Shown: one piece after another, positions 1 through 64,000 of the stretch | Numbering within the stretch: the first letter of the stretch is position 1 | How the letters are laid out: the number at the start of each line of letters is the position of its first letter | NCBI GenBank assembly: GCA_049700035.1 | Contig: JBNAWC010000002.1 | Coordinates: 6,847 to 70,846 of the forward strand | Reading direction: 5' to 3' | DNA length: 64,000 nucleotides | Source of the DNA: Candidatus Bathyarchaeales archaeon | Lineage (GTDB): Archaea; Thermoproteota; Bathyarchaeia; Bathyarchaeales; Bathycorpusculaceae | Made by a program: the position numbers and the translations under genes | The notes under the pieces: generated by a model | Told to the model about the DNA's origin: nothing | Database searches by the model: none | What the model saw: the letters and a program-made list of their open reading frames with translations, nothing else

Positions 1-2
1 AC

Positions 3-233
3 CTAAAGTCAAAAACGCTTGAGAAGCTTATAGAGCAGGCTAAGGGACAAAACATAAACACTATAGACGGGATAAAAGTGTGGTTTGAAGATAAAAGCGC
101 AATTCTTGTGAGGCCAAGCGGAACAGAGCCAATCTACAGATTATACGCTGAAGCTAAAAGTAGGAAGAGGGCAAAACAGCTTGTAGATGAATACTCGCTG
201 AAGCTTAAACAAATAATAAAAAGTCTAAGTTAG
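3..233 (+). CDS. alpha-D-phosphohexomutase family protein (GlmM/phosphomannomutase-like), C-terminal fragment; 5' end outside window
   Basis: Not in the ORF track because it is truncated. Frame 3 reads ...DGIKVWFEDKSAILVRPSGTEPIYRLYAEAKSRKRAKQLVDEY... to TAG 231-233. RPSGTEP is the conserved loop of the phosphohexomutase C-terminal domain. Confidence 0.8.
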   Translation, partial: LKSKTLEKLIEQAKGQNINTIDGIKVWFEDKSAILVRPSGTEPIYRLYAEAKSRKRAKQLVDEYSLKLKQIIKSLS

Positions 234-247
234 TGTGAAACCAAACT

Positions 248-1639
248 TTGCGTGGAGAAAATGAAATGTCGTTAAATCTTCTGCACTTAAAACCAGAGGA
301 CTTAGATACAACGGAAAAACATGCAAACTACACTGTGGGCGTGATTGGTTGCAGACACGTAGGCATTTTTCACGCGTGGCTTTCGCTTGAAAAGGGATTC
401 AAAGTCTACTGTGCAGACGCGGACAGAATTGTGCTGAACAGCATTGCGAAGGGGAAGATTCCCTTCATACAAAACGAAATAGCGTTAAAAATGAAAAACT
501 GCATTAAAAGCGGGACGCTAAACTTAACAACAGACGCTAAAGTGGCTGCATCACAAAGTAACATAATCATCATAGCGGTTCCCGCGGAAGTGGATGACAA
601 GGGAAAAATCGACTACTTGAAAGTTGAGAACATGTGTAAACAGGTTGGTTTAGGACTCCGCCGCGGTTCTTTAGTAATCCTAACTAGTCCTGTTGGTGTA
701 GGCACAACACAATCTTTGATAAAAGAACGCTTAGAAAACTCTTCTGGACTCAAATGCGGTGTTGATTTTGGACTAGCCTACAGTCCAGTGAAATCTCTAG
801 ATGGACAAACGCTGGAGGCAATAGAGAAAGGTGAGAGAATTATTGCAGCGTTTGACAAGGACAGCTTAAACGCCGCTTCAATCTTCATGGAAAACATTAC
901 CAAATGCAACCTAAAGAAGACACTGAACGTGAAGGCTGCTGAGGCAGCAACAATTTTTGAAGCAATACAAAATAATACACGCACTGCATTGGCTAGGGAG
1001 TTCGCAGTTTTCTGTGAAAAGGCTGGAATAGACTGCATGGAAGTCACCAAACTTTTGAAGAGAGAGCTAAACACGCTATTTTCTGCGGTCTGCTTTGACG
1101 ATACATACTGCATTGAACAAATCTTTTTTTTAGAGGACTCTGAAAACTTTAACATAAAAACGCGCATTCTGAAAGCCGTTGATGATATAAACCTAGCAAT
1201 AGCTAAGCATGCGGCAAACCTGATTAGAGATGCCTTAAAAAGCTGTTCAAAGACCATGCGCAGAGCAAGAATTGCCATTTTGGGAATAACACGTTCAAGA
1301 AACACGAAAACACCTCCTAAAAATGCGGCAACAGAACTGATTAGGATTTTGAACGCTGCAGGCGCGAGACCAAGCGTTTACGACCCATACGTCACTGTTG
1401 AAGAGGTAAGCGAAATTTCAAATTTAAGAAAAAGTTTGGTTGATGCCTTGGAGGGAGCGGACTGCGCTGTAATACTGACTGGACATGACGCGTTTAGGCG
1501 TTTAAACCTCAAAGAAATGAAGGTTATCATGAAAATGCCAGCCGCCATTGTGGATTTAGAGGGAACAATGGAACCATTAGAGGTTGAAAAAGAAGGGTTC
1601 ATATATCGTGGTTTGGGAAGAGGGGTGTGGACAAAATGA
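248..1639 (+). CDS. UDP-glucose/GDP-mannose dehydrogenase family protein (WecC/WbpA-like nucleotide-sugar dehydrogenase), divergent
   Basis: N-terminal Rossmann segment YTVGVIGCRHVGIFHAW and IIIAVPAEVD. C-terminal UDP-binding-type segment RIAILGITRSRNTKTPPKNAATELIRILNAAGARPSVYDPYV. TTG at 248, first ATG at 266. Several family glycines are replaced (see findings). Confidence 0.65.
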   Translation: MRGENEMSLNLLHLKPEDLDTTEKHANYTVGVIGCRHVGIFHAWLSLEKGFKVYCADADRIVLNSIAKGKIPFIQNEIALKMKNCIKSGTLNLTTDAKVAASQSNIIIIAVPAEVDDKGKIDYLKVENMCKQVGLGLRRGSLVILTSPVGVGTTQSLIKERLENSSGLKCGVDFGLAYSPVKSLDGQTLEAIEKGERIIAAFDKDSLNAASIFMENITKCNLKKTLNVKAAEAATIFEAIQNNTRTALAREFAVFCEKAGIDCMEVTKLLKRELNTLFSAVCFDDTYCIEQIFFLEDSENFNIKTRILKAVDDINLAIAKHAANLIRDALKSCSKTMRRARIAILGITRSRNTKTPPKNAATELIRILNAAGARPSVYDPYVTVEEVSEISNLRKSLVDALEGADCAVILTGHDAFRRLNLKEMKVIMKMPAAIVDLEGTMEPLEVEKEGFIYRGLGRGVWTK

Positions 1640-2592
1640 AAAAAGTTGGAGTGGCAGTTATAGGCACGGGCTTTTGGGGAAGAAACCACGCGCGAGTTTA
1701 CAAGGAACTGGCTGAAACAGAGTTGTTAGCCGTCTGCGACATTAATTCGGAAAGAGCAAAAGCCATAGCAAAACAGTTTGGAGTAAAACCATACACGAAA
1801 ACTGAAAGAATGCTGAAAAAAGAGGAAATAGAAGCCGTGAGCATATGCACATGGTCAACCAGCCTAGCAAAAGAAGCAATGAAAGCCATAAAAGCTGGAA
1901 AACATGTCCTAATAGAAAAGCCCATGGCAACAAACGTTAAACAAGCAAAAAAACTACTTGAGGCCGCAGAAAAAGAGAACTTGCACATCACCGTTGGTTT
2001 TTTGATGCGCTTCATCCCAGGAATCCAGCACATTAAAAAAGCCATAAAAGAAAAAACGATTGGAGAACTTGTGTGTGCCACGGCAAAGCGTGTTTCTGAA
2101 TGGCCTGAAAGGATTGGAGATGTCGGAGTTGTTAAGGATACGGCAATTCATGATATAGATGTGATGCGTTATCTTTTTGGAGGTGAACCAGTAGCTGTTT
2201 TTGCGAAAACTGGAAGCATGAGGCACAGAAAATTTGAGGATTATGCGCAGATAATGTTGACTTTTGAGGAAGGAAAGAGCGCCTTTATAGAGTCAAATTG
2301 GCTTACGCCTTACAAAACGCGAATATTAACTGTTACTGGAAGCGCAGCCATAATGAAACTTGATTATATAACGCAAGAGCTAACAGTGGAAAGCGCAAAG
2401 GAGACAGTGCAGCCGCGACTCGCATGGCAAGAACCGCTAAAACTTGAACTGCAACACTTTGCAAGATGCATTTTAGGCAAGGAAAAACCGCTCATAACTG
2501 GCATGGACGGCTTAAAAGCATTGGAAATAGCTGAAGCCGCGTTAAAATCTTCGGCTAAAGGTAAAGTGATAAAGTTAAAAGTAAACTGTTGA
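1636..2592 (+). CDS. Gfo/Idh/MocA family NAD(P)-dependent oxidoreductase (WbpB-like UDP-sugar oxidoreductase)
   Basis: KVGVAVIGTGFWGRNHARVY and HVLIEKPMA motifs. ATG 1636 overlaps the upstream TGA (ATGA coupling). The ORF-track start at 1627 is a GTG three codons upstream. Confidence 0.8.
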   Translation: MKKVGVAVIGTGFWGRNHARVYKELAETELLAVCDINSERAKAIAKQFGVKPYTKTERMLKKEEIEAVSICTWSTSLAKEAMKAIKAGKHVLIEKPMATNVKQAKKLLEAAEKENLHITVGFLMRFIPGIQHIKKAIKEKTIGELVCATAKRVSEWPERIGDVGVVKDTAIHDIDVMRYLFGGEPVAVFAKTGSMRHRKFEDYAQIMLTFEEGKSAFIESNWLTPYKTRILTVTGSAAIMKLDYITQELTVESAKETVQPRLAWQEPLKLELQHFARCILGKEKPLITGMDGLKALEIAEAALKSSAKGKVIKLKVNC

Positions 2593-2688
2593 ACGTCAAA
2601 TAAGGAGAACCCATGTTGGTTTGGTGGTTTCGAACTGCTAAAACGGGTACCCCCCTCTAGATTTCAAGTTTATGGAACCTCATTTTCC

Positions 2689-2967
2689 TTAGGCTTTGCC
2701 CTTTAAATTAAATGGTTTGCCTTCAAGCAAAATTTTTTCTGGAACTTTCTCTTTCCACTTTTTTAGGAAGGGCAAATCCTCGTTTTCTTTTCGCAGTTCA
2801 TCGGGCAGCATCTCTGGAATTTCATCGCGTATGGGATACCACCTTAAACATTTTGGACAAACAATCAAGCCTTCAACAATCTCGTCTTTCTCTTCAAATA
2901 CATGAAGCTCTAGCGGGTAGTATTTATCAATGGGACACGCAAGGATTTCCATCAGCTTCCGTTTCAT
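2689..2967 (-). CDS. trm112: Trm112 family methyltransferase-activator protein with Lys/Glu-rich C-terminal extension
   Basis: MEILACPIDK...GLIVCPKCLRWYPIRDEIPEML matches the Trm112/DUF343 zinc-knuckle pattern. About 35 extra C-terminal residues. Confidence 0.75.
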   Translation of the reverse strand: MKRKLMEILACPIDKYYPLELHVFEEKDEIVEGLIVCPKCLRWYPIRDEIPEMLPDELRKENEDLPFLKKWKEKVPEKILLEGKPFNLKGKA

Positions 2968-3030
2968 GCCGCATCATCTCCAAAGTATTTCAATTTAAAC
3001 TATAAAACCCTTTATGCCAGCTTTAAAATT

Positions 3031-3882
3031 TTAAGAGTTCACTTTAATGTCCAAAACAACTTGATGCCAGTTTGGACCCGTAGCCCTCACGATGCGCCCA
3101 AACGGAATCTCAAAATTAACTTCCAGTTGAGTTAGTTTGTTGGCGACTTTTAACTTGACTTTTTCGACGGCATCCTCATTTTTGTTCACATGCTCAAAAT
3201 CGTAATAGTGTATCCATCCGCCACCTTCCTTAAGCGCCAATAAAGCGTAGGGCAAATATTCAAAGGCTTTTTCTGGAAGGGGCATCAAAACGCGGTCGGC
3301 AACACGACAAAGCCTATCTTTGATTATTTCCTTTGCGTCTCCAAGTAGAGGTATAACTTTGCCATAAACTCTGTTTAGCCTCACGTTCTCCTTCATATAA
3401 TCAACCGCCACAGGATTAATGTCAACCGAATACACCTTCGAAACGTCAGAATGCTTGGCAATAACAATTGAGAAGCAGCCGACGCCAGCAAACATGTTTA
3501 CAACTGTTTCTCCACTTCCTACATTTTTTGCAATACGCATTCTCTCGTAAAAAAGCCTCGGAGAAAAGTAGCATCTTTGAACATCAACATGAAAGATACA
3601 TCCAAACTCTTTATGAAAGGCGCTTGTTTTATTTTCTCCAGCAATATACTCCAATGTGCGAAGTCTAAATTCTCCAGTAACTGGACCTGTTTGCGCCAGA
3701 ACTGTCCTTACATTCTTATGTATGCCCATAAGCGTTTTTGCAATAACTTCGATATGCTTTTTTGAGTGCGGCGTTAGGCGTATTATTGCTATATCTCCGA
3801 CAATATCGTAGGAACTATACAAGTGTGCCAGTTCGCTTTTAGAAAGCAGCGTTGAAAATGCGCTTTTCAAGCGTTTCCTCAA
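3031..3882 (-). CDS. trm5: tRNA (guanine37-N1)-methyltransferase Trm5/Taw22-type class I SAM methyltransferase
   Basis: YDIVGDIAIIRL, SAM-binding VVNMFAGVGCFSIVIAKH, and VYSVDINPVAVDYMKENVRLN. TTG start; no in-frame ATG nearby. Confidence 0.8.
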   Translation of the reverse strand: MRKRLKSAFSTLLSKSELAHLYSSYDIVGDIAIIRLTPHSKKHIEVIAKTLMGIHKNVRTVLAQTGPVTGEFRLRTLEYIAGENKTSAFHKEFGCIFHVDVQRCYFSPRLFYERMRIAKNVGSGETVVNMFAGVGCFSIVIAKHSDVSKVYSVDINPVAVDYMKENVRLNRVYGKVIPLLGDAKEIIKDRLCRVADRVLMPLPEKAFEYLPYALLALKEGGGWIHYYDFEHVNKNEDAVEKVKLKVANKLTQLEVNFEIPFGRIVRATGPNWHQVVLDIKVNS

Positions 3883-3962
3883 GGCGTTTCATCCTTCATT
3901 GGGTTAGGTTGTGTTTGGAAACATTTAAAAGCACAGCGTCTTCTTCTGGTAAAGGGGTAATT

Positions 3963-4124
3963 ATGGCTAAAACTGGAATCGTATACGAGTGCGTGAGGTG
4001 TGGAGCAAAAGTTTCATCTGAAGAGTTGGAACTCCGCGGCGGAGAAATAAAGTGCACAACTTGCGGCTACAGAATTTTAAAGAAGATAAAACCGCCTGTC
4101 GTTAAGCGAATTCAAGCAAAATAA
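3963..4124 (+). CDS. rpoP: DNA-directed RNA polymerase subunit P (Rpo12)
   Basis: 53-aa zinc ribbon MAKTGIVYECVRCGAKV...IKCTTCGYRILKKIKP. ATG 3963 is preceded by AAAGGGG. The upstream part of the 3852 ORF overlaps the trm5 start and is unlikely to be coding. Confidence 0.85.
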   Translation: MAKTGIVYECVRCGAKVSSEELELRGGEIKCTTCGYRILKKIKPPVVKRIQAK

Positions 4125-4154
4125 AAAGAGAAAGTGAACAGTCTAACAAATGCG

Positions 4155-4451
4155 CTAAAAGATTTCTTTTTCACCAATTTTACGAAGCGCTCTACCGCGA
4201 AGCTTTATTGCAGGTCCAACAACTTCCTCGGGCGGTTTCTCAACAGTTTTCCTCTTCACAGTTTCACCGCATATCCCTCTTGGGAGTAGGCGCCTCCTCA
4301 CGCAAATAGCGTATTTACAGTTTGCAACATCGCACGCCTCTTCAGTCCACCTACACCAAACGCCATCACGTCTATAGACCGCAGCATTCTGAGTGCACTT
4401 GAAGGCTTGACATGTTGGAGAACAAGTTTTTCCCTGCGCCAACACACGCAC
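4155..4451 (-). CDS. hypothetical Cys-rich small basic protein
   Basis: 98 aa with 8 Cys (C-x3-C-x4-C ... C-x6-C-x4-C-x4-C-x10-C) and a basic C-terminal tail. It is the only long ORF in a 418-nt gap. No family recognised. Confidence 0.45.
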   Translation of the reverse strand: MRVLAQGKTCSPTCQAFKCTQNAAVYRRDGVWCRWTEEACDVANCKYAICVRRRLLPRGICGETVKRKTVEKPPEEVVGPAIKLRGRALRKIGEKEIF

Positions 4452-4542
4452 AACCCTTTGTTATTTTCAAAACTCTCGCATCAACAGTTCTCTAAAATAT
4501 CTTTACAAAGAGGGAATATTAAACTTTTTTCCACATCACTCT

Positions 4543-6651
4543 TTATTTATGCTCCTCTTTAACCTCTTGACGCTTTGAACGTCTTCTCCTATAAACTTCT
4601 AAGATTATTATTAAAATGGCTGGCACAGCAACAACTATCGCAGCAGCCAAAGTGCCAGTTTCAACAAGAAAGCCAGCCAAGACAACATATCTATCAACCT
4701 TAACGGTAAGCACAGTTGAACCAACAACGTTAAAACTCTTGATGACGCATGGCTCAGAATGCCCTGGCATGTAGACTTCTAGTTGCATTTCTCCTCCAAT
4801 AACACTTGGAAACGCGGCTGTGCCGCCTGAATCTGTTTGTTTAGCATCTTGAAGTGAACCACTATGCAATATTACGTTGGCGCCGGATATTGGCTGACCA
4901 AAGTAGTCTACGACTCTAACTGCGATGTTTAAGCCGTAAAGCTGACATTTCACTGTCACGTTGAATTCAGCGTCGCTTGAAGTTAGGTCGAAAACTGTTT
5001 CGTTTAAGAGTATATCGCCGAAGAAGACTTTGACTGAGTATCTTCCGAAATAGCAGTTTAAAGTAATGTTTCCGTTCACCGCTTCTCCGTCAACAAACAA
5101 TCCAACAGTTAATTCCTGAGCCTTCAACGTTGCCGATGGTATTGGCTGGTTGTTTGCGTCCAAAACTTGAACGTTAAGCCTTCTCGTTGGATAAAGGACC
5201 GTGACGTTAACGTATTCAGCGGCTGGTAAATCATAAATGGTGTTGTTGCCAACGTTAAAGACTATTCCATAAAGTGAAGCGTTCACTACGCATGTCACAT
5301 TGGTGAGCACCAATGGAAAAACAGCCAGCCCATTAATGTCTGTTTGATTATATTCTGTGGCTGTTCTGTTTTCTGGCGTGCCATAATTTGTAGTATAATT
5401 ATAAGCGAGTGTCAAATTCACTTGCGGGATGCGCACGCCAAGTTCGTTCACAACTATTATGTTTAGGCCTGTTATGTTGCAGGTGAAGGAAAAGTTTAAC
5501 AAAGCCTCTCTTGTGACGCTGAACGAGAAACCCTCTCCAACCTTCACATCCTTGAAATAGGCTTCAGCCGTGTAATCGCCTATCTCAAGCATGAAGTTGG
5601 CGTATCCGCCGCTTCCACTACGGCTTGTATAGTTTGTATTTGCATATACATCATGCACATTTAACAAGACATCAGAGACACCTTTTCCCGCAAGGTTAAG
5701 CGTATAGACCGTCGTGTTAAAGCCTGGAATATCAAATATCTGCGTGTCTGTGAGGTTTTTGGCTGTTGGAACAGGCGTTATGGTTACATTGTAAGTGTGG
5801 GTTGCGTTGCTCAAAAGCATGGTATTTGGGATAAGCCAATCATAGTTCACTGCGCCATCAGTGGCATTATAAAGTTCAGTATGTATTGTTTCGTTTCCAA
5901 ATTTTATTGTGATGTTAACGTTCTCGTTGATTGGATAGTTAACTGCCTTAATGTTTACGATATCTCCCCTATGGTAAACGCTTGCATTCGTAATGCCAAC
6001 AAAAAACTCTGCAACGGTTTCATTGAAAAATATTTTATAGTAACCAGTATAGTTTGTATTTGCGCCTTCAACGAAATCATCTGGATACGTGACGTTAAGG
6101 AGACAATCTCCAAAAGCGTCAGTTATGATGTTAATGTCGTTTCGCAGAGTATAGTTCAAGTCTCCGCGTGGAGTTTGAACCTTAATTTTTGGATAAGCGT
6201 AATTAGCCACACCTCCAGTAACATTAACCGTGATTACCAAGTTTGCGCCTTCTTGGAGTTGCGCTGGAGGCTCTGGAACTTGAGGCTCAAGCGACTGAAA
6301 AGTTAAAATGGTAAAGGTTTTGATGTCGTTCTCGCCCATCGCGTCAACTAGGGTTATGTTGTGGTTTCCGTGCGGCGCATGTGGAATGATAAAGTTTACT
6401 GTTATGTTGTTTTCTGTGGCTTCTCCGCTTAAAATTTCAGTCTCGTCAAACAGTATTCTGTATGTGCCCAGATTGCTCACGTTTGCCGTTAATGTGACGT
6501 TTGTTCCAACATATCCAGAAGTGGGATTTATAGAGGCTATTTTTGTTTCAGCTTTTGCCAGAGGCAAAAACGAAAATGTAAACATTATTGATGATAATAG
6601 AAGTGCAAATAGCAAGGTTGACTTGATTTTGTTTGGCGCGGTTGTTTTCAA
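4543..6651 (-). CDS. secreted, C-terminally membrane-anchored cell-surface glycoprotein (S-layer-like/adhesin-like; carboxypeptidase-regulatory-like beta domains)
   Basis: TTG start. Signal peptide MKTTAPNKIKSTLLFALLLSSIMFTFSFLPLAKA. 31 N-x-S/T sequons by my count. C-terminal TM helix plus RRRRSKR tail. Confidence 0.7.
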   Translation of the reverse strand: MKTTAPNKIKSTLLFALLLSSIMFTFSFLPLAKAETKIASINPTSGYVGTNVTLTANVSNLGTYRILFDETEILSGEATENNITVNFIIPHAPHGNHNITLVDAMGENDIKTFTILTFQSLEPQVPEPPAQLQEGANLVITVNVTGGVANYAYPKIKVQTPRGDLNYTLRNDINIITDAFGDCLLNVTYPDDFVEGANTNYTGYYKIFFNETVAEFFVGITNASVYHRGDIVNIKAVNYPINENVNITIKFGNETIHTELYNATDGAVNYDWLIPNTMLLSNATHTYNVTITPVPTAKNLTDTQIFDIPGFNTTVYTLNLAGKGVSDVLLNVHDVYANTNYTSRSGSGGYANFMLEIGDYTAEAYFKDVKVGEGFSFSVTREALLNFSFTCNITGLNIIVVNELGVRIPQVNLTLAYNYTTNYGTPENRTATEYNQTDINGLAVFPLVLTNVTCVVNASLYGIVFNVGNNTIYDLPAAEYVNVTVLYPTRRLNVQVLDANNQPIPSATLKAQELTVGLFVDGEAVNGNITLNCYFGRYSVKVFFGDILLNETVFDLTSSDAEFNVTVKCQLYGLNIAVRVVDYFGQPISGANVILHSGSLQDAKQTDSGGTAAFPSVIGGEMQLEVYMPGHSEPCVIKSFNVVGSTVLTVKVDRYVVLAGFLVETGTLAAAIVVAVPAILIIILEVYRRRRSKRQEVKEEHK

Positions 6652-6852
6652 GCATGTTCCCTCTGAAATGTATGCGCGATGTGAACACTTCTAATACTAG
6701 GGAGCATTTTAACTTTACTTTCAATAACATGGCTAAAAACCTATACCGCATATAGTTAAAGCCTAAGCTGAAGGCATGTCCAGAAAATTTGGCAGAAACA
6801 GAAAAGCAAATTTGCACGCGTGGCAATGTTTGTACGTTTGCGGTGATTTGGA

Positions 6853-8034
6853 ATGATTGAGGAAATTCTCGCCCCAGTTAAACAGCACGAGGAATGGCGT
6901 GGAAAACAATGCCTAAACCTTATTCCTTCAGAAAACGTGATGAGTCCATCCGTTAGAAAGCTTCTATCCTCAGAATTCGGAAACCGCTATACGGCAAGAG
7001 ACCGCTTTTACATGGGAACACGCTTTTTGGACGAGATTGAAGCGTACGGAGAAAAACTTGCAAAAGAAGTTTTTAAAGCGGAAATTGCCGATTTACGCCC
7101 ACTCTCTGGGCATATCGCAGACCTAATAGTCGTAGCCAACTTCACAGAACCAAATGATACGCTCATGTGCCTGTCCCCAAACGACGGCGGATACCCTGGA
7201 ATGTGGAAGGATGGACTGGCTGGACTACTAAGGCTAAACGTGGAGCCCTTGCCCTTTTCCAGACGAAACATGAGCGTTAAAGTGGAAGAGGCGAAAGAAA
7301 CAATTAAACGCGTAAAGCCAAAAATTGTTGTTTTCGGCGCAAGCATAATTGTTTTTCCACAGCCAGTTAAGGAGTTGGCTAAAGTTGCCAAGGAAAACGG
7401 CGCAGTTGTTGGGTTTGACGGTTCACATGTCTTGGGGTTAATTGCTGGAGGACGATTCCAAGACCCATTAAGAGAAGGCGCACATGCACTTTTCGGTTCA
7501 ACACACAAAACATTTTTCGGACCGCAAGGCGGAATAATCTTAGCAGACAAGGAACACGGGGAAATCCTTAAGACGAAAATTTATCCAGCCTTTGTTGACA
7601 ATGCACATTGGAATCGAATTGCGGCATTAACTCTCGCTCTGGCTGAAATAAAAAAGTTCGGCGAAGCCTACGCGCGCCAAGTTGTGCGAAATGCGCAAAC
7701 GTTGGCGAAAGCCTTGCATGATTATGGACTGCCAGTTGCATGTGAACATTTAGGCTTTACGAAGTCACATCAGGTTTTGCTGGATTATGGTGATTACGAG
7801 AAGGGACGGGTAAAGGCGGAGAAACTTCAACGCGCAAACATAATCGTTGACTGCGTTATAAGAGTCGGCACTTGCGAGGTTACGAGGCGCGGAATGAAAG
7901 AGGCTGAAATGCATAGAATAGCTGAACTAATAAAACGCGTGCTTGTTGACGAGGAAAAACCTGAAAATGTTAAAAAGGATGTCACTAAATTCTGCGCTGA
8001 ATTCCAAAAGCTGGAATACTGCTTTGATGAGTGA
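6853..8034 (+). CDS. glyA: serine hydroxymethyltransferase
   Basis: LNLIPSENVMSPSVRKLLSSEFGNRYT and the PLP-lysine motif GSTHKTFFGPQGG. Confidence 0.9.
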   Translation: MIEEILAPVKQHEEWRGKQCLNLIPSENVMSPSVRKLLSSEFGNRYTARDRFYMGTRFLDEIEAYGEKLAKEVFKAEIADLRPLSGHIADLIVVANFTEPNDTLMCLSPNDGGYPGMWKDGLAGLLRLNVEPLPFSRRNMSVKVEEAKETIKRVKPKIVVFGASIIVFPQPVKELAKVAKENGAVVGFDGSHVLGLIAGGRFQDPLREGAHALFGSTHKTFFGPQGGIILADKEHGEILKTKIYPAFVDNAHWNRIAALTLALAEIKKFGEAYARQVVRNAQTLAKALHDYGLPVACEHLGFTKSHQVLLDYGDYEKGRVKAEKLQRANIIVDCVIRVGTCEVTRRGMKEAEMHRIAELIKRVLVDEEKPENVKKDVTKFCAEFQKLEYCFDE

Positions 8035-8086
8035 AACTGTTTTATTAGGGCGCGTTTTTACGCTACTATATCGTGAGTGAGAAACC

Positions 8087-9043
8087 TTGGAAAGCACAGC
8101 TCCACAACCGCTCATACAAGCATTGAAAAGGCAGAAGTACCACAGCATAGGTAAACATTCAGCCGTGAAAAGGTGCAGATGGTTTTATGAAACCTTAATC
8201 AACAATAGACCATGCTACAAACAGAAGTTTTACGGCATAAAGACGCATCAGTGCATACAAATGACACCAGCGCTCTTCTACTGCACCCAACAATGCCTAT
8301 TCTGCTGGAGGGCACAAAGCGGCGACTTGAAAATCCAATGGGACGAAACAAAACTGCCAGAATGGGACCCGCCAGAATTTATAGTAGAAGAAAGCATCAA
8401 AGCGCAACTTAAAATTTTAAGCGGATACAAGGGCAACCCGAAAGCGAATAAACAAAAATTTGTGGAAGCCTCCCACCCACGACATGCCGCCATAAGTTTA
8501 ACTGGCGAGCCAACATTGTATGGGCACATAAGCGATTTGATTAAAGCGTTTCATAAAAAGGGTTTTACAACATTCTTGGTTTCTAATGGAACTTTGCCCC
8601 AAGTTTTAGCGAAACTTGAAGAGGAGCCGACACAGCTTTACATTTCCGTCTGCGCTCCAGACGAAGAAACCTTCAAGAAAGTTTGCCGTCCACAGATTCC
8701 AGATGCTTGGAAAAAGCTTAACGAAACCTTGGAGCTTTTGTCCAGCTTTAAATGTCCAACGGTTATTAGGATAACTTCTGTTAGGGATTTGAACATGAGA
8801 AACGTTGAGGGCTATGCGAAGCTTATTGAAAGAGCAAGTCCAACTTACGTGGAGCCAAAAGCGTACATGCATGTTGGATTCTCGCGTTTGCGTTTAGGAT
8901 TTGAAAACATGCCAAGCCACGAGGAAATTCGCGATTTTGCATACAAGATTGCGGAGGAAACGGGCTATAATGTTTTGGATGAGGCGCCAGAAAGCAGAGT
9001 TGTATTGCTGGGTAAAGTGCAGCGTGTCATCAGATTTGAGTAG
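8087..9043 (+). CDS. taw1: 4-demethylwyosine synthase (radical SAM, Taw1/TYW1)
   Basis: HSAVKRCRWFYETL...CYKQKFYGIKTHQCIQMTP auxiliary-cluster region and radical-SAM CTQQCLFCW (CxxxCxxC). TTG start. Confidence 0.8.
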   Translation: MESTAPQPLIQALKRQKYHSIGKHSAVKRCRWFYETLINNRPCYKQKFYGIKTHQCIQMTPALFYCTQQCLFCWRAQSGDLKIQWDETKLPEWDPPEFIVEESIKAQLKILSGYKGNPKANKQKFVEASHPRHAAISLTGEPTLYGHISDLIKAFHKKGFTTFLVSNGTLPQVLAKLEEEPTQLYISVCAPDEETFKKVCRPQIPDAWKKLNETLELLSSFKCPTVIRITSVRDLNMRNVEGYAKLIERASPTYVEPKAYMHVGFSRLRLGFENMPSHEEIRDFAYKIAEETGYNVLDEAPESRVVLLGKVQRVIRFE

Positions 9044-9128
9044 TTGCCGACGCCTCTAGCAAATAATTCAGTTTTTCTAGCATTATTTTACTGTAAACAA
9101 TTTTTCTTGAATCAAATGAGAATAAACC

Positions 9129-9137
9129 TTATATAAA
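9129..9137 (+). promoter_or_regulatory. TATA-box-like element (TTATATAAA) upstream of the 9185 gene
   Basis: Lies about 50 nt upstream of ATG 9185. A GGGGTGG SD-like motif sits at 9174-9180, consistent with a leadered archaeal transcript. Confidence 0.45.
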
Positions 9138-9184
9138 GCGCTTTTATTACCGCTTTAAACTATAAATTGAATTGGGGTGGAACA

Positions 9185-9385
9185 ATGGTTAGCGAAGGAA
9201 GAGGTAGACTGTTCAGAAGGAAGGATGGAAAATACTTAATTTACATACCGAAAGACTTGGCAGAGGACAGCATGTTTCCATTTAAAGGCGCAGACTCCGT
9301 ATTCGTGAAAGTAAGCTTCAAAGTTGGCGGAGAAGAAAAACTCATCATAGAACGCTGGAAGGAGCCGCTGCCGCAAAAGCAATAA
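9185..9385 (+). CDS. small hypothetical protein, possibly AbrB/SpoVT-like swapped-hairpin fold
   Basis: 66 aa from ATG 9185 (SD GGGGTGG upstream). GKYLIYIPKDLAEDSMFPF resembles the AbrB/MazE 'xIxIPKxl' strand-turn pattern. Weak. Confidence 0.4.
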   Translation: MVSEGRGRLFRRKDGKYLIYIPKDLAEDSMFPFKGADSVFVKVSFKVGGEEKLIIERWKEPLPQKQ

Positions 9386-9487
9386 GCGCGTTTTTCCATC
9401 GTTTAGTGTTTTTATCCCCATTTCCTATTTTTAATCACGAAAAATATAAGCACAAACGATTCTAGGTATAGGCAAGGCGAAAAGCAG

Positions 9488-10123
9488 ATGAGTTCATTAA
9501 AGACCGTTTTAGAGGAAATACGTAAAGAACTGAAGGAGAAGGAGAAAATTCGAGAAAACGCCCAGAACAACATGCGAAAGGCAACAAGCCTTTCGAAACA
9601 GGCAATACTTCTAATACATCAAAAAAGATTAAAAGAAGCGAAAAAACTCATTAAAAAGGCAAAGGAAACCATTTCAGAGCTTAAAACTGCTTGCGCCGAC
9701 CACCCAGACATAATTTATAGTGGGCTATATGACGCGGCGCTTCAAGAATATTCCGAAGCAAACATATTTCTCAAACTAGTAGAAGAAGAACGCTTTGTAA
9801 CACCGAAAGAAATCGGCGTGCCCTCCGTAGACTATGTTCTGGGACTAGCAGACGTTATAGGAGAGTATAGGCGTTTGGCACTTGATGCATTGCGAGAAGG
9901 CGACGTACAAAAAAGCGAAAAATGCCTAAATGTAATGGATGAAATCTACATTGAGCTTATGGCAATGAACGAAGCGTACATGCTTGTTCCAGGCTTGCGG
10001 AGAAAATGCGATACTGCAAGGAAAATAATTGAGGTTACACGGGGCGATGTAACCCAAGAGGTTAGGAGAAGCACATTAGAAAAGTACCTTAAGGGTTTAG
10101 AGCGCCATTTAAGGAAAAAGTGA
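9488..10123 (+). CDS. translin family protein (archaeal C3PO/TRAX-like nuclease)
   Basis: All-helical 211-aa protein. VDYVLGLADVIGEYRRLALDAL is the translin-family signature. Acidic ExxE (QEYSEA) and DxxxE (ADVIGE) motifs are present. Confidence 0.75.
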   Translation: MSSLKTVLEEIRKELKEKEKIRENAQNNMRKATSLSKQAILLIHQKRLKEAKKLIKKAKETISELKTACADHPDIIYSGLYDAALQEYSEANIFLKLVEEERFVTPKEIGVPSVDYVLGLADVIGEYRRLALDALREGDVQKSEKCLNVMDEIYIELMAMNEAYMLVPGLRRKCDTARKIIEVTRGDVTQEVRRSTLEKYLKGLERHLRKK

Positions 10124-10126
10124 GTC

Positions 10127-10801
10127 ATGAGTGGAGTGCCTAAGAATTTTTCTGTCTGGAAGGCTCATGAAACCCAGATTCGTCTATCAAAAAAGATAGT
10201 TTTCGAGGATAAGTTGCCGAAGAAAATACGTTATGTTGCTGGCGTTGACGTGGCATATGCGAAAAATTTGTCAATAGGCGCCGTTGCAGTTTTGGATTAT
10301 GACACGCTTAGGCTTTTAGAATGTAAAACTGCCGTTTGTGAGACGCGTTTTCCATATATGCCAACGCTCTTGTCATTTAGAGAAGTTCCGCCAGCAGTCT
10401 CATGCATAAAAAAGTTGCAAATTCAGCCCGACGTTTTCCTTGTTGACGGACATGGCTTTGCTCATCCCTACCGCTGTGGATTTGCAAGCCACTTGGGATT
10501 AGTTTTGGGAAAACCAACAATCGGTGTGGCAAAAGGCAGATTGTGCGGAGAAGAAGAACATGCTCATGGAGAACCCATCACCTTTCTTAAACACGACGGC
10601 AAAATTATCGGTGCTGCAGTGACAACGAAGAGCGGGTGTAAACCTGTTTACGTGAGTGTGGGACATATGGTTTCGCTGGAAACTGCCGTTAAAATTGTTC
10701 AGCACTGCACAGTGACAAACAGAATTCCAGAGCCAATTTTGAGGGCACATGAAGCAGCAACCGCGGAAAAACGAAAAATCAATATGCGCAGCGGCTCTTA
10801 A
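10127..10801 (+). CDS. nfi: endonuclease V
   Basis: VAGVDVAY, LSFREVPP, and VDGHGFAHPYRCGFASHLGLVLGKPTIGVAK. Starts 4 nt after the translin stop. Confidence 0.9.
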   Translation: MSGVPKNFSVWKAHETQIRLSKKIVFEDKLPKKIRYVAGVDVAYAKNLSIGAVAVLDYDTLRLLECKTAVCETRFPYMPTLLSFREVPPAVSCIKKLQIQPDVFLVDGHGFAHPYRCGFASHLGLVLGKPTIGVAKGRLCGEEEHAHGEPITFLKHDGKIIGAAVTTKSGCKPVYVSVGHMVSLETAVKIVQHCTVTNRIPEPILRAHEAATAEKRKINMRSGS

Positions 10802-10839
10802 CAAGTGGCAAGTGAGAAGGCTTGCTTAACCCAAAGATT

Positions 10840-11544
10840 ATGGCAGTAGCCAACAAGATTCACGATGAAAAGCTGCGGAAAAAGGTTGTCGAATTTCTGG
10901 AAAATCCAACATTTGAAGTTGGCGGAAAAACTTATTCAGGCATATCCCTTGATATTTCACCCGCTGGTTTGTCACACCATCACTGTTATGCTGGAGGCTA
11001 CGTTGAACATGTCGTTTCAACAGCCAAAATAGCGCTCACGATATGCAACTGCGTAGAAAAAGTTTACCATGGAAAAGTAAACCGCGACTTCGTATTGGCT
11101 GGAGTGCTACTTCACGACATTTTAAAGCCTTTAACATATGTGATGAAGGAAAATGGAAGCTACGCGACGACAAGCTTAGCGGATTACATGGACCACTTAT
11201 CAATGGTAATCGCCGAACTTGTCCGAAGAAAGTTTCCAATAGAAGTGGTTCACGTAGTTTCAGCCCACCACGGCGAATACGGACCAATTAGACCGCACAC
11301 TATAGAGGCTTTAATCTGCCACCTAGCAGATTTAATCGATTCACGGTTAAACGGAGAAGTGCTAAACGCCGCAGCTTACCTAGCGAGAAAAGCCACTGGA
11401 GAAGAATTAACGGGACTAACATCAAAGGAAGCTTTTGAAATAATCCATTCAAAGGCAACTGAGGGCTGGAACGGCGTGGCAAAAACCGTGGAAAAGCTGA
11501 AACGCAAAAGGAAAGTCGCAAAACTTAATAGCCAACACCATTGA
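10840..11544 (+). CDS. HD-domain metal-dependent phosphohydrolase (MptB-like cyclic-phosphate phosphodiesterase / YhaM-type HD domain)
   Basis: PAGLSHHHCYAGGYVEHVVS, LLHDILKP, and SAHHGEYGP...LADLIDSRL. ATG at 10840 is preferred over TTG at 10822. Confidence 0.6.
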   Translation: MAVANKIHDEKLRKKVVEFLENPTFEVGGKTYSGISLDISPAGLSHHHCYAGGYVEHVVSTAKIALTICNCVEKVYHGKVNRDFVLAGVLLHDILKPLTYVMKENGSYATTSLADYMDHLSMVIAELVRRKFPIEVVHVVSAHHGEYGPIRPHTIEALICHLADLIDSRLNGEVLNAAAYLARKATGEELTGLTSKEAFEIIHSKATEGWNGVAKTVEKLKRKRKVAKLNSQHH

Positions 11545-11562
11545 AAAGTGTGAGAAAGGACG

Positions 11563-11898
11563 GTGAACAAAGTGGAGATATCGTTTGAGGAATTCCAAAA
11601 ACTGGACATGCGCATTGGAAAAATTTTGGAGGCAAACCAAATTCCAGGTTCACGGAACTTAATTAGGATGGTTGTGGATTTTGGAACAGAAAAGCGGCAA
11701 GCAGTTGCCGGCTTACTTCAATGGTACAAGCCCCAAGACCTAGTGGGCAAGAAATGCGCTTTCATACTGAACCTTCAAAGAAGGAAGTTTATGGGCGTGG
11801 AGTCGCAGTGCATGATTTTAGCTGCAGAAGACGAAAAGGGCAACGTGGTAGTGCTCCATCCAGAAAAGGATATAGCTGAAGGCAGCAAAATCCATTAA
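11563..11898 (+). CDS. tRNA-binding domain protein (Trbp111/CsaA/EMAP-II-like OB fold)
   Basis: FQKLDMRIGKILEANQIPGSRNLIRMVVDFG...VAGLLQWYKPQDLVGKKCAFILNLQRRKFMGVESQCMILAAED. GTG start. Confidence 0.8.
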   Translation: MNKVEISFEEFQKLDMRIGKILEANQIPGSRNLIRMVVDFGTEKRQAVAGLLQWYKPQDLVGKKCAFILNLQRRKFMGVESQCMILAAEDEKGNVVVLHPEKDIAEGSKIH

Positions 11899-11988
11899 AA
11901 TTCAGACTTCAAACACTTTTCTGACTCGATATTGTTAAATATTACTGTGTCAAAAAATATTGAGTCGTTTGTAAAAGGACGGAAAAAT

Positions 11989-14403
11989 ATGAAAGAGAAA
12001 TTAAGCAAAAAGCTTGTGGGACTTTTGATTGCCGCAACACTGCTTACGGCTTTTATGCCAAATTTGGCATATGCAACAGGTGGACTTGAGTTGGAAACAA
12101 GCTATTCATGGACAACTGGTGACAATAATTATTCAAACGCTGTTGCTGCAGGAGATATCGATGATGATGGCGTAAAGGAAATAGTTACCGCGGGATACTT
12201 CTATAATTCAACAGCAAGTGCTTATGATGGTGAATTAGATATTTGGAATTGGAACGGTTCAACTTTAACCTCTGAATATAAAAAACATCTCAGCACAGAT
12301 GAGACACTTTCAAACAATACACGCCTTAACTCCGTGGCATTAAGCAATATTGACAATGAAACAGACACAGAAATCATCACTGCTGGGCGAGGGAACTTCT
12401 TGTTTATAATATCGCTTTTCCCACTCAAAATAGCTTTTCAAGAACAAGGAGCTTTATTCATAAGCAACTGGAACGGTTCAACATTCACCACAAAACATTT
12501 TGCAGTATGGCCAGGTGATCACACTAAAAAGGCAGAATTTTTGGACGTAGCCGTCGGCGACATAGATAAAGATGATGTCACTGAAATAGTCGCTGTTGGC
12601 AAAGTAAACATGACAAGTGATAGTGTAACTGGTTTTCACGGAGTCTTAACCATATGGAGCGTGAATGATAGCGGCGTCTTAACGCTTGAAAAAAGTTTTA
12701 CCAAAATCATCACTCAAGGAGAGAACATCTGGCGCGCAGTATCCATAAGCGACGTGGACAATGATGGAGAATTGGAAATAGTCATAGTTGGCGATTATTA
12801 CAACACAAACATAAACCGCAGATGCTCCATAATACGCATATGCACATGGGATGGTTCGACGCTAAAATGGGAAGCAAGTTCAGAATGGTACACTTACAGC
12901 GACACATACATCACCGATGTTGCAGTTAGCGACATAGACCTAGATGGAATACCAGAAATCATAACAAGCGGATACTGCTTTACCAGCGAGACCATAAATG
13001 TCCAGCTTAGAGTGTGGACTTGGAACAAGGATGTTTTGACATTAAAACTTAGCATAGAAGAAGGCTTAGTGGAACCGCCAATCCCAACATTTGCAACAAA
13101 ACTTGCAGTAAGCGACATTGACGCTGATGGCAAAAACGAAATAATACTAGGAATAGACGCTTTTCTAATATTTTGGACACAAGCGTATATTCGAATACTT
13201 GCTTGGGAAAACGGAACGTTAATCACAAAGGAGCACAGGGATTGGACAAGCGTATCTTCAATCCAAGATATCACAACAAGCGACGTAGACGACGACGGAA
13301 AAGTCGAAATATTGACAGCTGGGTACACTGCAGGTTTGATGACGCTTCCCAGCGCAAATCTCGGTATATGGAGCGTAAGTAAAGTCGCCAGTTCGATAAC
13401 CGTGAATGTAAGTCCGTCAAGCATTGTTATAGGTAGTCAAGTTACAATAAGCGGCAAAGTGACAAATGAAACAGGCGACACGCCAATACCAAATGCTGAA
13501 GTGACAATAGAATTTTCACGTGAACCCTTACCACTTCTGGTAACGATAGGCAAGGTTGTAACGAATGAAAATGGAGAATACACCTTTACGTGGACCCCGC
13601 CGGCAGCTGGAAACTACATAATCCGTGTAAGCTGGAAAGGCGACTATGAACATGAGGCTGCAGCCGCAACAACCACATTAACGGTTGAAAAGGCTTCAAG
13701 TCTAATAGCCCTAACGCTTTCAAGCTACACAGCAACAGTCGGAGACAGCGTAAGCGTAAGCGGCACACTTTATCCAGCCAAAACAGCGGCAATAACCATC
13801 AAATACACAAAGCCAGACAGTTCAATAACCACAAAAACTGTTTACTCAAACCAAGCTGGAGTTTTCACCGACACATTCACGGCAGACCAAGTTGGACAAT
13901 GGCAAGTAACAGCAAGCTGGAGCGGCGACGACACATACAAAGCAGCTGAAAGCGCACCAACACCGTTAACAGTAACAAAAATACAAAGCACATTAGCAGT
14001 AACCGCATCGCAGTTAACAGTCAACGTAGGCGAAAACATAACAATAGACGGAGCGCTGACGCCCGGGCAAACCGCGAACATAACCCTCACATACACAATG
14101 CCAAACGGCACAACCACAACAAAAACCGTTCAATCAACAAGCACTGGAACATTCACGGACACAATTAAACTTGATACCGCTGGCATATGGCAAGTAAAAG
14201 CAAGCTGGACTGGCGACACACAAAACACCGCAGCCGAAAGCACAACAATAACACTAACGGCTCAAGCAGTCGACACCACAACACCCATGTTTGCGCTAGG
14301 CGGTTTAGGACTCGGCATAATAGCACTAATTTTGGCGGCAGTGGCACTTATTATCCCCTCTAAAAAACCAAAAACAACTTCACTAACACAACAATCAACA
14401 TAA
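11989..14403 (+). CDS. secreted FG-GAP/VCBS seven-repeat beta-propeller protein with three Ig-like repeats and a C-terminal membrane anchor
   Basis: Signal peptide MKEKLSKKLVGLLIAATLLTAFMPNLAYA from ATG 11989. Seven D-x-D-x-D-G-x-x-E-I repeats (GDIDDDGVKEIV ... SDVDDDGKVEIL). C-terminal TPMFALGGLGLGIIALILAAVALIIPSKKPK. Confidence 0.8.
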   Translation: MKEKLSKKLVGLLIAATLLTAFMPNLAYATGGLELETSYSWTTGDNNYSNAVAAGDIDDDGVKEIVTAGYFYNSTASAYDGELDIWNWNGSTLTSEYKKHLSTDETLSNNTRLNSVALSNIDNETDTEIITAGRGNFLFIISLFPLKIAFQEQGALFISNWNGSTFTTKHFAVWPGDHTKKAEFLDVAVGDIDKDDVTEIVAVGKVNMTSDSVTGFHGVLTIWSVNDSGVLTLEKSFTKIITQGENIWRAVSISDVDNDGELEIVIVGDYYNTNINRRCSIIRICTWDGSTLKWEASSEWYTYSDTYITDVAVSDIDLDGIPEIITSGYCFTSETINVQLRVWTWNKDVLTLKLSIEEGLVEPPIPTFATKLAVSDIDADGKNEIILGIDAFLIFWTQAYIRILAWENGTLITKEHRDWTSVSSIQDITTSDVDDDGKVEILTAGYTAGLMTLPSANLGIWSVSKVASSITVNVSPSSIVIGSQVTISGKVTNETGDTPIPNAEVTIEFSREPLPLLVTIGKVVTNENGEYTFTWTPPAAGNYIIRVSWKGDYEHEAAAATTTLTVEKASSLIALTLSSYTATVGDSVSVSGTLYPAKTAAITIKYTKPDSSITTKTVYSNQAGVFTDTFTADQVGQWQVTASWSGDDTYKAAESAPTPLTVTKIQSTLAVTASQLTVNVGENITIDGALTPGQTANITLTYTMPNGTTTTKTVQSTSTGTFTDTIKLDTAGIWQVKASWTGDTQNTAAESTTITLTAQAVDTTTPMFALGGLGLGIIALILAAVALIIPSKKPKTTSLTQQST
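13384..14265 (+). repeat. three tandem ~95-aa Ig-like domain repeats inside the FG-GAP protein gene
   Basis: Each unit ends with W-x-G-D...A-x-S...LTV: IIRVSWKGDYEHEAAAATTTLTVEK, QVTASWSGDDTYKAAESAPTPLTVTK, and QVKASWTGDTQNTAAESTTITLTAQ. Approximate unit borders are 13692/13693 and 13977/13978. Confidence 0.7.
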
Positions 14404-14440
14404 AACTGAAACGTCCCAATTTTCCACCTTCTTTTTCTAG

Positions 14441-15700
14441 CTAACCTACAAGTTTGGCGATGGCATCCGCCTTTTTCTTGTCCTCCGCCAAATACTCAAT
14501 CATTTCCAAGTCCAAGTCAAGCCATTTCGCAAGCCCAGCAGCCACATCAACATTATTCTTAAATATTATCCTAAGGTATGGGAGGATTTCTTTTGACGCC
14601 CTGTTGGCGGATATGTGGCATTTACGCTTGATTTTTTGCCCTATGCTCAGTTGAATTGCACGCTCAGCCTTAGACCTAGACAACATTTGTATGCGCGTTG
14701 GAAACTTGAATGGAACGAACCCATGAGTCTTCGTGTTCTGCCTAGCCATTGCAACTCCAGCAGTCATGTAATCAATAACGTAGCGAGTTAAACTCCAATC
14801 TTGCGTGGAGCGAATTCTACCCCTATAAACATCTGCCATCGAAAGCGCGTCCATAGCCCTCGCCAAATCATGAGGGTTAGTTAAATGCGCTGGAACGTTC
14901 TCATAAATCCACTCGAAAAGCATGTCAATGTCAACGTCAGCCATGTCAACCGCTTGCTTTGCACTGTTGCATGTGCGCGCATAAATTATCATCCGCAAAA
15001 CATTAAAAATCGTGTCTTGCCTATCCCTATAACCAAGCCAAGAAACATCCTCATACGTTAGCCTCTTCCTACCTTGAGCCAAAGCTTGAAGATCATTAAC
15101 CGCTGAGCGAACATCACCACTTGAGCGCTGGGCAATAAACTTTAAAGCATCCTCATCAGCTTGTATCCCCTCGCGGAGACATATACGTTTCAAATGCTTC
15201 ACGACTTCGCTTGCTGGCGGCTTCTTAAACTCTATTAGCAAGCAGTAGTTACGGAGGTTAGCAAATCTTGGGTCATAAGCGTTATTTGCAATCAGAACTA
15301 TTGGGCACTGGGCAACTTTAACAATGTCCGTTATCGCTTTAACACCGCCCTTATCAGCTGTTCCAGTAAGCCCGTCAAGCTCATCCAAAAGTATTATTCT
15401 TCTACCACCGAAAAGCGAGCCATACTGCGAAGCCAAACCAGCAAAACGGTTAATCGCCTCCTCAGTCCTATAATCGCTTGCGTTTTTCTCAACAAGCTCC
15501 ATTTTAAAGTCAGCCGCAAGAGCCTCAACAGTAACAGTTTTCCCAACACCAGGAGGACCAAAGATGAAGGCTGCACGCTTTTTTGGCGTTCCCTTGTCCC
15601 AAGATTTTATCCATTCGACGAACGTTTGAATAGCCTCTTTGTTTCCAATAATTTCATCTAGGGATTTTGGCTTGTGCTTAACAGTCCAAGCGGCGTACAA
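14441..15700 (-). CDS. rfcL: replication factor C large subunit
   Basis: WTVKHKPKSLDEIIGN and Walker A GPPGVGKT, with the RFC-large C-terminal region. TTG start. Confidence 0.9.
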   Translation of the reverse strand: MYAAWTVKHKPKSLDEIIGNKEAIQTFVEWIKSWDKGTPKKRAAFIFGPPGVGKTVTVEALAADFKMELVEKNASDYRTEEAINRFAGLASQYGSLFGGRRIILLDELDGLTGTADKGGVKAITDIVKVAQCPIVLIANNAYDPRFANLRNYCLLIEFKKPPASEVVKHLKRICLREGIQADEDALKFIAQRSSGDVRSAVNDLQALAQGRKRLTYEDVSWLGYRDRQDTIFNVLRMIIYARTCNSAKQAVDMADVDIDMLFEWIYENVPAHLTNPHDLARAMDALSMADVYRGRIRSTQDWSLTRYVIDYMTAGVAMARQNTKTHGFVPFKFPTRIQMLSRSKAERAIQLSIGQKIKRKCHISANRASKEILPYLRIIFKNNVDVAAGLAKWLDLDLEMIEYLAEDKKKADAIAKLVG

Positions 15701-15711
15701 ACGTTTTGCAC

Positions 15712-16692
15712 CTAACTTGCCTTTTTAATTTCGTAGCCAGCCTCCACAAGCCTCGCTAACAAGGCGCTTAGCTGAACCTCCTCGTCTGCGCCCTCAACAA
15801 GCCTATAATCTATATCGCCGACAATGTCAGCCAACTTTATCTTCCACGGCTCTGGAATATTCGCCCTAAAAATTTCAGTGTGAATCTGCCTAATTATGTC
15901 GCTTCCAGCCACGCCATACTTCTGAATCATGTCACGCAACTGTTTTCTGGCTTCCAAAAAGTTGCCATTAATCGCAGTTTCTATCATCTTCTGCACATCC
16001 GCTGGATGAGCCCTACCAGCAATAGAATAAACAACCTTCGCGTCCACAGGCCTATTCAGCGAAGCGGCAGCTTGAAGCGTGTTTATCGCCTTTCGCAAAT
16101 CGCCACCGCAGACCTCAAAGATTGCATCTAACCCGTCCTTCAAAAGCTTGACGCCCTCTTTTTCAGCTATGTACTTAAGGTATTTGTCATGCTCTTCTCT
16201 TGGTAAAAACGTGAACCGAAACGGAGCGCAACGCGACTGGATGGGTTCAATTATTTTTCCGCTGTAGTTAGCGCATAAAATGAAACGGCATGTTTCAGTA
16301 TACCGTTCCATAGTCCGCCTTAAAGCTTGCTGCGCATCAGCAGTCATGTTATCCGCTTCGTCCAAAATCATAAGCTTAAAGGGAATTTCACCAATAGACC
16401 TTACACGAGCAAACGTTTTGACTGTTTCCCTAACAACATCTATGCCTCTCTCGTCGCTTGCATTCAACTCCATAATATGCTCGCGATAGGCATCGCCATA
16501 CAAGTCCCTAGCCAAACAAAGCGCAGCAGTAGTCTTTCCAGTTCCAGGCGGCCCAGCGAAGATGCAATGCGGCACATTTTTGGATTTAACGAAACTCTTG
16601 AGTCGCTCAACTATCTCCTTCTGGTTAACCATTTCATCCAGCGTTTTTGGTCTATATTTTTCAGCCCACATTTCAAAACTCAAAGTTTCCAC
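15712..16692 (-). CDS. rfcS: replication factor C small subunit
   Basis: WAEKYRPKTLDEMVNQ, GPPGTGKT, DEADNM, and SRC motif (IQSRCAPFRF). GTG at 16692; alternative ATG at 16671. Confidence 0.92.
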   Translation of the reverse strand: METLSFEMWAEKYRPKTLDEMVNQKEIVERLKSFVKSKNVPHCIFAGPPGTGKTTAALCLARDLYGDAYREHIMELNASDERGIDVVRETVKTFARVRSIGEIPFKLMILDEADNMTADAQQALRRTMERYTETCRFILCANYSGKIIEPIQSRCAPFRFTFLPREEHDKYLKYIAEKEGVKLLKDGLDAIFEVCGGDLRKAINTLQAAASLNRPVDAKVVYSIAGRAHPADVQKMIETAINGNFLEARKQLRDMIQKYGVAGSDIIRQIHTEIFRANIPEPWKIKLADIVGDIDYRLVEGADEEVQLSALLARLVEAGYEIKKAS

Positions 16693-16746
16693 TCCTCTTC
16701 AAACATATTTAATGAAACTGTTAATAAACCTATCAAAGGAAAGCAT

Positions 16747-18192
16747 TTACGTGGATATCACGATTTTGTCGATGATTAGTGATGGACACATTGAGTTTCC
16801 AAAGGTTTTCAAGTCGCTTCCAACGGTAATAACGTTATTTAACGCCTCATACAAGTTCCCAGCCACAGTGCAGGGCTTGATTGGAAACGCGATTTCTCCA
16901 TTCTCAATTTTGAATGCATTATCAGCAGTTACCGAGAAATCACCAGTCACCACGTTTGAGTGAAAAGCGCCAATAAGTGAACCCTTCACCAGCACGCCCT
17001 CTTTTAGTTCCCTTATTAGGTCTTGCAAACCGCCTTTATTAGGCTGCAATATGAGGTTTGAGGGACTTATGGCTGGCTGATTAGCGTAAGCAGCAGTTAC
17101 ACGTCCCATTCTGCTGGCATTTCCCGTACTTTCTATTTTTTCACGCTTCGCAGTGTAATTATCATACAGAAAACTGGTCAATACGCCTTTTTCGATAACT
17201 GGGGTTTTCTGTTTTGGAACCCCTTCATCGTCGAACTTGCTTGTGCCAAAGCCGTCTGGCAGTGTTCCATCATCGACTATGGTGATTGCGTCGTTTGCTA
17301 CTTGACTTTTCAGTTTGCCTTTATAGATTGAACGGTTTTCTTGAACATTGAAGGCTGAAATTCCAAAAGTGAAGATTGCAGAGAAAAGCTCGTTCCAACT
17401 TTGGTTTTCGAAAACAACCGGACCGACGTACTTTTGAGGCAACGGTTTCTTCCCAAAATTTTCAACAGTCCTTTTTGAAGCATTAAGTGCGATGGGTCTT
17501 AAGTTCTCTGTGTAAGATCTGGACATTAAGAAGTCGCCACTTGACACTTCTGTGCCAGATTTAGCTTTGGCATAGAAATAGGCTATAAAAGCGGTGCCAT
17601 TATCAGAAGCTTCTACGCCATTCGTGTTAACTATAACCCTTGTAATGGAATTTGTGGAGATGGAACCCATAGCTTGAGTTATTCGTTTATCAAAGTCTCC
17701 CATGGCTACGCAACCATCAACACACAATTCTAAAAGTTTCTCAACGCCCACATCAGCTATTCTCTTATCAAAAATTCCGCCTTCTCCATGTGGCTTCTTC
17801 ATTTCGGGCAAGGATACCCAGTTTGGGTCTGGCGGCCTAATTTTCGCTATTTTTGTAGCTTCCTCAACTGCTCCTAAAACTTTTTTCTCTTCAATGCTTG
17901 ACACACTGGAAAAGCCCATTGCATTATTAACGACAGCCCTAACTCCGACGCCAGCTTTAATTCCACCAGTTATTTTTGGTATCCCCTTCTTTTTTATCCA
18001 AGGTTCTGCGATTCGCACAAGTGTTCCTTTAAATCCTCTTAGGGCGCCGCTTCTCGAGGCAAATATTCCGCCAACAAACTGAACAGCTAACTGTTTCTCA
18101 AAGTAAAGGAAAATTTCCGCTTCGTCTGTCCCCAATTTTTGAGCATAGCTTGAAGCCTTTTTGCCTATTTCCAGCAGTTCATGTTCGCTCAA
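16747..18192 (-). CDS. pmbA: TldE/PmbA family metalloprotease subunit (no HExxxH)
   Basis: PmbA/TldD-family length and C-terminal GxC...G motifs (VTGDFSVTADNAFKIENGEI). Immediately downstream of tldD with a 2-nt gap. Confidence 0.8.
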   Translation of the reverse strand: MSEHELLEIGKKASSYAQKLGTDEAEIFLYFEKQLAVQFVGGIFASRSGALRGFKGTLVRIAEPWIKKKGIPKITGGIKAGVGVRAVVNNAMGFSSVSSIEEKKVLGAVEEATKIAKIRPPDPNWVSLPEMKKPHGEGGIFDKRIADVGVEKLLELCVDGCVAMGDFDKRITQAMGSISTNSITRVIVNTNGVEASDNGTAFIAYFYAKAKSGTEVSSGDFLMSRSYTENLRPIALNASKRTVENFGKKPLPQKYVGPVVFENQSWNELFSAIFTFGISAFNVQENRSIYKGKLKSQVANDAITIVDDGTLPDGFGTSKFDDEGVPKQKTPVIEKGVLTSFLYDNYTAKREKIESTGNASRMGRVTAAYANQPAISPSNLILQPNKGGLQDLIRELKEGVLVKGSLIGAFHSNVVTGDFSVTADNAFKIENGEIAFPIKPCTVAGNLYEALNNVITVGSDLKTFGNSMCPSLIIDKIVIST

Positions 18193-18194
18193 GA

Positions 18195-19610
18195 CTACAC
18201 AGCACCTCCAAACAAAACATTTTTTACGAGAATATGTGGTCCGCCAGTGCCAACAAAAGCTCTCTGATTCATTTTCCCACAGCCTCCAAATGGAGTAGCG
18301 GATACGAGTAGGTCATTGCAGACCGCATCAACGTTCTTGAGCAGTTCAAGAATATTCCCAGTTAGTGCTACATCCTTTAAGGGGTATTTAGGCTCGCCGT
18401 TTTCAACCCAATATCCTCTTACAGCCTTAAACAGGAAAGTCCCTGTATCTTCAACTTGTCCGCCTGCCGTGTCTATAGCGTATATTCCTTGCTTTAGTTC
18501 TTTTAGGGCTTCGTCGGGTTTCCAGTTTCCGACATCAAAGTATGTGTTCCTCATTCTCACTATTGGTTCAAAAGAGTAATCTTGGCTTCTCGCGTTTCCA
18601 GTAGGCTCTGTTTTCAGCGCTTTCGCCGTGACCCTGCTATGTAAATAACTTTTTAAAACTCCGTTCTTGAGAATTTCAACGCGCTTGCAAGGTACTCCTT
18701 CATCATCAAAAAATATCTTATAACCGCCACTTTCAGGCAAGCCCTCATCAATTATTGAAACGTGCTCCGTTCCAAGCGTCTGACCAATCCTACCAGTTAG
18801 AGGAGAACCACCAATGACTACAAAATCTGCCTCAGATAAGTGCCCAAAGGATTCATGTGCAAGTACCCCCGCAAGTTTTGGATCTATGAGAGCATCAAAT
18901 TTTCCTGCGGGTGCTGGTTTAGCTTTGAGTTTTTCTAACGCCCAGTTAGCAGCGTTTTCAGCCATTTTTTCTGGGGTATGCTCATCCTTCTCAAACTCGT
19001 CTAAGCCGACGCTTCCGCCATGAGCGTCCCTTGCGTCAGCGATGCTGGCGCCTCTTTTTGCAACGCAAGCTACCCTTAAACCAACCAGTAGAGGTTCATA
19101 AGAAACTTTAGTTCCTTCAGTGTTTGCGTAGTGTATTGTTCCATGGTATTCTCCGAACCCGCTTGTAACATTGGCTATGCTTTTGCTTCGCTCCATGGCA
19201 GTTTTGCACTGTCTTAAGCAAAGGTCCTTTTTATCATCTAGAGAAACGGCCTTTGGATGTTTATTCACGTTTGTTACTTTCTTCTCGCTGATTGAAGCTG
19301 CACTTGCAAGGTTAAATTTGAGCAACGTTTTTTTTGTTGACGCTTTGGCGATTTGTATGGCTGTGTCAACTGCTCGGAAAACATTTACTTCATCAAGAAC
19401 GTTTGAGAAGGAAAATCCGCTGCTTTTTCCGTAGAAAACCCTAATCCCTATTCCAATGTTGCGAATTTCTGAAACCGTCCTTATTTCGTTGTTTATGGCT
19501 TCGATGTTAAGCGTCTTTGTATCTTCTCCTTTTGCCTCAGCAAAATAAGCACCCATATTAGACGCGTATTGTAACGCTTTATCCATCAAATCTTCTATCT
19601 GTGAACTCAT
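18195..19610 (-). CDS. tldD: TldD family zinc metalloprotease
   Basis: Catalytic HESFGH motif (AHESFGHLSEAD) and a family-typical C-terminus. Confidence 0.85.
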   Translation of the reverse strand: MSSQIEDLMDKALQYASNMGAYFAEAKGEDTKTLNIEAINNEIRTVSEIRNIGIGIRVFYGKSSGFSFSNVLDEVNVFRAVDTAIQIAKASTKKTLLKFNLASAASISEKKVTNVNKHPKAVSLDDKKDLCLRQCKTAMERSKSIANVTSGFGEYHGTIHYANTEGTKVSYEPLLVGLRVACVAKRGASIADARDAHGGSVGLDEFEKDEHTPEKMAENAANWALEKLKAKPAPAGKFDALIDPKLAGVLAHESFGHLSEADFVVIGGSPLTGRIGQTLGTEHVSIIDEGLPESGGYKIFFDDEGVPCKRVEILKNGVLKSYLHSRVTAKALKTEPTGNARSQDYSFEPIVRMRNTYFDVGNWKPDEALKELKQGIYAIDTAGGQVEDTGTFLFKAVRGYWVENGEPKYPLKDVALTGNILELLKNVDAVCNDLLVSATPFGGCGKMNQRAFVGTGGPHILVKNVLFGGAV

Positions 19611-19671
19611 CAGCGACCATCCTAGAGCGCCTAAAAATTATTCCTACACAAATTTAAATCTTAAGAAGAAG

Positions 19672-21627
19672 TTATTCGCTTTCTGGGATTATCTTTTCTT
19701 CCTTTTCAAGGAAACCTGTCAAGAATATGGCGTATTCGCATGGGTGCTCGTTTTGTAGCAGGGATTTTATTATTTTTATTTTCCCCTTTTTGCCGTGGCT
19801 AACCCTAGAAATAATGTATTCAAGTGTTTTTTTCCGAAGACCGCAGAGCCACGTTTTCTGGTTGGTTTTGACCAGTTTGTAGTAGGGACAACTTTTGTAT
19901 TTTAGGGTGAAGCCTCCTTCAAAATATTCTATTTCAACTTCTACTCCTATTTCGCGATACATGTCAATAAGCCTTGCACCAACATCTTTGATTGTCCACG
20001 GGTAATCTTCTGGGAAAAGTGCATCTAACTGCTCTTTTTCAATGGCGAAAGCTTCCTCGATGGAGTTGCAAGACATGCCTTCAATGAGTGTTTGCATTAG
20101 CTTTTTCCGTGGCAATGGCTCCAGAACTGGTTTTTCCAAAAGTTTCAGTTTAAAGCTTAGCAGGTTCTGGAATGTTGTTGTTGAAACTTCATAACCTAAC
20201 TCCTTAAACATCGATTCTATTAAAATGCGTTGGCTGTTCATTACAAGAGGGTCTATCCGTTTAAAAATGATTGTGAAATGTTCATCACCAACAAACCTCA
20301 CTTCAGCGTCGGGCTGCGTTACGCTAATGCTTTTAATAATGAAGTTTTTAGAAAGACTACCGATTTTTTCTGGGTCGCTTCTAGCAAGCATGCGGATGGC
20401 GTTTGAGATGCGGACTCCTGTTGCGCGGTATATTTCCTCAAATTTTTGTCTATCACTCTCGTATACTTTTGCTGCAAAGGAGTTGAAGAGGTCGCGTGGA
20501 ACTGGGACAACATCTAAGAATTGCTTTCCTATTATTTGGAAGAGGTTTAGTTCTGCCAGCTGGTCTAGAATGCTTTGGTCTTCTGCGCCTACGTACTGTA
20601 TTGTCATATTTACATTTGCATGCTCGATTGAGTAGTGTAAAAGTTTCCATCCGCGTGTTGCCAAAACTATTGAAAGCACTGTTAAGGATAGACGGGCTGT
20701 CGATACGGCTGTGGCTTGAAAAACTAGCTCTAACGTGTTCTCTTTCTCTGTTAGAACTTTAACTTGCCTAAACCAGTTCATCTTGACAAAAGCAGAAATG
20801 ATGGTCTTCACGAAATCTTTGGGCTCTCTCGGAAACTCGCTAATGCCGAGAACTGTTCTTGCATCTTCTATGAAGTTGCCCAATTCTGTTACTGGTTCTT
20901 CCAGATGCTTTTCAGCCCAACCCATGAATGCTGGTCCAACAAGCATCAACGTGTTTTTGAACAACCCAGGAGTCACGTTTGCAAGTTCTTTTTCAATTTG
21001 CTGTTCCAGAAATTCGCCGAATTCCTTTCTTCTTAATGGGTAAATTTCGGGGCGAATCATTTTTATGGCTATGTCCTCGCCCATGATTCGTAGGTCGAAA
21101 TTCACGCTTATGCCTTCTAATATTGTGGCAACTTGAAAGGCAACCATTACGGGTAAACGTTTGAAGACTCTTGGTCTTAGTACGGCTATGCTGTCTATTT
21201 CGCTGTATGAGGGAATGTCAAAAAGGTTTGTAAGTCCTTTTATCTCTTCTAAAATCAGTAGGAATTCTTTGAAGTTTGATGGAGCTTTCCATGCGACAGA
21301 GCTTTTTAATATTTCGATTATGTTCTTTGCCTCTGCCTTTTGCTCCTTTATTAAGTCTTCAACTGTTTTGTTTCCTAGGGCGACTTCTAATAGGCTGTCA
21401 AGGCTTTTCCTACTAATCGATGTTAGGTCAAGCGCCTCTCTCAGTTTAGTTTGCTCATTAATTTTTGCTTTGATTGCACAATCGTCGCAAGAGCCAACCT
21501 TGTCCACCCTAAACAGAGTCTCTACAGCTTTTTCGAGGACACGGCTTTTCGTGCCATAGGTTTTTGCTAGTTCTTCAAGAATCTCGTCTGTTTTTCTGGT
21601 TATTGTTGTGTGAAGATGTACCGACAT
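19672..21627 (-). CDS. large uncharacterised protein: N-terminal ribbon-helix-helix (CopG/Arc-like) domain, repeated alpha/beta modules, and a C-terminal Cys-containing V4R/'methanogen output domain'-like module
   Basis: N-terminus VHLHTTITRKTDEILEELAKTYGTKSRVLEKAVETLF fits the RHH strand-helix-helix pattern. C-terminus KSCPYYKL...TWLCGL...HPCEYAIF. No enzyme motifs seen. Confidence 0.5.
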   Translation of the reverse strand: MSVHLHTTITRKTDEILEELAKTYGTKSRVLEKAVETLFRVDKVGSCDDCAIKAKINEQTKLREALDLTSISRKSLDSLLEVALGNKTVEDLIKEQKAEAKNIIEILKSSVAWKAPSNFKEFLLILEEIKGLTNLFDIPSYSEIDSIAVLRPRVFKRLPVMVAFQVATILEGISVNFDLRIMGEDIAIKMIRPEIYPLRRKEFGEFLEQQIEKELANVTPGLFKNTLMLVGPAFMGWAEKHLEEPVTELGNFIEDARTVLGISEFPREPKDFVKTIISAFVKMNWFRQVKVLTEKENTLELVFQATAVSTARLSLTVLSIVLATRGWKLLHYSIEHANVNMTIQYVGAEDQSILDQLAELNLFQIIGKQFLDVVPVPRDLFNSFAAKVYESDRQKFEEIYRATGVRISNAIRMLARSDPEKIGSLSKNFIIKSISVTQPDAEVRFVGDEHFTIIFKRIDPLVMNSQRILIESMFKELGYEVSTTTFQNLLSFKLKLLEKPVLEPLPRKKLMQTLIEGMSCNSIEEAFAIEKEQLDALFPEDYPWTIKDVGARLIDMYREIGVEVEIEYFEGGFTLKYKSCPYYKLVKTNQKTWLCGLRKKTLEYIISRVSHGKKGKIKIIKSLLQNEHPCEYAIFLTGFLEKEEKIIPESE

Positions 21628-21667
21628 TATGATTCACGGGTTATCTTTTGGATTGGTTACTTTTAAA

Positions 21668-21697
21668 CATGTTCATAAAAATTTGTGGAATGTACAT
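21668..21697. promoter_or_regulatory. ATGTWCAT box pair upstream of the RHH-protein gene
   Basis: ATGTTCAT at 21669-21676 and palindromic ATGTACAT at 21690-21697, 21 bp apart. They abut a TTTAAAAG TATA-like element (21660-21667, minus sense) 33-40 nt upstream of ATG 21627. Confidence 0.5.
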
Positions 21698-21711
21698 AGA
21701 AAAGGGGGATG

Positions 21712-23490
21712 TTAACTTGGCGTTAATGGTGGCACGATGGGGCTGAATGTTGTGCCCTTTCTGGCTACGAGTGCATCTGCTACTCTTTTAACGGCTAACA
21801 TGTAGGCTGCTGTGCGCATGTTCACATTGTACTGTTTTGACATTTTAAGCACATCTTGGAAAGCCTTGGTTATTGTTTCCTTCAGTTTATTTCTAACTTC
21901 TTCTTCAGTCCAGTAATAGTTCATTTGGTTCTGCACTTGCTCAAAGTAGCTGACGATTACTCCGCCAGAGTTGGCGAGAATGTCTGGAATTACAAAAACG
22001 CCTTTTTTGAACAGAATTTCATCCGCCTCTGGAGTTGTAGGTCCATTAGCACCTTCTGCAACGATTTTTGCTTTTATGTTTGGCGCGTTTTCCTTTGTTA
22101 TTTGGTTTTCTAATGCTGCTGGAACTAGGATGTCGCATTCTAATTCTAACAATTGTTCATTTGTTATGAAAGTGCTGCTAGGATAGTCAACAACTGAACC
22201 AGTTTTCTCCTTGTGCATCAAGACTTTTTCTGGGTCTAAGCCTTCTGGGTTGTAAGCGCCTCCTTTTGAGTCTGAAACTGCAATGATTTTGCATCCGATT
22301 TCATGGAGTAGACGTGCTGCATGGTAGCCGACGTTTCCGTAGCCTTGCACTGCGACAGTTGCGCCTTTGAGGTCTATCCCAAGATGTTTAGCGGCTTCGA
22401 CAACGGTGTACATAAGCCCCCTTGATGTGGCTTCGCTTCTCCCACGAGAGCCACCCACATGAACAGGTTTTCCAGTAACCACGCCAAAAACGGGATAGCC
22501 GACTATTTCGCTGTATTCGTCCATTATCCAAGCCATCATTTCAGCGGTTGTGTAAACGTCTGGCGCTGGCACATCTGTGAAAGGTCCTATGAACTTTGCT
22601 ATGGCACGTACATATCCCCTTGTGAGACGCTCAAGTTCTGCCCTTGACATTTCCTTGGGATTGCACCTAATTCCACCCTTGCCCCCGCCGAGAGGCAAAC
22701 CTGTCACGGCTGTTTTCCATGTCATCCAAGCAGCTAAGGCAGTAACTTCGTCCAAGGTGAGGTCTGGATGGTATCTTATGCCGCCCTTTGTTGGACCTAA
22801 AGCGTCATTGTATTGAACGCGGTATCCAGTGAAAACTTGGATGCTGCCATCATCCATGACTACTGGAATGTTGACGATAAGTGTGCGCATTGGGCGCTTC
22901 AATATTTCATGTATGCCTGGGTCGAGATTCAGTTTTTCGGCGGCTACGTCTAGCTGTTTAAGGGCGGCTTCATAAGGGTTTGGCGTGACCGCTAGAGGGG
23001 CTAAAGTGTCAACTTTGACAAACACGGCTGTTTGGAGTTTCTCAACTAAGTTCTTGAGGGTTTCCTTTGCTACTTCACCGTTGCCTTCACTGCTTCCATA
23101 AAACCACAAGTAAGTTTCAGTCAAAGCGTCTTCCTTCCTAGAGAGGAACGCCCCAGCCGGAGCCATTTTTGGACTTTCAGAGAAATAGTCAACGAGAACT
23201 CGCAGCATGTTAAGTTCTTCGCGTGTCAGAGGCAAAAGTTTCTTTATCAGTTCTGGCGCTTTCACGTGAACGTATTCAGCGTCCAACAATTTCTTCTGTA
23301 GCTCTTCAAAGACTTTTAAGGAATCCTCTATCGGTATGCCAAAGTTTTCTGAGTACGTTGTAAGCAAGGCATAGTGAGCCGTTGTGTAGCTTTCTATTTT
23401 TGCTGTCAACTCTGGTTTTTCAGCAAAGAAGTCCACCATTAACTTAAGCATTCCCAATTCACGAGCTGAAAGGTCTACCGAGTTTAACAT
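21712..23490 (-). CDS. glutamate dehydrogenase with ~170-aa internally duplicated N-terminal extension
   Basis: GDH core from NPYEAALKQLDVAAEKLNLDPG: GPTKGGIRYHP, catalytic-Lys loop PLGGGKGG, and Rossmann VAVQGYGNVG. ATG 23490 with GGAAGGTG upstream is preferred over TTG 23514. Confidence 0.85.
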   Translation of the reverse strand: MLNSVDLSARELGMLKLMVDFFAEKPELTAKIESYTTAHYALLTTYSENFGIPIEDSLKVFEELQKKLLDAEYVHVKAPELIKKLLPLTREELNMLRVLVDYFSESPKMAPAGAFLSRKEDALTETYLWFYGSSEGNGEVAKETLKNLVEKLQTAVFVKVDTLAPLAVTPNPYEAALKQLDVAAEKLNLDPGIHEILKRPMRTLIVNIPVVMDDGSIQVFTGYRVQYNDALGPTKGGIRYHPDLTLDEVTALAAWMTWKTAVTGLPLGGGKGGIRCNPKEMSRAELERLTRGYVRAIAKFIGPFTDVPAPDVYTTAEMMAWIMDEYSEIVGYPVFGVVTGKPVHVGGSRGRSEATSRGLMYTVVEAAKHLGIDLKGATVAVQGYGNVGYHAARLLHEIGCKIIAVSDSKGGAYNPEGLDPEKVLMHKEKTGSVVDYPSSTFITNEQLLELECDILVPAALENQITKENAPNIKAKIVAEGANGPTTPEADEILFKKGVFVIPDILANSGGVIVSYFEQVQNQMNYYWTEEEVRNKLKETITKAFQDVLKMSKQYNVNMRTAAYMLAVKRVADALVARKGTTFSPIVPPLTPS

Positions 23491-23522
23491 CTTTTCACAC
23501 CTTCCGAAAACCAACGAAAGTG

Positions 23523-23570
23523 ATGTTCAACTATAGAAACGTTATGTCCATCATGTACACGCATGTACAA
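23523..23570. promoter_or_regulatory. array of four ATGTNCAN boxes in the divergent GDH / KaiC-like promoter
   Basis: ATGTTCAA 23523, ATGTCCAT 23544, ATGTACAC 23553, and ATGTACAA 23563, with start-to-start spacing of 21, 9 and 10 bp. Confidence 0.5.
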
Positions 23571-23607
23571 GACAATAAAACAACCAAATTGCAACATAAC
23601 ATTTTTA

Positions 23608-24387
23608 ATGATGCCCACCACTCTTAAACATGGTGCACAATCCTTGATTAGCGAAAACCAAGCACGATACTCAACTGGAATAAAAAGCCTAGACGGACTC
23701 CTCGAAGGCGGATTACTCCTAGGAGAGAACGTCTTATGGGAAGTTGATTCTGGAACTTTCGCAAGAGAATTCATGTATTCGTTCATGCGCCAAGGACTAT
23801 TGGAAGGAAAACAGGTAATTTATTTAGATTTCATATATCCCCCACAAGCACTTATGCTCCAACTTGAACCGTTGACCAAATTGCTGCCAAGCGGATGGGA
23901 AAAGAAACTATTAGTTTTAGACTGCTTTTCAGAAGCAGCTGGACAAGGTGAACTTATATTTAATGATTTTTATGACAAGGCACCGTCTTGGATTAGGAAA
24001 GTTCCAAGCTCAAAAGATCCAGAACGCTTTCACCATTTCTTCGGAAGAATTGAAAGAGAATTTGTAACTCCAGGAACTAGGCTTGTTTTTAACAGTTTGT
24101 CAATTATGGAGCACAATTGGGGAAGGGATGTCGTAAAAGCGTTTTTTGGACATGTGTGTCCAGCGTTATATGCTTATCAAACTCTTGCTTATTGGACAAT
24201 GGCGAAAAATGCGCATCCAAAAGAGTTCTGCGCAATAATTGAGCATATAACACAGGTGGTTATTGACCTTTCAAGGCAAGGCGATAAAAACTTTCTACAG
24301 GTAAAGAAGGCTGGTGGAAGATACAACCCGCAAACATACCAGCGACGCGAGTACACTGTTAAGGGCTTGCAAATAGATATCCTTTAA
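23608..24387 (+). CDS. KaiC/RecA-superfamily-like protein with degenerate Walker A (predicted pseudo-ATPase)
   Basis: YSTGIKSLDGLLEGGLLLGENVLWEVDSGTFAREF aligns to the KaiC-like 'StGIpgLDelLgGGlp.G...li.G.pGtGKT.f' pattern, but GK[TS] is replaced by FAR. Walker-B-like LLVLDCFSE is retained. Start could be 23608, 23611 or 23563. Confidence 0.6.
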   Translation: MMPTTLKHGAQSLISENQARYSTGIKSLDGLLEGGLLLGENVLWEVDSGTFAREFMYSFMRQGLLEGKQVIYLDFIYPPQALMLQLEPLTKLLPSGWEKKLLVLDCFSEAAGQGELIFNDFYDKAPSWIRKVPSSKDPERFHHFFGRIEREFVTPGTRLVFNSLSIMEHNWGRDVVKAFFGHVCPALYAYQTLAYWTMAKNAHPKEFCAIIEHITQVVIDLSRQGDKNFLQVKKAGGRYNPQTYQRREYTVKGLQIDIL

Positions 24388-24410
24388 TGATTAGGAGCTA
24401 CTGCGTTCTT

Positions 24411-24428
24411 ATGTACATTCATGTTCAT
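24411..24428. promoter_or_regulatory. ATGTWCAT box pair upstream of the GltS-FMN-like gene
   Basis: ATGTACAT at 24411-24418 and ATGTTCAT at 24421-24428, 10 bp apart. They lie 23 bp upstream of TATA-like GTTTAAATG (24451-24459). Confidence 0.5.
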
Positions 24429-24506
24429 TTTTCGCGATTTTTAGGATAATGTTTAAATGTTGACGAAAATTAACCCCTTCATACCGAAATTTACAAACGT
24501 AAAAAG

Positions 24507-26123
24507 GTGAAAAAGATGACTGAGCGCGTATTCAGAAACAGTTCTTACCTGAACGGAAAATCAACAACTGGAACAACCACACGCGTCAAAGACACAAGCC
24601 CAACAAGTGGAATGTGTCCAATATGCATTCGCGATTGCCCAATAATGTGCGAGATTGGACTTTCAGCTTTCAGGGGAAGAGAAGCCCTATACCCAGAACC
24701 AGTACAATTCGGATACAGCACGGCTGGAGCACTCAAAGACTTTGGACTAGACTGGTCACACTTCAACATACAAGCTGGACTTTTTGAAGCTTTAGGTATA
24801 GAGGAAAACTCTGACGTTGCACTGTTTCCAAACGCAAGCACAGAAACAGTTGTTGCGGGCATACCACTAAAAATACCAGTGTTATGTGGCGCTTTCGGCT
24901 CAACAGACGTTGCAAGACTAAACTGGGAAGGATTAGCCATAGGAACAGCATTATCAGGCGCCATCATAATAGTTGGAGAAAACGTCTGCGGCATGGACCC
25001 CGAAGCACAATTCACAAATGGTAAAGTCACGTACTCCAAAGAACTGAAACGTAGAGTAGACTTGTTCAGAAAGTTCTGGGATGGAAAATACGGAGACATA
25101 GCAGTCCAAACAAACGTTGAAGACCAACGTTTAGGAGTTGATGTCTACGCCATCTCAAAACTGGAAGTCAATGTCATAGAAAGAAAATGGGGACAAGGAG
25201 CGAAGGCAATTGGAGGCGAAGTCCGAGTAAGAGACTTGCAAAGGGCGATAATGCTAAAGAAAAGAGGATACGTCGTGATTCCAGACCCAGAGGACCCAAC
25301 TGTGCAGCAAGCATTCAAGGAAGGCGTCTTCAAGTCGTTTGAAAGACATAGCCGCGTTGGAATACCGAAAGAAAAGAACATGATAGAAGACATAGAATGG
25401 TTGCGCGAGCAAGGTGCAAAACATGTGACGCTAAAAACTGGCGCCTACAGACCATCAGCAGTGGCATACACGTTAAAAATAGCTTCAGAAGCAAAAATTG
25501 ACGCAGTATACTTTGACGGGGCTGGTGGCGGAACTGGAATGAGCCCAGTTCCAATGATGGACGAGATGAGCATACCAACAGTGTATTTGGAAGCAATAGT
25601 TCTAAGGTGCGCGCAATTGCTGAAGAAGAAGGGTAAATACGTTCCAGACTTGATTATGGCTGGAGGCTTCATAAATGAAACACAGATTTTCAAGGCAATC
25701 GCAATGAGCAACTTCGGAGATGGCCCATTTGTGAAGGCAGTTTTGATGGGACGCTCCCCGCTGACCGCTGTAATGAAGGCAAGCTACTTCAAACAGTTAG
25801 CAGAAGAAGGCAAACTGCCAAAAGCTTTCGCAGATAGATTTGGTAACACTCCAGACAAATTCTTCATTGCAGCACCAGAACTAAGGGAGAAGTATGGTGA
25901 GCGCTTCAAAGAAATTCCATGGGAAGCGGTTGCACTTTACACTTACCTAACAGACCGAATAGGAGTCGGCTTAAAACAACTCCTAGCTGGAAACAGAAAG
26001 TGGAAACTGGAGCTAATAAACAGAAATGACCTAATGAGCCTATCAGAAATAGCTGCAAAAGTAACAGGCATACCATTGCCACACGAAGTTGAGGCAGACG
26101 CCATCGAAAGAATATTAAACTAA
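24507..26123 (+). CDS. FMN-binding glutamate synthase family protein (GltB domain-2-like), divergent, with N-terminal Cys cluster
   Basis: WGQGAKAIGGEV and FDGAGGGTGMSP match the GltS FMN-domain QGAKPGEGG / GGTGA(S)P motifs. N-terminal CPICIRDCPIMCE. GTG 24507 or ATG 24516. Confidence 0.7.
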   Translation: MKKMTERVFRNSSYLNGKSTTGTTTRVKDTSPTSGMCPICIRDCPIMCEIGLSAFRGREALYPEPVQFGYSTAGALKDFGLDWSHFNIQAGLFEALGIEENSDVALFPNASTETVVAGIPLKIPVLCGAFGSTDVARLNWEGLAIGTALSGAIIIVGENVCGMDPEAQFTNGKVTYSKELKRRVDLFRKFWDGKYGDIAVQTNVEDQRLGVDVYAISKLEVNVIERKWGQGAKAIGGEVRVRDLQRAIMLKKRGYVVIPDPEDPTVQQAFKEGVFKSFERHSRVGIPKEKNMIEDIEWLREQGAKHVTLKTGAYRPSAVAYTLKIASEAKIDAVYFDGAGGGTGMSPVPMMDEMSIPTVYLEAIVLRCAQLLKKKGKYVPDLIMAGGFINETQIFKAIAMSNFGDGPFVKAVLMGRSPLTAVMKASYFKQLAEEGKLPKAFADRFGNTPDKFFIAAPELREKYGERFKEIPWEAVALYTYLTDRIGVGLKQLLAGNRKWKLELINRNDLMSLSEIAAKVTGIPLPHEVEADAIERILN

Positions 26124-26206
26124 CCTACCCCCCTCTTCTTTTTTAAACTTCACGCATAACAAGTTTTAAAACTATTAAAAAAGAAACATTGTAAGGAGTT
26201 GAGAAC

Positions 26207-27457
26207 ATGAAAGAACAGCAAACAGCACTTGACGTGGCTCTGGAACAGTTAGAAATAGCCGCTGAAAAATTAAACTTAGAACCTGGAATACATGAGATGC
26301 TGAAGCACCCCAAAAGGTCGCTAATTGTCTCCATTACGATAAGGATGGATGATGGAAGCATACACGTTTTAAAGGGATGCCGCGTTCAACATTGGGATGC
26401 ACGCGGACCATTTAAGGGTGGAATCCGCTATCACCCAAATGTAACACTTGAAGAGGTAACCGCACTTGCAATGTGGATGACTTGGAAATGCGCTGTTGTA
26501 GACATTCCATACGGAGGGGCAAAAGGTGGAATATGCTGTAATCCGAAGGAAATGTCAAAAAGTGAACTTGAAAGGCTTACAAGAAGGTACACAAGCCTAA
26601 TTCTTGATTACATTGGCCCGTACCGTGATGTACCAGCACCAGACGTTTACACAGACGCGCAAACAATGGCCTGGATAATGGACACATACAGCCAATTCAA
26701 AGGCTACAGCGTCCCAGAATGCGTAACTGGAAAACCAATAAGTGTTGGCGGCTCTGAGGGAAGAGAGGAAGCAACCTCAAGAGGAGTTGTAATCTGCGCA
26801 AGGGAAGCAGCAAAACGTTTAGGCTTAAAGTTTAAAGGCGCAACTGTCGCAGTGCAAGGCTACGGAAACGTCGGGTGGAACGCAGCAAAAATCGCACATG
26901 ACATAGGATGCAAAATTGTCGCAGTTAGCGACTCCACTGGAGGAATCTATTGCCCAGAAGGCTTAAACCCACGCAAAGTCTACGAACACAAGGCAAAAAC
27001 TGGCTCAGTAATTAACTATCCAAAATGCAAAAACATATCAAACGAGGAATTACTCGAAACAAAATGTGACATATTAATTCCAGCGGCGCTTGAAAACCAA
27101 ATAACAAGAGCTAATGCAGACAAGATAAAAGCGAAAATAATAGTCGAAGGCGCAAATGGACCGACAACCCCAGAAGCAGACAAAATACTTCGAGAAAGGG
27201 GAATTTTTCTGGTTCCAGACATCTTGGCAAACGCTGGCGGAGTAACAGTAAGCTATTTTGAATGGGTTCAAAACTTAACAAGAGAACATTGGACATTGGA
27301 AGAAGTGAACAGAAAACTCGAGAACATAATGGTGAAAGCGTTCAATGACGTTTACAACTTGATGGAAAAGAAAAAGGAGGCCATGCGCACAGCAGCATTA
27401 ATGCTTGGTGTCGGAAGAGTAAGCGAAGCAATAAAAACATTGGGACTATGGCCATAA
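26207..27457 (+). CDS. gdhA: glutamate dehydrogenase (canonical ~416 aa hexameric type)
   Basis: GPFKGGIRYHP, PYGGAKGG, and VAVQGYGNVG. About 60% identity by eye to the core of the extended paralog at 21712-23490. Confidence 0.92.
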   Translation: MKEQQTALDVALEQLEIAAEKLNLEPGIHEMLKHPKRSLIVSITIRMDDGSIHVLKGCRVQHWDARGPFKGGIRYHPNVTLEEVTALAMWMTWKCAVVDIPYGGAKGGICCNPKEMSKSELERLTRRYTSLILDYIGPYRDVPAPDVYTDAQTMAWIMDTYSQFKGYSVPECVTGKPISVGGSEGREEATSRGVVICAREAAKRLGLKFKGATVAVQGYGNVGWNAAKIAHDIGCKIVAVSDSTGGIYCPEGLNPRKVYEHKAKTGSVINYPKCKNISNEELLETKCDILIPAALENQITRANADKIKAKIIVEGANGPTTPEADKILRERGIFLVPDILANAGGVTVSYFEWVQNLTREHWTLEEVNRKLENIMVKAFNDVYNLMEKKKEAMRTAALMLGVGRVSEAIKTLGLWP

Positions 27458-27592
27458 CAGAAAACTGCCGAACCCCGATTTAAAACCCAACTTTCATATA
27501 ACCTTTACATTTTCAACTTTACAATCTAAATTTTTAAACTGTTGTCCTTATATCTCTACGCAGATGCAATTCCTGAAAATGGAGAAGGAGAA

Positions 27593-28162
27593 ATGCGGGA
27601 AAACGCATTAAACATCAAAACCTTAGACTTTGAATTTGAAAATTCATTAGTGAAAGTTATTGCTAATAGAAACTGCCCTGAAATTAAACTTGGAGGGCTA
27701 AATGTAGGACCGTTTGAAGAGGGGAATGTGTATGAAGTTCAGTTCTGGGTTGCGGAGGAACTTGAAAAGGCGGGAATTGTACGTTTTCGCGAGGAAGAAA
27801 TTTTGGATGCAAAAAAGATTTACAAGATTCAGTGGATGGAACGCGTCCAAACGCCACGCCAAATATCAAAGCTCCCAGAGAACTTCTACCCAAAACTTAG
27901 AAGGTATTTAGCAGAGTTAAAGAAGGCTTCCGCCAAGTCTCCAGAAAAAATGAGGGAGTACGAAAAAAGTAGGCAAGTGATACGTGATATGGTGAACGCG
28001 CGCCTAAAAAAGATTGTTTCATTAGCAACCGCAAATTTTGGACAAACTGAACAAATCTTGAAAAACCTCACATGCGAAGAACGGCTAATTTATGAACGTT
28101 TGCGCAAGCTTATCCACAACTGGAAAGCCAAAATATTGGAGTATGAGGAGCAAGGAGAATGA
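27593..28162 (+). CDS. gins23: GINS complex subunit Gins23
   Basis: B-domain-first architecture (GPFEEGNVYEVQFWVAEELEKAGIVRF), then a helical A domain (LPENFYPKLRRYLAEL...RDMVNARLKKIV). Overlaps the mcm start (ATGA), as in the Sulfolobus gins23-mcm operon. ATG 27593 follows GGAGAAGGAG. Confidence 0.75.
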   Translation: MRENALNIKTLDFEFENSLVKVIANRNCPEIKLGGLNVGPFEEGNVYEVQFWVAEELEKAGIVRFREEEILDAKKIYKIQWMERVQTPRQISKLPENFYPKLRRYLAELKKASAKSPEKMREYEKSRQVIRDMVNARLKKIVSLATANFGQTEQILKNLTCEERLIYERLRKLIHNWKAKILEYEEQGE

Positions 28163-30207
28163 CTGGAGAATTAGAGGTTGTAAACCCCCAAGAGCAGTTC
28201 CAAGAGTTCTTCAAAACAGAAAAGTACAGACAAAGAATAGCGCAGTTGGCTGTTGCTGGCAAAACATCGCTAATAGTTGATTTTGAAGACCTCCTAATCT
28301 TTGACAACAAACTCGCAGAAAAGCTACTTGAAAAACCAGACGAGTATCTGCAATATGCCAATAATGCAGCTTATTCGCAGCTTGAAAGCGAAGACCCAGA
28401 ATACGCCGAAAGACTGGCCAGCAAACGAGAAACACTAACCGTCAGAATAGTTAGGCTATTAGAGGCAACACCATTAAGAAAACTCGGCTCAGACCACATT
28501 GGAAAACTAGTAATGATAGAAGGCATCGTTGTACGCTCAACGCCAGCACGTCCAATGGTCATACGAGCAGCGTTCAAATGCAGACGATGCGGAGAAATAT
28601 CGTTTGAGGACCAGACAGGACAATTCCTAAAGGCGCCTTTCAAATGCAGAAACCCAGAATGCGGAGCAAAGGGGCCATTTGACTTTATCCAAGAAGAATC
28701 CGCATTCATAGATTCACAAGAGTTGCGCGTCCAAGAAAGACCAGAGGATTTGCCACCAGGTCAGCTTCCAAGAACATTGCACGTCAAGCTTGTCGGAGCG
28801 GAAATCGTTGATGTCGCAAGACCAGGCGACCACGTTTCAATAGTTGGCATAGTTCGCGTTGTTGCTCCATCGCTTCCAAGAGTTGGAAAACTTCGCACTT
28901 TTAGGCTTCATTTAGATGCAAATTCCATAGAAGTTTTGGGTAAAGAGCCAGAGACAGCTCTTCCGTCACCAGAGGAAGAGGAAAAAATCTTGGAGTTGGC
29001 AAAGGACCCGTGGATACATAGGAAGATAATAAATTCGATTGCACCGTCAATTTATGGCTATGACCACGTGAAAGAGGCGATAATGTACCTTCTCTTTGGC
29101 GGAGTGCCAAAAAATCTTCCAGACATAACAATAAGAGGCGAAATAAATACCCTCCTAATAGGCGACCCAGGAACCGCTAAATCACAACTTCTGCAATATG
29201 TTGCGAGAATTGCACCGCGTGGACTTTACACTTCTGGACGTGGCACAACAGCCGCCGGCTTAACAGCAGCGGTTATCCGAGAAAAGGGTGGAGGAATGAG
29301 TCTTGAGGCTGGCGCGCTTGTTTTAGCTGACAAGGGAATCGCTTGTATAGATGAAATGGATAAGATGCGCCCAGAAGATAGGGTTGCAATTCACGAAGCA
29401 ATGGAACAACACACAGTTTCGGTTGCAAAAGGCGGCATTGTAGCAACTCTAAACGCAAGAACAGCAATTCTTGCGGCTGCAAATCCCGCTTTCGGAAGGT
29501 ACGTGCCGGAACGTGCAATAGCCGAAAACATCTCTTTGCCGGTTACGATACTCTCTAGGTTCGACTTGATTTTCGTTTTAAGGGATGTGCCAAATAAGGA
29601 GTTAGACGGCAAAATGTCAGAACACATTTTGGAAATGCATAGAAAAAGTTCAAGCCCAACGGAACCTCCAATACCAACGGAGCTTCTGCGAAAATACATA
29701 AGCTATGCTAGGGGAATAAAGCCGGTTCTAACGCAAGAAGCATTACAAAGACTTAGGGACTTTTATTTGGCAATGCGTGCCGTAAGCGAATCAGAAGGCT
29801 CACCAGTCGCAATTACAGCCAGACAGCTTGAATCGCTTGTGCGCATAGCTGAGGCAAGAGCCAGAGCAGCACTAAGAAAAGAGGTTTTAGCCGAAGATGC
29901 TGAGGCAGCCATCGCAATAATGAAAAGGTCGCTTGAAGAAGTTGGCATAGATGTTTCCTCCTTTAAAATAGACATAGATACAATAATGACTGGAAAGCCT
30001 AAAAGCATGAGGGACAAGCTTCACGTTATCATTTCAAAGTTGATGGAGATGGAAAAAGAGACGGGACTCGTTGAAAAAAGGGCGCTTATAGATGAATTGG
30101 AGAGTAAACATAAGATTCAAAGAGCTGAAGCAGAACGCTTGATAGGACAATTATTACGCGAAGGAACAATATACGAGCCTAGAGAAGGCTACTTAAAGAA
30201 GACATAA
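28159..30207 (+). CDS. mcm: MCM replicative helicase
   Basis: Zn finger CRRCGE...CRNPECG, Walker A LLIGDPGTAKSQ, Walker B CIDEMDKM, and arginine finger SRFDLIF. Confidence 0.95.
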   Translation: MTGELEVVNPQEQFQEFFKTEKYRQRIAQLAVAGKTSLIVDFEDLLIFDNKLAEKLLEKPDEYLQYANNAAYSQLESEDPEYAERLASKRETLTVRIVRLLEATPLRKLGSDHIGKLVMIEGIVVRSTPARPMVIRAAFKCRRCGEISFEDQTGQFLKAPFKCRNPECGAKGPFDFIQEESAFIDSQELRVQERPEDLPPGQLPRTLHVKLVGAEIVDVARPGDHVSIVGIVRVVAPSLPRVGKLRTFRLHLDANSIEVLGKEPETALPSPEEEEKILELAKDPWIHRKIINSIAPSIYGYDHVKEAIMYLLFGGVPKNLPDITIRGEINTLLIGDPGTAKSQLLQYVARIAPRGLYTSGRGTTAAGLTAAVIREKGGGMSLEAGALVLADKGIACIDEMDKMRPEDRVAIHEAMEQHTVSVAKGGIVATLNARTAILAAANPAFGRYVPERAIAENISLPVTILSRFDLIFVLRDVPNKELDGKMSEHILEMHRKSSSPTEPPIPTELLRKYISYARGIKPVLTQEALQRLRDFYLAMRAVSESEGSPVAITARQLESLVRIAEARARAALRKEVLAEDAEAAIAIMKRSLEEVGIDVSSFKIDIDTIMTGKPKSMRDKLHVIISKLMEMEKETGLVEKRALIDELESKHKIQRAEAERLIGQLLREGTIYEPREGYLKKT

Positions 30208-30231
30208 TTTAAAAATGAAAAGAGAATGCGG

Positions 30232-30792
30232 CTAGTGCGCTGCTTCAACGTTAGATTCCTTGTAGTACTGCGCGTTTGCCGTAAACACCGTTATGCCTAT
30301 TGTAACGCCGATGTCGCTAACTGACACGTGGTCCGGGTTGGTTATGTAAATTATCATGCTCCAGCCAGACCGTAAAATTAAATCGTCACTAGCTTGCTGC
30401 AAGCTGTAGTCTCCAGAAGGCAAGTCCACCACCTTGCCGATGAGTGTGCCACTTTCATCCGGAGCAATGTAGGGCAAATCCTCGTTAACAGTTTCCAGAG
30501 TTTTGTTATAGTAAACGTTGCTCCATTGGCACTCTTGACCTCTAACAGATATCTTGTCAATCACAAGGTCGCGTCCACCAGTGTTAATTATTAGGAATGC
30601 TGCTTCAGAAAACGTTGTTCCATTGTGCCATATATGCAATTTGAATATTTGGAGACTTTCCTCCTGAACTCTTGTTGTTGTTACGTTTATTGCGTAAAAC
30701 GTCACGACAGTCGCTAACAGCACTGAAACAACCAGTATTATCAATGTTGTAACTACTACGCTTAATCCTCTTTTATTCTTAAACACACGCAT
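30232..30792 (-). CDS. archaeal type IV pilin-like protein (class III signal peptide, DUF1628-like)
   Basis: N-terminus MRVFKNKRG/LSVVVTTLIILVVSVLLATVVTFYAI. This is a basic leader, KRG-LS prepilin-peptidase-type site, then a hydrophobic helix. Confidence 0.65.
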   Translation of the reverse strand: MRVFKNKRGLSVVVTTLIILVVSVLLATVVTFYAINVTTTRVQEESLQIFKLHIWHNGTTFSEAAFLIINTGGRDLVIDKISVRGQECQWSNVYYNKTLETVNEDLPYIAPDESGTLIGKVVDLPSGDYSLQQASDDLILRSGWSMIIYITNPDHVSVSDIGVTIGITVFTANAQYYKESNVEAAH

Positions 30793-30982
30793 ATGTTATC
30801 CCAACTGAAATTTCTGAAAAATTAATGGAAAGGGAAAGTAAGTTTCTTTGTACGTAACAAAGGCTAACGCAATCTAAAGATTATTATCTTAATATTTGAT
30901 TAAAACTTAAAACTTCACAGAAATATCTAAAATTAACCTTACAAGAAACGCTTCGGAGAATCATGTTAACGGATGGAAATGT

Positions 30983-32077
30983 ATGGCAATAATGGTCGTC
31001 GTGGGCACACGTCCAGAAATAATAAAAATGGCTCCAGTCGTCAGGGAAATGCAAAAACGCGACATGCCCATAACATTTGTCCATTGCGGTCAACACTACG
31101 ACTATAACATGTCACAGCAGTTCATCGACGAACTCGAACTTCCAACACCAGACTATGGGTATAAAGTGAAGGCGCGCTCGCAAGGAATACAAACCGCAAG
31201 AATAATGGCTCACATGGAAAAACTAATGAAAAAAATTTCACCATCACTCGTCCTCGTAGAAGGTGACACAAACGGAGTTCTTGCAACAGCGCTAGCCTCG
31301 GTTAAACTCGGCATACCCGTGGGACATGTGGAGGCTGGTTTAAGAAGTTTTGATTTACGAATGCCAGAAGAACATAACAGGCGTTTAACAGACCACATTT
31401 CAACATACCTTTTCGCGCCAACAAAAATTGCAGAATCCAACCTAAAAAGCGAGAACGTATGGGGCAAAATCTATGTTACAGGAAACACTGTTATAGACGC
31501 TGCAGTTCAACACCTACCAATAGCTGAAAGAAAATCGAAGATTCTAAGTGAAATACGCTTCAAAGAATTCGCATTGGTAACAGCCCACAGAGCAGAAAAT
31601 GTAGATAACATTGAAGTCTTAAAAAATTTTGTAGAAGCCCTTTCCGAAGCGCCAATACCAATTGTTTATCCCATGCACCCCAGAACGCGAAAAAGGCTGT
31701 TGAAAAACGGAATTTACTCAAAAGTCAAAAAATCAAAAAACGTTCAAGTGTTGCCGCCACTTGGATATTTTGACTTTCTTGTTTTGATGAAAAATTGCAA
31801 ACTAATAATAACAGATTCTGGAGGAATCCAAGAAGAAGCCACAGCGCCTTGCATAAGAAAGCATGTTCTTGTCATCCGCCTTTCAACTGAAAGACCAGAA
31901 GCCGTAAAAGCGGGTTTTGCAGAGGTTATCGGCGTAAAAAAGGAAGAAATAATCAACGGAATAACGAGAACACTGGAACACCCAAAACCGCTGCCGCAGA
32001 GCTCGCCATACGGAGACGGCAAAGCAGCTGAAAAAATCGTCGAAATAATTAGGGAAGAAGCAATGTTTAAAGCCTAA
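30983..32077 (+). CDS. wecB: UDP-N-acetylglucosamine 2-epimerase (non-hydrolysing)
   Basis: VVGTRPEIIKMAPV, VEGDTNGVLA, VGHVEAGLRSFD, and ITDSGGIQEEA. Confidence 0.9.
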   Translation: MAIMVVVGTRPEIIKMAPVVREMQKRDMPITFVHCGQHYDYNMSQQFIDELELPTPDYGYKVKARSQGIQTARIMAHMEKLMKKISPSLVLVEGDTNGVLATALASVKLGIPVGHVEAGLRSFDLRMPEEHNRRLTDHISTYLFAPTKIAESNLKSENVWGKIYVTGNTVIDAAVQHLPIAERKSKILSEIRFKEFALVTAHRAENVDNIEVLKNFVEALSEAPIPIVYPMHPRTRKRLLKNGIYSKVKKSKNVQVLPPLGYFDFLVLMKNCKLIITDSGGIQEEATAPCIRKHVLVIRLSTERPEAVKAGFAEVIGVKKEEIINGITRTLEHPKPLPQSSPYGDGKAAEKIVEIIREEAMFKA

Positions 32078-32847
32078 GAAATGTAAGTTATCTTTTTATC
32101 TTCTTCCTTACGAGTTTCTTCGGCCTGCAAAATTCTCTTTTCCTCAATCTTCTGCAGACGAGTAATCATCTTGTCAGCCTTTGCAATTTCCTCATTCAAG
32201 CCGCCCAAATCCAAATCAACCTTAATCAAGGAAAGCAAAACCTCTAAAACGCTTTTCGCAGCCCTTGGGTCTGGCAAATAACCCCGCGTTTCGCCTAAAA
32301 GACAAAGAGCAGCAATTTTCTTAAAACGCGCCATGCCCAGTATCAAACCAGCAGTTCCAACAATAGGGTTTCCAGCTGGACTCATTACGGCACCAGCTTG
32401 CAAAGCCTTGTTTAACAACTCCGCATCCGTTGCAGACGCGACAACTTTTGGCTTATCTTTCACTTCCATGCGGTAGCCACCAACAGTAATTATTATTTTC
32501 ACGTTGCGTTCTTTCGCAAAATTCAAGATAGCGTCAGAAATTTCATATTGCCCCTCAATCGTCTGCGCTTGGCTATCTCCGGTAAACAAAATTAGGTCAC
32601 TGCCGCCTTTGCTGTTTTTCCAGAAATAAAATGTTCCACGTAAAAGTCTCACACTTCCCTTCTTATTGACAAGCACAAAATATGGAAAATGCGGAGAATA
32701 AAGATACGCAAACTTCTCAGCCTTTAACTGCCTTATCAAGTAACGCGTGGCTATCTTGCCAACCAACCCAAGACCAGGCAAACCCTCTATTAAAATAGGA
32801 TCGTTCAACTCAGTTTTAACAAGTTCCTTAACAAAAGTTTCCTTCAC
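32074..32847 (-). CDS. PAC2 (proteasome assembly chaperone 2) family protein
   Basis: ILIEGLPGLGLVGKIATRYLI...YSPHFP pattern. GTG start overlaps the nop10 stop (GTGA). Confidence 0.75.
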   Translation of the reverse strand: MKETFVKELVKTELNDPILIEGLPGLGLVGKIATRYLIRQLKAEKFAYLYSPHFPYFVLVNKKGSVRLLRGTFYFWKNSKGGSDLILFTGDSQAQTIEGQYEISDAILNFAKERNVKIIITVGGYRMEVKDKPKVVASATDAELLNKALQAGAVMSPAGNPIVGTAGLILGMARFKKIAALCLLGETRGYLPDPRAAKSVLEVLLSLIKVDLDLGGLNEEIAKADKMITRLQKIEEKRILQAEETRKEEDKKITYIS

Positions 32848-33011
32848 TTACCGCGCCCCTCTTTCAAAATCATTCTATACTTGAGGTATTTATCATCTGG
32901 AGAAAATTTTGGTGGATGTGGCACACGAACTTTTCCACCGCAATATGGACACGTCTTCTTTTTTAAAGTGTAAGCGCCGCATTTCTCACATTTCCTCAAA
33001 AGCCAAACCAT
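32844..33011 (-). CDS. nop10: H/ACA RNP component Nop10 (55 aa; absent from the ORF track)
   Basis: My reverse-strand translation is MVWLLRKCEKCGAYTLKKKTCPYCGGKVRVPHPPKFSPDDKYLKYRMILKEGRGK. It has a CxxC...CxxC zinc ribbon plus the HPP(K/R)FSP(D/E)D signature. The ATG overlaps the aIF2alpha stop, and the gene sits in the conserved position between aIF2alpha and PAC2. Confidence 0.9.
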   Translation of the reverse strand: MVWLLRKCEKCGAYTLKKKTCPYCGGKVRVPHPPKFSPDDKYLKYRMILKEGRGK

Positions 33012-33799
33012 CACTTTTCCCTCACGAAAATCCCTTGCCCACCAGCCTTAACAACATTCGAAACAACATTTTCGACGACTCTCTGAAGTGTGCCCTCCGC
33101 GTGCTTATAATCTTCCGCCATAACTTCGATGCAGTACCTTGGCGCAGCAACAACGTAAAAACGCAACTTCGCGTCACGCGTTTTCTCAGCCTTTTTTGCC
33201 TCCAAAAAAGCCTCCTTAATAATTTTAACACCATTCGGCTTCATACAACGCAGTTCAACTATCCCCTTCACCTTAACCATCGGCACTGGTATTCTTTCCC
33301 TCGCGATTTCAACAACAGCATCGGCGATTTTCTCGGGAACCCCCATTTTAAGCAAAAAGCCAGCGCCTTCCCTCGCAGCCTTCTCAAAACTTTCATATAA
33401 GCCATACTCCTTCTCCATAAGCGCTCCAGCTTTCTCATAAACCTCCTCAACCGACAAACCAACCTTCTCCGCCACATTCCGAAGCAAATGCTCAGCTTTC
33501 CGCTCACGCTTCCAAGACAAAATCTTCTCAATCTTCTCTCTTTTCGTAACCCTCCTCAAAGAAAGGTCGATGTGCCCCTTTTCAGCATCAACCCGCAAAA
33601 CCTTTAAAACAACCTTCTGGCCTTCACGAACAAAGTCGCGAATGTTCCGTATCCAAGCAGAAGAAATTTCAGAAATATGTAGCAGCCCCTTCTTATCATA
33701 CTCATCAAGCCTCACATAAGCGCCATAATCAGTAACAGACTCAACAGTGGCTATAACCAAATCTCCAACTTCAGGCCATTCTGGCTTCTTAAAAGACAT
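33011..33799 (-). CDS. eif2a: translation initiation factor aIF2 alpha subunit
   Basis: N-terminal S1 domain (PEVGDLVIATVESVTDYGAYVRLDEYDKKGLLHISEIS) with aIF2alpha central and C-terminal domains. Confidence 0.92.
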   Translation of the reverse strand: MSFKKPEWPEVGDLVIATVESVTDYGAYVRLDEYDKKGLLHISEISSAWIRNIRDFVREGQKVVLKVLRVDAEKGHIDLSLRRVTKREKIEKILSWKRERKAEHLLRNVAEKVGLSVEEVYEKAGALMEKEYGLYESFEKAAREGAGFLLKMGVPEKIADAVVEIARERIPVPMVKVKGIVELRCMKPNGVKIIKEAFLEAKKAEKTRDAKLRFYVVAAPRYCIEVMAEDYKHAEGTLQRVVENVVSNVVKAGGQGIFVREK

Positions 33800-33820
33800 A
33801 AGGGCTACTCACACTCCACT

Positions 33821-34036
33821 TTACTCGAACACTAACACTATCTCGCCCTTTATTACCGCTTTTCCACCAGAAGGTTCTGCAAGCTCTGCACCGCAAACGT
33901 TGCAGTTAACCCTATTCGTAGCATGGCTAAAGACTATTTGTTCATTGCCACATTTGAGGCATTTCACCCTAATGAAGCTGCTCCGCGGTTTTGGAATAAG
34001 CTTCTCCCACTCGCTCATAACAAACCCCCATATCAA
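33821..34036 (-). CDS. rps27e: 30S ribosomal protein S27e
   Basis: [40 protein letters not shown] zinc ribbon. ATG 34036 overlaps the L44e stop; alternative ATG at 34018. Confidence 0.9.
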
Positions 34037-34308
34037 GTGATTGCCAGCTTTCTGAGACGCATGCCTTCTCTATGCCTCGTGTAACCGCAAACCTTACACT
34101 TCAACTTCAAAGTCTGCTTCTTAGTGGTTTTTGCAAACTCCCTCTGAAGAGGATACTTCTGTCCACCATAGCCCTTCTTTTCCCGCTCATGATGACGCTC
34201 ACCCTTAGCGAGAGCCTTTCGCTTACCAGCCTTATACAACGTTACAGCATGCAACTGATGACTCTTACATTTTGGGCAATAGGTTCTAATCTCCTTTGGA
34301 ACATTCAC
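34033..34308 (-). CDS. rpl44e: 50S ribosomal protein L44e
   Basis: [11 protein letters not shown]...[23 protein letters not shown]...LKCKVCGY. Confidence 0.92.
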
Positions 34309-34364
34309 TTAGACCACATCCAGCTTTGCATAAAGAAAACACACTCACACTTATACTTTTTTAG

Positions 34365-34919
34365 CTACAAGCCCCCAAGCTCAACTTTTTCAGCTAAACC
34401 CTGCTTGACAAGAATGTTAGCATTTTCAATAGGCACAGATGCAACATCTTCAGCCTTAAACGGCCCATAAGCTTTCATATCCGCGCCAATTATCGCTGGA
34501 ACATCAACCAAAAAACGCAAAACATCCCTCTTATGCACGGTCTCAGCCTCTGCTTTTGGCAAAAGCCCACGAAGAACACTTTTAATAAAGTTCTGAACAG
34601 CATCCGCGAAGGGGGTGGCTCCACCATAAATTTTCGCTTCTTCAGCCGTCAACATATCCTGAGAAATTTTTCCACCCTCTGCCAAAACTTTAATCACTTT
34701 CCTGTAGCGCGCCAAGACAATTTCATTAACCATTCGCTTTACGTTGACTAGTTCACGTTTTAGCAGACTAGCCTTAACAGTTTTCTTATCAAGCATTCGA
34801 CTTTCTTCCCTAAGCCTCCGCATATAATCCGCAACCATAACGTAAAAGTCTGGAGGAAGCCTTTGAAGCTCTGAATTTTTGACCTCACGCTCCCAAGCTT
34901 CATACAAACTCTTATACAA
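34365..34919 (-). CDS. gins51: GINS complex subunit Gins51 (Gins15)
   Basis: A-domain-first architecture (LQRLPPDFYVMVADYMRRL...LARYRKV), then a B domain (YGPFKAEDVASVPIENANILVKQGLAEKV). TTG start directly abuts the priS stop, matching the conserved priS-gins51 synteny. Confidence 0.75.
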   Translation of the reverse strand: MYKSLYEAWEREVKNSELQRLPPDFYVMVADYMRRLREESRMLDKKTVKASLLKRELVNVKRMVNEIVLARYRKVIKVLAEGGKISQDMLTAEEAKIYGGATPFADAVQNFIKSVLRGLLPKAEAETVHKRDVLRFLVDVPAIIGADMKAYGPFKAEDVASVPIENANILVKQGLAEKVELGGL

Positions 34920-36143
34920 CTACGCTACAACCTCCGCCCTATTCTTACAAATAAGCAAAACAGCAGCTGCTGTCGGCAACTCAACCCTCTGATTTTTGTA
35001 TGGACCAAACGTTTCCTCGCCAATCCTAAACTTTGGCGCGTCATAAACTTTTACGTCAACAAAGCCCCCTTTAAAGGCTACCGCCATCTTAAATGGGTCA
35101 AAATCGTCAATAGCTGAAACTGGAAACTCCACCTTCTTAAAGCCAGTCTTACTATTCAAAGTGTCAGCCAACCTGATAAGCCGATGCGTGTCCGTCGTTA
35201 CAACGGTGTCTATGCTAGCAGATTTTAACTTCGCAACATGCCGAATTATCTTCGCCCGTGTTTGAGGGCCTATGCCCTTCACATAACCAAAAGTACCTTT
35301 TCTTTGGAGATTTTTTAGAATAACGTCTCTATTGCGCATGATTACGCTAATGAAGCGATTTTCAATGCCCATGTCCAGAAAGTCTTTCTCTTTAGCATTT
35401 GCAATAAAGTTTTCTATGCCAACTGCCAAGCGTTTAGGCCAACCAAAGTCATGCATAACCCTCTTTTGAGAAAATTCCTCTGTTAATAATATGTTGCTTT
35501 CAACGTTCAGACCCAATGCACAAACATAATCCACTATTTCCTTCCGCTCCATTGCGTCAAGCGTCTTAACGGCATCACTCTCAACATGTACATGGTAGCC
35601 CCTATGACCAGAAAAAAACGTGTGAATTTCATTTCCTGAAAAACCGAAATCCCGCGTTAACATTTCTAAAAGCTTTATTGTTTCCGCCTTCGCAGAACCC
35701 AAACATTCCTCACATGGCCAAGTGTTCACATCAAACTTTTCGCTGCTACATACGGGACATTTTTCTGGAGCAACTCCCTTCCCAGTGAAACCACAGTTGC
35801 CGCATTTCCACTCATCATGAACCTTATCGCACGACGTTGGTATATGGTCAGCATCTATGTCAAAAATTAAATCTGCGCCAAGCCAACCTTTCATATCCAT
35901 ATCAGCCCAGGGGTTCTCATAATAGGCACATGAAAAGTACGCGTCTGCATAAATTTCCCTCTTCAAAAATGATTCTAAACTTTCCTTTGTCTTGAAGCTA
36001 ATATGCCTTAACATAGTCTTCCCGTCAAAAGTTAAAAAACCAAACTCCCTTTGATCAATAATTGCGGGTGCATGAATTGCCGTGTAATTTTTCCTATAAT
36101 ACTCTCCAAATTTTCTTTTAATAAACTCGTGGGAAGCATTCAT
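34920..36143 (-). CDS. priS: DNA primase small (catalytic) subunit PriS
   Basis: Catalytic LIFDIDADH, SGHRGYHVHV, and zinc knuckle CGNCGF...CPVCS. Confidence 0.92.
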   Translation of the reverse strand: MNASHEFIKRKFGEYYRKNYTAIHAPAIIDQREFGFLTFDGKTMLRHISFKTKESLESFLKREIYADAYFSCAYYENPWADMDMKGWLGADLIFDIDADHIPTSCDKVHDEWKCGNCGFTGKGVAPEKCPVCSSEKFDVNTWPCEECLGSAKAETIKLLEMLTRDFGFSGNEIHTFFSGHRGYHVHVESDAVKTLDAMERKEIVDYVCALGLNVESNILLTEEFSQKRVMHDFGWPKRLAVGIENFIANAKEKDFLDMGIENRFISVIMRNRDVILKNLQRKGTFGYVKGIGPQTRAKIIRHVAKLKSASIDTVVTTDTHRLIRLADTLNSKTGFKKVEFPVSAIDDFDPFKMAVAFKGGFVDVKVYDAPKFRIGEETFGPYKNQRVELPTAAAVLLICKNRAEVVA

Positions 36144-36277
36144 TTTTATAAACGCCGCCTAAATACTTATTATCCTAAACAAAATAAACGTTAAGCCCCT
36201 TTTAATGAAAAAGAATGCACTTTAGTTAATCCCTAAATGTTTTTAAGCCATCAGTTATTAAGTCACGACGGAGAAAG

Positions 36278-37366
36278 ATGTCCATGCGTTGGGCTTGGAG
36301 AGGGTGGATTAATAGCTTCAACGAGAAAAAGGCGAAAATTATTGCTATAATTCCAAATTTTCTGCCGTTCATAAGTTTCTTAATTCCTATGATGATTCTA
36401 TATTGCTTTGAACCTCTTTCATTCGAAAAAACTTGGAAGGGAAGGACTTATTATATGTTCTTCTTGTGGCTGTTTATTTTTGAAACAATACTTGCCTATG
36501 GTGAATTACGCGCAACTAAAAAATTAAACGGGATAAAATCGCCGAGAACCATTGCATTTGCTATTTTTCTTTTAATTCCCACGATTTATGTGATTACAGC
36601 TAACTTCTACGGATTAAATAGCATGATACGAACTTATGCAAGCCAAAACCTAAAAATGGCTGATTATTTTGCGGGCAATATGCCGATCTGCATCGAGTAC
36701 CTAATTTTTGCTTCTCTTTTCATTGTCATCGCATTTTTACAGTACGGAAAAAAAGGTCTAAAGTTCTATTCAATCGCTATTTTTTTGTTAACAGCCGTTG
36801 GGACAATTTATATGATAGATAATTTTTATCCAGAAGGATCTTTCACGCCATTCCAGATAATTGTACCAACGACAGTGACGCTTGCTGCAATTGTTTTAAA
36901 TGTTTTGGGATACAACGCACAAATATTACCCCCTTATAAAAATGCTCCAGTACTGCGAGTTAGTGATTCGCAGGGAAACTATTCTGTTTTTGCAGTCGCT
37001 TGGCCGTGTTCTGGTGTTGATAGCCTTCTGCTTTATACTGCGACAATTCTCTTGTTTCTAAAGAGAAGTTCTATTACAACCCTACGTAAGACAATTTATT
37101 TTCTGATAGGTGCTGTTATAACTTACTTTATAAACATTTTAAGGATAGCCACGATATTTATAATTTCGCTTAACGGTGGTGATTGGAGAATTTTCCATGA
37201 CCTATATGGTTCATTGTATTCGATAACATGGATTATCGTTTACCCAATTCTAATAGTTGGAATGGAGTCATTGTTTTCTAAAATTAAAAAGCGACGGTTG
37301 ATGCATAAAGAAAATTCGGGTAATCCTGAGGTTAATTACGGAAATGGGACGCTACCTTTTAAGTAA
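36278..37366 (+). CDS. archaeosortase/exosortase family transpeptidase
   Basis: Polytopic membrane protein with the family Cys-Arg-His triad context: AWPCSGVDSLLLY, YFINILRIATIF, and RIFHDLYGS. Confidence 0.72.
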   Translation: MSMRWAWRGWINSFNEKKAKIIAIIPNFLPFISFLIPMMILYCFEPLSFEKTWKGRTYYMFFLWLFIFETILAYGELRATKKLNGIKSPRTIAFAIFLLIPTIYVITANFYGLNSMIRTYASQNLKMADYFAGNMPICIEYLIFASLFIVIAFLQYGKKGLKFYSIAIFLLTAVGTIYMIDNFYPEGSFTPFQIIVPTTVTLAAIVLNVLGYNAQILPPYKNAPVLRVSDSQGNYSVFAVAWPCSGVDSLLLYTATILLFLKRSSITTLRKTIYFLIGAVITYFINILRIATIFIISLNGGDWRIFHDLYGSLYSITWIIVYPILIVGMESLFSKIKKRRLMHKENSGNPEVNYGNGTLPFK

Positions 37367-37413
37367 TTAGTATTTACAAGGTGAGCCAAATAATTTTATT
37401 CTTTAATCAGATT

Positions 37414-39921
37414 TCACGATGTTAAAGTTATCTTGATGTCGTCGACGTAGGCGACATTTTGGACGCCGTCTAAGTCATAGTTTACCATTTCTAAGATGAA
37501 TGCGCTTGGAAACGTTGAGTTATACCATTGGTACCACAATGCGCTTAAGCTTATGTTTCCGCTAAACTCGAAAAAGCCTTCTCTTCCGGCTAATGAGATA
37601 GAATGGTTGTAATTTTCATACACTCCGTTTGGGGTTGTTATTACTATAGACTGGTTACGAAAAACATTAGAGATTATAAATGCAAAGGTATCTTTGCCGT
37701 TGAAACCTTCAGTGGCGTTTAGATAGAAGGAAAAGGAAACCTTCGAATTATTTTGCACGAAAATCTCTCTCATAACAGAGTATACGTACTTTATTTCAGA
37801 GATAGAATAGAAAGCTTGAGCGGTTATTTTTAAAGCTTCGCTCTCTGGCTTCGAGATATTAGATATTGCAGCATTTCCAACACCGTTGCCATATACGTAT
37901 ACTTGCCATCCGAGTTCATTCCAACGTTCATGCGCAAAGTTGTCGAAGAAGGCGATATTTGTAGTAGAGTAGTTAAACTCAAACAAATACGCTCTGCCAA
38001 AATTTTTAACAAGCCTAAAATTTGGATTTCCAAGAAAGAGTAAAGGGTTCCATTTTCGTTGCTCGAACCACCAGTAAGCAGCATTTTCTCCTACAAATAC
38101 GTGAGTTACGCCCAATTTCTGCATATATTCGTATGCTGTTTGGTTTAAAACGTTGTTAAGTGTCATTTCTACTAAATTTTGGTAAGAACTACTAAATCTT
38201 GTTGCTGTGTAGGGGAAAACTATTTTTCTGTTGGAAACTACTGGGATAAATGAACCCGATTCGTAAGGACTTATGAGAATTACAGCGTTGGATGGAGTGT
38301 TTTCCTTTATCCAAACCATTAGTTTGTAATCATTGTCAGTAGTGATGGAAAACATCTGATAGGTGCCAAGCAAAACTTGCGGGTCTCTAAAAAGTCTGTA
38401 GTAAAAAAAAGGAATGTTTAAAAGCAAAAGAATCAGCCAAACTATTAAAATGCTCCGCGAAAAGCTTTTTCCTAAAAAGGCATAAATTCGTTTAGATGTG
38501 ATGTTATTAAATGCCTTTTTTAGCTTTACGTATAAAAGTGCAAGCAGAATATTTATTGAAATTATAATGAGTATGCCTTGATGACTCCAAGATATTACTT
38601 CTAAATCACTTGGAAGCAAATAAGAGAAAAAGGAAAGCAAAGCACAAGAAAAGGAAAGCGTTAAAGAAAAGCCAATAATAGCTTTTACACCAACATAGCC
38701 TTTTGTTTTCCATAATAAGAAAACGAGACCAACAAGCATAGATAGCATCAGACATCGGAGCATAAAATAAGGCGATAAATTTTCGAAAGCCCACTCTAAA
38801 GCTTGAGCGGCGGTGAAAGGTAATCTCGTTACCTGATAGCCCTGAAAATCTTCTGGAAGACCAATATTATGCCCTGGGTATGGATAAAAGGCAAAAAACC
38901 TATAGAAAATCGGGCTTAAAACAATAACTGCACTAGCAGTGATAAGTAAAAACTCGCGTAATTTACGATGTCTAAGAGTCTTTCTGCGAATAAGCCAATA
39001 GACAAAAATGATGAAAGCCATTAATGTTAAAGTTTGTATATAAGAAACTATAAGAGAACCGTTATAGCCAAAAAGCAAGCCGACAACCACAAGTTCGCCC
39101 AAACTATTTTTTTCCATGCTCGCAAGGCGAAAAAGCAATCCTAAGTTAACCAAAAACAATGGGAACCCCATAATGAAGGGGTTACTTCCCCAAACTATAT
39201 ACAATGGCCAACTTGAAACGAACGTAAAAACGAAACAAAGAGACAATGCAAACTCTCTCCCAGAATCAATTTCCTTTCCAAGGAAGTATGCTCCAAAAAC
39301 TGAAAATGCCTTAAACAAGAGCGTTACATAAAACACGGAACTAGGAACAGACAAATTCAGGATTTGAACGGCATAAGCGAAGAGTACATGAGACGCGGCG
39401 GGATAGATTATTCCTTCAGGTAAGTAGGGTTGCAATGTTAAAGGGATCTGCCCATTTTCTAGAATAACTTGAACCTTCAGGGCATGTGTGGATTCATCAA
39501 ACATAGGACCAAAAGTTAGCTCTGACAATGAACCTATATTAAATAGTAACAGAAAAAGGAACATGCTAAAAACCAGTGCGTAGTCTATGACTTTTGTGTT
39601 ACTTCTCGAAAATGCAGATTTGATAACGTTAAGATTTAGATTTTGACGGAGAAATCCAAAGTGTACAAACAAAGAAAGGAATAAACAGAACAATGTAAGC
39701 CCAAGAACAATGATATAACTGAAAAGATGGAAAGGCAGAGTGGCCAAAAGATAAATAACCATGCCACCAAGATACACGTCAAGAGTAAAAACTTGTATAA
39801 AATCTGCACTAGAAAATGTTCTGAGACGCTTAATAAGGAAGAATCGTATAGGCTCACCCAATACCGCGAAAAGAAACAATAAAAGAAGCATTTGAAACGT
39901 TGGCAGTAGCATTAACATCAA
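37414..39921 (-). CDS. large polytopic membrane protein with C-terminal extracytoplasmic beta-rich domain; possible GT-C-fold glycosyltransferase
   Basis: About 540 aa of repeated hydrophobic helices, then about 290 aa that are soluble and sequon-rich. Neighbours are glycosyltransferases. No STT3 WWDYG motif. Function is inferred from context only. Confidence 0.4.
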   Translation of the reverse strand: MMLMLLPTFQMLLLLFLFAVLGEPIRFFLIKRLRTFSSADFIQVFTLDVYLGGMVIYLLATLPFHLFSYIIVLGLTLFCLFLSLFVHFGFLRQNLNLNVIKSAFSRSNTKVIDYALVFSMFLFLLLFNIGSLSELTFGPMFDESTHALKVQVILENGQIPLTLQPYLPEGIIYPAASHVLFAYAVQILNLSVPSSVFYVTLLFKAFSVFGAYFLGKEIDSGREFALSLCFVFTFVSSWPLYIVWGSNPFIMGFPLFLVNLGLLFRLASMEKNSLGELVVVGLLFGYNGSLIVSYIQTLTLMAFIIFVYWLIRRKTLRHRKLREFLLITASAVIVLSPIFYRFFAFYPYPGHNIGLPEDFQGYQVTRLPFTAAQALEWAFENLSPYFMLRCLMLSMLVGLVFLLWKTKGYVGVKAIIGFSLTLSFSCALLSFFSYLLPSDLEVISWSHQGILIIISINILLALLYVKLKKAFNNITSKRIYAFLGKSFSRSILIVWLILLLLNIPFFYYRLFRDPQVLLGTYQMFSITTDNDYKLMVWIKENTPSNAVILISPYESGSFIPVVSNRKIVFPYTATRFSSSYQNLVEMTLNNVLNQTAYEYMQKLGVTHVFVGENAAYWWFEQRKWNPLLFLGNPNFRLVKNFGRAYLFEFNYSTTNIAFFDNFAHERWNELGWQVYVYGNGVGNAAISNISKPESEALKITAQAFYSISEIKYVYSVMREIFVQNNSKVSFSFYLNATEGFNGKDTFAFIISNVFRNQSIVITTPNGVYENYNHSISLAGREGFFEFSGNISLSALWYQWYNSTFPSAFILEMVNYDLDGVQNVAYVDDIKITLTS

Positions 39922-40021
39922 CCTCGCAGCTTACATTTTGGAACGTTCTTAAAATTCGTCGCCTTACACATAAAAACTTTTATCACAAGCAAAATCTATA
40001 AAGAAGCAAGGTCTATCAAAA

Positions 40022-41281
40022 ATGGCGAGATTAAAAGTAACGACTTTTGTTGAATATTTCCCGCCAAGGATGGGGAGCGACAGAAGGATATTCGAATTCA
40101 TGAAGAGACTAGCATCTAAACATGAAATCCATTTTATAGTTTTTCCACCAGTTAGAGCGTTAATAAACAAATCAAGCACAATAACAAAAGAGGCAAATCC
40201 TAAACATGAAAATATTTCAACAACACATGATGGAATCGTAGGGCACTATATAGAGATACCGAGCCTTCTAAAATTCTTATGGAAAAAATCCATTTTAATA
40301 GCATACGCCATAACAGCATCTATCTTACTTATTAAAACCATAAAAAAACTCGAAACAACAAAACCTGATATCATCGTGCTAAACTACCCAAGCCCGTATA
40401 CCGGTTTATTAGGATTTATTGCAGGAAAACTTTGGAGAAAACCGATACTGTTGGATTTTAATGACCTCATAGCCCAATATACAATAAACTTGCTCAACAT
40501 AAAAAAAGATAATTTAAAGGCTAAAGTGCTAGTTTACATACAGAATTACATTGCAAAAAAATCCGAAATGGTAGTTGTACCAACATCCTTCATTAAAAAA
40601 TACGTCATCTCTAATGGGACTCCAACAGCCAAAGTTATACTGATTCCAAATGGTGCAGACCCAGAAATTTTTAATCCACAAAAATATGCTAAAAAAAGAG
40701 TGACTAAAATAGAAAAAGTGTGCGCTTATTGTGGGCGATTAGACTCGTGGGCAGGAGTAAATATAATAGCGAAACTCTGTGACGCTGCCAATGATAGAAA
40801 GGTAAACGTAAAGTTCATTATAATTGGTGGTGGGGAGGGAAATATACCGCAGAAAGAAAACGTTATCTTATATGGAGAAATCCCCCACGAAGAAGTCCCA
40901 AGTGTGCTCACAACCGCTGATATAATACTTGTCCCGTTTCCAAATAACGAAATTTCTCACGCAGCAAGCCCAATAAAACTTTTTGAGGCAATGTCCATGC
41001 AAAAACCTGTAATCGCAAGCAGAGTTAGTGGAATAGAAGAGGTGATTTCAGACGGAGAAAACGGTTTTCTAGCTAGTCCAGAAAACATTGAAGAATGGAT
41101 TACAAAAATTGAGCAAATATTGCGATCAGAAGAAAACGCAATGCGTGTAGGACAAAATGCAAGACAAATAGTCCAAAAAAAATTTAACTGGAATTATCTT
41201 GCAATACAATTTGAAAAAGCATTAATTACAACACTCATTCAACATGATAGGCATAATGATGTGAAAACCTTATGTGGATAA
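40022..41281 (+). CDS. glycosyltransferase family 4 (GT-B, 'Glycos_transf_1')
   Basis: FPPRMGSDRRIFE N-terminal domain. C-terminal SPIKLFEAMSMQKPVIASRVSGIEEVISDGENGFL, the E-x7-E region. Confidence 0.8.
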   Translation: MARLKVTTFVEYFPPRMGSDRRIFEFMKRLASKHEIHFIVFPPVRALINKSSTITKEANPKHENISTTHDGIVGHYIEIPSLLKFLWKKSILIAYAITASILLIKTIKKLETTKPDIIVLNYPSPYTGLLGFIAGKLWRKPILLDFNDLIAQYTINLLNIKKDNLKAKVLVYIQNYIAKKSEMVVVPTSFIKKYVISNGTPTAKVILIPNGADPEIFNPQKYAKKRVTKIEKVCAYCGRLDSWAGVNIIAKLCDAANDRKVNVKFIIIGGGEGNIPQKENVILYGEIPHEEVPSVLTTADIILVPFPNNEISHAASPIKLFEAMSMQKPVIASRVSGIEEVISDGENGFLASPENIEEWITKIEQILRSEENAMRVGQNARQIVQKKFNWNYLAIQFEKALITTLIQHDRHNDVKTLCG

Positions 41282-42417
41282 CTCAAGTGACCCCACGGTT
41301 TCCACCAGCAATAGGAGGAGTTGAAGAACATGTTTACCGAATTTCCATTGAACTCGCAAGAAGGGGACATAGGGTAACAGTCATAACTTCAAACGAAGTT
41401 GACCACACATTACATTTTAAAGGAAAAGAAAGTATAGACGGGATAGAAGTCCATCGGCATCCATTGTTTATGCCAAAAGCATTTAGAGAATACTGGCTTA
41501 TCCCCGGCATATTAAAGGATTTAGCGTATTTCAAATCTGATGTTGTCCACGTTCATGGTTATAGATGCCTAAGCTCTTATACGGCTATACTTCTATCCCA
41601 CTTTGAAGGGACACCCATCGTGTTTACTCCACATGGAATATATCCTCCACGCTCGCACATAAACGCACTCTTGAAAAATGTTTTTGATTGCACTTTCGGA
41701 CGCCTTATGCTGAACTTTTCCGATAGGGTAATAGCCCTAACAGAGCACAATAAACAATTACTTCTACAAATCGGTGCGCCAGAAGAGAAAATAAACATTG
41801 TCCCAAATGGCATAACTCTAGAAGAATTCACGAAACAAAAAATGGCTACTTTTAATTCTTTAAAAGTTAGTGGTCCGATTTTATTGTATACTGGAAGAAT
41901 TGATTGGAATAAACGCGTAGATAAAATAATTGAAGCCATGCCGCTTGTACTCAAAAGGTTTCCTTCAGCGAAACTTGTTATTGCTGGACCAGATTACGCA
42001 AATTATGCTAACGCCCTAAGAGAACTTGGAGAAAAACTTAAAGTAAAACACGCCATCCAAATTACTGGAAGTGTTACAAGGGAAGAACTTTTAGATTTGT
42101 ATTCGATGGCTGACGTGTTCATCATGCCGTCCTCATATGAAGGCTTTGGTTTAAGCATACTTGAAGCGATGGGAAGCAAAATACCTGTTATCGCGTCATC
42201 AATCGGAGGCCCAAGCGACATACTAACTCATGGAGTTAATGCATTACTGTTAAAGGAAGCAAGTGCTAGCGAAATTTTTGAAGCAGTTAACTCGGTGTTA
42301 ACTGATGAAAAATTGCGAGAGACAATCATTAAAAATGCATTTGAACTCGTCAAGAATAAGTTTACATGGAAGAATGTTGTTGACACATTAGAACGAATAT
42401 ATAGACAATTAGCATAA
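41272..42417 (+). CDS. glycosyltransferase family 4 (GT-B)
   Basis: FPPAIGGVEEHVYRISIELARRGHRVTVIT and SYEGFGLSILEAMGSKIPVIASSIGGPSDIL. Overlaps the upstream GT4 by 10 nt. Confidence 0.85.
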   Translation: MWITQVTPRFPPAIGGVEEHVYRISIELARRGHRVTVITSNEVDHTLHFKGKESIDGIEVHRHPLFMPKAFREYWLIPGILKDLAYFKSDVVHVHGYRCLSSYTAILLSHFEGTPIVFTPHGIYPPRSHINALLKNVFDCTFGRLMLNFSDRVIALTEHNKQLLLQIGAPEEKINIVPNGITLEEFTKQKMATFNSLKVSGPILLYTGRIDWNKRVDKIIEAMPLVLKRFPSAKLVIAGPDYANYANALRELGEKLKVKHAIQITGSVTREELLDLYSMADVFIMPSSYEGFGLSILEAMGSKIPVIASSIGGPSDILTHGVNALLLKEASASEIFEAVNSVLTDEKLRETIIKNAFELVKNKFTWKNVVDTLERIYRQLA

Positions 42418-42431
42418 AATAAGCTGAAAAA

Positions 42432-43232
42432 TCAACCTATTTCATGCACTCTCTTGTAACGAAGGAGCATTGATTTAGTTATGTAAGATAGGAAAGCTGT
42501 AATTTCGCTTAATGTCAATTTGGATTTTCCCTTTTTCCTGTTGACAAATTCTATTGGAACTTCTCTTATTCTGTAACCCCGCAACCATGTTTGCCTCACA
42601 GTTTCAATTTGTATTTCATATGTTTGACTGTGCAAATCTCCAAGTATATTTCTAACAAGCCTCGCTGAATAACAGCGCATACCACTAGTGTAGTCGCGAA
42701 CAGAAGCACCTATAACAAAAGAAGCAAAGAGATTTGCTAATTTACTTATAGCAAGACGCATGGCACTCCAATCTCTGATTCTTCCTCCAAGACTATACCT
42801 GCTTCCTATAACTAGATCATTTCCCATTCTTGCAAAATCTATTAGGCGTGACACGTCTCTTGGATTGTGAGAGTAATCTGCGTCCATGGTCACGATGTGT
42901 TTCGGAGCATCAGGTAGCGATAAAAATATCCGAAAACCATCAGTTATGGCTGTCCCGAGTCCTAACTTCTGCGGTCTCACGTATAAAAGAATGTTACTGT
43001 ATTTCTTCTGGAGGTTTCTAACGATTTCGGCTGTTCCGTCTGGGCTTGAATCGTCTATGACTAGTATTGCGAGGTTAAGGTTTAAACTTTCAATTTCTTC
43101 GATTAAGTTTTTAATGTTAGAGGCTTCACAGTAGGTTGGGAGGATGACACCCACTTCAGAAACTATGCTCAAGTCTCCTTCAACATTCCTCATTAAATTT
43201 ATGTTGACCGGCAAGCACTCAACAACATTCAT
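42432..43232 (-). CDS. GT2 polyprenol/dolichol-phosphate glycosyltransferase (Dpm1-like)
   Basis: VILPTYCEASNI, VIDDSSPDGT, GLGTAITDGF, and MDADYSHNP. Confidence 0.8.
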   Translation of the reverse strand: MNVVECLPVNINLMRNVEGDLSIVSEVGVILPTYCEASNIKNLIEEIESLNLNLAILVIDDSSPDGTAEIVRNLQKKYSNILLYVRPQKLGLGTAITDGFRIFLSLPDAPKHIVTMDADYSHNPRDVSRLIDFARMGNDLVIGSRYSLGGRIRDWSAMRLAISKLANLFASFVIGASVRDYTSGMRCYSARLVRNILGDLHSQTYEIQIETVRQTWLRGYRIREVPIEFVNRKKGKSKLTLSEITAFLSYITKSMLLRYKRVHEIG

Positions 43233-43312
43233 CGCAGCTTATCACCAGAATAGTCTTCATTTAAAATCGTACTTCGTATATAAATCTATCACAAAATAGG
43301 CGTTTGCGCGCC

Positions 43313-44359
43313 CTACCGAACCCGCAATTTCCTCTTGTAATAGCCTAGCGGATGGCGAATCATCTTGCAAAGTTCATCGGGGTTCACGCATACTCCATGT
43401 GTTTGCAGTATTTCACACTTTGGCGGAATGTAGCGTGTCCTTGAACCTCTTTCACCAGCGATGTGTTCAACTTGGTAGTGGGTCATTCTTTCGTTGAAGT
43501 CGGAGAAGTTTCTGAATAGGTCTATGACGGTTTCGGTTGGCATGCCGATGTTTATTAGGAATGCGGTCAAGGTGAACCTTCCAACATGTGATAAGTGTCG
43601 TCCCGCTGTTACTGATTCGTAGAGGAATTTTATGCACGGCGGGAAGGCTTCATTAACGACTGTTTTTGGTAGGCCTTCAATTTCGGCTTCGCCTACTTTG
43701 TCTATTAATAATTTTCTTATTTTTTCAGCTATTTCAACAATTTCCACTGGAAACCTTAGTTTGTCCTTTACTTCTAGGCGTTTTTCAATGTATTTGCGAA
43801 CTTCTTCACTTAACAGCCTCGCTGTTTCGCCTCTAGTTATGAAGACGTTTCCTTTGGATAGTAGGCGGTTTACAAGTTTCCATTTCTTGTCCCGCAGGTG
43901 CGTGGTGTTTCTTAAATAGTCGGCGAAGTTTAGAGCGAATTCGTATGGGGCGAAGGCAGCGTTGTCTACTGTGGCGATTTTCCATCCGAAGTTTTGTGCG
44001 ATAGCCAAGAGCTTTTCTTTGGGTTCAAGTTTGAAGTCGTTAAAAGCCTTTTTTGCTTCTGCAAGAGCATATCTTTTATTGATGAAGGAGTTTTCTGTTG
44101 CGATTGCCAAAATTATGGATGTTGGGAAGGATAGAATTTCAATATCCTCGTTTCGCGGGTTTCCGCTTACAAGCACGTATAATATGGCTTCTTCAATCCT
44201 TTCTTGTGCACGTTTGAGAACAGCGTTAAATTGAGGGTCAACTAAGTCTTCAACTTTAAAATCCAGTTCTTTCACGTATTCTGTTGCTTCCTTTAGGAAG
44301 GGATATTTTGCCAAATCACTTTTTGTAAATTTTGCTGCATATTGCATTTGTTTGTTCAC
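43313..44359 (-). CDS. priL: DNA primase large subunit PriL
   Basis: Fe-S domain FPPCIKFL...PPKCEILQTHGVCVNPDELC and HLSHVGRFTLTAFLINIG. GTG 44359 or ATG 44347. Confidence 0.9.
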   Translation of the reverse strand: MNKQMQYAAKFTKSDLAKYPFLKEATEYVKELDFKVEDLVDPQFNAVLKRAQERIEEAILYVLVSGNPRNEDIEILSFPTSIILAIATENSFINKRYALAEAKKAFNDFKLEPKEKLLAIAQNFGWKIATVDNAAFAPYEFALNFADYLRNTTHLRDKKWKLVNRLLSKGNVFITRGETARLLSEEVRKYIEKRLEVKDKLRFPVEIVEIAEKIRKLLIDKVGEAEIEGLPKTVVNEAFPPCIKFLYESVTAGRHLSHVGRFTLTAFLINIGMPTETVIDLFRNFSDFNERMTHYQVEHIAGERGSRTRYIPPKCEILQTHGVCVNPDELCKMIRHPLGYYKRKLRVR

Positions 44360-44360
44360 G

Positions 44361-45116
44361 TTATTCGGTTTCGATTCTTGGTGCCAAGTAAAATACTAAT
44401 TTGCCTTCTTTTGCTTGTTGAAAGTCTAGTTTGATGGGCATGTCTTTTGAAAATTCTAACGTTACCACTTCTGATGTCGCAGACGCAGCCTTTATGATTT
44501 CAGAAAGGTAGCTTAAGCTGAAGGTTGCTTTTGAGGGTTCTTTAACTTCTAGGTCTAAAAGTGCGTCGCTTCCCTTTTGCAGTGTTATTGTCGCACCCAT
44601 AAGGTCTCCGGAAGCGTTAAAAACCAGTTTTTCGCTGTCCGCTTCTATGCGAACATGGTCGCTAACGAGTTGCGCGTCTTCTATGGCTTGGCTTAAGCCG
44701 TCAGTTGTTGTTTTGGCTCTTACGTTGAACATCAGTTTTGGCGTTGGAACTTCCTCTTCGGAAGCCTCAAGCGTTGGCATCGTGAAGTTTCTTGCATATT
44801 TGCCAGTTATCTTCACCTGTAGGCGTCCAGTTTTCTCATCGAGAGAAAGCTCAACAACTTCATCTTTACCTGTTCTTTTTAGCAGTTTTAGCAGTTCGCC
44901 GATATTTATGCACATTTTTGTCGGTTCTGTACACTCATATTCTTCGAAAACCGTTTTTGGCCATTCAAAGTCAACCATCGCAACGCGTGACGGGTCCATC
45001 GCCCTGAGTTTTAGCCCTTCTGGTTCGATTTTGAATGTTGCTTCGTCTACTAGTATGGATATGGCTGTTGCCATGTCTCGTAAAAGTTTGGCGTCTGAAA
45101 CTTTGATTCTGAACAT
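44361..45116 (-). CDS. pcn: DNA polymerase sliding clamp (PCNA)
   Basis: 251 aa with two-domain PCNA-type sequence (MFRIKVSDAKLLRDMATAISILVDEATFKIEPEGLKLRAMDPSRVAMVDF...). Conserved tfs-pcna-priL context. Confidence 0.9.
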   Translation of the reverse strand: MFRIKVSDAKLLRDMATAISILVDEATFKIEPEGLKLRAMDPSRVAMVDFEWPKTVFEEYECTEPTKMCINIGELLKLLKRTGKDEVVELSLDEKTGRLQVKITGKYARNFTMPTLEASEEEVPTPKLMFNVRAKTTTDGLSQAIEDAQLVSDHVRIEADSEKLVFNASGDLMGATITLQKGSDALLDLEVKEPSKATFSLSYLSEIIKAASATSEVVTLEFSKDMPIKLDFQQAKEGKLVFYLAPRIETE

Positions 45117-45212
45117 GGTAATCCCTTTCTAATGGTATGTGGTTATCAATAAAAGGCTTTACTATGCTTTTAAAAGCTTTGTTGGAAGCATTGCGGTTGT
45201 TTTTCTCGATGT

Positions 45213-45563
45213 TTAGCTGTATTCTCTGAATGTGTAGCCACATTTTGTGCAGCGTAGGAATTGCGTTGAGGATTCGTCGGCGCCTCGTGTTTGCACCTGC
45301 CAAACGTAGGCTGTGTTGTTTCCACATTTTGGGCATTCAACGCGTACTGTCGGTAACGTTCGTAGTTTCTGTTCTTCTTTGCCTATGACTGCAACAAGCT
45401 GTTGGGGTTTGTGCTCTATCACTTTTGCCACTTTAGGCTCAACCTTTTTTGGCGGAGCCTTCTTGTAACCACACTTTGGACAAGTCATCACAATTAACGA
45501 TTCTTTCCCGCTTTTACTTTTCTTTGGTACCAGACGAGAACCACATTTGGGACAAAATTCCAT
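45213..45563 (-). CDS. tfs: transcription factor S (TFS / RpoM-like)
   Basis: N-terminal ribbon CPKCGS...CPKCGY. C-terminal ribbon CPKCGNNTAYVWQVQTRGADESSTQFLRCTKCGY with the acidic hairpin. Confidence 0.9.
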   Translation of the reverse strand: MEFCPKCGSRLVPKKSKSGKESLIVMTCPKCGYKKAPPKKVEPKVAKVIEHKPQQLVAVIGKEEQKLRTLPTVRVECPKCGNNTAYVWQVQTRGADESSTQFLRCTKCGYTFREYS

Positions 45564-45643
45564 GGCGTTTTACTCCGCTTTCCGTCTGTTTTTCCTTAAC
45601 TTGGCTCCTTTTAAACCTTTTCTTGCTTGAATAAGTATTGGGA

Positions 45644-46231
45644 CTAAACATTGCTTATTCCAGACGCTATGAGGTGCGCCACACGCAAGGCTTCTGGAAT
45701 GCTGCTCCGTGTTGAAGTCAGTTGTAGAATTTTTTCAGCGTCTTCTCTTAATATGCCAGAGACTTGCATGTGAATTTTCTCATTTTTGTTTCTTGTGAAA
45801 ACTTCGTGTACTTCGCCAGCGTTTTTGATTGCTCTCCATCTTTCTTCGCTTTTAGGCAACTTTTTAAGTGCTTTGCGAATTTCTTCGAAGTTTGGCTTTT
45901 CTCTGGTGACCGCTATTATTGGGAGGTTTGTTTTCGAGAAAAGCTCCTTTATGTCTATTACGTTAAAGCCCGCGAATGTTATTCCGTTGAGCATTATAAC
46001 TCTTAACTGCTTGTAGTGCGGCGAGTTAAGCACCATGTGTGAGATTTTTTGTGTAGCGTCAAACCCGTCCACTTCAACTGTTGTGTGCATGACTCCGTCA
46101 AGCCAGTATCCGCCTCGAAAGACAACACCCACAACTGACACTAGTCCCTTTTTGCGGGGAACAAATACACCGTCATCCACGCCGAGCACGCGAATTTCTG
46201 GCTTAATTATTCGGAATTTCTTGCAAAACAA
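45644..46231 (-). CDS. DUF99/UPF0215 family protein (EndoV-like fold)
   Basis: IRVLGVDDGVF...VVGVVFRGGYWLDGVMHTTVEVDGFDAT is typical of archaeal DUF99. TTG start. Confidence 0.75.
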   Translation of the reverse strand: MFCKKFRIIKPEIRVLGVDDGVFVPRKKGLVSVVGVVFRGGYWLDGVMHTTVEVDGFDATQKISHMVLNSPHYKQLRVIMLNGITFAGFNVIDIKELFSKTNLPIIAVTREKPNFEEIRKALKKLPKSEERWRAIKNAGEVHEVFTRNKNEKIHMQVSGILREDAEKILQLTSTRSSIPEALRVAHLIASGISNV

Positions 46232-46284
46232 GCGCCTCGCCAGTAACAGAGTATTAGATAAGGCATTATAAGTTTAACTAGCAA

Positions 46285-46701
46285 ATGTGGAAAGAAGGGG
46301 AAGCGAAAATGAAAAGTGAAAAAGTATTCTCGTTCCTAAAGTCCTATAAGAACCTAAATGAGGTTTTAAAAGATCATAAGCTTGCATCTTTGGGCGATGC
46401 GTACGTGAATTTTGTTTATGCTTTAGCATTATCAAATAAGAGACGCGTGCCCTCTGGCGCCAAGGTTAGGGGAAGCATTCTCGCGGAAGCCATCAAACAA
46501 GCGGCTTTGAGAGAGTTTTTGCCATCAAGGATGGAGCGGCACCTACTTGCAGACGCGGCTGAAGCGTTGATAGTTTATGCTTGGCTCAATAATTTTGTCA
46601 CGTTAGAAGAAGGTGTCTCAATCCTAGAAAAATTCGATGATGCAGTAGAGGGCTTTAGCCATTTGTTAAGGGAGATAAAGAACAAGATTAGATTTTCTTA
46701 A
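46285..46701 (+). CDS. RNase III catalytic-domain-only protein (Mini-III-like), no dsRBD
   Basis: HKLASLGDAYVNFVYALAL matches the RNase III signature (ExLExLGD-type). LLADAAEALIVYAWL matches the second catalytic motif (D-x-x-E-A-l-i-G-A). Alternative ATG at 46309 follows GAAGGGGAAG. Confidence 0.6.
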   Translation: MWKEGEAKMKSEKVFSFLKSYKNLNEVLKDHKLASLGDAYVNFVYALALSNKRRVPSGAKVRGSILAEAIKQAALREFLPSRMERHLLADAAEALIVYAWLNNFVTLEEGVSILEKFDDAVEGFSHLLREIKNKIRFS

Positions 46702-46972
46702 GGGATTTCTCCAGTTCTTCTTTAAATTCTTCATTTATGTTTTGTGCCGTTTTTATGGCTTTTAACAGAACTTCTTTTGGCTTTGTCTTTCCCTTTGTGC
46801 GAATGTATATTACGGGGTTTGATGCCAGCGGATGTGGTATATCGTAGCCCGCCAAATCAACATTCTCATCTTCTGATAGTATCTTTTGCAAAATGTTACA
46901 TAATGTGTGTCCTATGCCTTCAACTTCTATTTTAAGCTCGTTTGAAGTTTCTTTCAAAATTTTTACCTTCAA
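46688..46972 (-). CDS. rpoL: DNA-directed RNA polymerase subunit L (Rpo11)
   Basis: ELKIEVEGIGHTLCNILQKILSEDENVDLAGYDIPHPL. Confidence 0.9.
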   Translation of the reverse strand: MKVKILKETSNELKIEVEGIGHTLCNILQKILSEDENVDLAGYDIPHPLASNPVIYIRTKGKTKPKEVLLKAIKTAQNINEEFKEELEKSLKKI

Positions 46973-47554
46973 TTAGACAACCCCTTTCCCATAATCTAAG
47001 GCTGTTTTACGCTTTTCAATTTTTCCACACTTAGGACAGCGCATTGCATGACGCCACAACTCAAGCATGAAACCGCATTGTGAACAGAAAGCGTATATGA
47101 CGCCTAAATTTCTGTCCTTAATGGATAAGTGGTAAACTCTGTTTTTGTCGCTTATAACTTTGGCTCTAATGATGTCGCCAGGCTTGCAAACGTCATACAT
47201 CGATTCAACGTATCGCATCTGAACGTCGGACACGTGAAGAACGCCCGTGAAGAATCCAGAAAGCATCTTGCCTCCAACTTTGAAAATCCGTATAGCTGCA
47301 TTTTCGTTTTGGACGCTTGCCACTTGCCCTAAAACTATGCTTCCGATGTTTGGAACTCTTGCTCCGTGTACTAGCGGGTAAACTGAAACGCGTTTATTGA
47401 GAAGGTCAAGTAATGCTCGCCCAACAACCTTGGAGTATATCACTCCATCTTTAACGTATGTTCCAGCATCTGGAATAAACTCTTCAATAACACCCAACCG
47501 CTCTCCGGGCAACACAAATTTGCCGCTTTCGCGATTCTTATCATCAAAGCTCAT
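46973..47554 (-). CDS. csl4: exosome complex RNA-binding protein Csl4
   Basis: N-terminal PGERLGVIEEFIPDAGTY, an S1 domain, and a C-terminal Zn ribbon CSQCG...CPKCG. Confidence 0.88.
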   Translation of the reverse strand: MSFDDKNRESGKFVLPGERLGVIEEFIPDAGTYVKDGVIYSKVVGRALLDLLNKRVSVYPLVHGARVPNIGSIVLGQVASVQNENAAIRIFKVGGKMLSGFFTGVLHVSDVQMRYVESMYDVCKPGDIIRAKVISDKNRVYHLSIKDRNLGVIYAFCSQCGFMLELWRHAMRCPKCGKIEKRKTALDYGKGVV

Positions 47555-47666
47555 TTAAATTCCCTTTTTCACCATTCTAAATTAGGGCTGTTCTGCAACA
47601 TTAAGCAAACGTTAGACATGCGTTGCATCAAAGTAGTTTATCACGCAAGCAATAAACCTTTTGATT

Positions 47667-48365
47667 TCAGCATCTCTCTATGACGTATAAGTCTACTAGG
47701 AAAGCATGTCTCTTTTTGGTGTGAAATGGAAACATGTGCGGAATAGTCATCACCATGGAATATGCGGCAATAATCCTTCCACCCATGTCTTCAACGAAGT
47801 TTTCAATGAATGAAGAAGGAGCAGCTGCGACAAAACCCGATGAAGATGTTTTCACTTTTTTTACAAGGTTTTTGTCTTTGCAAAGACTCTTATGAAGCGA
47901 ATATACTCTTTTGCCTATTTCTAGAGCTTTCTCCAGAAATTTTGCGTCAGCCTTGCGCTTCTGCACGCCAAATGGTGGATTTTGCAGCACTGTATTAAAG
48001 TTTCCACGAATAGCGTTTATGTCAGCGTTAATCCACTGCACCCTACTCCTTAACTTTAACTTAACAGAGTTCTCGAAAGCTAACTTTACGGCATTCTTAT
48101 CGACGTCTATGCCCACCACACACTTTGCTCCTAAAAAAGCTGCACCAAGAGCTAACCGCCCAGTACCACAACCCATATCCACAACAGTTTTGCCGACAAT
48201 ATCGCCGTAAGTGTAGGCTGCCATGTACAGCATTGTTGCTGCGACATCTACGGAAATTGTGTATTGTTCAAGGCTTGCCGTTGGGGATGGATGTGGTGGG
48301 ATTTGGGACAGCAGTAGTTCTAGGTCTAGTTTTCGAACCAGCCTTTTTTGCATAATTTTTCCCAA
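47667..48365 (-). CDS. METTL5-like N6-adenine (rRNA) methyltransferase (COG2263)
   Basis: LEQYTISVDVAATML, VVDMGCGTGRLALGAAFLGA, and NPPFG motif (VLQNPPFGVQKRKAD). Its 5' end overlaps the dph2 3' end by 40 nt. Confidence 0.8.
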   Translation of the reverse strand: MGKIMQKRLVRKLDLELLLSQIPPHPSPTASLEQYTISVDVAATMLYMAAYTYGDIVGKTVVDMGCGTGRLALGAAFLGAKCVVGIDVDKNAVKLAFENSVKLKLRSRVQWINADINAIRGNFNTVLQNPPFGVQKRKADAKFLEKALEIGKRVYSLHKSLCKDKNLVKKVKTSSSGFVAAAPSSFIENFVEDMGGRIIAAYSMVMTIPHMFPFHTKKRHAFLVDLYVIERC

Positions 48366-49330
48366 GATAATTCGCCGATGACTACTAGGGCTTCGTTCAC
48401 TGTTAAGATTGGTTTTCTGAATCTAGAAGCGTCGTCAAGCGATATTCTTGGACATGCGGTGTTGACGTAAGCGTCTATCGCTGGAAACTCCATCATCATT
48501 TCCGGAGTCACTTCTCTGATAGCAAAAAGATATACGTTTTTGCTTTGTTCTTCAAGTTTCTGCTTCAAATCCACAGCCTTTTCAAGCTGTTTCTGTCCAG
48601 GCTTCAATCCTACCAAAACAGCCATAGTTCTCGCTTGTTTAGCCTCTTCTATACTAGCCCATCGCTGTTTAACTATTTTCTCTACGTCCTTTTCGATGGA
48701 AGATGCTGTTTTTTCGTATGGGTCGACGGCTATTGTTGGTTTAGATGTTGAAAGTGCAACACCTAATGCGTGAAAGCGTCCACCACCTATAAAAAGGAAC
48801 GCCTCAACGTCTTTTGCTATTGATGTTGCGTTGCTATAGTTGCAACCTATCACTTGTCCAGGATAGTTCAGTTGTCCAGCATCACCTACGATAACGGCTT
48901 TCCCAGCGCGTAACAGCACATCCTTAATGTGATCTATTGTTTGCACATGCTGTACCGTCGTTGTTAATCCTATTTTGCGCCAACCTTCAAGTAAGGGCAA
49001 AGCCTTTTCAACGGTTTCTTCAACGCTTACTGTTGCTCTAGCCTCGACGTAAATCGTTGGAACCCGTTCATGCCTTAACATTTTAGAATGCCCATAATGG
49101 ATTAGGAGGTCAACGCCTAGGCTTTCCGCGTCAGATGTTGCCAAGTCACATGCGCCATAACATGGGTCTGCAGAAATTATTGGCAATGCCCCAGCCTTTT
49201 CGATTATCTTTGCCAGTCGTGTTGCTTCGGGTTTTAAGCCTTCTGGAAGCTGAACCAAAACGCGTTTTGCCCCAAGCCTTTGCACTTCTCTCTTTACCCT
49301 TTCTTCTTCAAGGTCGAAAAATCTCATCAA
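48326..49330 (-). CDS. dph2: 2-(3-amino-3-carboxypropyl)histidine synthase (diphthamide synthesis Dph2)
   Basis: RVLVQLPEGLKPEA...ISADPCYGACDL and a C-terminal CPR motif (NTACPRISLDD). Confidence 0.88.
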   Translation of the reverse strand: MMRFFDLEEERVKREVQRLGAKRVLVQLPEGLKPEATRLAKIIEKAGALPIISADPCYGACDLATSDAESLGVDLLIHYGHSKMLRHERVPTIYVEARATVSVEETVEKALPLLEGWRKIGLTTTVQHVQTIDHIKDVLLRAGKAVIVGDAGQLNYPGQVIGCNYSNATSIAKDVEAFLFIGGGRFHALGVALSTSKPTIAVDPYEKTASSIEKDVEKIVKQRWASIEEAKQARTMAVLVGLKPGQKQLEKAVDLKQKLEEQSKNVYLFAIREVTPEMMMEFPAIDAYVNTACPRISLDDASRFRKPILTVNEALVVIGELSWEKLCKKGWFEN

Positions 49331-49386
49331 ACAAGCCCCAGCTTAAAATCGAGAAATTGAGGGATTAGGAAACGCGTTATTCTTCT

Positions 49387-51855
49387 TTATTCTGATTCGT
49401 CCCACTGAGGCGCCCACTCCCATTCGCGTTTTGGTTTTCGTTGTGGGCGCCCAAGGCTTCGCTCTTTTTGTTCTGCAAGTTGTTCAAGAATTATCTTTTG
49501 TTCTATGCTTGCAACAAGCTTCTTGGTTGCAACAACGGCATCCGCGTTAACTGATATGCTGTCAATCCCAGCCCTTACAAGGAACTCCGTGAAGTCTGGC
49601 AGGTTTGATGGTCCTTCTCCGCATATTGATACAGTACAGCCGTTAGCGTGTGCAACTTTGATTAGGTGAGCGATTATCCTTTTTACCGCTGGGTCTCTTT
49701 CGTCGAAGTATCCCATCTGCCCTAGACGCTCAGAGTCCCTGTCAATCATCAGTATTCCTTGCGTCATATCGTTTGAGCCTATTGAGAAGCCGTCGCAAAG
49801 CTTTGAAAACTCATCTGCAAGTATCGCAATTGAAGGCGTTTCAGCCATGAACCAGACTTGGAAGTCTCTTGACCTTTCCAAGCCTTCCTCACGCATAATT
49901 TCGAGGCATTTTTTGGCTTCCCATAATGTGCGGACTACTGGAAGCATGACCCAGACGTTTTTAAGTCCCCATTCTTTTCTGCATTTGCTTATTGCTTGGC
50001 ATTCAAGCCTGAAGGCTTTTTCATACCATGGACTTATGTAGCGGCTGCAACCTCTCCACCCAAGCATTGGGTTTGCCTCGACAATCTCGTATTTTTCGCC
50101 GCCCTTCAATTCTCTATACTCGTTGGTTTTGAAGTCGCTGAAGCGAACGACGACTGGGCGTGGTTGTATAGCTCTTGCAACGGTTGCTATTCCCTCTGCA
50201 AGCTTATCAACAAACTTTTGAGACTGCCCAGTTTCAACGAGGTATAGTGGATGTTCGCCTATGTAGCTGGCTAGGATGAACTCTATGCGCATCAGCCCTA
50301 TGCCTTCAAATGGCAAGTCCTTGTAATCCTCAATTTTTTCTGGAACGCCCAAGTTCATGTATATTTTTGTCGCAGTCACTGGTACTGAGTAGACTATTCC
50401 TCCGCTGGCTGGAGTTGTCGGTGAAGCAGTCGCGGTGGAAGATGAAAGTTGCTCAGTTAATGTTGGTAAAACACCTTCGTAAACGACGCCGCTTCTCGCG
50501 TCCACAGTATACTCTTTACCTGTAACCATAAGTTTCGTGGCGTTTTCTGTTCCAACAACACATGGTATGCCAAGTTCTCGGCTGACAATTGCTGCGTGAC
50601 ATGTTACGCCGCCTTTGTCAGTTACTATTGCGCCTGCAAGCTTCATGAACGGCACATAGTCAGGATTCGTCATATCCGTTACCAAAATGTCTCCTTTTTG
50701 CATAACTTTGGCGGCTTCTTGCGGATTCAAAACCACTTTTGCCACACCTACACCGAAGCCTCTCTTGCCTGCGGCTATGCCTTTGACGACCACCTTAAGC
50801 ATCTCAGTAGACTTTTCCGCAACCTCTTTTTCTGGAGGCTGTAATGCCTTTGCGCTCCAAACCGTTTCAGGTCTTGATTGTACAATGAAGACATTGTTCG
50901 GAAATGGTAGGTCGCTGTCAATTGCCCATTCGATGTCTTGGGCTTTCCCGTAATGCTGTTCTATGCGTTTCGCTAGCTCTGCCAGTTTGAGTATTTCAGC
51001 GTCGTTTAAGCATGGCTGCTCCTGTTTTTCTAGCGGCACTTCAACGTGAACTGTTTTGCCAGTTGTCGGATCACGAATGTATTGCACGGTTTTCTTTGCT
51101 ATGCGCTTCTCAATAACTTTTAATGTTTTCTTGTCGACGATGAAGTCGTCTGGAGTCACAGCGCCAGAAACAACAGCTTCACCTAATCCATAGTTGCCCT
51201 CAATTACTATCTGATCTGGGTCGCCAGTGACGGGGTTTATTGTGAACATGACGCCAGCTGCTTTAGAGTTAACCATTTTTTGGATGCCTACGCTTATGAA
51301 GACTTTTTCATGTGCAAAGCCTTTCTCTGAGCGGTAAAAGATGGCACGTGGCGTAAAGAGACTTGACCAGCATTTTAAGGTTTTTTCAACAACTTCGTCA
51401 GAGCCTCTAACATTAAGGTATGTTTCTTGCTGCCCAGCAAAGGATGCATCAGGCAGATCTTCGGCTGTGGCGCTTGACCTGACAGCAACAAAAACGTCTT
51501 TTATGTTTAGCCTTTTGCACAATTCTTCGTAGGCTTGCCTAATGGCGTTTTCAATTTCTTTTGGTATGGGCGTTGCCTCTATTAGTTCGCGAATCTTTTT
51601 TGAGGCTATCTCATACTGTTTCGGGTCGTTTGGGTTTGTGACTGTTTCCTGTATTATCTCGTATATTTTTGTGGCTATTCCAGTTTCTTCAATGAACCGT
51701 TTGTAGGCATAGGCGGTAACAGCAAAGCCTGGTGGAACTGGTATTCCAGCACTGGTCATTTCGCCTAGGTTGGCGTTTTTACCTCCGACTGATGGTATGT
51801 CCGTTTTTCTGAGGTTTTCGAACCATATCACTAAATCTTTTTTCATTTCAGCCAA
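49387..51855 (-). CDS. ppsA: phosphoenolpyruvate synthase (pyruvate, water dikinase)
   Basis: GGKNANLGEM, phosphohistidine motif GGVTCHAAIVSRELGIPCVVG, and a PEP-utilising C-terminal domain (GFSIGSNDMTQ). Confidence 0.93.
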   Translation of the reverse strand: MAEMKKDLVIWFENLRKTDIPSVGGKNANLGEMTSAGIPVPPGFAVTAYAYKRFIEETGIATKIYEIIQETVTNPNDPKQYEIASKKIRELIEATPIPKEIENAIRQAYEELCKRLNIKDVFVAVRSSATAEDLPDASFAGQQETYLNVRGSDEVVEKTLKCWSSLFTPRAIFYRSEKGFAHEKVFISVGIQKMVNSKAAGVMFTINPVTGDPDQIVIEGNYGLGEAVVSGAVTPDDFIVDKKTLKVIEKRIAKKTVQYIRDPTTGKTVHVEVPLEKQEQPCLNDAEILKLAELAKRIEQHYGKAQDIEWAIDSDLPFPNNVFIVQSRPETVWSAKALQPPEKEVAEKSTEMLKVVVKGIAAGKRGFGVGVAKVVLNPQEAAKVMQKGDILVTDMTNPDYVPFMKLAGAIVTDKGGVTCHAAIVSRELGIPCVVGTENATKLMVTGKEYTVDARSGVVYEGVLPTLTEQLSSSTATASPTTPASGGIVYSVPVTATKIYMNLGVPEKIEDYKDLPFEGIGLMRIEFILASYIGEHPLYLVETGQSQKFVDKLAEGIATVARAIQPRPVVVRFSDFKTNEYRELKGGEKYEIVEANPMLGWRGCSRYISPWYEKAFRLECQAISKCRKEWGLKNVWVMLPVVRTLWEAKKCLEIMREEGLERSRDFQVWFMAETPSIAILADEFSKLCDGFSIGSNDMTQGILMIDRDSERLGQMGYFDERDPAVKRIIAHLIKVAHANGCTVSICGEGPSNLPDFTEFLVRAGIDSISVNADAVVATKKLVASIEQKIILEQLAEQKERSLGRPQRKPKREWEWAPQWDESE

Positions 51856-52369
51856 CGTTTTTCACCTCTTCCTCCTTTTGTGCTTTTTCAATTACTATTC
51901 TACATGGTATTGGAAGCTTTGCGCTTCCCCGCCTTAAGGCTTCTTTTGCAACTTCAAGTCCATCAGCGTTAACGCAAACAGTAATAATTGTTTGTTTGGG
52001 TTCAACCCGCGCCGCAGTTCCTATGGGTTTTCCAAAAGCTCTACGCATACCATCCTGTAGACGGTCTGCATGTGCACCAAAAATCATTTTATTTTCTCTG
52101 AGGATTACGTGTGGGTATGGATGGATTTGTAAGCGATAATTATCTGAAAGTTTCTCCATGAGAAGACGGTTTGTAGCCACACGTGCCGCCTCAAGGGCGT
52201 TGTGGCGAATTTGGGCTTTTTCAAGCGCTATAAGTTTTGCTTCATATTCAAATTGTGCCTTTGTGTTTCCCATAGTGAATTTTGTTATTTTTGGTTGAGG
52301 GAAACCTTTTACAAACTCTCTTCTAGTGTAGGGCTGTCCTTTCACTTCCCTGTAGTTTTTTGCGCGCAT
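51848..52369 (-). CDS. rpl10e: 50S ribosomal protein L10e (uL16)
   Basis: YREVKGQPYTRREFVKGFPQPKI. ATG 52369 follows AAGGGG and is preferred over ATG 52387. The 3' end overlaps the ppsA start by 8 nt. Confidence 0.9.
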   Translation of the reverse strand: MRAKNYREVKGQPYTRREFVKGFPQPKITKFTMGNTKAQFEYEAKLIALEKAQIRHNALEAARVATNRLLMEKLSDNYRLQIHPYPHVILRENKMIFGAHADRLQDGMRRAFGKPIGTAARVEPKQTIITVCVNADGLEVAKEALRRGSAKLPIPCRIVIEKAQKEEEVKNVG

Positions 52370-52472
52370 ACTGTTCCCCTTCAGCATACCAGAATCGTTA
52401 TATTTAAACGATTTGTTGAAGAAACGTTTTGATTAAGGTTATGAATCTGGAATATTGTTTTTAGATTAATGA

Positions 52473-52988
52473 CTACAATTTCCTACCTTTCAACCAGATT
52501 TTTGCAAGTTCATCATAGTTTGGAAACAATTTCCTCATAATTGGAATATACATGCGTATCTCATCATCCGTCAAGTACTGGAACTGGTACTCTCCAACAT
52601 ATGGCGCTGGTTCCCCCTCCCTCGTTTCAAATTCTATGTGCATGAATGGATCTCCACGCTTAATAGTGATTGGACAGCGGTCATTACTCAGGTTTACAAG
52701 TTCCAAAGCAAGTCTTCCAACGAAGCCGCTGTGAACCTTTGCTGCGTTGAGGAAGGATAAGCCCATTCTTCCATACCTGCTTTTTGCCGTCAAGTGTGCA
52801 ACATAGTTTGGTGGGGTAAAGACTATTTCGTATGATATTAGGTTTTTATGTTCTAGATAGTGAAGCGTCGTCTCCTCTTTCACCGTTAATATGTAGCTGT
52901 CGCCGTCCAACAAATTGTAATCGTAGGGGTAGATGCACTTGTAGTTCTCAATAAGTTCTTTTAGCTTGTCCTTGCCAAGTATGCACAT
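52473..52988 (-). CDS. dCTP deaminase/dUTPase-superfamily protein, divergent
   Basis: SRYGRMGLSFLNAAKVHSGFVGRLALELVNLSNDRCPITIKRGDPFMHIEF parallels the dCTP deaminase core 's.aR.Gl.....idpGf.G..tLEl.N....i.l..G..i.ql.f', but the Asp of DPG is His. Confidence 0.55.
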   Translation of the reverse strand: MCILGKDKLKELIENYKCIYPYDYNLLDGDSYILTVKEETTLHYLEHKNLISYEIVFTPPNYVAHLTAKSRYGRMGLSFLNAAKVHSGFVGRLALELVNLSNDRCPITIKRGDPFMHIEFETREGEPAPYVGEYQFQYLTDDEIRMYIPIMRKLFPNYDELAKIWLKGRKL

Positions 52989-53041
52989 TTTGAGACCTCA
53001 AATTTTCTAGCAATAGTAAAGTTTACACGTTATAAGTTTTT

Positions 53042-53662
53042 TCATACAGATAGTGTCGCCTCAAAAAGCACAATCTTTTCAAAGAATGATAAATCACGCT
53101 CCGCAATGACCACCGCCTTCATCCCAGCACTCTCAAACTTCCGCATAGTCTCGTCGATTCCAGAAAGGTTTGACTGCATCAAAAGCACACGACCAGAAGC
53201 TTTCAAGTATTTTGGCGCTTCGCAAATAAAACGGTCAATTACTTGCCTTCCATCAAGTCCACCAGACCATGCATATTCAATCCACGAGAGCCTTTCACTA
53301 TTCTCTGTTGGTAAGTAAGGCGCGTTAAAAAGGATTAAATCGAAAACCCTCTTCATCCTAAGCGGTGCGAATAGGTTTCCTTGAATAAAAAATATTTTAT
53401 CCGCAACTTTGCTTTGCTTTGCATTTTCCTTTGCGCATCGAATAGCGTGAGGGTTTATGTCAACAGCGATTACTTTGGAAGATTTTTCCGCGGCGACTAT
53501 TCCCAAAATGCCGCATCCCGTGCCCATATCAAGAACGACATCGCCACTTTTGACATTTAGGTTTTCTGCAAATAGAAATGAATCCTCTGCGGGTTCGTAA
53601 ACATTTTCGTAAACATGAAAGCGCTTACCCGCAAAAAACACAGTTTTACACTGCGAAAGCAT
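53042..53662 (-). CDS. HemK-related protein-(glutamine-N5) methyltransferase (Mtq2/PrmC-like)
   Basis: VYEPAEDSFL, VLDMGTGCGILGI, and FDLILFNAPYLP (the NPPY-type motif). Confidence 0.8.
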   Translation of the reverse strand: MLSQCKTVFFAGKRFHVYENVYEPAEDSFLFAENLNVKSGDVVLDMGTGCGILGIVAAEKSSKVIAVDINPHAIRCAKENAKQSKVADKIFFIQGNLFAPLRMKRVFDLILFNAPYLPTENSERLSWIEYAWSGGLDGRQVIDRFICEAPKYLKASGRVLLMQSNLSGIDETMRKFESAGMKAVVIAERDLSFFEKIVLFEATLSV

Positions 53663-54476
53663 TGGCTAGCTCTCCGAAATCTTCTGGCGCGAGTTCCCTA
53701 ACTCGCTTATCAATAAATGAAAAAGATTCCAAGATATTTTTGGCTTTGTCGGTTGTTAAAAAGCCCGCACTTTTAATAAACGATGATATTACGTTTCTAA
53801 CTTTTCTATTACGGCGATTGAAAAGAAACTTCACAATTTTTTGGAAAAGCTTTTCATCCTTTACCATAAAAGGATGCGGTTTTTTAGGTTTAAGCCGAAC
53901 AATGATGGAATCCACTTCTGGTTGTGGATAAAACATCCAGTTGGAAACTTCATCTAAAAGCTCTACTTCCGCGTTGTAATATGTTATGACCGCCAACCAG
54001 CCATATTCTTCGCTTCCGATTGGGGCAAAGAGGCGGCTGGCAAATTCCTTCTGCAAAATCAGTACTGCACATTCAAATTTTTTGTTGAAAAGCCAAAGAA
54101 GCAAATGCGAAGAAATATTGTAGGGTGGAATAGAAACAACCTTGTTGAATTGAGGAATTGGAACTTTAAGAACATCGCCTTCAATTATCTCCACATTTTG
54201 ATGCGTCTTAAGTTGTTCACGGAGCATCTTGACAAGTTTTGCGTCAAATTCTACAGCTAACACTTTTTTGCACTCTTTAGCCAAAAATTTTGTGAGAAAT
54301 CCCATGCCAGCGCCAATGTCTAGCACCGTATCGTTTTCCGTTACACAAGCGTAGTCTGCCATCAACCGAAAAATTGGCGGGTTAACCATGAAGTTTTGTC
54401 CAAAACGCTTTTTCGGAGTTATTCGATACCTTCGAAGCAGAAACTTCGTTTCTTCTAAAAGGCTCATTTCAACCAT
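53646..54476 (-). CDS. rsmA: 16S rRNA (adenine1518/1519-N6)-dimethyltransferase KsgA/Dim1
   Basis: KKRFGQNFMVNPP, VLDIGAGMGFLT, and VVSIPPYNISS. Confidence 0.9.
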   Translation of the reverse strand: MVEMSLLEETKFLLRRYRITPKKRFGQNFMVNPPIFRLMADYACVTENDTVLDIGAGMGFLTKFLAKECKKVLAVEFDAKLVKMLREQLKTHQNVEIIEGDVLKVPIPQFNKVVSIPPYNISSHLLLWLFNKKFECAVLILQKEFASRLFAPIGSEEYGWLAVITYYNAEVELLDEVSNWMFYPQPEVDSIIVRLKPKKPHPFMVKDEKLFQKIVKFLFNRRNRKVRNVISSFIKSAGFLTTDKAKNILESFSFIDKRVRELAPEDFGELANAFAV

Positions 54477-54487
54477 TAACCACTATT

Positions 54488-55057
54488 TTACTGTGTCCGC
54501 GTGAACAATTGATACTTAGTCTCGCCAGTAAGCTCCTCCAAAATCCTCTTCGTAATAAGCTTCACAGGATTAGGCAGCTCTGTGCGCTTTTGCAAATCCT
54601 CAAAGCTTTCAAAGGGCTTCTTTTCACGCTCATTTATCACTTGCCACATATACTTCTTGCCTATACCGGGAATTAGCTCTAAAGCGTGCATCCGCGGCGT
54701 AATAGCCCGTGCTGTGTTAAAAAAGTTGACAAACCACTTTTCCCTATTCAAAACTATTCTGCTTACCACCGACGGAAGCTCCATTTTTGCCGCCGCAGTT
54801 AACTCCTCATAGCGCACCCGTCCAATAATGTAGGTTATTTCTTCTCTGGATTCTTTTCCAACGTAAACGCGGTCATGCGCCTTTAAAACAACTCCCTCTT
54901 TAACAAGCGCCTCTAAAAGAGTAAAGAATTCTTCGCCAATCAACTGCACCAGAGCCCCCGCTCTGTAACCAGCCCGTCCGGTTACTCGCACTCCGGGTCT
55001 ACCATGCGGAAGGAAGTCTAGCACGTAGGCATATTCCTCGTATCTTTTCTCCATCAT
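54488..55057 (-). CDS. DUF655 family protein (OB + helix-hairpin-helix, nucleic-acid binding)
   Basis: EEYAYVLDFLPHGRP and C-terminal LELIPGIGKKYMWQVINER. Lies in the conserved rpoF-DUF655-ksgA position. Confidence 0.8.
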   Translation of the reverse strand: MMEKRYEEYAYVLDFLPHGRPGVRVTGRAGYRAGALVQLIGEEFFTLLEALVKEGVVLKAHDRVYVGKESREEITYIIGRVRYEELTAAAKMELPSVVSRIVLNREKWFVNFFNTARAITPRMHALELIPGIGKKYMWQVINEREKKPFESFEDLQKRTELPNPVKLITKRILEELTGETKYQLFTRTQ

Positions 55058-55109
55058 AGCTGCCTTTACCTTGTCTTAACTCTTTAAAATTATGGTATAA
55101 TCGCCTATT

Positions 55110-55442
55110 TTATTTTCGATACTCGTTTAAAAGACCAATTATGGCTTCTAATTTTGATGTTTCAATAATTTTGCGGCCTCCAGCAAGGAAGACTCTAAGT
55201 TCTTCTACGCTTTTCGGAGCGCAGTTAATCACTTGAACAGCTTCATCTTCGTCGAGACCAAACTCGCTAACAAGTTTTTCCACAAGTTTCTCGGCTGCTT
55301 CAGCATCAATCTTCGAGAATTTGGAAACATAATCGTATGTGCGGCGCTGAAATTGGTCAAGGTTTTCTTCGCCCATAGACTCCAATATTTTTTTAACTTG
55401 TGGAATTGTAAGCTTTTTCTCGATTACTGCACGCTTTGACAA
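55110..55442 (-). CDS. rpoF: DNA-directed RNA polymerase subunit F (Rpo4)
   Basis: LTIPQVKKILE...QRRTYDYVSKFSK...AEKLVEKLVSEFGLDEDEAVQVINCAPKSVEELR. Confidence 0.85.
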   Translation of the reverse strand: MSKRAVIEKKLTIPQVKKILESMGEENLDQFQRRTYDYVSKFSKIDAEAAEKLVEKLVSEFGLDEDEAVQVINCAPKSVEELRVFLAGGRKIIETSKLEAIIGLLNEYRK

Positions 55443-55444
55443 AG

Positions 55445-55741
55445 CTAATCACCTTTGTATGGCTCTAGATGTTCTGGTCTAGCAATAATTTCCTTAACGG
55501 TGTCGCCTTGTGTAACATTTACAACATAGCTTCGTCCGCGTTTTTCAACAACAGTGCCGACCTTGCCATGATAACGCCTATGAGGCATTCCCTTTTGAAC
55601 GCTTGGGTCAAGTTTGATTACTACGCGGGTGCCAGGCTGATATTCATGCAGCAATTTGCTGATTCGCATTTTCCCTCTTTCTCTAGGGTCCTTTCTGAGA
55701 AGCCTGCGTGTTCCTGCGCGGTAGCCTTTTGATTTTCTCAT
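55445..55741 (-). CDS. rpl21e: 50S ribosomal protein L21e
   Basis: SKGYRAGTRRLLRK...GMPHRRYHGKVGTVV. Confidence 0.92.
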   Translation of the reverse strand: MRKSKGYRAGTRRLLRKDPRERGKMRISKLLHEYQPGTRVVIKLDPSVQKGMPHRRYHGKVGTVVEKRGRSYVVNVTQGDTVKEIIARPEHLEPYKGD

Positions 55742-55754
55742 TTTTCCACCACTA

Positions 55755-57089
55755 TTAATGTTTCATAATTACATTTAGAACATCGAGTTTTATAGGCTTC
55801 GCTCTGTTTTTGAGAATTTCGGAGACGCTTGGCATTGTTCTTCCTTCATCTCCAGTCACCAGTTCTTTAACATATAGCCCTCCTTGGCATCTTATTTTCA
55901 TTTCAACCGTTTTGGGTGACAACTTCTTTACTTTAACCTCGTATATGTACTTTTCCCGTGTTAAATCAGCTCGCCTATGCAACACGCGTAACGGTGTGCG
56001 TTGCCTAACAACTGTATTCGCCAATTTCTCTTCAAGCAGTCTTAACTCCTCATCAGAAACCTCATTTTCAAATTCCACTATAACACGGTACTCCTTTTGA
56101 GAAGCCTCACCCTTCTTTAGTCTTCGTATGACAGACTTATCCACAAACCGCAAGTCAGATATTAGAACCTTCCCTCTAGCATACGTGTTTACGGCAGTTT
56201 CCAACTTTTTAAGGTCTATGAACCTTCGTTTTGGCTGTGTTATTTCTATCACGAATGGCCTGCCCTTACCCAGCATCCTAGCATCAATGTCTTCTCTTCC
56301 AGAGGCATGGAACGAGGCTTTTATGCCGCCAGTTTCTTCCAGAAATGGTTTTTCAATGAGTTCTTCAACCGACTCTATATACATCTTTCCAGTCCAATTA
56401 CATTTCTCGCATCCCTTTCCTCTGCAACTTGAACAGAGCCATTTTGATTGCGGAATCCCTCTAACCAGCTTTTTATAGTTTCCAGCAATGTAAAGTGGAT
56501 TAATTTGAAGGCGCACATCTCCCGTCACAGGGTTTATTATGGCGACAATGTCTGGTTTCGAATATTCAATGTTTTTTCCAGTAAGTTCAACCAGCTTTTT
56601 CCCATACAATCTTCCAAACTCGCTTCGCATATTCTCGCCATATTCAACATTAAATTCAGCTTTAAACTCGTCTTCCCGCTCTTCTATTTTAACTGGCAGT
56701 TCGATTCCCACCAAAAAGTTATGATGCTCATAAGCGCCAAGATTCCCAGCAACTTTATTCGCAACATTTCCAATTTCTTCAAATCTATTTTCGCAAAGGA
56801 AACACTTTTTCGGAAGGTTCTTGCGTGGAACCCGCTTTTTCAATTTATGGAGTATTTCTGCTGCTTTTTGGAAGAACCCGTTTGTCGCAAGAATCTTCAA
56901 AATTTGTACGCCTTCTTGGTTTTTTGAAAGAACTAAAGCGTGGGCTTTGAGAGTTAATGCTGATTTTATAATTCTTCCTCTCTCATCGTTTTCTATGTTG
57001 TATCCTAAGAGGGAAAATTGCCTTCCTAAACAATGGTCACATAAAGGATATTTTTGTAGCATATCTAACGCTTTTCCCAAGAAGCCCAT
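55755..57089 (-). CDS. pus10: tRNA pseudouridine(54/55) synthase Pus10
   Basis: N-terminal Zn module CDHCLGRQF...CFLC, a THUMP region, CSSCRGKGCEKC, and a catalytic-domain segment SGREDIDARMLGKGRPFV. Confidence 0.88.
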   Translation of the reverse strand: MGFLGKALDMLQKYPLCDHCLGRQFSLLGYNIENDERGRIIKSALTLKAHALVLSKNQEGVQILKILATNGFFQKAAEILHKLKKRVPRKNLPKKCFLCENRFEEIGNVANKVAGNLGAYEHHNFLVGIELPVKIEEREDEFKAEFNVEYGENMRSEFGRLYGKKLVELTGKNIEYSKPDIVAIINPVTGDVRLQINPLYIAGNYKKLVRGIPQSKWLCSSCRGKGCEKCNWTGKMYIESVEELIEKPFLEETGGIKASFHASGREDIDARMLGKGRPFVIEITQPKRRFIDLKKLETAVNTYARGKVLISDLRFVDKSVIRRLKKGEASQKEYRVIVEFENEVSDEELRLLEEKLANTVVRQRTPLRVLHRRADLTREKYIYEVKVKKLSPKTVEMKIRCQGGLYVKELVTGDEGRTMPSVSEILKNRAKPIKLDVLNVIMKH

Positions 57090-57120
57090 GGTAAACCCTT
57101 TTTCCTACAATAGTAATGGA

Positions 57121-58455
57121 TTACTTGAAGTCGACTGGTAAGCCCTTACCGAAGAAGGGTATTTTCTTTTTACGCCTTAAAGTTTTCATCATACGACGCA
57201 TAAGAGAATACTGTTTAAAAAGTTCCTTTACCTCTTTTTCGCTTGTTCCAGAACCTCTCGCGACGCGACGAATTCTTGAAGCGTTAAAAATTTTTGGGTT
57301 CTCCTTCTCCTCTTTTGTCATAGACTGAATCATAACACGCCACTTTTCAAGGCGATCCTCAGCCATGTTAAGCATTTCCTCTGGTATGTCATAAGACATC
57401 CCAGGAAGCATTTTCAACAGTTTCCGGAAAGCGCCCATACCCTTAACCGCTTCGAACTGCTCATACATGTCTGTTAGTGTGAATTTGCCGCTCAGAATCG
57501 CCTTCGCCTTCTTTTCTGGAACCTTAATTTCTGCTTCGCGAACCTTCTCTAAAAGGGTCTCTAGGTCGCCCATGCCAAGAAGTCTTCCAACAAACCTTGA
57601 TGGTATGAAGGGTTCTATGTCTTCTATTTTTTCGCCAGTACTGATGAATTTTATCGGCGCGCCAGTGGCGGCAACTGCTGATAGTGCACCTCCGCCTCTT
57701 GCAGAACCGTCAAGTTTTGTAACTAGTATTGAACCTATTGGTGTTGCTTGGTTGAAGGCTTGCGCCTGCACCATAGCTTGTTGCCCTATTGTTCCATCAA
57801 CAACAAGCATGATTTCGTCGGGTTTAATGCTTTTTTCAAGCATCATCATTTCCTTGATTAGTTCTTGTTCTTCTTTGTGCCGCCCAGCAGTATCAATAAT
57901 TATAACGTCTCTGTCATTGAATTGCTTCAAGCCTTCAAGGGCAATTTTCACAGGGTCTTTAGCACTTGGGTTTCCATACAATGGAACGTTAATTCTATTT
58001 GCCAACTGTTGCAGTTGGGCAAAGGCGCCTGGGCGATACGTGTCCACGCAAATTAACGCTGGTTTTAAGCCTCTCTTTTGGAAGTACTTTGCAAGTTTTG
58101 CCGCGGCGGTTGTTTTGCCAGAACCTTGTATGCCAACAAGCATTATTACTTTTCTTTTGCCGGGTTCGATTTTGACTGGTACGGGCTTTTCTCCAAGGAA
58201 ACGCGTCAATTCCTCGTATACAACTTTTATGATATGCTCCCGCCTTGAGATTCCTGGAGGCAACTTTTCTTTTAGCGCTCTTTCTTCTATCCGTTTTGAA
58301 ATGTCGAGGACAAGTTTAACGTTTACATCTGCTTGTAGGAGTGCTCTTTGCACGTCGCGGACAAGCTCTTTAACGGTAGCCTCATCTACAACAGATGCTC
58401 TAAAAACTTTCTTTAAAGCTTCGTAAAGGGATGAGCCTAAACGTTCTAAAGCCAT
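57121..58455 (-). CDS. srp54: signal recognition particle protein SRP54
   Basis: Starts at MALERLGSSLYEALKK (ATG 58455). GIQGSGKTT, DTAGRH, and TKLDG motifs, then a Met-rich M domain. Confidence 0.93.
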   Translation of the reverse strand: MALERLGSSLYEALKKVFRASVVDEATVKELVRDVQRALLQADVNVKLVLDISKRIEERALKEKLPPGISRREHIIKVVYEELTRFLGEKPVPVKIEPGKRKVIMLVGIQGSGKTTAAAKLAKYFQKRGLKPALICVDTYRPGAFAQLQQLANRINVPLYGNPSAKDPVKIALEGLKQFNDRDVIIIDTAGRHKEEQELIKEMMMLEKSIKPDEIMLVVDGTIGQQAMVQAQAFNQATPIGSILVTKLDGSARGGGALSAVAATGAPIKFISTGEKIEDIEPFIPSRFVGRLLGMGDLETLLEKVREAEIKVPEKKAKAILSGKFTLTDMYEQFEAVKGMGAFRKLLKMLPGMSYDIPEEMLNMAEDRLEKWRVMIQSMTKEEKENPKIFNASRIRRVARGSGTSEKEVKELFKQYSLMRRMMKTLRRKKKIPFFGKGLPVDFK

Positions 58456-58548
58456 GGTTTTCTCCAGATTAAAAGTGTTCACGTCCTTAAATATGTATTC
58501 CACAAACTTTTTACATATCGCATGTGAGAAAGACTTGGAGGAAACTGT

Positions 58549-59295
58549 TTGGAAGATGTAAAAATTGTAGAAAAAAAGGAAGTTCCATCGGGCTGCACCA
58601 TGCTTTTCGGTTTTCCAGACGTAGGGCTTGTGGGCGTTATAGCCGCCTCTCATCTAATTTCCGAACTCAACGGCCTTGAGGAAGTAGCGTATGTTGATTC
58701 GCCGCTTTTACCACCGCTAATAGTTTTGCATGAGGGGTTGCCGCACTCGCCAATCAGGATTTTTGGAAACCATAACATTCTATTGGCTGTTTCAGAGACC
58801 GCCATACCAGCAGACGTTATTTATCCAATAATGTACGCCCTAATAGATTGGGGAAAAAGCAAAAACGTTAAAATGATGATCTCGCTCAGCGGCATACCAA
58901 TTCAAGAAAGGCAAGATGTTGAAGAACTGAAAGTTTTTGCCGCTGCATCAAACACTGAAGTGTTAAAGACCGTTCAAGAACAGGGCATAGAAATATTAAA
59001 GGAAGGTTACATGGTTGGTCCACAAGCGATTATGCTGCAACGTTGCGCGAGCATAGGAGTGCCAGCCATAACGTTGCTTGCTCAATGCTTCTTTAACTAT
59101 CCAGACCCAGAGGCAGCAGCAGAGGTGCTAAAAGGATTAACGAAAATTATCGGCTTGAAGATGGATGTTTCAAAGCTTCTGGAGAAAGGCGAAGAAATTC
59201 GTTTGAAGGCAAGAGATGTTATGCGCCGAACACAACAAGAGCTTTCAAAAATGAAGAAGACGCAGGAGTATGACATGCCACTATACATAACTTAG
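58549..59295 (+). CDS. PAC2 (proteasome assembly chaperone 2) family protein, second paralog
   Basis: MLFGFPDVGLVGVIAASHLI...PPLIVLHEGLPHSPIRIF. TTG 58549 lies 6 nt after GGAGGA (58537-58542). Confidence 0.72.
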   Translation: MEDVKIVEKKEVPSGCTMLFGFPDVGLVGVIAASHLISELNGLEEVAYVDSPLLPPLIVLHEGLPHSPIRIFGNHNILLAVSETAIPADVIYPIMYALIDWGKSKNVKMMISLSGIPIQERQDVEELKVFAAASNTEVLKTVQEQGIEILKEGYMVGPQAIMLQRCASIGVPAITLLAQCFFNYPDPEAAAEVLKGLTKIIGLKMDVSKLLEKGEEIRLKARDVMRRTQQELSKMKKTQEYDMPLYIT

Positions 59296-59296
59296 G

Positions 59297-59749
59297 GTGA
59301 GTAGCATGACTGAAAGGAGAAGGCGTTCAATCTTTGATTTGATTGATGCGTACTTTGAAAACTTGGAAGAGTCCGTTAGGCGTTTAAGAGAAACCCTTAT
59401 GGAGAAACCTAGCTGGGACAGAAAAGCTTGCACAATAGAACCGCTCCGCGACATCTCCGTGACGCCGACAGAGGTAATTGTAACTGTTGATTTGCCATAC
59501 GCTGAAGAGAACACAATTCACGTTAAGCCCTTAAGTAAAGATGTTATCGAGATAACGGCAAAAATGCGACGGAAAATAAGCTTTGACGATTTCGGCATAA
59601 CCCACTACAGAGGTGAATTCCAAACATTCCATTGTCAAACACGCATTCCAGTACCAGTTTACATGGACAAAATGGAAGTACGCTTTAAGAGAGGCATACT
59701 TGAGATACACTTGCCACGCAAACATGAGTACGAGATTCCAATAGAATAA
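59297..59749 (+). CDS. Hsp20/alpha-crystallin family small heat-shock protein
   Basis: Alpha-crystallin-type core DISVTPTEVIVTVDLPYAEENTIHVKP...MEVRFKRGILEIHLPRK. GTG 59297 or ATG 59306. Confidence 0.75.
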   Translation: MSSMTERRRRSIFDLIDAYFENLEESVRRLRETLMEKPSWDRKACTIEPLRDISVTPTEVIVTVDLPYAEENTIHVKPLSKDVIEITAKMRRKISFDDFGITHYRGEFQTFHCQTRIPVPVYMDKMEVRFKRGILEIHLPRKHEYEIPIE

Positions 59750-59760
59750 ACGTTTGACAA

Positions 59761-59815
59761 AGCCTCAGGAGCTCGTGTCGTCACAAATCAGACGGCTCTT
59801 CTCGCATCATCGGCT
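59761..59815 (-). ncRNA. candidate C/D-box sRNA (weak)
   Basis: Minus strand reads AGCC-g-AUGAUGC(C)-12 nt-CUGA(D')-4 nt-UGACGAC(C')-8 nt-CUGA(D)-GGCU. The terminal AGCC/GGCU stem and 55-nt size fit. The C box ends in C instead of A, and the D guide is short. Confidence 0.3.
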
Positions 59816-59910
59816 CCAAGAGAAGTTTATGCAAGCCTCTAAGATAAGCTTAATGGAAAGTTTTAACAATTAACCCAGACAAATCTATATGGAAAAAGAG
59901 GCGAAAGGCT

Positions 59911-60108
59911 TTGGCAACTGAAAAGGCTATTCACTTTACAATGTTCCTTCTGTTGCTTGTTGGTTTATGTGGAATCAGCGCTTGGGCAAGCTACAGTTAT
60001 CTAAGTGATTTAATATTGGAAGTTGCGGGCATAGCATTAAGCTGGCGAGTAATTCTACTAATCCTATATTTGGGCTTCAAAAGACTTGATTGGAGTTGGT
60101 GGAGCTAA
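59911..60108 (+). CDS. possible small two-helix membrane protein
   Basis: 65-aa ORF with a TTG start and two hydrophobic segments (FTMFLLLLVGLCGISAWA and VAGIALSWRVILLILYLGF). It lies in an otherwise empty 370-nt gap. No SD seen. Confidence 0.25.
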   Translation: MATEKAIHFTMFLLLLVGLCGISAWASYSYLSDLILEVAGIALSWRVILLILYLGFKRLDWSWWS

Positions 60109-60122
60109 ATCTAGCGCGCTTA

Positions 60123-60515
60123 CTATTTTGTTCTAACAATCTTGATTTTGCCAAGTATTCGCCAAAATTCCACTTCAACGCCAGGGGCGATTTTCGCTTT
60201 CAAATCCTCTTCTTCGGGATAAGGCGCGTCTAAATACTCGTAAGTTTCCAAATCCATTATTTGAACGCTAGAAGGCGTAACTGCAAAGACTTGCCCACTT
60301 CTTTTCTCAATTATTGGCACCTCAGCGTTTGCGTCAACTGGTTTAACTACGCTTCTTTTGACACCGTCAAAAATTCCAACAGCAACTATTCTCGCTTTGG
60401 CTGATCCATGTTTCCCAGGTTTTGATTTAGTTATGTCCACTATACGACATGGTTCACCATCGACAATTAAGTATCCGCCAACCCTAAGGCTTCCAACATC
60501 AACTGGCTTGCTCAT
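60123..60515 (-). CDS. eif5a: translation initiation factor 5A (aIF5A)
   Basis: GSLRVGGYLIVDGEPCRIVDITKSKPGKHGSAKARIV, with the hypusine Lys in KPGKHG. Confidence 0.93.
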   Translation of the reverse strand: MSKPVDVGSLRVGGYLIVDGEPCRIVDITKSKPGKHGSAKARIVAVGIFDGVKRSVVKPVDANAEVPIIEKRSGQVFAVTPSSVQIMDLETYEYLDAPYPEEEDLKAKIAPGVEVEFWRILGKIKIVRTK

Positions 60516-60602
60516 AAACTCACCAACACTACTTTTATCTTACATCTACAGCATTTTAAACAACATCCATATATAGATTAAGGTGCCGCTTAATAATAAA
60601 AG

Positions 60603-61448
60603 GTGGAATATTTGCTGAAAAGTGTAGGGTTAGTAGCCAGATTCGACAAGAAAAGTGCTTTAAAACTTGCAGAAGACCTCACGGAATATCTGATAAAGAA
60701 GGGCTTAGAAGTGCAGGTAGAAGATACTCTCGCGGAAAAAGTCAGCATTAAAGGGAAGACCGTCTCTCTAGAGAAAATGAAAACTGACCTTATAGTCACA
60801 ATAGGCGGAGACGGAACAATCCTAAGAACGTGCATCTCAATTCCAAAGCCAGAGCCGCCCATACTGGCGATAAACATGGGTGTGAGAGGTTTCCTAACAG
60901 AAGTTGAGCCAAAACAAGCATTTAACGCCGTAGACAAATGCTTGAGAGGAGAATTCACAATCGAAAGATGCATGAAGCTATCAATAACCGCAAACGGCGA
61001 AAAATTCCCAGAAGCACTAAACGAGGTTCTAGTATCAGCCGACGAACCAGCGAAACTTCTTTATACGAAGGTTCTCAAAGATGAAAAATTAATTCTCAAC
61101 ATGCAAGCCGACGGCGTAATGATTGCAACGCAAACTGGTTCCACGGGATATTCGCTATCTGCTGGAGGACCGGTCTTGGATCCAGATTTAGACGCTTTTG
61201 TTTTGACTCCAGTTTGTCCTTTAGGCATATTTCATCCGATTGTTTTTCCTGCTAACTCAAGCCTTACAGTTAGTGTCGTTAAACCTAAAAAAACGCTTGT
61301 TGTTGTGGATGGGCATTACCGTAAGACACTGAGCGGCAAGACCGTAAGCATAAAGGTAACGCGTTCCAATAATGAGACGCGTTTTGTAAGGTTTAAGGAA
61401 AACTTTTACCACCGTCTTAAAAGTAGATTGCTTTTCAAGGGAAGTTGA
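60603..61448 (+). CDS. nadK: NAD(+) kinase
   Basis: LIVTIGGDGTILR and ATQTGSTGYSLSAGGPV. GTG start. Confidence 0.9.
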   Translation: MEYLLKSVGLVARFDKKSALKLAEDLTEYLIKKGLEVQVEDTLAEKVSIKGKTVSLEKMKTDLIVTIGGDGTILRTCISIPKPEPPILAINMGVRGFLTEVEPKQAFNAVDKCLRGEFTIERCMKLSITANGEKFPEALNEVLVSADEPAKLLYTKVLKDEKLILNMQADGVMIATQTGSTGYSLSAGGPVLDPDLDAFVLTPVCPLGIFHPIVFPANSSLTVSVVKPKKTLVVVDGHYRKTLSGKTVSIKVTRSNNETRFVRFKENFYHRLKSRLLFKGS

Positions 61449-61996
61449 TGAAAGCGCAAACTGAAAAAAAGCGAATTATAGTTTTGGATACGTCCGCCTT
61501 CGCGGCTGGTTTTGACCCATTTTCAGTGAGCGAAATGCAGTACACCGTGCCGCTTGTTAGAGAGGAAGTGAAGGGAAGCGCTTTCGCAAAAGTTAGGTTG
61601 AAAACAGCAATCGAGCAGGGAAAGATTGTGGTAAAAAAGCCTAAAAAACCATTTTTGGATGCTGTGATTGCTTCAGCTATCGCAATTGGCGACAAAAATT
61701 TCCTTTCAGAGACAGATATCCAAATTTTGGCTTTGGCGCTTGAACTCAAAAATGAGGGGTACAATCCGGTAATCGCTTCAGACGACTATTCCATACAGAA
61801 TGTTGCAAATCGAATGGCGATAGAATTTGCGTCGTTAGCAACTTTTGGCATACGCTTCCAACTGGAATGGGTGAGATATTGCCCAGCATGTTACAGAAAG
61901 TACCAATCCGATTATAAACTTGACAGATGTGCAGTTTGCGGAACGGAATTAAAAAGAAAACCTCTCAAGAAAAAACACTTAAATGATAAAAGTTAA
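61445..61996 (+). CDS. nob1: rRNA-maturation endonuclease Nob1 (PIN domain + zinc ribbon)
   Basis: IIVLDTSAFAAG, IASDDYSIQNVA, and CPACYR...CAVCG. ATGA overlap with nadK. Confidence 0.85.
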   Translation: MMKAQTEKKRIIVLDTSAFAAGFDPFSVSEMQYTVPLVREEVKGSAFAKVRLKTAIEQGKIVVKKPKKPFLDAVIASAIAIGDKNFLSETDIQILALALELKNEGYNPVIASDDYSIQNVANRMAIEFASLATFGIRFQLEWVRYCPACYRKYQSDYKLDRCAVCGTELKRKPLKKKHLNDKS

Positions 61997-62007
61997 GGAC
62001 TTGCTAT

Positions 62008-62598
62008 ATGGAGAAATTGAGCATGCAAAATACCGAGAAGAAAACACTTTACCTTAAAGAGGCCGGAGCAAAAAACACGGACACTCTATTAGAATTTGTC
62101 AAGTCATATGTGGGACGAGAAGGAATAAGGGACATAGTCGTAGCTTCCACGACAGGCGAAACGGGGGCAAAGTCGGCCAAAATTTTCAAAGGATACAATG
62201 TTGTTGTGGTTACGCATCATTTTGGTTTCCGAGAACCGGGGAAAACAGAACTGCAAGAGGAATTCGTAAAGGAGATAACGGCTGATGGTGCAAAAATTTT
62301 TACAGGTACACACGCGCTAAGCAGCGTAGAACGCGCAATAAGGAAAGATTTTGGAACTCTTGCGCCTCTAGAACTAATCGCTAATGTGCTAAGACTGATG
62401 GGAGAAGGAACAAAAGTATGCGTGGAGATAACGTTAATGGCAGCAGATGCTGGCTTAATACCCGTTGATAGGGATGTTGTTGCCATCGCTGGCACTGGTA
62501 GAGGTGCAGACACGGCGCTACGCATCAAACCAGCGAATACGGCAAGATTCTTTGATTTGAAAATTAGAGAGGTAATAGCAAAGCCGCAGGATTTCTAG
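62008..62598 (+). CDS. pyruvate kinase C-terminal (alpha/beta) domain-like protein
   Basis: NTDTLLEFVKSYVGREGIRDIVVASTTGETGAKSAKIF...VVVVTHHFGF is typical of archaeal stand-alone PK_C-like proteins. Confidence 0.6.
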   Translation: MEKLSMQNTEKKTLYLKEAGAKNTDTLLEFVKSYVGREGIRDIVVASTTGETGAKSAKIFKGYNVVVVTHHFGFREPGKTELQEEFVKEITADGAKIFTGTHALSSVERAIRKDFGTLAPLELIANVLRLMGEGTKVCVEITLMAADAGLIPVDRDVVAIAGTGRGADTALRIKPANTARFFDLKIREVIAKPQDF

Positions 62599-62695
62599 AA
62601 TTTGCGTGAAATTGTGGAATACTTTTACTTTATGAATTGGTTTATTAGTAGCGCAACAATATGAGACTCAGAACACTGAGAGGATAAAATACAAA

Positions 62696-63991
62696 ATGGA
62701 TCTAAAAGAGAAAATAAAGGAAGAATTTTCCTTCTTTAAAGGAAATTACCTTATACTCATAATCAGTTGGATTTTAATGGATTTTGCCTCAGAACTTCCT
62801 GGAACCTATTATCCAGACTATGTAATCCAGCTTGGGGGAAGCCCAACGGTTCTGGGCTTAATAACGTTTGCTTCTTTTTTAGCTCTAGCTGCAGTTCAGT
62901 TCCCAGGAGGATATTTCGCCGACAAGTATGGAAGGCGAAAACTAATCTCAACCCTAACTTTTGGAGTTGCACTTTCCTTTGTTTTCTATGCCATTGCGCC
63001 TAGTTGGCATTTTATTTTAATTGGTGCGGCCGTATCGAATATATGCTTGTTATATCAGCCTGCTTTAAATGCCATGATGGCGGATTCTGTTCCTAGGGAA
63101 AAACGGGGAATGGGATTCGCCATACTTAATTTGATAATGAGTGTTTCAACAACTCCAGCTCCAGCAGTTGCTCTGGTTCTTGTGGCTAATTTTGGCTCGC
63201 TAATGGGAATGCGAATAGCCTACACTATAGTAACTGTTTTTTATTTGGCAGCTGCAATTGTGCGCTTAAAGCTAAAGGAAAGTCTGGCAAACGCTGAAAA
63301 GCTGAATGTAAAAGAAGCTTTACGCTCCTACCCAACAGCATTAAAAGAAGGCATAAACGTTTGGAAGAAAGTGCCAAAATCGATGTTGTTTCTGTTCCTA
63401 TCCGACTTGATGATACGTTCATCTTCTGCCATGACCCAGACGCTGTTTCTTGTTTACGCCTTTAATGTGCTTCAAATAGGAGGACCACCAAATCCACAGC
63501 TGGATCCCACTTTGGATCCAGCGCTTCAACTGGCGCGTATACGTTGGGGCTATGTAATGATAACTTTGTTTATTTGCATGATTGTTTTCGCTTTTCCCTC
63601 TGGAAAACTTCTTGATAAGGTTGGGCGTAAAAAGCCATTGATTTTATCGAATATCCTAAGTATTCCAGCAGTTCTGTTTTTTGTTTTCGGGAACTACTAT
63701 ACCATTTTCGTCGCCATGCCGTTAATCGGATTTAGTATGCTTCTTGGCTTTTCAGCTTACCAAAGCCTCTTCGCTGATCTCGTCCCTCAAGCACAGCGTG
63801 GGAAAATAACTGGTTCTATGAACTTTTTTTCCTACATAGGCATGGCATTAGGTGGGGCAATCGGCGGAATCCTTTATGATAACGTTGCCCCTCAAATTCC
63901 ATTCCTTCTAATGGCAGCCTTAGCAATACCATCCACTATCATAGTGTTACGATGTGTACACGAACCAAAACCCGAAGAAAGACAAGTTTAA
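62696..63991 (+). CDS. major facilitator superfamily transporter
   Basis: About 12 hydrophobic helices and MFS motif A GGYFADKYGRRKLI. Confidence 0.85.
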   Translation: MDLKEKIKEEFSFFKGNYLILIISWILMDFASELPGTYYPDYVIQLGGSPTVLGLITFASFLALAAVQFPGGYFADKYGRRKLISTLTFGVALSFVFYAIAPSWHFILIGAAVSNICLLYQPALNAMMADSVPREKRGMGFAILNLIMSVSTTPAPAVALVLVANFGSLMGMRIAYTIVTVFYLAAAIVRLKLKESLANAEKLNVKEALRSYPTALKEGINVWKKVPKSMLFLFLSDLMIRSSSAMTQTLFLVYAFNVLQIGGPPNPQLDPTLDPALQLARIRWGYVMITLFICMIVFAFPSGKLLDKVGRKKPLILSNILSIPAVLFFVFGNYYTIFVAMPLIGFSMLLGFSAYQSLFADLVPQAQRGKITGSMNFFSYIGMALGGAIGGILYDNVAPQIPFLLMAALAIPSTIIVLRCVHEPKPEERQV

Positions 63992-64000
63992 AAGGCTATA

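Follow-up and report, generated by a model that had tools for sequence, protein, structure and literature searches.

Four neighbouring genes in the window (the whole 64-kb stretch of DNA that was analysed) probably form a lineage-specific glutamate module under the control of an autoregulated one-component regulator, here called R651; this reading is drawn from comparative sequence analysis. The host belongs to an uncultivated archaeal lineage within Bathyarchaeia. The initial annotation had placed four atypical genes beside one for an ordinary glutamate dehydrogenase (GDH), and an ORF check confirmed all five predicted ORFs in the window at the positions described. Its overall interpretation, a five-gene glutamate unit controlled by an RHH protein, is supported in part. 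The genes and the protein features to which we refer are as follows.

19672..21627, minus strand: R651, putative one-component regulator, 651 aa (ORF list)
R651 aa 1-43: RHH-like N-terminus (motif and predicted topology)
R651 aa 47-50: conserved CxxC
R651 about aa 51-190, 196-345, 355-496 and 507-635: four α+ββαββ units
21712..22974, minus strand: catalytic core of the extended GDH (GDHx), ELFV_dehydrog_N + ELFV_dehydrog (profile match)
22975..23490, minus strand: GDHx N-terminal extension, 172 aa, two tandem repeats
23644..24387, plus strand: predicted inactivated KaiC (KaiC/RecA superfamily, P-loop destroyed), probable TTG start
24516..26123, plus strand: GltS-like divergent stand-alone FMN-domain protein, 535 aa (PF01645)
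24615-24650, plus strand: segment encoding the GltS-like N-terminal CxxCxxxCxxxC cluster
26207..27457, plus strand: ordinary GDH, 416 aa, with its own promoter; a frequent neighbour

Conservation of the neighbourhood

Wherever the contig reaches, the order of three of these genes is invariant (KaiC-like <- -> GDHx -> R651). This holds in 48 species-level representative genomes and in 80 metagenome loci for which the KaiC-like gene served as an independent seed; the proposed conserved neighbourhood of the atypical genes is thus borne out from both seeding directions, with the trio constant and its flanks rearranged. The flanks vary among loci, and may hold TldD, GINS-MCM, HhH-GPD, a far-side GltS-like gene or an ammonium transporter (Amt). 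Next to the trio there is usually the GltS-like gene; in some loci it is inverted, moved or replaced, and Amt occupies its position in one lineage. The ordinary GDH often lies nearby but is missing from some loci (such as L001/L002), and its promoter lacks the boxes described below (0 hexamers in 24/25 loci). It lies outside the box-controlled set, and the supposed five-gene unit is one of four genes instead. The curated families and literature that we searched contained no description of this composition, in agreement with the initial claim that it is undescribed.

A neighbourhood of this kind might be kept by phylogenetic inertia in one archaeal family, its genes being functionally unrelated. 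R651 orthologs are confined to Bathyarchaeia, a single class, at 63-94% identity, and GINS-MCM also often adjoins the block, which are points in favour of inertia. We nevertheless regard it as very improbable, since both flanks have been rearranged independently several times around an intact block, the GltS-like gene remains near when it is moved or inverted, and a specific cis-element is common to three of the promoters and absent from flanking genes.

Phased boxes in three promoters

That element is an 8-bp box, ATGTWCAT with core TG(T/A)ACA, whose position is conserved in the promoters of R651, the divergent GDHx/KaiC-like pair and the GltS-like gene; the earlier claim that these three share phased boxes is confirmed. 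The promoter elements are:

21660..21667, minus strand: putative R651 TATA box TTTAAAAG (ortholog-conserved block, assigned by eye)
21669..21676: R651 proximal box ATGAACAT (gene strand), abutting the TATA box in the BRE position
21690..21697: R651 distal box ATGTACAT (motif scan and ortholog alignment)
23523..23570: four-box array of the divergent GDHx/KaiC-like region (aligned orthologs), with box 4 at 23523-23530, box 3 at 23544-23551, box 2 at 23553-23560 and box 1 at 23563-23570
23532-23539, minus strand: GDHx TATA box TTTCTATA, between boxes 3 and 4
23602..23608, plus strand: putative KaiC-like TATA box TTTTTAA, in the conserved block AACRTTTTTAA
24411..24428: GltS-like promoter boxes ATGTACAT (24411-24418) and ATGTTCAT (24421-24428), 10 bp apart
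24452..24458, plus strand: putative GltS-like TATA box TTTAAAT, in the conserved block CTTTAAATG

Exact ATGTWCAT pairs stand at 21669 and 21690 (spacing 21 bp) and at 24411 and 24421 (spacing 10 bp), and the four copies in the divergent region are degenerate at their outer positions and keep the core TG(T/A/C)(A/T/C)CA. The putative R651 TATA box is 33 bp upstream of the ATG, the KaiC-like one follows box 1 at a distance of about 32 bp, and the GltS-like box pair is 24 bp upstream of its TATA box. Together the three promoters (365 bp) contain 7 TGWACA hexamers where 0.33 are expected (Poisson P = 6e-8); the 64-kb window has only three phased hexamer pairs, all of them within these promoters, against a mean of 0.32 in shuffled sequence.

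The boxes are held across loci. R651 promoters carry 2-3 TGWACA hexamers in 42/42 loci, divergent regions carry 3-4 at conserved positions in 37/37, and GltS-like promoters carry 2-3 in 29/29; the distal R651 box TGTACA is retained in most aligned loci, with one-base variants in a few. In ortholog alignments the intergenic DNA has diverged, and the boxes and TATA blocks alone stand out as conserved. Phased pairs fall in module promoters in 151 of 156 cases among the genome-derived loci (of the other five, four lie at contig edges or in frameshifted copies of these promoters, and one falls in coding sequence) and in 278 of 283 among the metagenome loci (of the other five, four lie in these promoters at contig edges). 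A check of box density thus found phased pairs almost absent elsewhere in about 1.6 Mb of related sequence. These counts cover loci within +/-10 kb, and because our view of the regulon ends there, the boxes could belong to a wider regulon of a different factor.

R651 and its distant relatives

R651 is likely to be a one-component transcription factor that controls the module and represents an undescribed archaeal family, in which an RHH-type N-terminus, a CxxC and four repeated units are combined. No Pfam or NCBIfam family matches it above threshold. The initial assignment of an RHH N-terminus is upheld by the motif and predicted topology, with weak HMM support: no RHH family gave a significant match, and RHH_3 and ParD give weak matches among members of the R651 alignment. 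G25 and E32 are invariant in 15 N-terminal sequences of the family and at least 90% conserved in larger alignments. An AF2 model (pLDDT 74) has coil-α-α followed by the four α+ββαββ units, whose similarity to one another in sequence does not exceed noise controls. Foldseek returned H-NOX matches with a probability of 0.99, yet with E about 0.03 and TM about 0.4, and none of these structural matches reached E <= 0.001.

The last unit, which bears a conserved Cys/His cluster, matches MetOD1 (PF18546) and so appears by sequence to be a MetOD1-like member of the HNOB/V4R superfamily of ligand-binding domains. The match is weak (aa 547-634, HMM positions 54-141), and R651's own score in the window falls under the Pfam cut-off; 18 members of the R651 alignment match MetOD1, with a best E of 9.5e-5. 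MetOD1, the ‘methanogen output domain 1’ of archaeal response regulators (Galperin et al. 2018, PMC5847659), is reported to be similar to HNOB and V4R, and in Methanobacteria and Methanomicrobia it occurs stand-alone or as REC-MetOD1 and REC-PAS-MetOD1 (PMC5847659). It resembles the C-terminal unit of R651 in its conserved Cys cluster, and the R651 relatives too are fused to REC or adjoin stand-alone REC proteins and histidine kinases. R651 itself differs from the described MetOD1 proteins in being REC-less, RHH-headed and from Bathyarchaeia.

Distant relatives (19–28% identity) come from Thorarchaeota in one group and otherwise from untyped metagenome contigs. Their gene contexts are unrelated, and the same box or a related one stands in their own promoters and in those of neighbouring operons. 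One group (P0153), 18-19% identical to R651 in multiple alignments and with homologs named Thorarchaeota or Promethearchaeota by NCBI, has the β-strand RVHLHTTI(A/S/V), whose VHLHTTI core is common to R651; in three genomes TGWACA boxes stand at about -57, -25 and -5 of its own ATG, and two of its loci (L140 and L141) also have phased boxes upstream of an adjoining corrinoid/MtmB operon. P0129 and P0137, which are 28% identical to each other and come from genomes of 33% and 57% GC, have the β-strand RVRLHTTIS in common, and ATGTGCAT/ATGCACAT pairs lie upstream of both; P0129 has a further pair ahead of the next operon. In P0124, whose β-strand is HVHVVTD, the boxes are TTGWACAA with a phasing of 20-22 bp. 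The REC-fused relative P0157 has no such boxes, and its β-strand also differs. The box variant follows the RHH β-strand sequence across these relatives, and it is strongly suggested by these sequences that R651 binds the boxes and regulates its own gene, as had been proposed.

An improbable alternative is that the boxes are true operators of another factor and that R651 is a co-regulated sensor or scaffold with no role in DNA binding. The want of a significant RHH HMM match would fit this idea, but R651 has the hallmark G-x-S/T turn and predicted β-α-α topology, its distant relatives have such boxes at their own promoters in unrelated contexts and lineages, the box variant follows the β-strand, and an unrelated factor would have to accompany every member of the family.

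The enzymes and the KaiC-like protein

The ELFV catalytic domains of GDHx lie at aa 208-584 of a 600-aa ORF; its core shares 65% identity with the adjacent ordinary GDH, and glutamate-type motifs are intact. A conserved Shine-Dalgarno sequence and ATG place the probable start at 23490, not at TTG 23514. The extension consists of two repeats of about 80 aa with 33% mutual identity (pairwise E 2e-8), is conserved in all orthologs, and has no match in PDB or Pfam and no paralog in the loci compared. It could be that the extension binds DNA or a regulator, in which case GDHx would be a ‘trigger enzyme’ comparable to PutA or RocG and R651 just one component. The extension is a tandem helical domain, strongly conserved and peculiar to GDHx, which is compatible with such a role, and PutA (an RHH-enzyme fusion) and RocG-GltC are precedents. 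We think this unlikely, as the extension resembles no DNA-binding family and R651 relatives have boxes in genomes with no extended GDH nearby.

The KaiC-like protein matches PAXNEB/KaiC and PDB entry 2w0m, and from its sequence we take it to be an inactivated pseudo-ATPase: the P-loop GEPGTGKT of SSO2452 is replaced by VDSGTFAR, with Lys and Thr lost, and the segment E(V/I)ESGTFAREF is kept across orthologs. The loss of the P-loop lysine noted in the initial annotation therefore stands, and the start is corrected, since the longest ORF opens at ATG 23563 and the probable start is TTG 23644. Inactivated KaiC-like domains (iKaiC) and KaiC-like ATPases have been proposed as signal-transduction hubs in archaea (Makarova, Galperin & Koonin 2017, cited in PMC5847659). 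The protein resembles iKaiC and Elp4/PAXNEB in its RecA/KaiC fold, loss of the Walker A Lys/Thr and signalling or regulatory neighbourhood; unlike iKaiC it lacks a fused REC, HalOD1 or MEDS-type module, and it is invariantly paired, divergently, with a glutamate dehydrogenase, a pairing not found described in the literature searched.

In the GltS-like protein the FMN domain is indeed divergent, with a partial PF01645 match (40.5 bits, positions 185-296 of 369) and neither an NCBIfam nor a PDB sequence match. The Cys cluster is likewise real, CPIC(I/V)RDCPxxC being found in 10/10 inspected orthologs; only the start needed correction, to ATG 24516, by a conserved Shine-Dalgarno sequence. The protein retains QGAK and GGTG-type motifs in common with the FMN domain of the GOGAT large subunit and archaeal GltB2-type proteins. 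It differs from these in its partial profile, its N-terminal CxxCxxxCxxxC and the absence of an adjoining amidotransferase, GXGXG or small-subunit gene.

Proposed regulation and known systems

Most likely, dimers of R651 would bind the 8-bp palindrome ATGTWCAT (core TGWACA), with the boxes operating as phased arrays 10 or 21 bp apart. At its own promoter, the box in the BRE position, right beside TATA, would imply autorepression, and boxes on either side of the GDHx TATA box would imply repression of GDHx. The boxes of MsvR reportedly overlap BRE/TATA. At the KaiC-like and GltS-like promoters the box pairs are 24-32 bp upstream of TATA, a placement that in archaea is compatible with activation or cooperative repression, and either may apply here. 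A ligand or redox signal received through the repeated units or the Cys clusters might then alter box occupancy and re-balance GDHx, an inactivated KaiC-like partner protein that may interact with GDHx, and a GltS-type Fe-S/FMN enzyme. The GDHx extension and the pseudo-ATPase may, as the initial annotation proposed, be regulatory or scaffolding parts. The usual ligands of V4R/HNOB domains are hydrophobic compounds, haem or metals. To our knowledge these domains do not bind amino acids or 2-oxoglutarate, so the idea of a ‘glutamate sensor’ is without direct support.

With the same architecture, the signal might instead be redox or metal status, in place of glutamate or nitrogen status. R651 would perceive it through the CxxC and the C-terminal Cys/His cluster, in the manner of MsvR, and would switch NAD(P)H- and ferredoxin-linked enzymes, GDHx and the Fe-S/FMN GltS-like protein, that serve as a source of electrons or a sink for them. 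Even distant relatives keep the CxxC that directly follows the RHH-like module; the MetOD1-like unit has its conserved Cys/His cluster, and MetOD1 and V4R have a 3-Cys cluster in common (PMC5847659); the GltS-like protein has its 4-Cys cluster; and relatives control redox-related Hdr/FlpD-like and corrinoid methyltransferase operons. The V4R regulators (MsvR; MopR/PoxR/DmpR; Msr of Methanosarcina) join a DNA-binding domain to a Cys-bearing V4R/HNOB domain, as R651 is predicted to do, and MsvR is an autoregulator that also controls a divergent operon and whose DNA binding is Cys/redox dependent (PMC3729527), much as in the R651 model. MsvR, however, has a winged helix-turn-helix and a single V4R, whereas R651 is RHH-like with four tandem units, the last being the only one similar to MetOD1 in sequence. 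The controlled genes are moreover glutamate-related (GDHx is glutamate-type, and FMN motifs of GltS type occur in the GltS-like protein), Amt stands in the GltS-like position in one lineage, and the Cys clusters may be structural zinc sites only, as in MopR/PoxR (PMC5847659). We rate redox sensing as a possible reading that is considerably less probable than the glutamate module.

Among RHH repressors, MetJ, NikR and omega resemble R651, as predicted here, in having a short N-terminal β-α-α DNA-binding module and autoregulation, and their operators resemble the box arrays in consisting of several short palindromic or heptad-like subsites, phased and overlapping the promoter; those of MetJ are tandem 8-bp palindromic metboxes, and NikR fuses RHH to a ligand-binding domain as we propose for R651. 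R651 is more than 10 times larger than these, has a CxxC and four α+ββαββ units in place of an ACT domain or SAM site, and is predicted to act on archaeal BRE/TATA promoters. Among GDH systems, Bacillus subtilis RocG/GudB-GltC and Thermus thermophilus GdhA/GdhB couple glutamate dehydrogenase to transcription of a glutamate-synthase gene or draw on GDH paralogs and extra subunits in regulation; the regulator family, promoter type and partner proteins found here all differ from theirs.

Gene content and conservation of the module

The genes that the initial annotation had joined into a five-gene glutamate unit are arranged in the window as follows:

19672–21627, minus strand: R651, a 651-aa putative one-component regulator
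21712–23490, minus strand: GDHx, a glutamate dehydrogenase (GDH) with an N-terminal extension; the Shine-Dalgarno sequence and ATG start are conserved, and the longest ORF runs from TTG 23514
23644–24387, plus strand: KaiC-like gene; probable TTG start, placed at the onset of ortholog conservation, and the longest ORF runs from 23563
24516–26123, plus strand: GltS-like gene
26207–27457, plus strand: GDH2, an ordinary GDH

When one genome per species was scanned, R651 orthologs turned up at 48 loci (63–94% identity), and the KaiC-like gene, the GDHx gene divergent from it and R651 downstream of GDHx keep this order in every one of these loci with enough flank. A reciprocal metagenome scan, seeded on the KaiC-like protein, returned 80 loci in which the same trio is invariant wherever the contig reaches. 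The co-occurrence in archaeal genomes and MAGs that had been proposed as a check is found, for the trio, in both sets of loci. The window is Bathyarchaeia DNA, and all named close homologs of R651 come from Bathyarchaeia or Bathyarchaeota MAGs.

The flanks of the trio are not conserved. R651 may be followed by TldD, by GINS-MCM, by an HhH-GPD glycosylase or by the GltS-like gene, and GINS-MCM is found on either side. The usual neighbour of the GltS-like gene is the KaiC-like gene; its orientation is inverted in some loci, it has been relocated to the far side of R651 in L049 and in two metagenome loci, and it was not found within 10 kb of the trio in L035 and L038. In L035, from a peat-derived Bathyarchaeia genome, an ammonium transporter gene (Amt, L035:5622–6869) fills the GltS-like position downstream of the KaiC-like gene, and inspection of the region upstream of Amt revealed no promoter boxes of the kind described below. 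GDH2 is missing from L001 and L002. Since the trio is invariant, the GltS-like gene mobile and GDH2 sometimes missing, the conserved core consists of three genes with a loosely tethered fourth (together, the module). The proposed five-gene neighbourhood accordingly stands for the trio and the usually adjoining GltS-like gene, but GDH2 is a frequent neighbour only.

Phased boxes in the module promoters

Shared boxes of sequence ATGTWCAT had been reported in three promoters of this region; we take TGWACA as their core hexamer. Exact ATGTWCAT sites are present at 21669/21690 and 24411/24421, and the divergent region between GDHx and the KaiC-like gene carries four copies whose outer bases are degenerate. 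When orthologous intergenic regions are aligned, the box cores and TATA-like blocks are the sole conserved blocks. Of the two boxes upstream of R651, the proximal one reads ATGAACAT on the gene strand and lies immediately beside the TATA box TTTAAAAG; the other is 21 bp farther upstream. In the divergent region, with the first core as position 0, the other cores follow at 10, 19 and 40. The TATA box of GDHx (TTTCTATA) sits between the third and fourth cores, and the KaiC-like TATA box about 32 bp past the first. The GltS-like promoter has a box pair with 10 bp spacing, 24 bp upstream of CTTTAAATG.

TGWACA hexamers in orthologous promoters

R651 promoter: 2–3 hexamers in 42/42 loci
Divergent GDHx/KaiC-like region: 3–4 hexamers in 37/37 loci
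GltS-like promoter: 2–3 hexamers in 29/29 loci
GDH2 promoter: 0 hexamers in 24/25 loci

Within the window there are only three phased pairs (two hexamers spaced 9–11 or 20–22 bp apart), all of them in the three module promoters, compared with an average of 0.32 in shuffled sequences; the module promoters together hold 7 hexamers in 365 bp where 0.33 are expected (P = 6e-8). The remaining exact ATGTWCAT sites of the window (13646, 20278 and 35586) are all within ORFs. The same concentration is seen elsewhere. In 819 kb of genome-derived loci, module promoters account for 151 of the 156 phased pairs; of the remaining five, four are at contig edges or frameshifted copies of module promoters and one is in coding sequence. 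In 811 kb of metagenome loci the figure is 278 of 283, and four of the other five are at contig edges of module promoters. The phased boxes in the three promoters are confirmed, with conserved positions, and our confidence that they are functional and shared is very high.

The GltS-like gene has a separate conserved element, TTT(A/G)CAAA(C/T)GTAAAGGTGA, in its 5' untranslated region (24490–24509), just upstream of the Shine-Dalgarno sequence and including it. It is kept in about 30 loci, while the surrounding leader is not, and it could serve in translational or leader control.

Predicted architecture of the putative regulator R651

The initial annotation had described four proteins of this region as atypical, and profile, repeat and motif analyses bear those descriptions out. 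R651 has no Pfam or NCBIfam match at normal thresholds. A search of 1.8 billion cluster representatives returned one full-length R651 cluster only and a few distant relatives that share aa 1–500 or aa 1–190; among the matches listed by a further homology search with a mixed alignment there were only close Bathyarchaeia orthologs, which added sequences for the structure alignment. An AF2 model built on a 40-sequence alignment reached a pLDDT of 74, whereas single-sequence AF2 was unusable (pLDDT 37).

In this model aa 1–10 are coil and aa 11–24 and 27–43 are helices, with a confidence of just 47–81 over aa 1–50, and a low-confidence CxxC loop follows. The β-strand of an RHH domain is expected to be unpaired in a monomer. 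The N-terminus has an alternating HLHTTIT pattern compatible with a β-strand, and the turn between the helices (Y-G25-T-K-S) has the Gly-x-Ser/Thr/Asn feature of RHH turns. G25 and E32 are invariant in 15 N-terminal sequences, including relatives of 24–48% identity, and are present in at least 90% of the sequences of 40–42-sequence alignments. A profile of this region gave no significant match against PDB or Pfam; the weak RHH matches were to RHH_3 in three members (best E 0.046) and to ParD (E 0.05–0.06 in Pfam, 0.42 in PDB). By its turn features and, more tentatively, its predicted topology, though not by HMM score, the R651 N-terminus reads like an RHH domain.

The rest of the model consists of a helical segment plus ββαββ, four times over (about aa 51–190, 196–345, 355–496 and 507–635). 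Internal duplication was tried as a reading of these units, and hhalign between them gave E values of 0.04–0.06, in the same range as unrelated controls; the four-unit repeat therefore rests on predicted topology. Residues 547–634 match MetOD1 at 14.4 bits (E 0.04), under the cut-off of 23.8; MetOD1 is matched by 18 members of the 40-sequence alignment (best E 9.5e-5), and some database orthologs carry a precomputed PF18546 match. Among natural structures, Foldseek ranks H-NOX domains first for this model, at a probability of 0.99 but with an E of about 0.03 and a TM of about 0.4. MetOD1 has been reported to resemble HNOB and V4R, and a cluster of three Cys is common to MetOD1 and V4R (PMC5847659). 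The R651 ortholog consensus likewise has three conserved Cys (KxCPYY, TWLC and HPCEY) and nearby His residues.

R651 has no REC domain and is not a two-component response regulator. Several of its relatives adjoin stand-alone receivers and histidine kinases or carry a fused receiver, contexts that place the R651 family in signal transduction. The relatives fused to REC, P0148 and P0157, are distant, and other distant relatives are REC-adjacent: those in L054 and L056 are divergent from a stand-alone receiver protein, in L054 with a histidine kinase as well. The small proteins beside P0124 and P0125 were tested as KaiC-like candidates and are not KaiC-like.

Boxes accompany distant relatives of R651

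The initial annotation had further supposed that the RHH protein acts on its own promoter through the shared boxes. Distant R651 relatives lie in unrelated gene contexts, yet have related boxes upstream of their own genes. In the P0153 group, whose named homologs are Thorarchaeota or Promethearchaeota and where P0153 is 18–19% identical to R651 in multiple alignments, the β-strand is RVHLHTTI(A/S/V), with a VHLHTTI core identical to that of R651. In three genomes (L059, L140 and L141) the ATG of the relative is preceded by TGWACA boxes at about -57, -25 and -5 (P 2e-4 to 3e-3 per locus for the own-promoter boxes). In L140 and L141 phased boxes are also found upstream of a neighbouring corrinoid-protein/MtmB-type methyltransferase operon, which suggests that the R651 family controls methyltransferase genes in Asgard archaea too.

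P0129 and P0137 are 28% identical, come from genomes of 33% and 57% GC, and have in common the β-strand RVRLHTTIS; both have ATGTGCAT/ATGCACAT pairs upstream of their own genes. A second such pair, with equal 19-bp spacing, precedes the next operon at P0129 (FAD/Fe-S oxidoreductases, FlpD). P0124 has the β-strand HVHVVTD and TTGWACAA boxes phased at 20–22 bp, and no such boxes were found upstream of P0157 (β-strand RIQTVIT).

Box regions at distant R651 relatives

P0153 group: L059:2529–2610; L140:160–255 and 4865–5003; L141:4767–5003 and 8200–8260
ATGTGCAT/ATGCACAT boxes: L054:4159–4185 and 6135–6161; L056:7909–7967

Boxes at the promoters of both the regulator and a neighbouring operon recur in at least three lineages, and the box variant co-varies with the β-strand sequence. 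If an unrelated factor recognized the boxes, it would have to accompany each family member through these unrelated contexts. R651 itself is therefore, from these comparisons, probably the protein that binds the boxes.

The enzymes and enzyme-like proteins of the module

GDHx carries both ELFV domains (Pfam E 3e-58 for ELFV_dehydrog_N and 5e-88 for ELFV_dehydrog; 1.5e-57 and 1.8e-89 in GDH2), and its catalytic core shares 65% identity with that of GDH2. Both have the domain and profile features of the hexameric ELFV-family GDHs, and their GdhA_Arch scores, 644 bits for GDHx and 588 for GDH2, are under the equivalog cut-off of 750. The GDHx sequence contains the motifs PTKGGIRYHP, LGGGKGG and SGGVIVSYFE; we take the Lys of the KGG motif, GGGKGG and the Ser of GGVxVS to be residues of glutamate specificity. 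The extension adds 172 aa before the core, as two repeats of about 80 aa with 33% identity between them (pairwise E 2e-8), and is kept in all orthologs at 44–93% identity. Profile and sequence searches of PDB and Pfam gave no match to it, no paralog was seen in any related locus compared, and hhalign found no similarity to the other module proteins.

The RecA/KaiC-like core of the KaiC-like protein is recognized by profile. The protein scores 34.6 bits with PAXNEB (cut-off 28) and 19.7 with KaiC PF06745, under the cut-off; matches to KaiC_arch TIGRFAMs are weak, and it matches the RadA-paralog structure 2w0m (SSO2452) at E 1.5e-3. The Walker A pattern GxxxxGK[ST] is absent, VDSGTFAR being aligned to GEPGTGKT of SSO2452. 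In its place E(V/I)ESGTFAREF is conserved in the 35-ortholog consensus, with a few substitutions among eight of the sequences (for example SATFARE, FAMEF, FALEF and FPQEF). Replacement of Walker A by a conserved segment argues, at the level of sequence, that the protein is of the inactivated KaiC type (iKaiC-type) and not an ATPase.

The GltS-like protein matches the PF01645 FMN domain at 40.5 bits (cut-off 20.4) over profile positions 185–296 of 369 only. QGAK and GGTG-type motifs are retained in it, along with a CPIC(I/V)RDCPxxC cluster that each of the ten orthologs inspected has; comparison with NCBIfam models and PDB sequences gave no match. Neither the protein nor its neighbours, in the window and about 130 related loci, include an amidotransferase, a GXGXG domain, a small subunit or GltB1/GltB3 partners. 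With the FMN domain present and the other GOGAT parts not found, we have not filed it as a glutamate synthase.

Proposed regulation and its significance

We read the module as an operator-controlled metabolic unit with an adjacent probable autoregulator, and we regard the finding as genuine and as resting on more support than the initial annotation could draw on. In the proposed mechanism R651 dimers would sit on the boxes. In archaeal promoters, whether a regulator represses or activates depends on where its site lies relative to BRE/TATA, and the signs that we propose follow by analogy. At its own and the GDHx promoters, where boxes lie over BRE/TATA or between TATA and start, R651 occupancy would block recruitment of TBP/TFB or polymerase and so repress; the box pairs 24–32 bp upstream of TATA at the KaiC-like and GltS-like promoters would be compatible with activation or cooperative assembly. 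The input to R651 would likely be its repeated HNOB/V4R-like units and Cys clusters, and candidate inputs are a nitrogen/carbon metabolite, a hydrophobic/aromatic ligand, a metal or redox state. Taken as a whole, with R651 binding to the boxes included, we consider this account the best explanation and a likely one; our confidence is low as to the signal sensed and as to what the extension and the KaiC-like protein do.

R651 would act in the manner of the RHH one-component autoregulators MetJ, NikR and omega, and also in that of MsvR, a V4R regulator of archaea; in R651 similarity to MetOD1 is limited to the last unit. RHH proteins bind short operator subsites repeated in arrays, in most cases within their own promoters. 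In Bacillus subtilis RocG-GltC, a GDH is reportedly coupled with control of a GltS-type gene; the coupling here would be alike and the parts are unrelated. The module is built from a regulator whose family is undescribed, a GDH with a novel domain, and a dedicated protein predicted to be a pseudo-ATPase. Our literature search found no paper describing the gene combination or the R651 family, and nothing relevant on RHH+V4R regulators or N-terminally extended archaeal GDHs.

The invariant divergent pairing, together with an extension unique to GDHx, leads us to infer that GDHx and the apparently inactivated KaiC-like protein act together; for these two orphan parts the pairing suggests post-translational control of the GDH. 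A more specific and rather improbable version would have a GDHx hexamer dock with a KaiC-like hexamer through the tandem N-terminal domain and report glutamate/2-oxoglutarate flux to R651. If true, this would be a "trigger-enzyme" signalling hub with no described counterpart in any of the domains of life, and its control would lie with a new family of archaeal transcription factors that operates also in Asgard archaea.

In sediments, soils and hot springs, few uncultivated archaea are as abundant as the Bathyarchaeia. They are believed to subsist mainly on detrital protein, and GDH is the hub of amino-acid catabolism. To our knowledge, almost nothing is known of metabolic regulation in this group. 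The present analysis supplies a concrete operator motif and a probable regulator, gives a handle on Bathyarchaeia metatranscriptomes, and points to a transcription-factor family, so far undescribed, in which the pattern of protein-to-DNA specificity is readable and which extends over Bathyarchaeia, Thorarchaeota and other lineages known only from metagenome contigs.

Genomic surroundings

The genes around the module in the window are replication and housekeeping genes. The unusually replication-rich stretch that encloses it (14441–16692, 27542–30207, 34365–36143 and 43313–44359) holds genes for the RFC large and small subunits, Gins23-MCM, Gins51-PriS and PriL, and in most relatives GINS-MCM adjoins the module on one side or the other. 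A TldD/PmbA pair (16747–19610) lies between R651 and the RFC genes, as it does in L019, L024, L032 and L042; it is missing from some relatives, with an HhH-GPD glycosylase there in L003 and fragments only in L006.

Between the primase small-subunit (34920–36143) and large-subunit (43313–44359) genes is inserted a stretch of low GC (36000–42500; 0.36 vs about 0.43) that encodes an exosortase/archaeosortase-like protein, a DUF6541 membrane protein and several glycosyltransferases, and looks like a variable cell-surface glycosylation island. The 823-aa product of a gene at 11932–14403 has FG-GAP and bacterial Ig-like domains and is probably a surface protein; one of the three intragenic ATGTWCAT sites lies within this gene.

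Follow-up and report, generated by a model that had tools for sequence, protein, structure and literature searches.

Bathyarchaeia are abundant, uncultured archaea of sediments and hot springs that are thought to be largely protein and amino-acid degraders, and no transcriptional regulator has been described for them in the literature as far as we searched. The met boxes of MetJ are tandem, abutting 8-bp sites with the consensus AGACGTCT; the TGM motif reads TATCAC-N5-GTGATA and that of SurR GTTn3AAC. The consensus of the TRP box, as Xie and Reeve are said to have reported in 2005, is TGTACA. TrpY of Methanothermobacter thermautotrophicus binds several TRP boxes in overlapping divergent promoters (PMC6737238), and TGTACA cores also occur in the bacterial operators of YefM/Axe antitoxins, which have a Phd/YefM fold (PMC7730913, PMC4803016). 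On the sensor side, the MetOD1 domain is related to HNOB and V4R domains (PMC5847659).

Here, we analysed a 64-kb window of one Bathyarchaeia genome. Eight boxes with the core aTGTWCA lie in three neighbouring promoters, regions (a), (b) and (c), of a glutamate-metabolism cluster. The best explanation overall, to which we assign a probability of roughly 60%, is that they are operators of one regulator over this cluster and that a 651-aa protein encoded within it is the binder.

Phased boxes at three neighbouring promoters

The boxes stand at the positions given by an earlier, sequence-only reading of the window, correct to the base (Table 1). That reading had taken an 8-bp palindrome as the unit; in alignments the 7-mer aTGTWCA is kept, but the eighth, palindrome-completing base is only partly kept. 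The central base of the 7-mer varies between boxes and is fixed for each box across 24–27 loci, and at box a4 the leading A is not kept in the alignment of 26 orthologous loci. The exact sequence ATGTACAT occurs three times in the window (21690, 24411 and 35586); the only copy beyond the promoters is, as had been noted by eye, the one at 35586, inside a gene with a DNA_primase_S domain.

Table 1. Boxes, putative promoter elements and genes of the cluster, in window coordinates
Feature	Position	Strand	Remarks
Box a1, ATGTTCAA	23523..23530	+	whole box invariant in 25-26/26 loci
Box a2, ATGTCCAT	23544..23551	+	21 bp from a1; central base T, C or A
Box a3, ATGTACAC	23553..23560	+	9 bp from a2; TGTACA in 26/26 loci
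Box a4, ATGTACAA	23563..23570	+	10 bp from a3; TGTACA in 23/26 loci, TGAACA in 3/26
Box b1, ATGTACAT	24411..24418	+	TGTWCA in 24/24 loci
Box b2, ATGTTCAT	24421..24428	+	10 bp from b1; ATGTTCA in 24/24 loci
Box c1, ATGTTCAT	21669..21676	+	core TGTTCA invariant, 27/27 loci
Box c2, ATGTACAT	21690..21697	+	21 bp from c1 (19-21 bp in orthologues); TGTACA in 26/27 loci
TATA-like GTTTAAAAG of 651-aa gene (plus strand CTTTTAAAC)	21660..21668	-	TTTAAA in all loci; putative role
Putative TATA of extended GDH, A.TATAGAAA (minus strand TTTCTATA.T)	23530..23539	-	conserved; putative role
AACATAACATTTTTAA, candidate BRE/TATA of KaiC-like gene	23593..23608	+	consensus aaC..AAc.TTTTTAA; putative role
TATA-like GTTTAAATG of GltS-like gene	24451..24459	+	tTTAAATG conserved, also after relocation in L022
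651-aa protein, candidate cognate regulator	19672..21627	-	
Extended GDH, candidate target	21712..23490	-	N-terminal extension of ~180 aa
KaiC-like/PAXNEB-like protein	23644..24387	+	without Walker A motif
GltS-like FMN-domain protein, candidate target	24516..26123	+	
Second GDH	26207-27457		after GltS-like gene

Phased pairs, and not single hexamers, are the signal. The bare TGTWCA hexamer shows no enrichment in the 64-kb window (57 observed versus 67 ± 8), and ATGTWCAT is marginal, with 10 strand-matches versus 3.6 ± 2.1 expected and one of 100 shuffles reaching 10. By contrast, the whole 64 kb holds just three TGTWCA pairs spaced 9–11 or 20–22 bp, and these fall at the three promoters; a Markov-2 model gives an expectation of 0.43 and a maximum of 2 in 200 simulations. 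Enrichment over a composition-matched background, on which the sequence-only reading had staked its proposal, is borne out by these pairs. Within intergenic DNA only, the 365 bp of the three regions contain nine TGTNCA-class boxes versus nine in the other 5543 bp, which makes them 15-fold denser (0.59 expected; Poisson P=1.5e-8).

The cluster, comprising the 651-aa protein, the N-extended GDH, the KaiC-like protein, the GltS-like protein and the second GDH, is syntenic in 24–27 related genomes, whose cluster proteins are 65–97% identical. In alignments of these genomes, box cores reach 1.91–1.98 bits versus 1.02–1.12 bits in other intergenic columns. The boxes in orthologous promoters, whose conservation had likewise been put at stake, are kept in 24–27 loci while the intergenic flanks drift. 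In regions (a) and (b), but not in (c), the distance between boxes is constant, and the alignments show neither insertions nor deletions there. Across 30 related loci, about 330 kb in all, phased pairs were found at the orthologous promoters and nowhere else. One locus (L022) has its GltS-like gene relocated; the pair ATGTTCATGAATGTTCA has moved along with it, together with a TATA-like element 22 bp downstream. The 10-bp and 21-bp type of phasing, read earlier as a mark of cooperative binding, agrees with these data: the boxes behave as phased sites that are both enriched and conserved.

The boxes could in principle be chance repeats in AT-rich spacers, RNA structural elements or terminators, or replication-origin boxes. 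RFC, GINS, MCM and primase genes flank the cluster, region (c) is found immediately past the stop codon of the GDH gene, beside T-runs, and region (a), read on its minus strand, is predicted to fold a little more stably than shuffled sequences (z=-2.1). Such a z-value, however, is expected from palindromic repeats alone, the other folds score between -0.4 and +0.2, and positions 21000-25000 have no Rfam match at E<=1. Most boxes lie upstream of TATA-like elements and hence would not be transcribed, and the part examined contains neither an AT-rich unwinding region nor orc1/cdc6. Given also that the intergenic enrichment holds, that conservation is near-invariant and that a box pair travels with the GltS-like gene, we accord these non-regulatory explanations hardly any probability. 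The boxes are very probably operator sites of some transcription regulator.

Placement of the boxes relative to putative TATA elements

TATA-like elements are conserved next to the boxes in the orthologue alignments, and the putative TATA and TSS positions used here are assigned from this conservation. The sequence-only reading had drawn the same layout three times, with boxes followed by a TATA-like element and then the gene. This layout holds for regions (b) and (c), where the elements it named, GTTTAAATG and CTTTTAAAC, are both present, but region (a) is more complex. At the GltS-like promoter, box b2 lies 22 bp upstream of the TATA-like element. The 651-aa gene has its own such element, centred some 37 bp ahead of the start codon (ATG, 21627) and abutted by box c1, which would therefore occupy the BRE position in gene sense.

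Region (a) has the consensus ATGTTCAA.TATAgAAa..TTaTGT.CAT, uninterrupted by indels between boxes in 26 loci. Its best conserved TATA-like element is ACTATAGAA (minus strand TTTCTATAGT), which is found between a1 and a2 and probably belongs to the extended GDH gene. With this assignment, boxes a1 and a2 sandwich the GDH TATA, and a1 sits directly downstream of it in gene sense, between TATA and the expected TSS. The AATAAAA at 23574-23580, earlier placed before the KaiC-like gene, is present but only partly conserved; the conserved element there is AACATAACATTTTTAA. For the KaiC-like gene, TTG 23644 is a more likely start than any codon further upstream; the gene may be either a target or a mere neighbour at a shared divergent region. 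No boxes were found in the 83-bp gap between the GltS-like gene and the second GDH.

The 651-aa protein as candidate binder

Among the products of the cluster, only the 651-aa protein has a DNA-binding-like module, and boxes lie in its own promoter. It comprises an RHH-like N-terminus, repeated α-β-β modules and a MetOD1/V4R-like, Cys-rich C-terminus. The protein belongs to a very small, unannotated family of 40 representatives, which occurs in several archaeal lineages beside signalling genes. Residues H4, H6, T7, T8, I9 and K12 are invariant in 34 orthologues, a match to the invariant box core.

The label of RHH protein, applied earlier from the sequence, is plausible with weak sequence support. 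Pfam RHH_3 gives E=0.12 (12.8 bits versus a 21.6-bit cut-off), with the register kept at 35 of 44 positions, ParD_antitoxin gives E=0.05 in two of ten members, and hhalign, run against a hand-assembled set of classical RHH sequences, returns a probability of 67% (P=5e-5) in full register; the assignment falls below every curated threshold. PDB sequence searches with the protein gave no significant match, and a domain search found no HTH or TrpY-like family match. The label is unsupported by the AF2 monomer model, in which residues 3–24 form one helix, followed by a helix at 27–39, with no N-terminal strand; this model is mediocre (pLDDT 64.5, pTM 0.31, N-terminus 55–79) and a weak test of an obligate-dimer fold. 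Towards the C-terminus, MetOD1 (PF18546) matches at E=0.014, with 15.9 bits versus a 23.8-bit cut-off and precomputed matches in three orthologues, and residues C580, C595, H628 and C630 are invariant within the last ~100 residues. Foldseek returned weak H-NOX and Bet3 matches (for H-NOX, E ~0.1 and TM 0.33–0.37). The modules that form the body of the protein resemble V4R/H-NOX/MetOD1 sensors in these comparisons.

Distant homologues, 21–28% identical and found on archaeal contigs of 33–58% GC, also have TGTNCA-class boxes upstream of their own genes. In L031, the 9-mer ATGTGCATA occurs four times in 9.5 kb, every copy within the two intergenic regions flanking the gene and arranged as two pairs of 19–20 bp each. 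L033 has four TTGWACAA-like boxes spaced 20, 22 and 22 bp, L034 carries GTATGCACAT twice, with each copy inside the 141 bp upstream of the gene, L035 has three ATGTTCA/TGAACAT boxes and L037 two boxes. The P values of individual loci are modest, ranging from 0.00015 to 0.043, and combine by Fisher's method to 1.5e-5 without the window; the TGTNCA class is degenerate, and its central base differs between lineages. No boxes accompany the two REC-fused relatives, in which the sequence of the N-terminal strand is different. Several of the distant homologues adjoin two-component system genes.

These loci bear on who binds the boxes, a matter on which enrichment and conservation are silent. The operators might belong to a regulator encoded elsewhere, such as a TrpY-type HTH protein, with the 651-aa gene merely among those regulated. 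TrpY, with its several boxes in overlapping divergent promoters, is a precedent, the 651-aa protein scores below threshold as an RHH protein, and its gene is not adjacent in L025, L029 and L030, although these retain boxes; moreover, 64 kb of the genome was examined, and such a gene could lie outside. An unlinked regulator does not, however, predict boxes of the same class upstream of remote homologues in unrelated contexts and at differing GC, and no trp genes are involved in the cluster neighbourhood. We consider such a regulator unlikely. The extended GDH could instead bind the boxes itself, as a ‘trigger enzyme’ like PutA, which has a DNA-binding domain of its own, with the GDH hexamer presenting many copies of the extension. 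This extension, which contains an internal duplication (LSARELGMLKLMVDFF / LTREELNMLRVLVDYF), is conserved within this lineage and absent outside it, and the densest box array stands in the promoter of this gene; yet the extension matches no DNA-binding family at E<=10, its AF2 model is uninformative (pLDDT 41), and the box-carrying distant loci have a homologue of the 651-aa protein and no GDH nearby. This makes GDH a very improbable binder. We judge it probable that the regulator binding the boxes is the 651-aa protein.

As a one-component regulator, the 651-aa protein would use its small N-terminal RHH-like domain to bind DNA, with one dimer per near-palindromic box, while its V4R/H-NOX/MetOD1-like modules would sense a metabolite by binding it and would tether several DNA-binding dimers to one another. 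With spacings of 9–10 bp and 21 bp, the dimers would line up along the same side of the helix, so that cooperative binding is possible. The regulator would control the N-extended GDH, KaiC-like and GltS-like genes and probably the second GDH. With a1 and a2 flanking the TATA and c1 on the BRE, TBP/TFB or RNA polymerase would be excluded, and from this placement the positional rule established for archaeal regulators predicts repression at both promoters; we give repression of the extended GDH and autorepression somewhat less than even odds. At the GltS-like and KaiC-like promoters, 10-bp pairs lie 22–30 bp upstream of the TATA-like element, a placement compatible with activation or weaker repression.

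A more far-reaching proposal, which we regard as speculative and doubtful as a whole, is that these proteins form an undescribed archaeal one-component family with an RHH-like head, three to four V4R/H-NOX-like modules and sometimes a receiver domain, reading TG-NN-CA. In Bathyarchaeia it would act as a metabolite-sensing master switch for glutamate metabolism, repressing the N-extended GDH and itself and activating the GltS-like, second GDH and KaiC-like genes; feedback on it may come from the KaiC-like protein, a pseudo-ATPase, or from the GDH extension, in the manner of trigger enzymes or GvpD-type partners.

Both the aTGTWCA motif and the 651-aa regulator family are undescribed, while an operator with a one-component regulator is of a familiar type and conceptually unsurprising. 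The cis/trans prediction made here is directly testable, since it specifies a 7-bp box, its eight sites at three promoters and one candidate regulator. If true, it would offer a first handle on control of the GDH/GltS node, where carbon and nitrogen metabolism are linked, and would extend the archaeal repertoire by a new architecture for DNA binding and sensing.

Comparison with characterised regulators

Among nitrogen regulators, NrpR recognises the inverted repeat GGAA-N6-TTCC, which occurs once in the window, at 51734, outside the three promoters. YefM/Axe operators share with this locus a TGTACA core that recurs at intervals of about one helical turn in a promoter under autoregulation, putative in the present case; unlike in YefM/Axe modules, no toxin-antitoxin genes are present in the cluster. 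The TRP boxes of TrpY are closer, with several TGTACA-type hexamers where divergent promoters overlap in an archaeal intergenic region and, on our reading of the present locus, a regulator gene among those controlled and an amino-acid pathway as target. The neighbours here, which are GDH, KaiC-like and GltS-like genes with no trp targets, differ from those of the TrpY system; the adjacent candidate regulator has no HTH or TrpY match, and the central base varies from box to box.

The short, repeated (pseudo)palindromic subsites typical of operators in the RHH superfamily are present here. As with MetJ, Arc, CopG, omega and NikR, the boxes are near-palindromic, 7–8 bp long and present in two to four copies, each sized for one dimer, with dimers predicted to sit on one helix face. 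As in RHH repressors, the candidate regulator has a box in its own promoter, and NikR and MetJ likewise join a small N-terminal DNA-binding domain to a larger ligand-binding and oligomerisation body. The spacing differs, being 9–10 and 21 bp here as against abutting 8-bp boxes in MetJ and two distant half-sites in NikR; with this period and a different sequence, a MetJ met-box operator was rejected. The ~600-residue body of repeated V4R/H-NOX-like modules also sets the protein apart from RHH repressors, and we know of no characterised RHH protein with such a body. V4R/MetOD1 sensors, namely the phenol sensors PoxR and MopR and the methanogen response-regulator MetOD1 (PMC5847659), are comparable to it in the conserved Cys/His residues of its C-terminal part and in the weak MetOD1 and H-NOX similarity; they differ in that the match here scores below the Pfam threshold and the modules are fused to a DNA-binding-like N-terminus rather than to REC or AAA+. 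Lastly, although motif and protein family differ, the arrangement parallels that of TrmBL1, SurR and Tgr, in which a single motif serves a small metabolic regulon, lying over or downstream of the BRE/TATA in some of its promoters and upstream in the rest.

Phased boxes in three neighbouring promoters

The sequence-only reading had reported eight boxes in three intergenic regions, namely (a) the spacer between the extended glutamate dehydrogenase (GDH) and KaiC-like genes, (b) the region before the GltS-like gene and (c) the region before the 651-aa gene, together with three TATA-like words and a lone extra ATGTACAT within the primase gene. Direct inspection of the window sequence located every one of these at the reported position. 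ATGTWCAT gave 10 strand-matches in the 64-kb window, against 3.6 ± 2.1 expected. The single hexamer TGTWCA showed no enrichment in Markov-2 simulations of the window and was, if anything, slightly rare (57 seen versus 67 ± 8); the informative signals are phased pairs and intergenic density, not single hexamers. The 64 kb contain exactly three TGTWCA pairs spaced 9-11 or 20-22 bp, one per reported region, where the same composition-matched background predicts 0.43 and reached a maximum of 2 among 200 simulations. The three regions, 365 bp in total, hold nine TGTNCA-class boxes, as many as the other 5543 bp of intergenic DNA in the window, whose density predicts 0.59 for the three regions (P=1.5e-8).

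To assess conservation, we scanned 185,579 species genomes and recovered 30 orthologous Bathyarchaeia loci. In about 25 of these the gene order is fully preserved, and their proteins share 65-97% identity with those of the window. Alignments of the three intergenic regions, with 24-27 sequences each, place the most conserved columns in the box cores and TATA-like elements; the cores carry 1.91-1.98 bits, versus 1.02-1.12 bits in other intergenic columns. The spacings of 21, 9 and 10 bp in region (a) and 10 bp in region (b) are free of indels in every aligned genome, and that of region (c) ranges only from 19 to 21 bp. Throughout ~330 kb of orthologous loci, phased pairs are confined to the orthologous promoters. 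In one locus, L022, the GltS-like gene has relocated behind the 651-aa gene, and the pair ATGTTCATGAATGTTCA, with the TATA-like GCTTAAAT 22 bp downstream, has relocated along with it. This relocation, the near-2-bit cores and the intergenic enrichment contradict a reading of the boxes as RNA structure, terminator, origin or chance, and for the RNA explanations the box regions yielded neither an Rfam match nor unusual folding. Because the cores are near-invariant and the boxes enriched, both grounds on which the sequence-only reading had said that the motif could fall, a lack of enrichment over background and a lack of conservation in orthologous promoters, are removed.

The proposed 8-bp palindrome stands as a conserved core, aTGTWCA, whose eighth base is kept only in part. 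All eight boxes read in the same direction, on the plus strand, and the central base is fixed per box across loci, being T in the TATA-proximal boxes a1, b2 and c1 and A in a3, a4 and c2. Between boxes a1 and a2 lies the best conserved non-box element of region (a), which reads TTTCTATA.T on the minus strand and is centred 45 bp upstream of the extended-GDH ATG, itself preceded by GGAAGGTG. We infer that this element is the putative TATA box of the extended GDH, which would then be flanked by boxes a1 and a2, two helical turns from one another. Box c1 of region (c) occupies the BRE position, immediately upstream of the invariant TTTAAA of the 651-aa gene. The conserved TATA-like elements of region (b) and of the KaiC-like gene follow 10-bp box pairs at a distance of 22-30 bp. 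The AATAAAA noted earlier is present in the window but only partly conserved in the alignments. TTTCTATAG, TTTAAAAG, TTTAAATG and TTTTTAA are putative TATA boxes, and all promoter assignments are likewise predictions from conservation.

Features of the gene cluster and its promoters, in window coordinates (boxes by first base)
Feature	Position	Strand	Remarks
Replication neighbourhood	14441-16692, 27542-30207, 34365-36143		RFC large and small subunits, GINS subunit (Sld5/PSF2-type domains), MCM, Gins51, PriS
651-aa protein	19672-21627	-	no family match
Box c1	21669	+	region (c)
Box c2	21690	+	region (c)
Glutamate dehydrogenase	21712-23490	-	~180-aa N-terminal extension
GDH extension	22945-23490	-	~180 residues
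Box a1	23523	+	region (a)
A.TATAGAAA	23530-23539		between boxes a1 and a2
Box a2	23544	+	region (a)
Box a3	23553	+	region (a)
Box a4	23563	+	region (a)
AAc.TTTTTAA	ends 23608		conserved TATA-like element, KaiC-like gene
KaiC-like/PAXNEB-like protein	23644-24387	+	no Walker A motif
Box b1	24411	+	region (b)
Box b2	24421	+	region (b)
tTTAAATG	24452-24459		conserved TATA-like element, region (b), GltS-like gene
GltS-like leader element	24487-24510	+	
GltS-like FMN-domain protein	24516-26123	+	
Canonical GDH	26207-27457	+	

The gene cluster

The cluster is flanked by TldD/PmbA peptidases and replication genes (RFC, GINS, MCM, Gins51 and PriS). For both the KaiC-like and the 651-aa protein, homologues come only from Bathyarchaeia MAGs, where they are annotated hypothetical. 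Despite the loss of its Walker A motif (…WEVDSGTFAREF…), the KaiC-like/PAXNEB(Elp4)-like protein shows 73-94% identity across the 120 Bathyarchaeia homologue clusters among the matches listed; as a probable pseudo-ATPase, it would serve a structural or regulatory function. Translation probably begins at the TTG at 23644, behind a conserved GGTG. In the 5' leader of the GltS-like gene, a strongly conserved TTTaCAAAyGTAAAGGTGA runs into the Shine-Dalgarno sequence, and because this conservation exceeds the need of the latter alone, the leader may hold a translational or second transcriptional control element.

The second GDH is interrupted in two orthologous loci, with a tblastn match split by a ~100-bp gap in L002 (8594-10065) and broken into several frame-shifted pieces in L025 (8338-9579), which suggests a pseudogene, insertion or assembly error. 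In a further locus (L029, 5448-5920; JACAEI010000043.1), a fusion joins the initial ~40 codons of the extended GDH to a C-terminal portion of the 651-aa protein, with RFC genes directly after and the boxes of regions (a) and (b) kept; this arrangement, from one MAG, reflects a deletion or misassembly. Three loci in all, L025, L029 and L030, retain boxes with the 651-aa gene not next to them.

The 651-aa protein as candidate regulator

No recognised DNA-binding domain was found in any cluster protein by family-model search, and the 651-aa protein matched no Pfam or NCBIfam model at default thresholds. PDB searches with its full profile, N-terminal sequence and N-terminal profile returned only insignificant matches (E 0.06-0.3 for a ligase HhH segment, E 0.26 for ParD), and BLASTP against a CopG sequence gave no alignment. 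Several weak matches favour the RHH label of the sequence-only reading: the N-terminus aligns in register with Pfam RHH_3 at E=0.12, two distant members match ParD_antitoxin, an RHH family, at E=0.05, and hhalign against a hand-assembled set of seven classical RHH domains gave a probability of 67% (P=5e-5), with the strand, helix A, the Gly turn and helix B each aligned to its counterpart. Against it stand the PDB searches and the AF2 monomer model, which has a helix at residues 3-24 in place of the N-terminal strand at a mediocre overall pLDDT of 64.5. The direct evidence for an RHH identity is weak but consistent. The putative recognition residues H4, H6, T7, T8, I9 and K12 are, like the box core, invariant among 34 orthologues.

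The body of the protein is modelled as four alpha-beta-beta-alpha-beta-beta repeats. Foldseek with this model found no PDB match at E<=0.001; below threshold were de novo designs and weak H-NOX and Bet3 matches to the repeat body. The Cys-rich C-terminus weakly matches MetOD1, which is described as related to the HNOB and V4R sensor domains (PMC5847659). Two Cys/His groups are invariant, a CxxC (C47, C50) just after the N-terminal domain, which also occurs in several distant homologues (GSCDDC), and a C-terminal C…C…HPC cluster (C580, C595, H628, C630); they may be metal or redox sites.

A stronger argument is comparative. Exhaustive HMMER searching with the 651-aa family returned only 40 cluster representatives, among them distant homologues of 378-534 residues and 21-28% identity that share the N-terminal pattern R-V-x-L-H-T-T-I, ~12 residues, Y-G-T-K-S, then V-x-E-x-A. 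TGTNCA-class boxes lie directly upstream of the family gene in five of seven distant lineages. Contig L031 (family protein P0249; GC 33%) carries four copies of the 9-mer ATGTGCATA in 9.5 kb, all within the two intergenic regions flanking the family gene and arranged in two pairs with spacings of 19-20 bp. In L033 (P0244; GC 36%), four TTGWACAA-like boxes are spaced 20, 22 and 22 bp, the last of them shortly upstream of a TTTAAAA; L034 (P0257; GC 58%) has GTATGCACAT twice, both in the 141-bp upstream region, the first copy 10 bp away from a TGGACA; L035 (P0273; GC 42%) has three ATGTTCA/TGAACAT boxes and L037 (P0245; GC 37%) has two. Poisson P values for the individual loci range from 0.00015 to 0.043, and Fisher's combined P over the seven lineages, the window excluded, is 1.5e-5. 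The two box-less lineages are receiver-domain fusions in which the N-terminal strand differs (RIQTVIT in P0277, and differing in P0268 too). Because boxes lie upstream of such divergent homologues, the comparison indicates that motif and family travel together across deep divergence, exactly the pattern predicted for autoregulated cognate regulators.

The window data alone would also be compatible with a regulator encoded elsewhere, such as a TrpY-type protein, whose boxes reportedly have a TGTACA consensus; that reading leaves the co-occurrence of boxes and protein family unexplained. Literature searches on TrpY with TGTACA and on Bathyarchaeota GDH regulation found nothing relevant. NrpR operators are absent from the three promoters. 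DNA binding by the GDH extension finds no support, since the extension has no family match at E<=10, its AF2 model is unusable (pLDDT 41) and the distant loci carrying boxes contain no GDH. The extension, for which only 14 homologues were found, is lineage-specific, contains an internal duplication (LSARELGMLKLMVDFFAEKPE / LTREELNMLRVLVDYFSESPK) and is called as a separate ~185-aa ORF (P0285) in some metagenome contigs.

Genes for response regulators and histidine kinases adjoin distant homologues of the 651-aa protein at L031 2261-3826, L034 2473-2859, L036 4671-6026 and L039 462-2599 and 4869-7605, the last with CheW and CheA-like chemotaxis genes also beside the family gene. In P0268 and P0277 the receiver domain is C-terminal. 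The family appears connected to two-component signalling.

Predicted regulation and known systems

With the 651-aa protein as regulator, each near-palindromic box would accommodate a single dimer. With spacings of 9-10 and 21 bp, the dimers would share one helix face, bridged by the large multi-module body. Archaeal regulators such as TrmBL1 and SurR repress from sites over or downstream of BRE/TATA and can activate from sites upstream of BRE. Because of this positional rule, repression is predicted at the extended-GDH promoter and at the regulator's own, and the GltS-like and KaiC-like promoters could undergo activation or weak repression only. The effector could be a glutamate-node metabolite, a guess from the target genes alone.

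These results are valuable chiefly because they predict, precisely and testably, a regulon in an uncultured phylum. Functionally, the system resembles RHH-type repressors (MetJ, Arc, CopG, omega and NikR) in its arrays of short boxes, and its layout resembles the TrpY/TRP-box arrangement; membership in any of these families is not demonstrable. What is new is the motif and its unannotated candidate regulator family, and what is familiar is the kind of system.

Follow-up and report, generated by a model that had tools for sequence, protein, structure and literature searches.

The long glutamate dehydrogenase (GDH) encoded in the window, by which we mean the whole 64,000-nucleotide stretch of archaeal DNA that was analysed, carries an N-terminal extension that is a lineage-restricted orphan module of two tandem homologous units. 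Outside the long GDH the module is all but absent, and only a subset of Bathyarchaeia has it. The long GDH gene, the divergent KaiC-like gene and the gene of a 651-aa regulator-like protein form an accessory cassette whose members are inherited, kept linked and lost together. The three-gene cassette and the conserved operator-like box array upstream of the long GDH are new here, and our literature searches found no description of the extended GDH form.

Table 1 Features of the long GDH locus, with positions in the window.
Feature	Coordinates	Strand	Remarks
651-aa regulator-like protein	19672..21627	minus	downstream of the long GDH; co-inherited
ATGTWCAT box pair	21669..21697		promoter of the 651-aa gene
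Long GDH gene	21712..23490	minus	592 aa plus stop codon, ATG start at 23490
C-terminal tail of the long GDH	21715..21759	minus	residues 578-592, ~24% mean pairwise identity, poorly conserved
Canonical GDH core	21760..22983	minus	residues 170-577, catalytic and dinucleotide-binding motifs intact
Extension repeat 2	22987..23238	minus	residues 85-168
Extension repeat 1	23239..23490	minus	residues 1-84
Four TGNACA boxes	23523..23570		operator-like; spaced 10, 9 and 21 bp around TATA-like TTCTATA
KaiC/PAXNEB-like RecA-fold protein	23644..24387	plus	divergent, 247 aa, without the Walker A lysine; co-inherited
ATGTWCAT box pair	24411..24428		upstream of the GltS-like and canonical GDH genes

As judged from its sequence, the long GDH is a full-length, translated glutamate dehydrogenase of the small type and is predicted to be catalytically intact. 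The minus-strand frame is open across 21712..23514, and GGAAGGTG precedes the start ATG at 23490. A GGAGG-like (SD-like) motif is kept before this start in the relatives, and the N-terminus MLNSVELS lies at the position of ATG 23490 in 120/120 of the homologues listed of 274. The extension is encoded at 22984-23490 (residues 1 to ~169), in agreement with the initial annotation. An annotation artefact, in which the first 170 codons would be untranslated or a separate gene and the enzyme would start internally, could draw on an in-frame GTG at codon 156. Yet the junction between the extension and the core contains neither a stop nor a Met, the frame of ~590 aa is open in every complete genome copy, an omega of ~0.03 and residue conservation extend from codon 1, and ATG 23490 is immediately preceded by the conserved SD-like motif and by a TATA-like promoter. 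The artefact is thus already strongly disfavoured, and we give it hardly any weight. A start at an internal Met, which the initial annotation had named as a result that would overturn its reading, is contradicted by the junction without a Met, by conservation that begins at the first ATG and by the conserved promoter directly upstream.

Residues 170-577 align end to end with the small hexameric GDHs (T. litoralis 1BVU, P. furiosus 1GTM, T. profundus 1EUZ and Thermotoga maritima 2TMG; E = 2e-165), with residue 170 paired with residue 3 of 1BVU at the start of the core. Both domains of the ELFV dehydrogenase superfamily are present in Pfam searches, namely the dimerisation/substrate domain ELFV_dehydrog_N (PF02812) at residues 200-327 (E = 2.9e-58) and the NAD(P)-binding domain ELFV_dehydrog (PF00208) at residues 346-576 (E = 5.2e-88). 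The long GDH shares with the small enzymes the catalytic Lys of GGGKGG, the substrate-binding Lys residues, the Asp of PAPDV and the GYGNVG dinucleotide fingerprint; the Lys of KGGIR and of WK and the Ser of VSYFE are likewise kept. The catalytic motifs KGGIR, WK, GGGKGG, PAPDV, GYGNVG and VSYFE all align with 1BVU and with the canonical paralogue, which bears out the view that the core is intact, and the catalytic and substrate segments are near-invariant in the 120 homologues listed of 274.

What the long GDH adds to the small hexameric form is ~169 residues at the N-terminus and ~15 residues of variable tail, and its length of 592 aa falls outside the ~410-450 aa of the single-module enzymes. 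An invariant FEQVQN replaces the FEWVQN of the adjacent paralogue and 1BVU. NCBIfam GdhA_Arch (NF040817) scores 644.2 bits over residues 170-577, under the 750-bit equivalog cut-off, and the long GDH, although it belongs to the GDH family, is a divergent paralogue rather than a trusted GdhA_Arch equivalog. The canonical paralogue itself is encoded ~2.7 kb away (26207-27457), shares 65% identity over the core and has no extension.

The internal duplication proposed in the initial annotation is real, with two homologous units of ~84 aa each. The two halves of the extension share 32% identity over 76 columns in BLASTP (E = 2e-7), and hhalign matches the profile of repeat 1 to that of repeat 2 with a probability of 97.2% (E = 2.9e-11, 76 columns). 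In an alignment of 26 repeat copies, E11, D20, F22, P26, Y46 and G51 are invariant in both repeats. Repeat 1 holds the near-invariant motif FFAEKPELTAKIESYTTAHYAL.TTYSENFG, an extremely conserved polar helix rich in Ser/Thr/Tyr/His/Asn, and residues 21-40 of the extension match the active-site segments in invariance. Codon comparison indicates that purifying selection acts on the extension as strongly as on the core: in the closest pair, omega is 0.024-0.044 for the extension and 0.033 for the core (dN 0.04-0.07, dS saturated). With such values the gene is no pseudogene, as the initial annotation had supposed.

Pfam, NCBIfam and PDB searches with the extension gave no match, so it is not a known GDH-fused domain, the other result that would have changed the initial reading. 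The best-scoring hit, peptidase M13 (E = 0.057), and ExsD_M/DMP12 (E ~0.1) were taken as chance. Profile searches with the whole extension and with 26 single repeats found no HTH family, even at E up to 10. An RHH family or fold was found neither by Pfam profile nor among Foldseek matches, and the extension strands NSVD and LPL have no basic residues. The AlphaFold model of the tandem has a pLDDT of 80.7, and its repeats pack confidently on each other (pTM 0.79); the single-repeat model has a pLDDT of 83.1. Each unit is modelled as a helical bundle flanked by a short strand on either side. In Foldseek searches of PDB and BFVD, the tandem model gave nothing at E < 0.19.

The initial annotation had recorded a weak impression of LuxR or sigma region 4 in the repeat openings. 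This impression is echoed in the geometry of the single repeat, whose closest PDB structures are sigma-A region 4 (5tjg_F, rmsd 2.6 A, and 6onu_F), the LuxR-type EsrB domain (7vim_A, TM 0.61 on the target) and HTH segments of Lrp and ArsR proteins, although all of these matches have E > 1 and those to HTH structures reach probabilities of at most 0.69. The repeats and the sigma-70 region 4/LuxR-GerE HTH domains have in common an LxxxEL.ML..L opening helix, and the superpositions span ~62 columns at an rmsd of 2.6-4.1 A with TM up to 0.61, again all at E > 1. No HTH profile matches at the sequence level, and the domain is acidic. The repeat differs further from these domains in an extra segment between helices 1 and 2 and in terminal strands, and its helix 54-70, which takes the recognition position, has a net charge of -2, shows high column entropy and ranks among the least conserved parts. 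The acidic charge of the extension (net -7, pI 5.0) argues against DNA binding by it.

A total of 274 long-GDH homologues were found, and the 120 listed span 579-631 aa, mostly ~590, and carry the extension without exception. When 1.84 billion representatives were searched exhaustively with the profile, the result was a single full-length cluster together with fragments, and no further architecture was seen. Besides the long-GDH family and its fragments, this search space held one stand-alone extension copy (P0122), which appears genuine; the partners are absent on its one short contig. Another stand-alone candidate (P0123/L015) was rejected as a probable chimeric Logan contig, with EIETGTFAQ encoded twice in opposite orientation. 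Among 401 Bathyarchaeia genomes, 20 carry the extension.

The two partner genes follow the extension closely. Full-length orthologues of the 651-aa protein occur in 17/20 extension-bearing genomes and those of the KaiC-like protein in 16/20, counts that come from related genomes and are partly non-independent phylogenetically, and none of the 401 genomes has a full-length gene for either partner but no extension. The extension-bearing G232 and G274 gave no match to either partner, an absence that is uncertain at 92-93% completeness. The cassette genes are adjacent everywhere, including in G037, which belongs to a distant family and has them in a rearranged order. Their decay is also joint. G400 has a single deletion that fuses GDH codon 26 to the 651-aa gene at its codon 583, together with a frameshift in the KaiC-like gene. 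G008 has lost the long GDH and 651-aa genes and retains only fragments of the KaiC-like gene, whereas its GltS-like neighbour is still intact. A larger module of five genes was rejected because only three co-vary: the GltS-like gene occurs in 163/401 genomes independently of the cassette. The 651-aa protein has no Pfam family; its C-terminus gives a sub-threshold MetOD1-like match (E = 0.04), and hhalign found no homology between it and the extension. By eye its N-terminus looks ribbon-helix-helix, and Pfam found no RHH family there.

The TGNACA array lies directly upstream of the long GDH start, overlaps the long-GDH promoter and is common to the divergent KaiC-like gene. It is conserved in relatives from four families. 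Operator-like boxes recur in two neighbouring promoters as ATGTWCAT pairs. Across the window, ATGWWCAT was observed 7 times against 3.9 expected, an enrichment that is not significant, and 4/7 of these sites fall in the two cassette-adjacent promoters. A long composite operator pattern had 0 matches in the window, even at its template promoter, and was probably mis-specified.

Inheritance and loss together with two regulator-like genes suggest that the extension is probably a docking or regulatory module. We tentatively prefer a reading in which it ties GDH to one or more partners, with a regulator-like partner acting on the promoter boxes. The module would serve in protein-protein docking or regulation, would be displayed six times per GDH hexamer and would link GDH with one of the cassette partners or with both. 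Control of GDH activity by the partners is one possibility; the other is that the substrate state of the enzyme passes to the regulator-like 651-aa protein, which would then act on the ATGTWCAT/TGNACA boxes of the cassette and of the neighbouring GltS-like and GDH promoters, in a manner resembling a trigger-enzyme circuit. That the enzyme is "regulated or tethered", as first proposed, is something we infer, backed by its co-inheritance with the two regulator-like genes. A bolder version, which we consider doubtful, is that the cassette may be a previously undescribed archaeal circuit sensing glutamate/2-oxoglutarate, with GDH as the trigger enzyme and the N-domain relaying its catalytic state to the regulator-like protein, which would control the ATGTWCAT-box promoters of the cassette and of its GltS-like and GDH neighbours. 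The orphan tandem of HTH-like character, an acidic N-domain, might then relay this state by competing with DNA or mimicking it.

Several known systems bear on the docking reading. The large GDHs (~115 and 180 kDa; Bac_GDH) and the antenna of animal GDH are precedents for added regulatory parts. The long GDH has no homology to the large GDHs: the Bac_GDH (PF05088) profile, at 15.9 bits, stays below its cut-off of 22.8, and the match, Bac_GDH_CD at E = 0.005, is confined to the NAD domain of the catalytic part. Whereas the large GDHs have large terminal domains and the animal antenna is an insertion in the NAD domain, the extension is an N-terminal tandem of ~84-aa helical units. In Bacillus subtilis RocG-GltC and Thermus thermophilus GdhA-GdhB(-APRTh), GDH acts through contacts with a regulator or regulatory subunit. 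The long GDH is likewise tied genetically to proteins that resemble regulators, as well as to its glutamate-synthase-like and GDH neighbours. However, the GDHs of those systems are of ordinary length and have no dedicated docking domain, and the KaiC-like and 651-aa partners are unrelated to GltC or APRTh.

The same module could instead be an autonomous allosteric sensor that binds a small metabolite (amino acid, 2-oxoglutarate or nucleotide) and modulates GDH without the products of the neighbouring genes. GDHs are classic allosteric enzymes, and regulatory insertions or domains have been gained in other GDH classes. The extreme conservation of the polar helix ESYTTAHYAL.TTYSENFG fits such a sensor, the confidently packed repeats could form a pocket, and the stand-alone copy implies that the module folds on its own. 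But the extension shows no likeness to the ligand-binding folds ACT, PAS, GAF and CBS, the conserved motif is lost in the distant G037 version (ESYTTAHY replaced by KGSASPRY), and the co-inheritance and co-decay with both partners are left unexplained. We regard the sensor as unlikely. A structural or oligomerisation element, acting in hexamer stability, in higher-order assemblies or filaments, or in a hetero-complex with the canonical paralogue, appears distinctly unlikely. Its appeal lies in the position of the extension ahead of the core's N-terminal dimerisation domain, in the second GDH paralogue conserved nearby and in the regulatory GDH hetero-complex of Thermus thermophilus, PDB 3AOE being composed of two different GDH chains. 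Such an element predicts neither the active-site-level conservation of a surface-type polar helix nor the linkage to regulator-like genes; canonical archaeal GDHs are stable hexamers without any extension, and canonical GDH and GltS-like genes are common in genomes without the long GDH.

Direct DNA binding deserves separate mention, since PutA, BirA and NadR are enzymes that autoregulate in this way. The two HTH-like repeats would bind the TGNACA boxes of the long-GDH promoter and of neighbouring ones, and GDH would directly autoregulate genes of glutamate metabolism. The single-repeat geometry described above, weak matches of the tandem model to the tandem winged-helix proteins RepE, ScpB and ROQ, and four phased boxes directly upstream of the gene, conserved in four families, are in keeping with this role. 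We nevertheless hold it to be very unlikely: the fold matches to HTH structures all have E > 1, neither an HTH nor an RHH family is detected by sequence, the module is acidic with a poorly conserved helix at the recognition position, and the 651-aa neighbour, with its RHH-looking N-terminus, is another candidate for binding the boxes.

GDH acts where carbon and nitrogen metabolism meet, and what is at stake with the docking reading is the control of this enzyme in uncultivated, protein-fermenting Bathyarchaeia. A dedicated, strongly conserved GDH-fused domain without known relatives points to a lineage-specific control mechanism and possibly to a new small fold. The two co-inherited regulator-like genes are a concrete, testable set of partners, and the conserved operator-like array is a defined DNA target. 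Should the circuit prove untrue, the domain would still be a clean target for structure determination and Pfam curation; if it is true, it would be a new archaeal case of an enzyme wired into gene regulation.

The long glutamate dehydrogenase (GDH) gene starts at ATG 23490 and encodes a product of 592 aa. The start is placed here because an SD-like GGAAGGTG lies 7–14 nt upstream, a GGAGG-like motif is kept there in relatives, and MLNSVELS begins at that codon in 120 of the 120 listed homologues (of 274). Pfam detects two GDH domains only (residues 200–327 and 346–576); the counter-case named in the initial annotation, that the N-terminal extension (residues 1–168) matches a known, commonly GDH-fused domain, did not arise. 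The NCBIfam model GdhA_Arch aligns to residues 170–577 with 644 bits, below its equivalog cut-off of 750 bits. The nearest solved structures are the hexameric GDHs of Thermococcales and Thermotoga. As residue 170 pairs with residue 3 of 1BVU (E = 2e-165), the entire canonical enzyme is present, preceded by ~169 additional residues. Its catalytic and cofactor motifs are preserved, and the translation and the alignments with the canonical paralogue and 1BVU confirm the earlier reading of the catalytic ones. While the canonical paralogue and Thermococcus litoralis 1BVU have SYFEWVQN, the long GDH has an invariant SYFEQVQN, the Trp-to-Gln change being fixed in all 120 listed homologues of 274. As a small GDH the core is ordinary; the extension has no counterpart in the solved GDHs or in the large GDH class. 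A literature search found no description of a GDH form bearing it.

The extension comprises two repeats of ~84 aa, R1 (residues 1–84) and R2 (residues 85–168). The proposed internal duplication is borne out by alignment of the two halves (32% identity, E = 2e-7) and of the R1 and R2 profiles from 21 homologues (97% probability, E = 2.9e-11, 76 columns). When 26 repeat copies are aligned together, six residues do not vary in either repeat: E11, D20, F22, P26, Y46 and G51. Against a same-genus relative, omega is 0.024 in R1, 0.044 in R2 and 0.033 in the core, with dN of 0.04–0.07 and synonymous sites saturated (dS ~1.5–1.7). Mean pairwise identity among the 120 listed homologues of 274 is 78% in R1, 66% in R2 and 78–84% in the core, and merely 24% in the C-terminal tail. 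The column entropy of residues 21–40 (FFAEKPELTAKIESYTTAHY) is 0.16, similar to the 0.08–0.13 of the active-site segments.

An annotation artefact, in which the extension is not genuinely part of the enzyme, is effectively excluded by this constraint on both repeats and by the translation, where neither Met nor stop was found at the junction of extension and core. Initiation at an internal Met there, considered earlier as an alternative, is strongly disfavoured for the same reasons. A TATA-like element ~45 nt from ATG 23490 puts the start of transcription immediately before the extension, further supporting its translation. The extension is an orphan domain, duplicated and translated, and a genuine part of an intact GDH.

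First noticed in a single gene, the extension recurs in longer GDH homologues. A word-indexed protein search gave 274 proteins; the 120 listed are 579–631 aa long, mostly ~590 aa, all contain both GDH domains, and their sources are named as Bathyarchaeia. When 1.84 billion representatives at 50% identity were searched exhaustively with an HMM of the extension, 12 matches emerged (one cluster of full-length proteins, fragments and a pair of short ORFs) and no other protein architecture bearing the extension. Of 401 genomes drawn from the whole class, 20 carry the extension (17 of 131 genera), each complete copy being an open frame of ~590 aa. It is patchy in the window's own family and also occurs in two sister families within the order and in two more distant families. 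The extension is confined to some of the Bathyarchaeia.

One stand-alone extension was found. P0122, a protein of 170–173 aa (L014:1032-1553, ENA contig k141_2746821, 2876 bp), is 55% identical to the window's copy. Since its reading frame stops exactly at the domain boundary, no GDH core lies downstream, and the protein was found again in a second assembly (Logan), the extension can occur as a polypeptide in its own right. Beside it lie a PhoU-domain gene and a fragment with a weak match to terminase large subunit (phrog_2, E = 0.008); as a lead only, P0122 may belong to a mobile element or virus. A second candidate, P0123 (165 aa), is probably an artefact, its contig looking chimeric or fold-back (L015, Logan SRR12235899, 943 bp): the extension ORF ends ...IEIETGTFAQSC and the opposite strand codes for a KaiC-like ...WEIETGTFAQEF.

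In relatives the gene order is conserved as MCM, GINS, canonical GDH, GltS-like and KaiC/PAXNEB-like, followed divergently by the long GDH and a gene for ~650 aa. In a genome of a distant family (G037), the order is rearranged so that the 645-aa gene adjoins the KaiC-like gene; the three genes lie within 5 kb, away from the canonical GDH and GltS-like genes, the latter on another contig. By eye, the genes after the long GDH there appear polyferredoxin-like, FAD/NAD-binding-subunit-like and GltD-like, and those before it, beyond the cassette, resemble FwdC, FwdA and FwdB (L010:850-4451, 9850-13306); the FwdB-like ORF contains a run of X, which is masked sequence.

Features of the long GDH locus in the window
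Feature	Position	Strand	Remark
651-aa protein	19672-21627	-	cassette partner
Paired ATGTACAT/ATGTTCAT boxes	21669-21697		upstream of 651-aa gene
Long GDH ORF	21712..23514	-	open frame
SYFEQVQN segment	21940-21957	-	residues 512-517
TGNACA array, four phased boxes	23523-23570		spaced 10, 9, 21 bp, around TATA-like TTCTATA
KaiC/PAXNEB-like RecA-fold protein	23644-24387	+	V-D-S-G-T-F at Walker A
Paired ATGTACAT/ATGTTCAT boxes	24411-24428		upstream of GltS-like gene

Full-length orthologues of the 651-aa protein occur in 17 of the 401 genomes and KaiC-like orthologues (E < 1e-90) in 16, all within the 20 with the extension, and no genome has a full-length partner without it; these are raw counts that ignore kinship. 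In two genomes the cassette has degenerated in situ. In G400 (L016, G400:C9:17400-22500), GDH codons 1–26 are followed by 57 nt and codons 583–642 of the 651-aa gene, the junction of one ~3.6-kb deletion, and the KaiC-like gene is frameshifted and broken into three frames. In G008 (L017, G008:C11:260500-266000), the long GDH and 651-aa genes are gone and frameshifted KaiC-like fragments are left. A five-gene neighbourhood as the accessory unit was ruled out; the unit is the three-gene cassette, because the GltS-like gene is present in 163 of 401 genomes and intact in both decayed loci.

Directly upstream of ATG 23490 lies TGTACA-N4-TGTACA-N3-TGGACA-N15-TGAACA, with TTCTATA inside N15. The array is conserved nearly base for base in relatives of four Bathyarchaeia families (including G037, G302 and G136), where it precedes the long GDH start in loci L001, L003-L007, L009, L010, L012 and L013. 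It is probably an operator overlapping a shared divergent promoter. Two regulator-like genes and this conserved putative operator are genetically linked to the extension. The 64-kb window has seven ATGWWCAT matches, four of them in the promoters of the 651-aa and GltS-like genes. The N-terminus of the 651-aa protein, the obvious candidate to bind the ATGTACAT/ATGTTCAT boxes, has by eye a ribbon-helix-helix appearance. This protein, conserved at 50–89% identity wherever the long GDH occurs, has no Pfam family, and its Cys-containing C-terminal region gives a sub-threshold MetOD1 match (E = 0.04). As the P-loop GK[ST] is replaced in the KaiC-like protein and in those of relatives (HESGTF in L010, IETGTF in L015), it is probably unable to bind or hydrolyse ATP in the conventional manner.

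AlphaFold2 modelled the tandem from a 21-sequence alignment (pLDDT 80.7, pTM 0.79), each repeat predicted as short strand, helix, short helix, two long helices and strand; a single-repeat model from both repeat types (pLDDT 83.1) has the same elements. Foldseek found no significant match to the tandem model in the PDB or BFVD. The single repeat superposes best, always with E > 1, on sigma-A region 4 (5tjg_F, rmsd 2.6 Å; 6onu_F; 8cwr_B), the LuxR-type domain of EsrB (7vim_A, TM 0.61 on target) and HTH portions of Lrp and ArsR proteins. The weak initial impression of a LuxR/sigma-4 likeness is thus echoed in the model but not in sequence, where no HTH or RHH family matched even at E up to 10. 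The extension is acidic (window copy net −7, pI 5.0; mean charge −4.4 in R1 and −2.6 in R2), and the helix at the recognition position, itself acidic, ranks among its least conserved parts. For these reasons the superpositions are not evidence of HTH membership; the extension is an orphan helical module, possibly HTH-derived, and DNA binding by it is unlikely.

Direct DNA binding as the function, for which the HTH-type superpositions would speak, is accordingly given very little weight against the acidity and the missing family match. An autonomous allosteric sensor is doubtful, and a structural or hetero-oligomerisation element seems improbable. We favor the extension as a docking or regulatory module that would link the GDH hexamer to its two cassette partners. 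RocG-GltC and Thermus GdhA/GdhB are regulatory arrangements of GDH, and PDB 3AOE holds two different GDH chains. Although the long GDH belongs to neither system, by analogy it may perhaps work with its partners in a similar manner.
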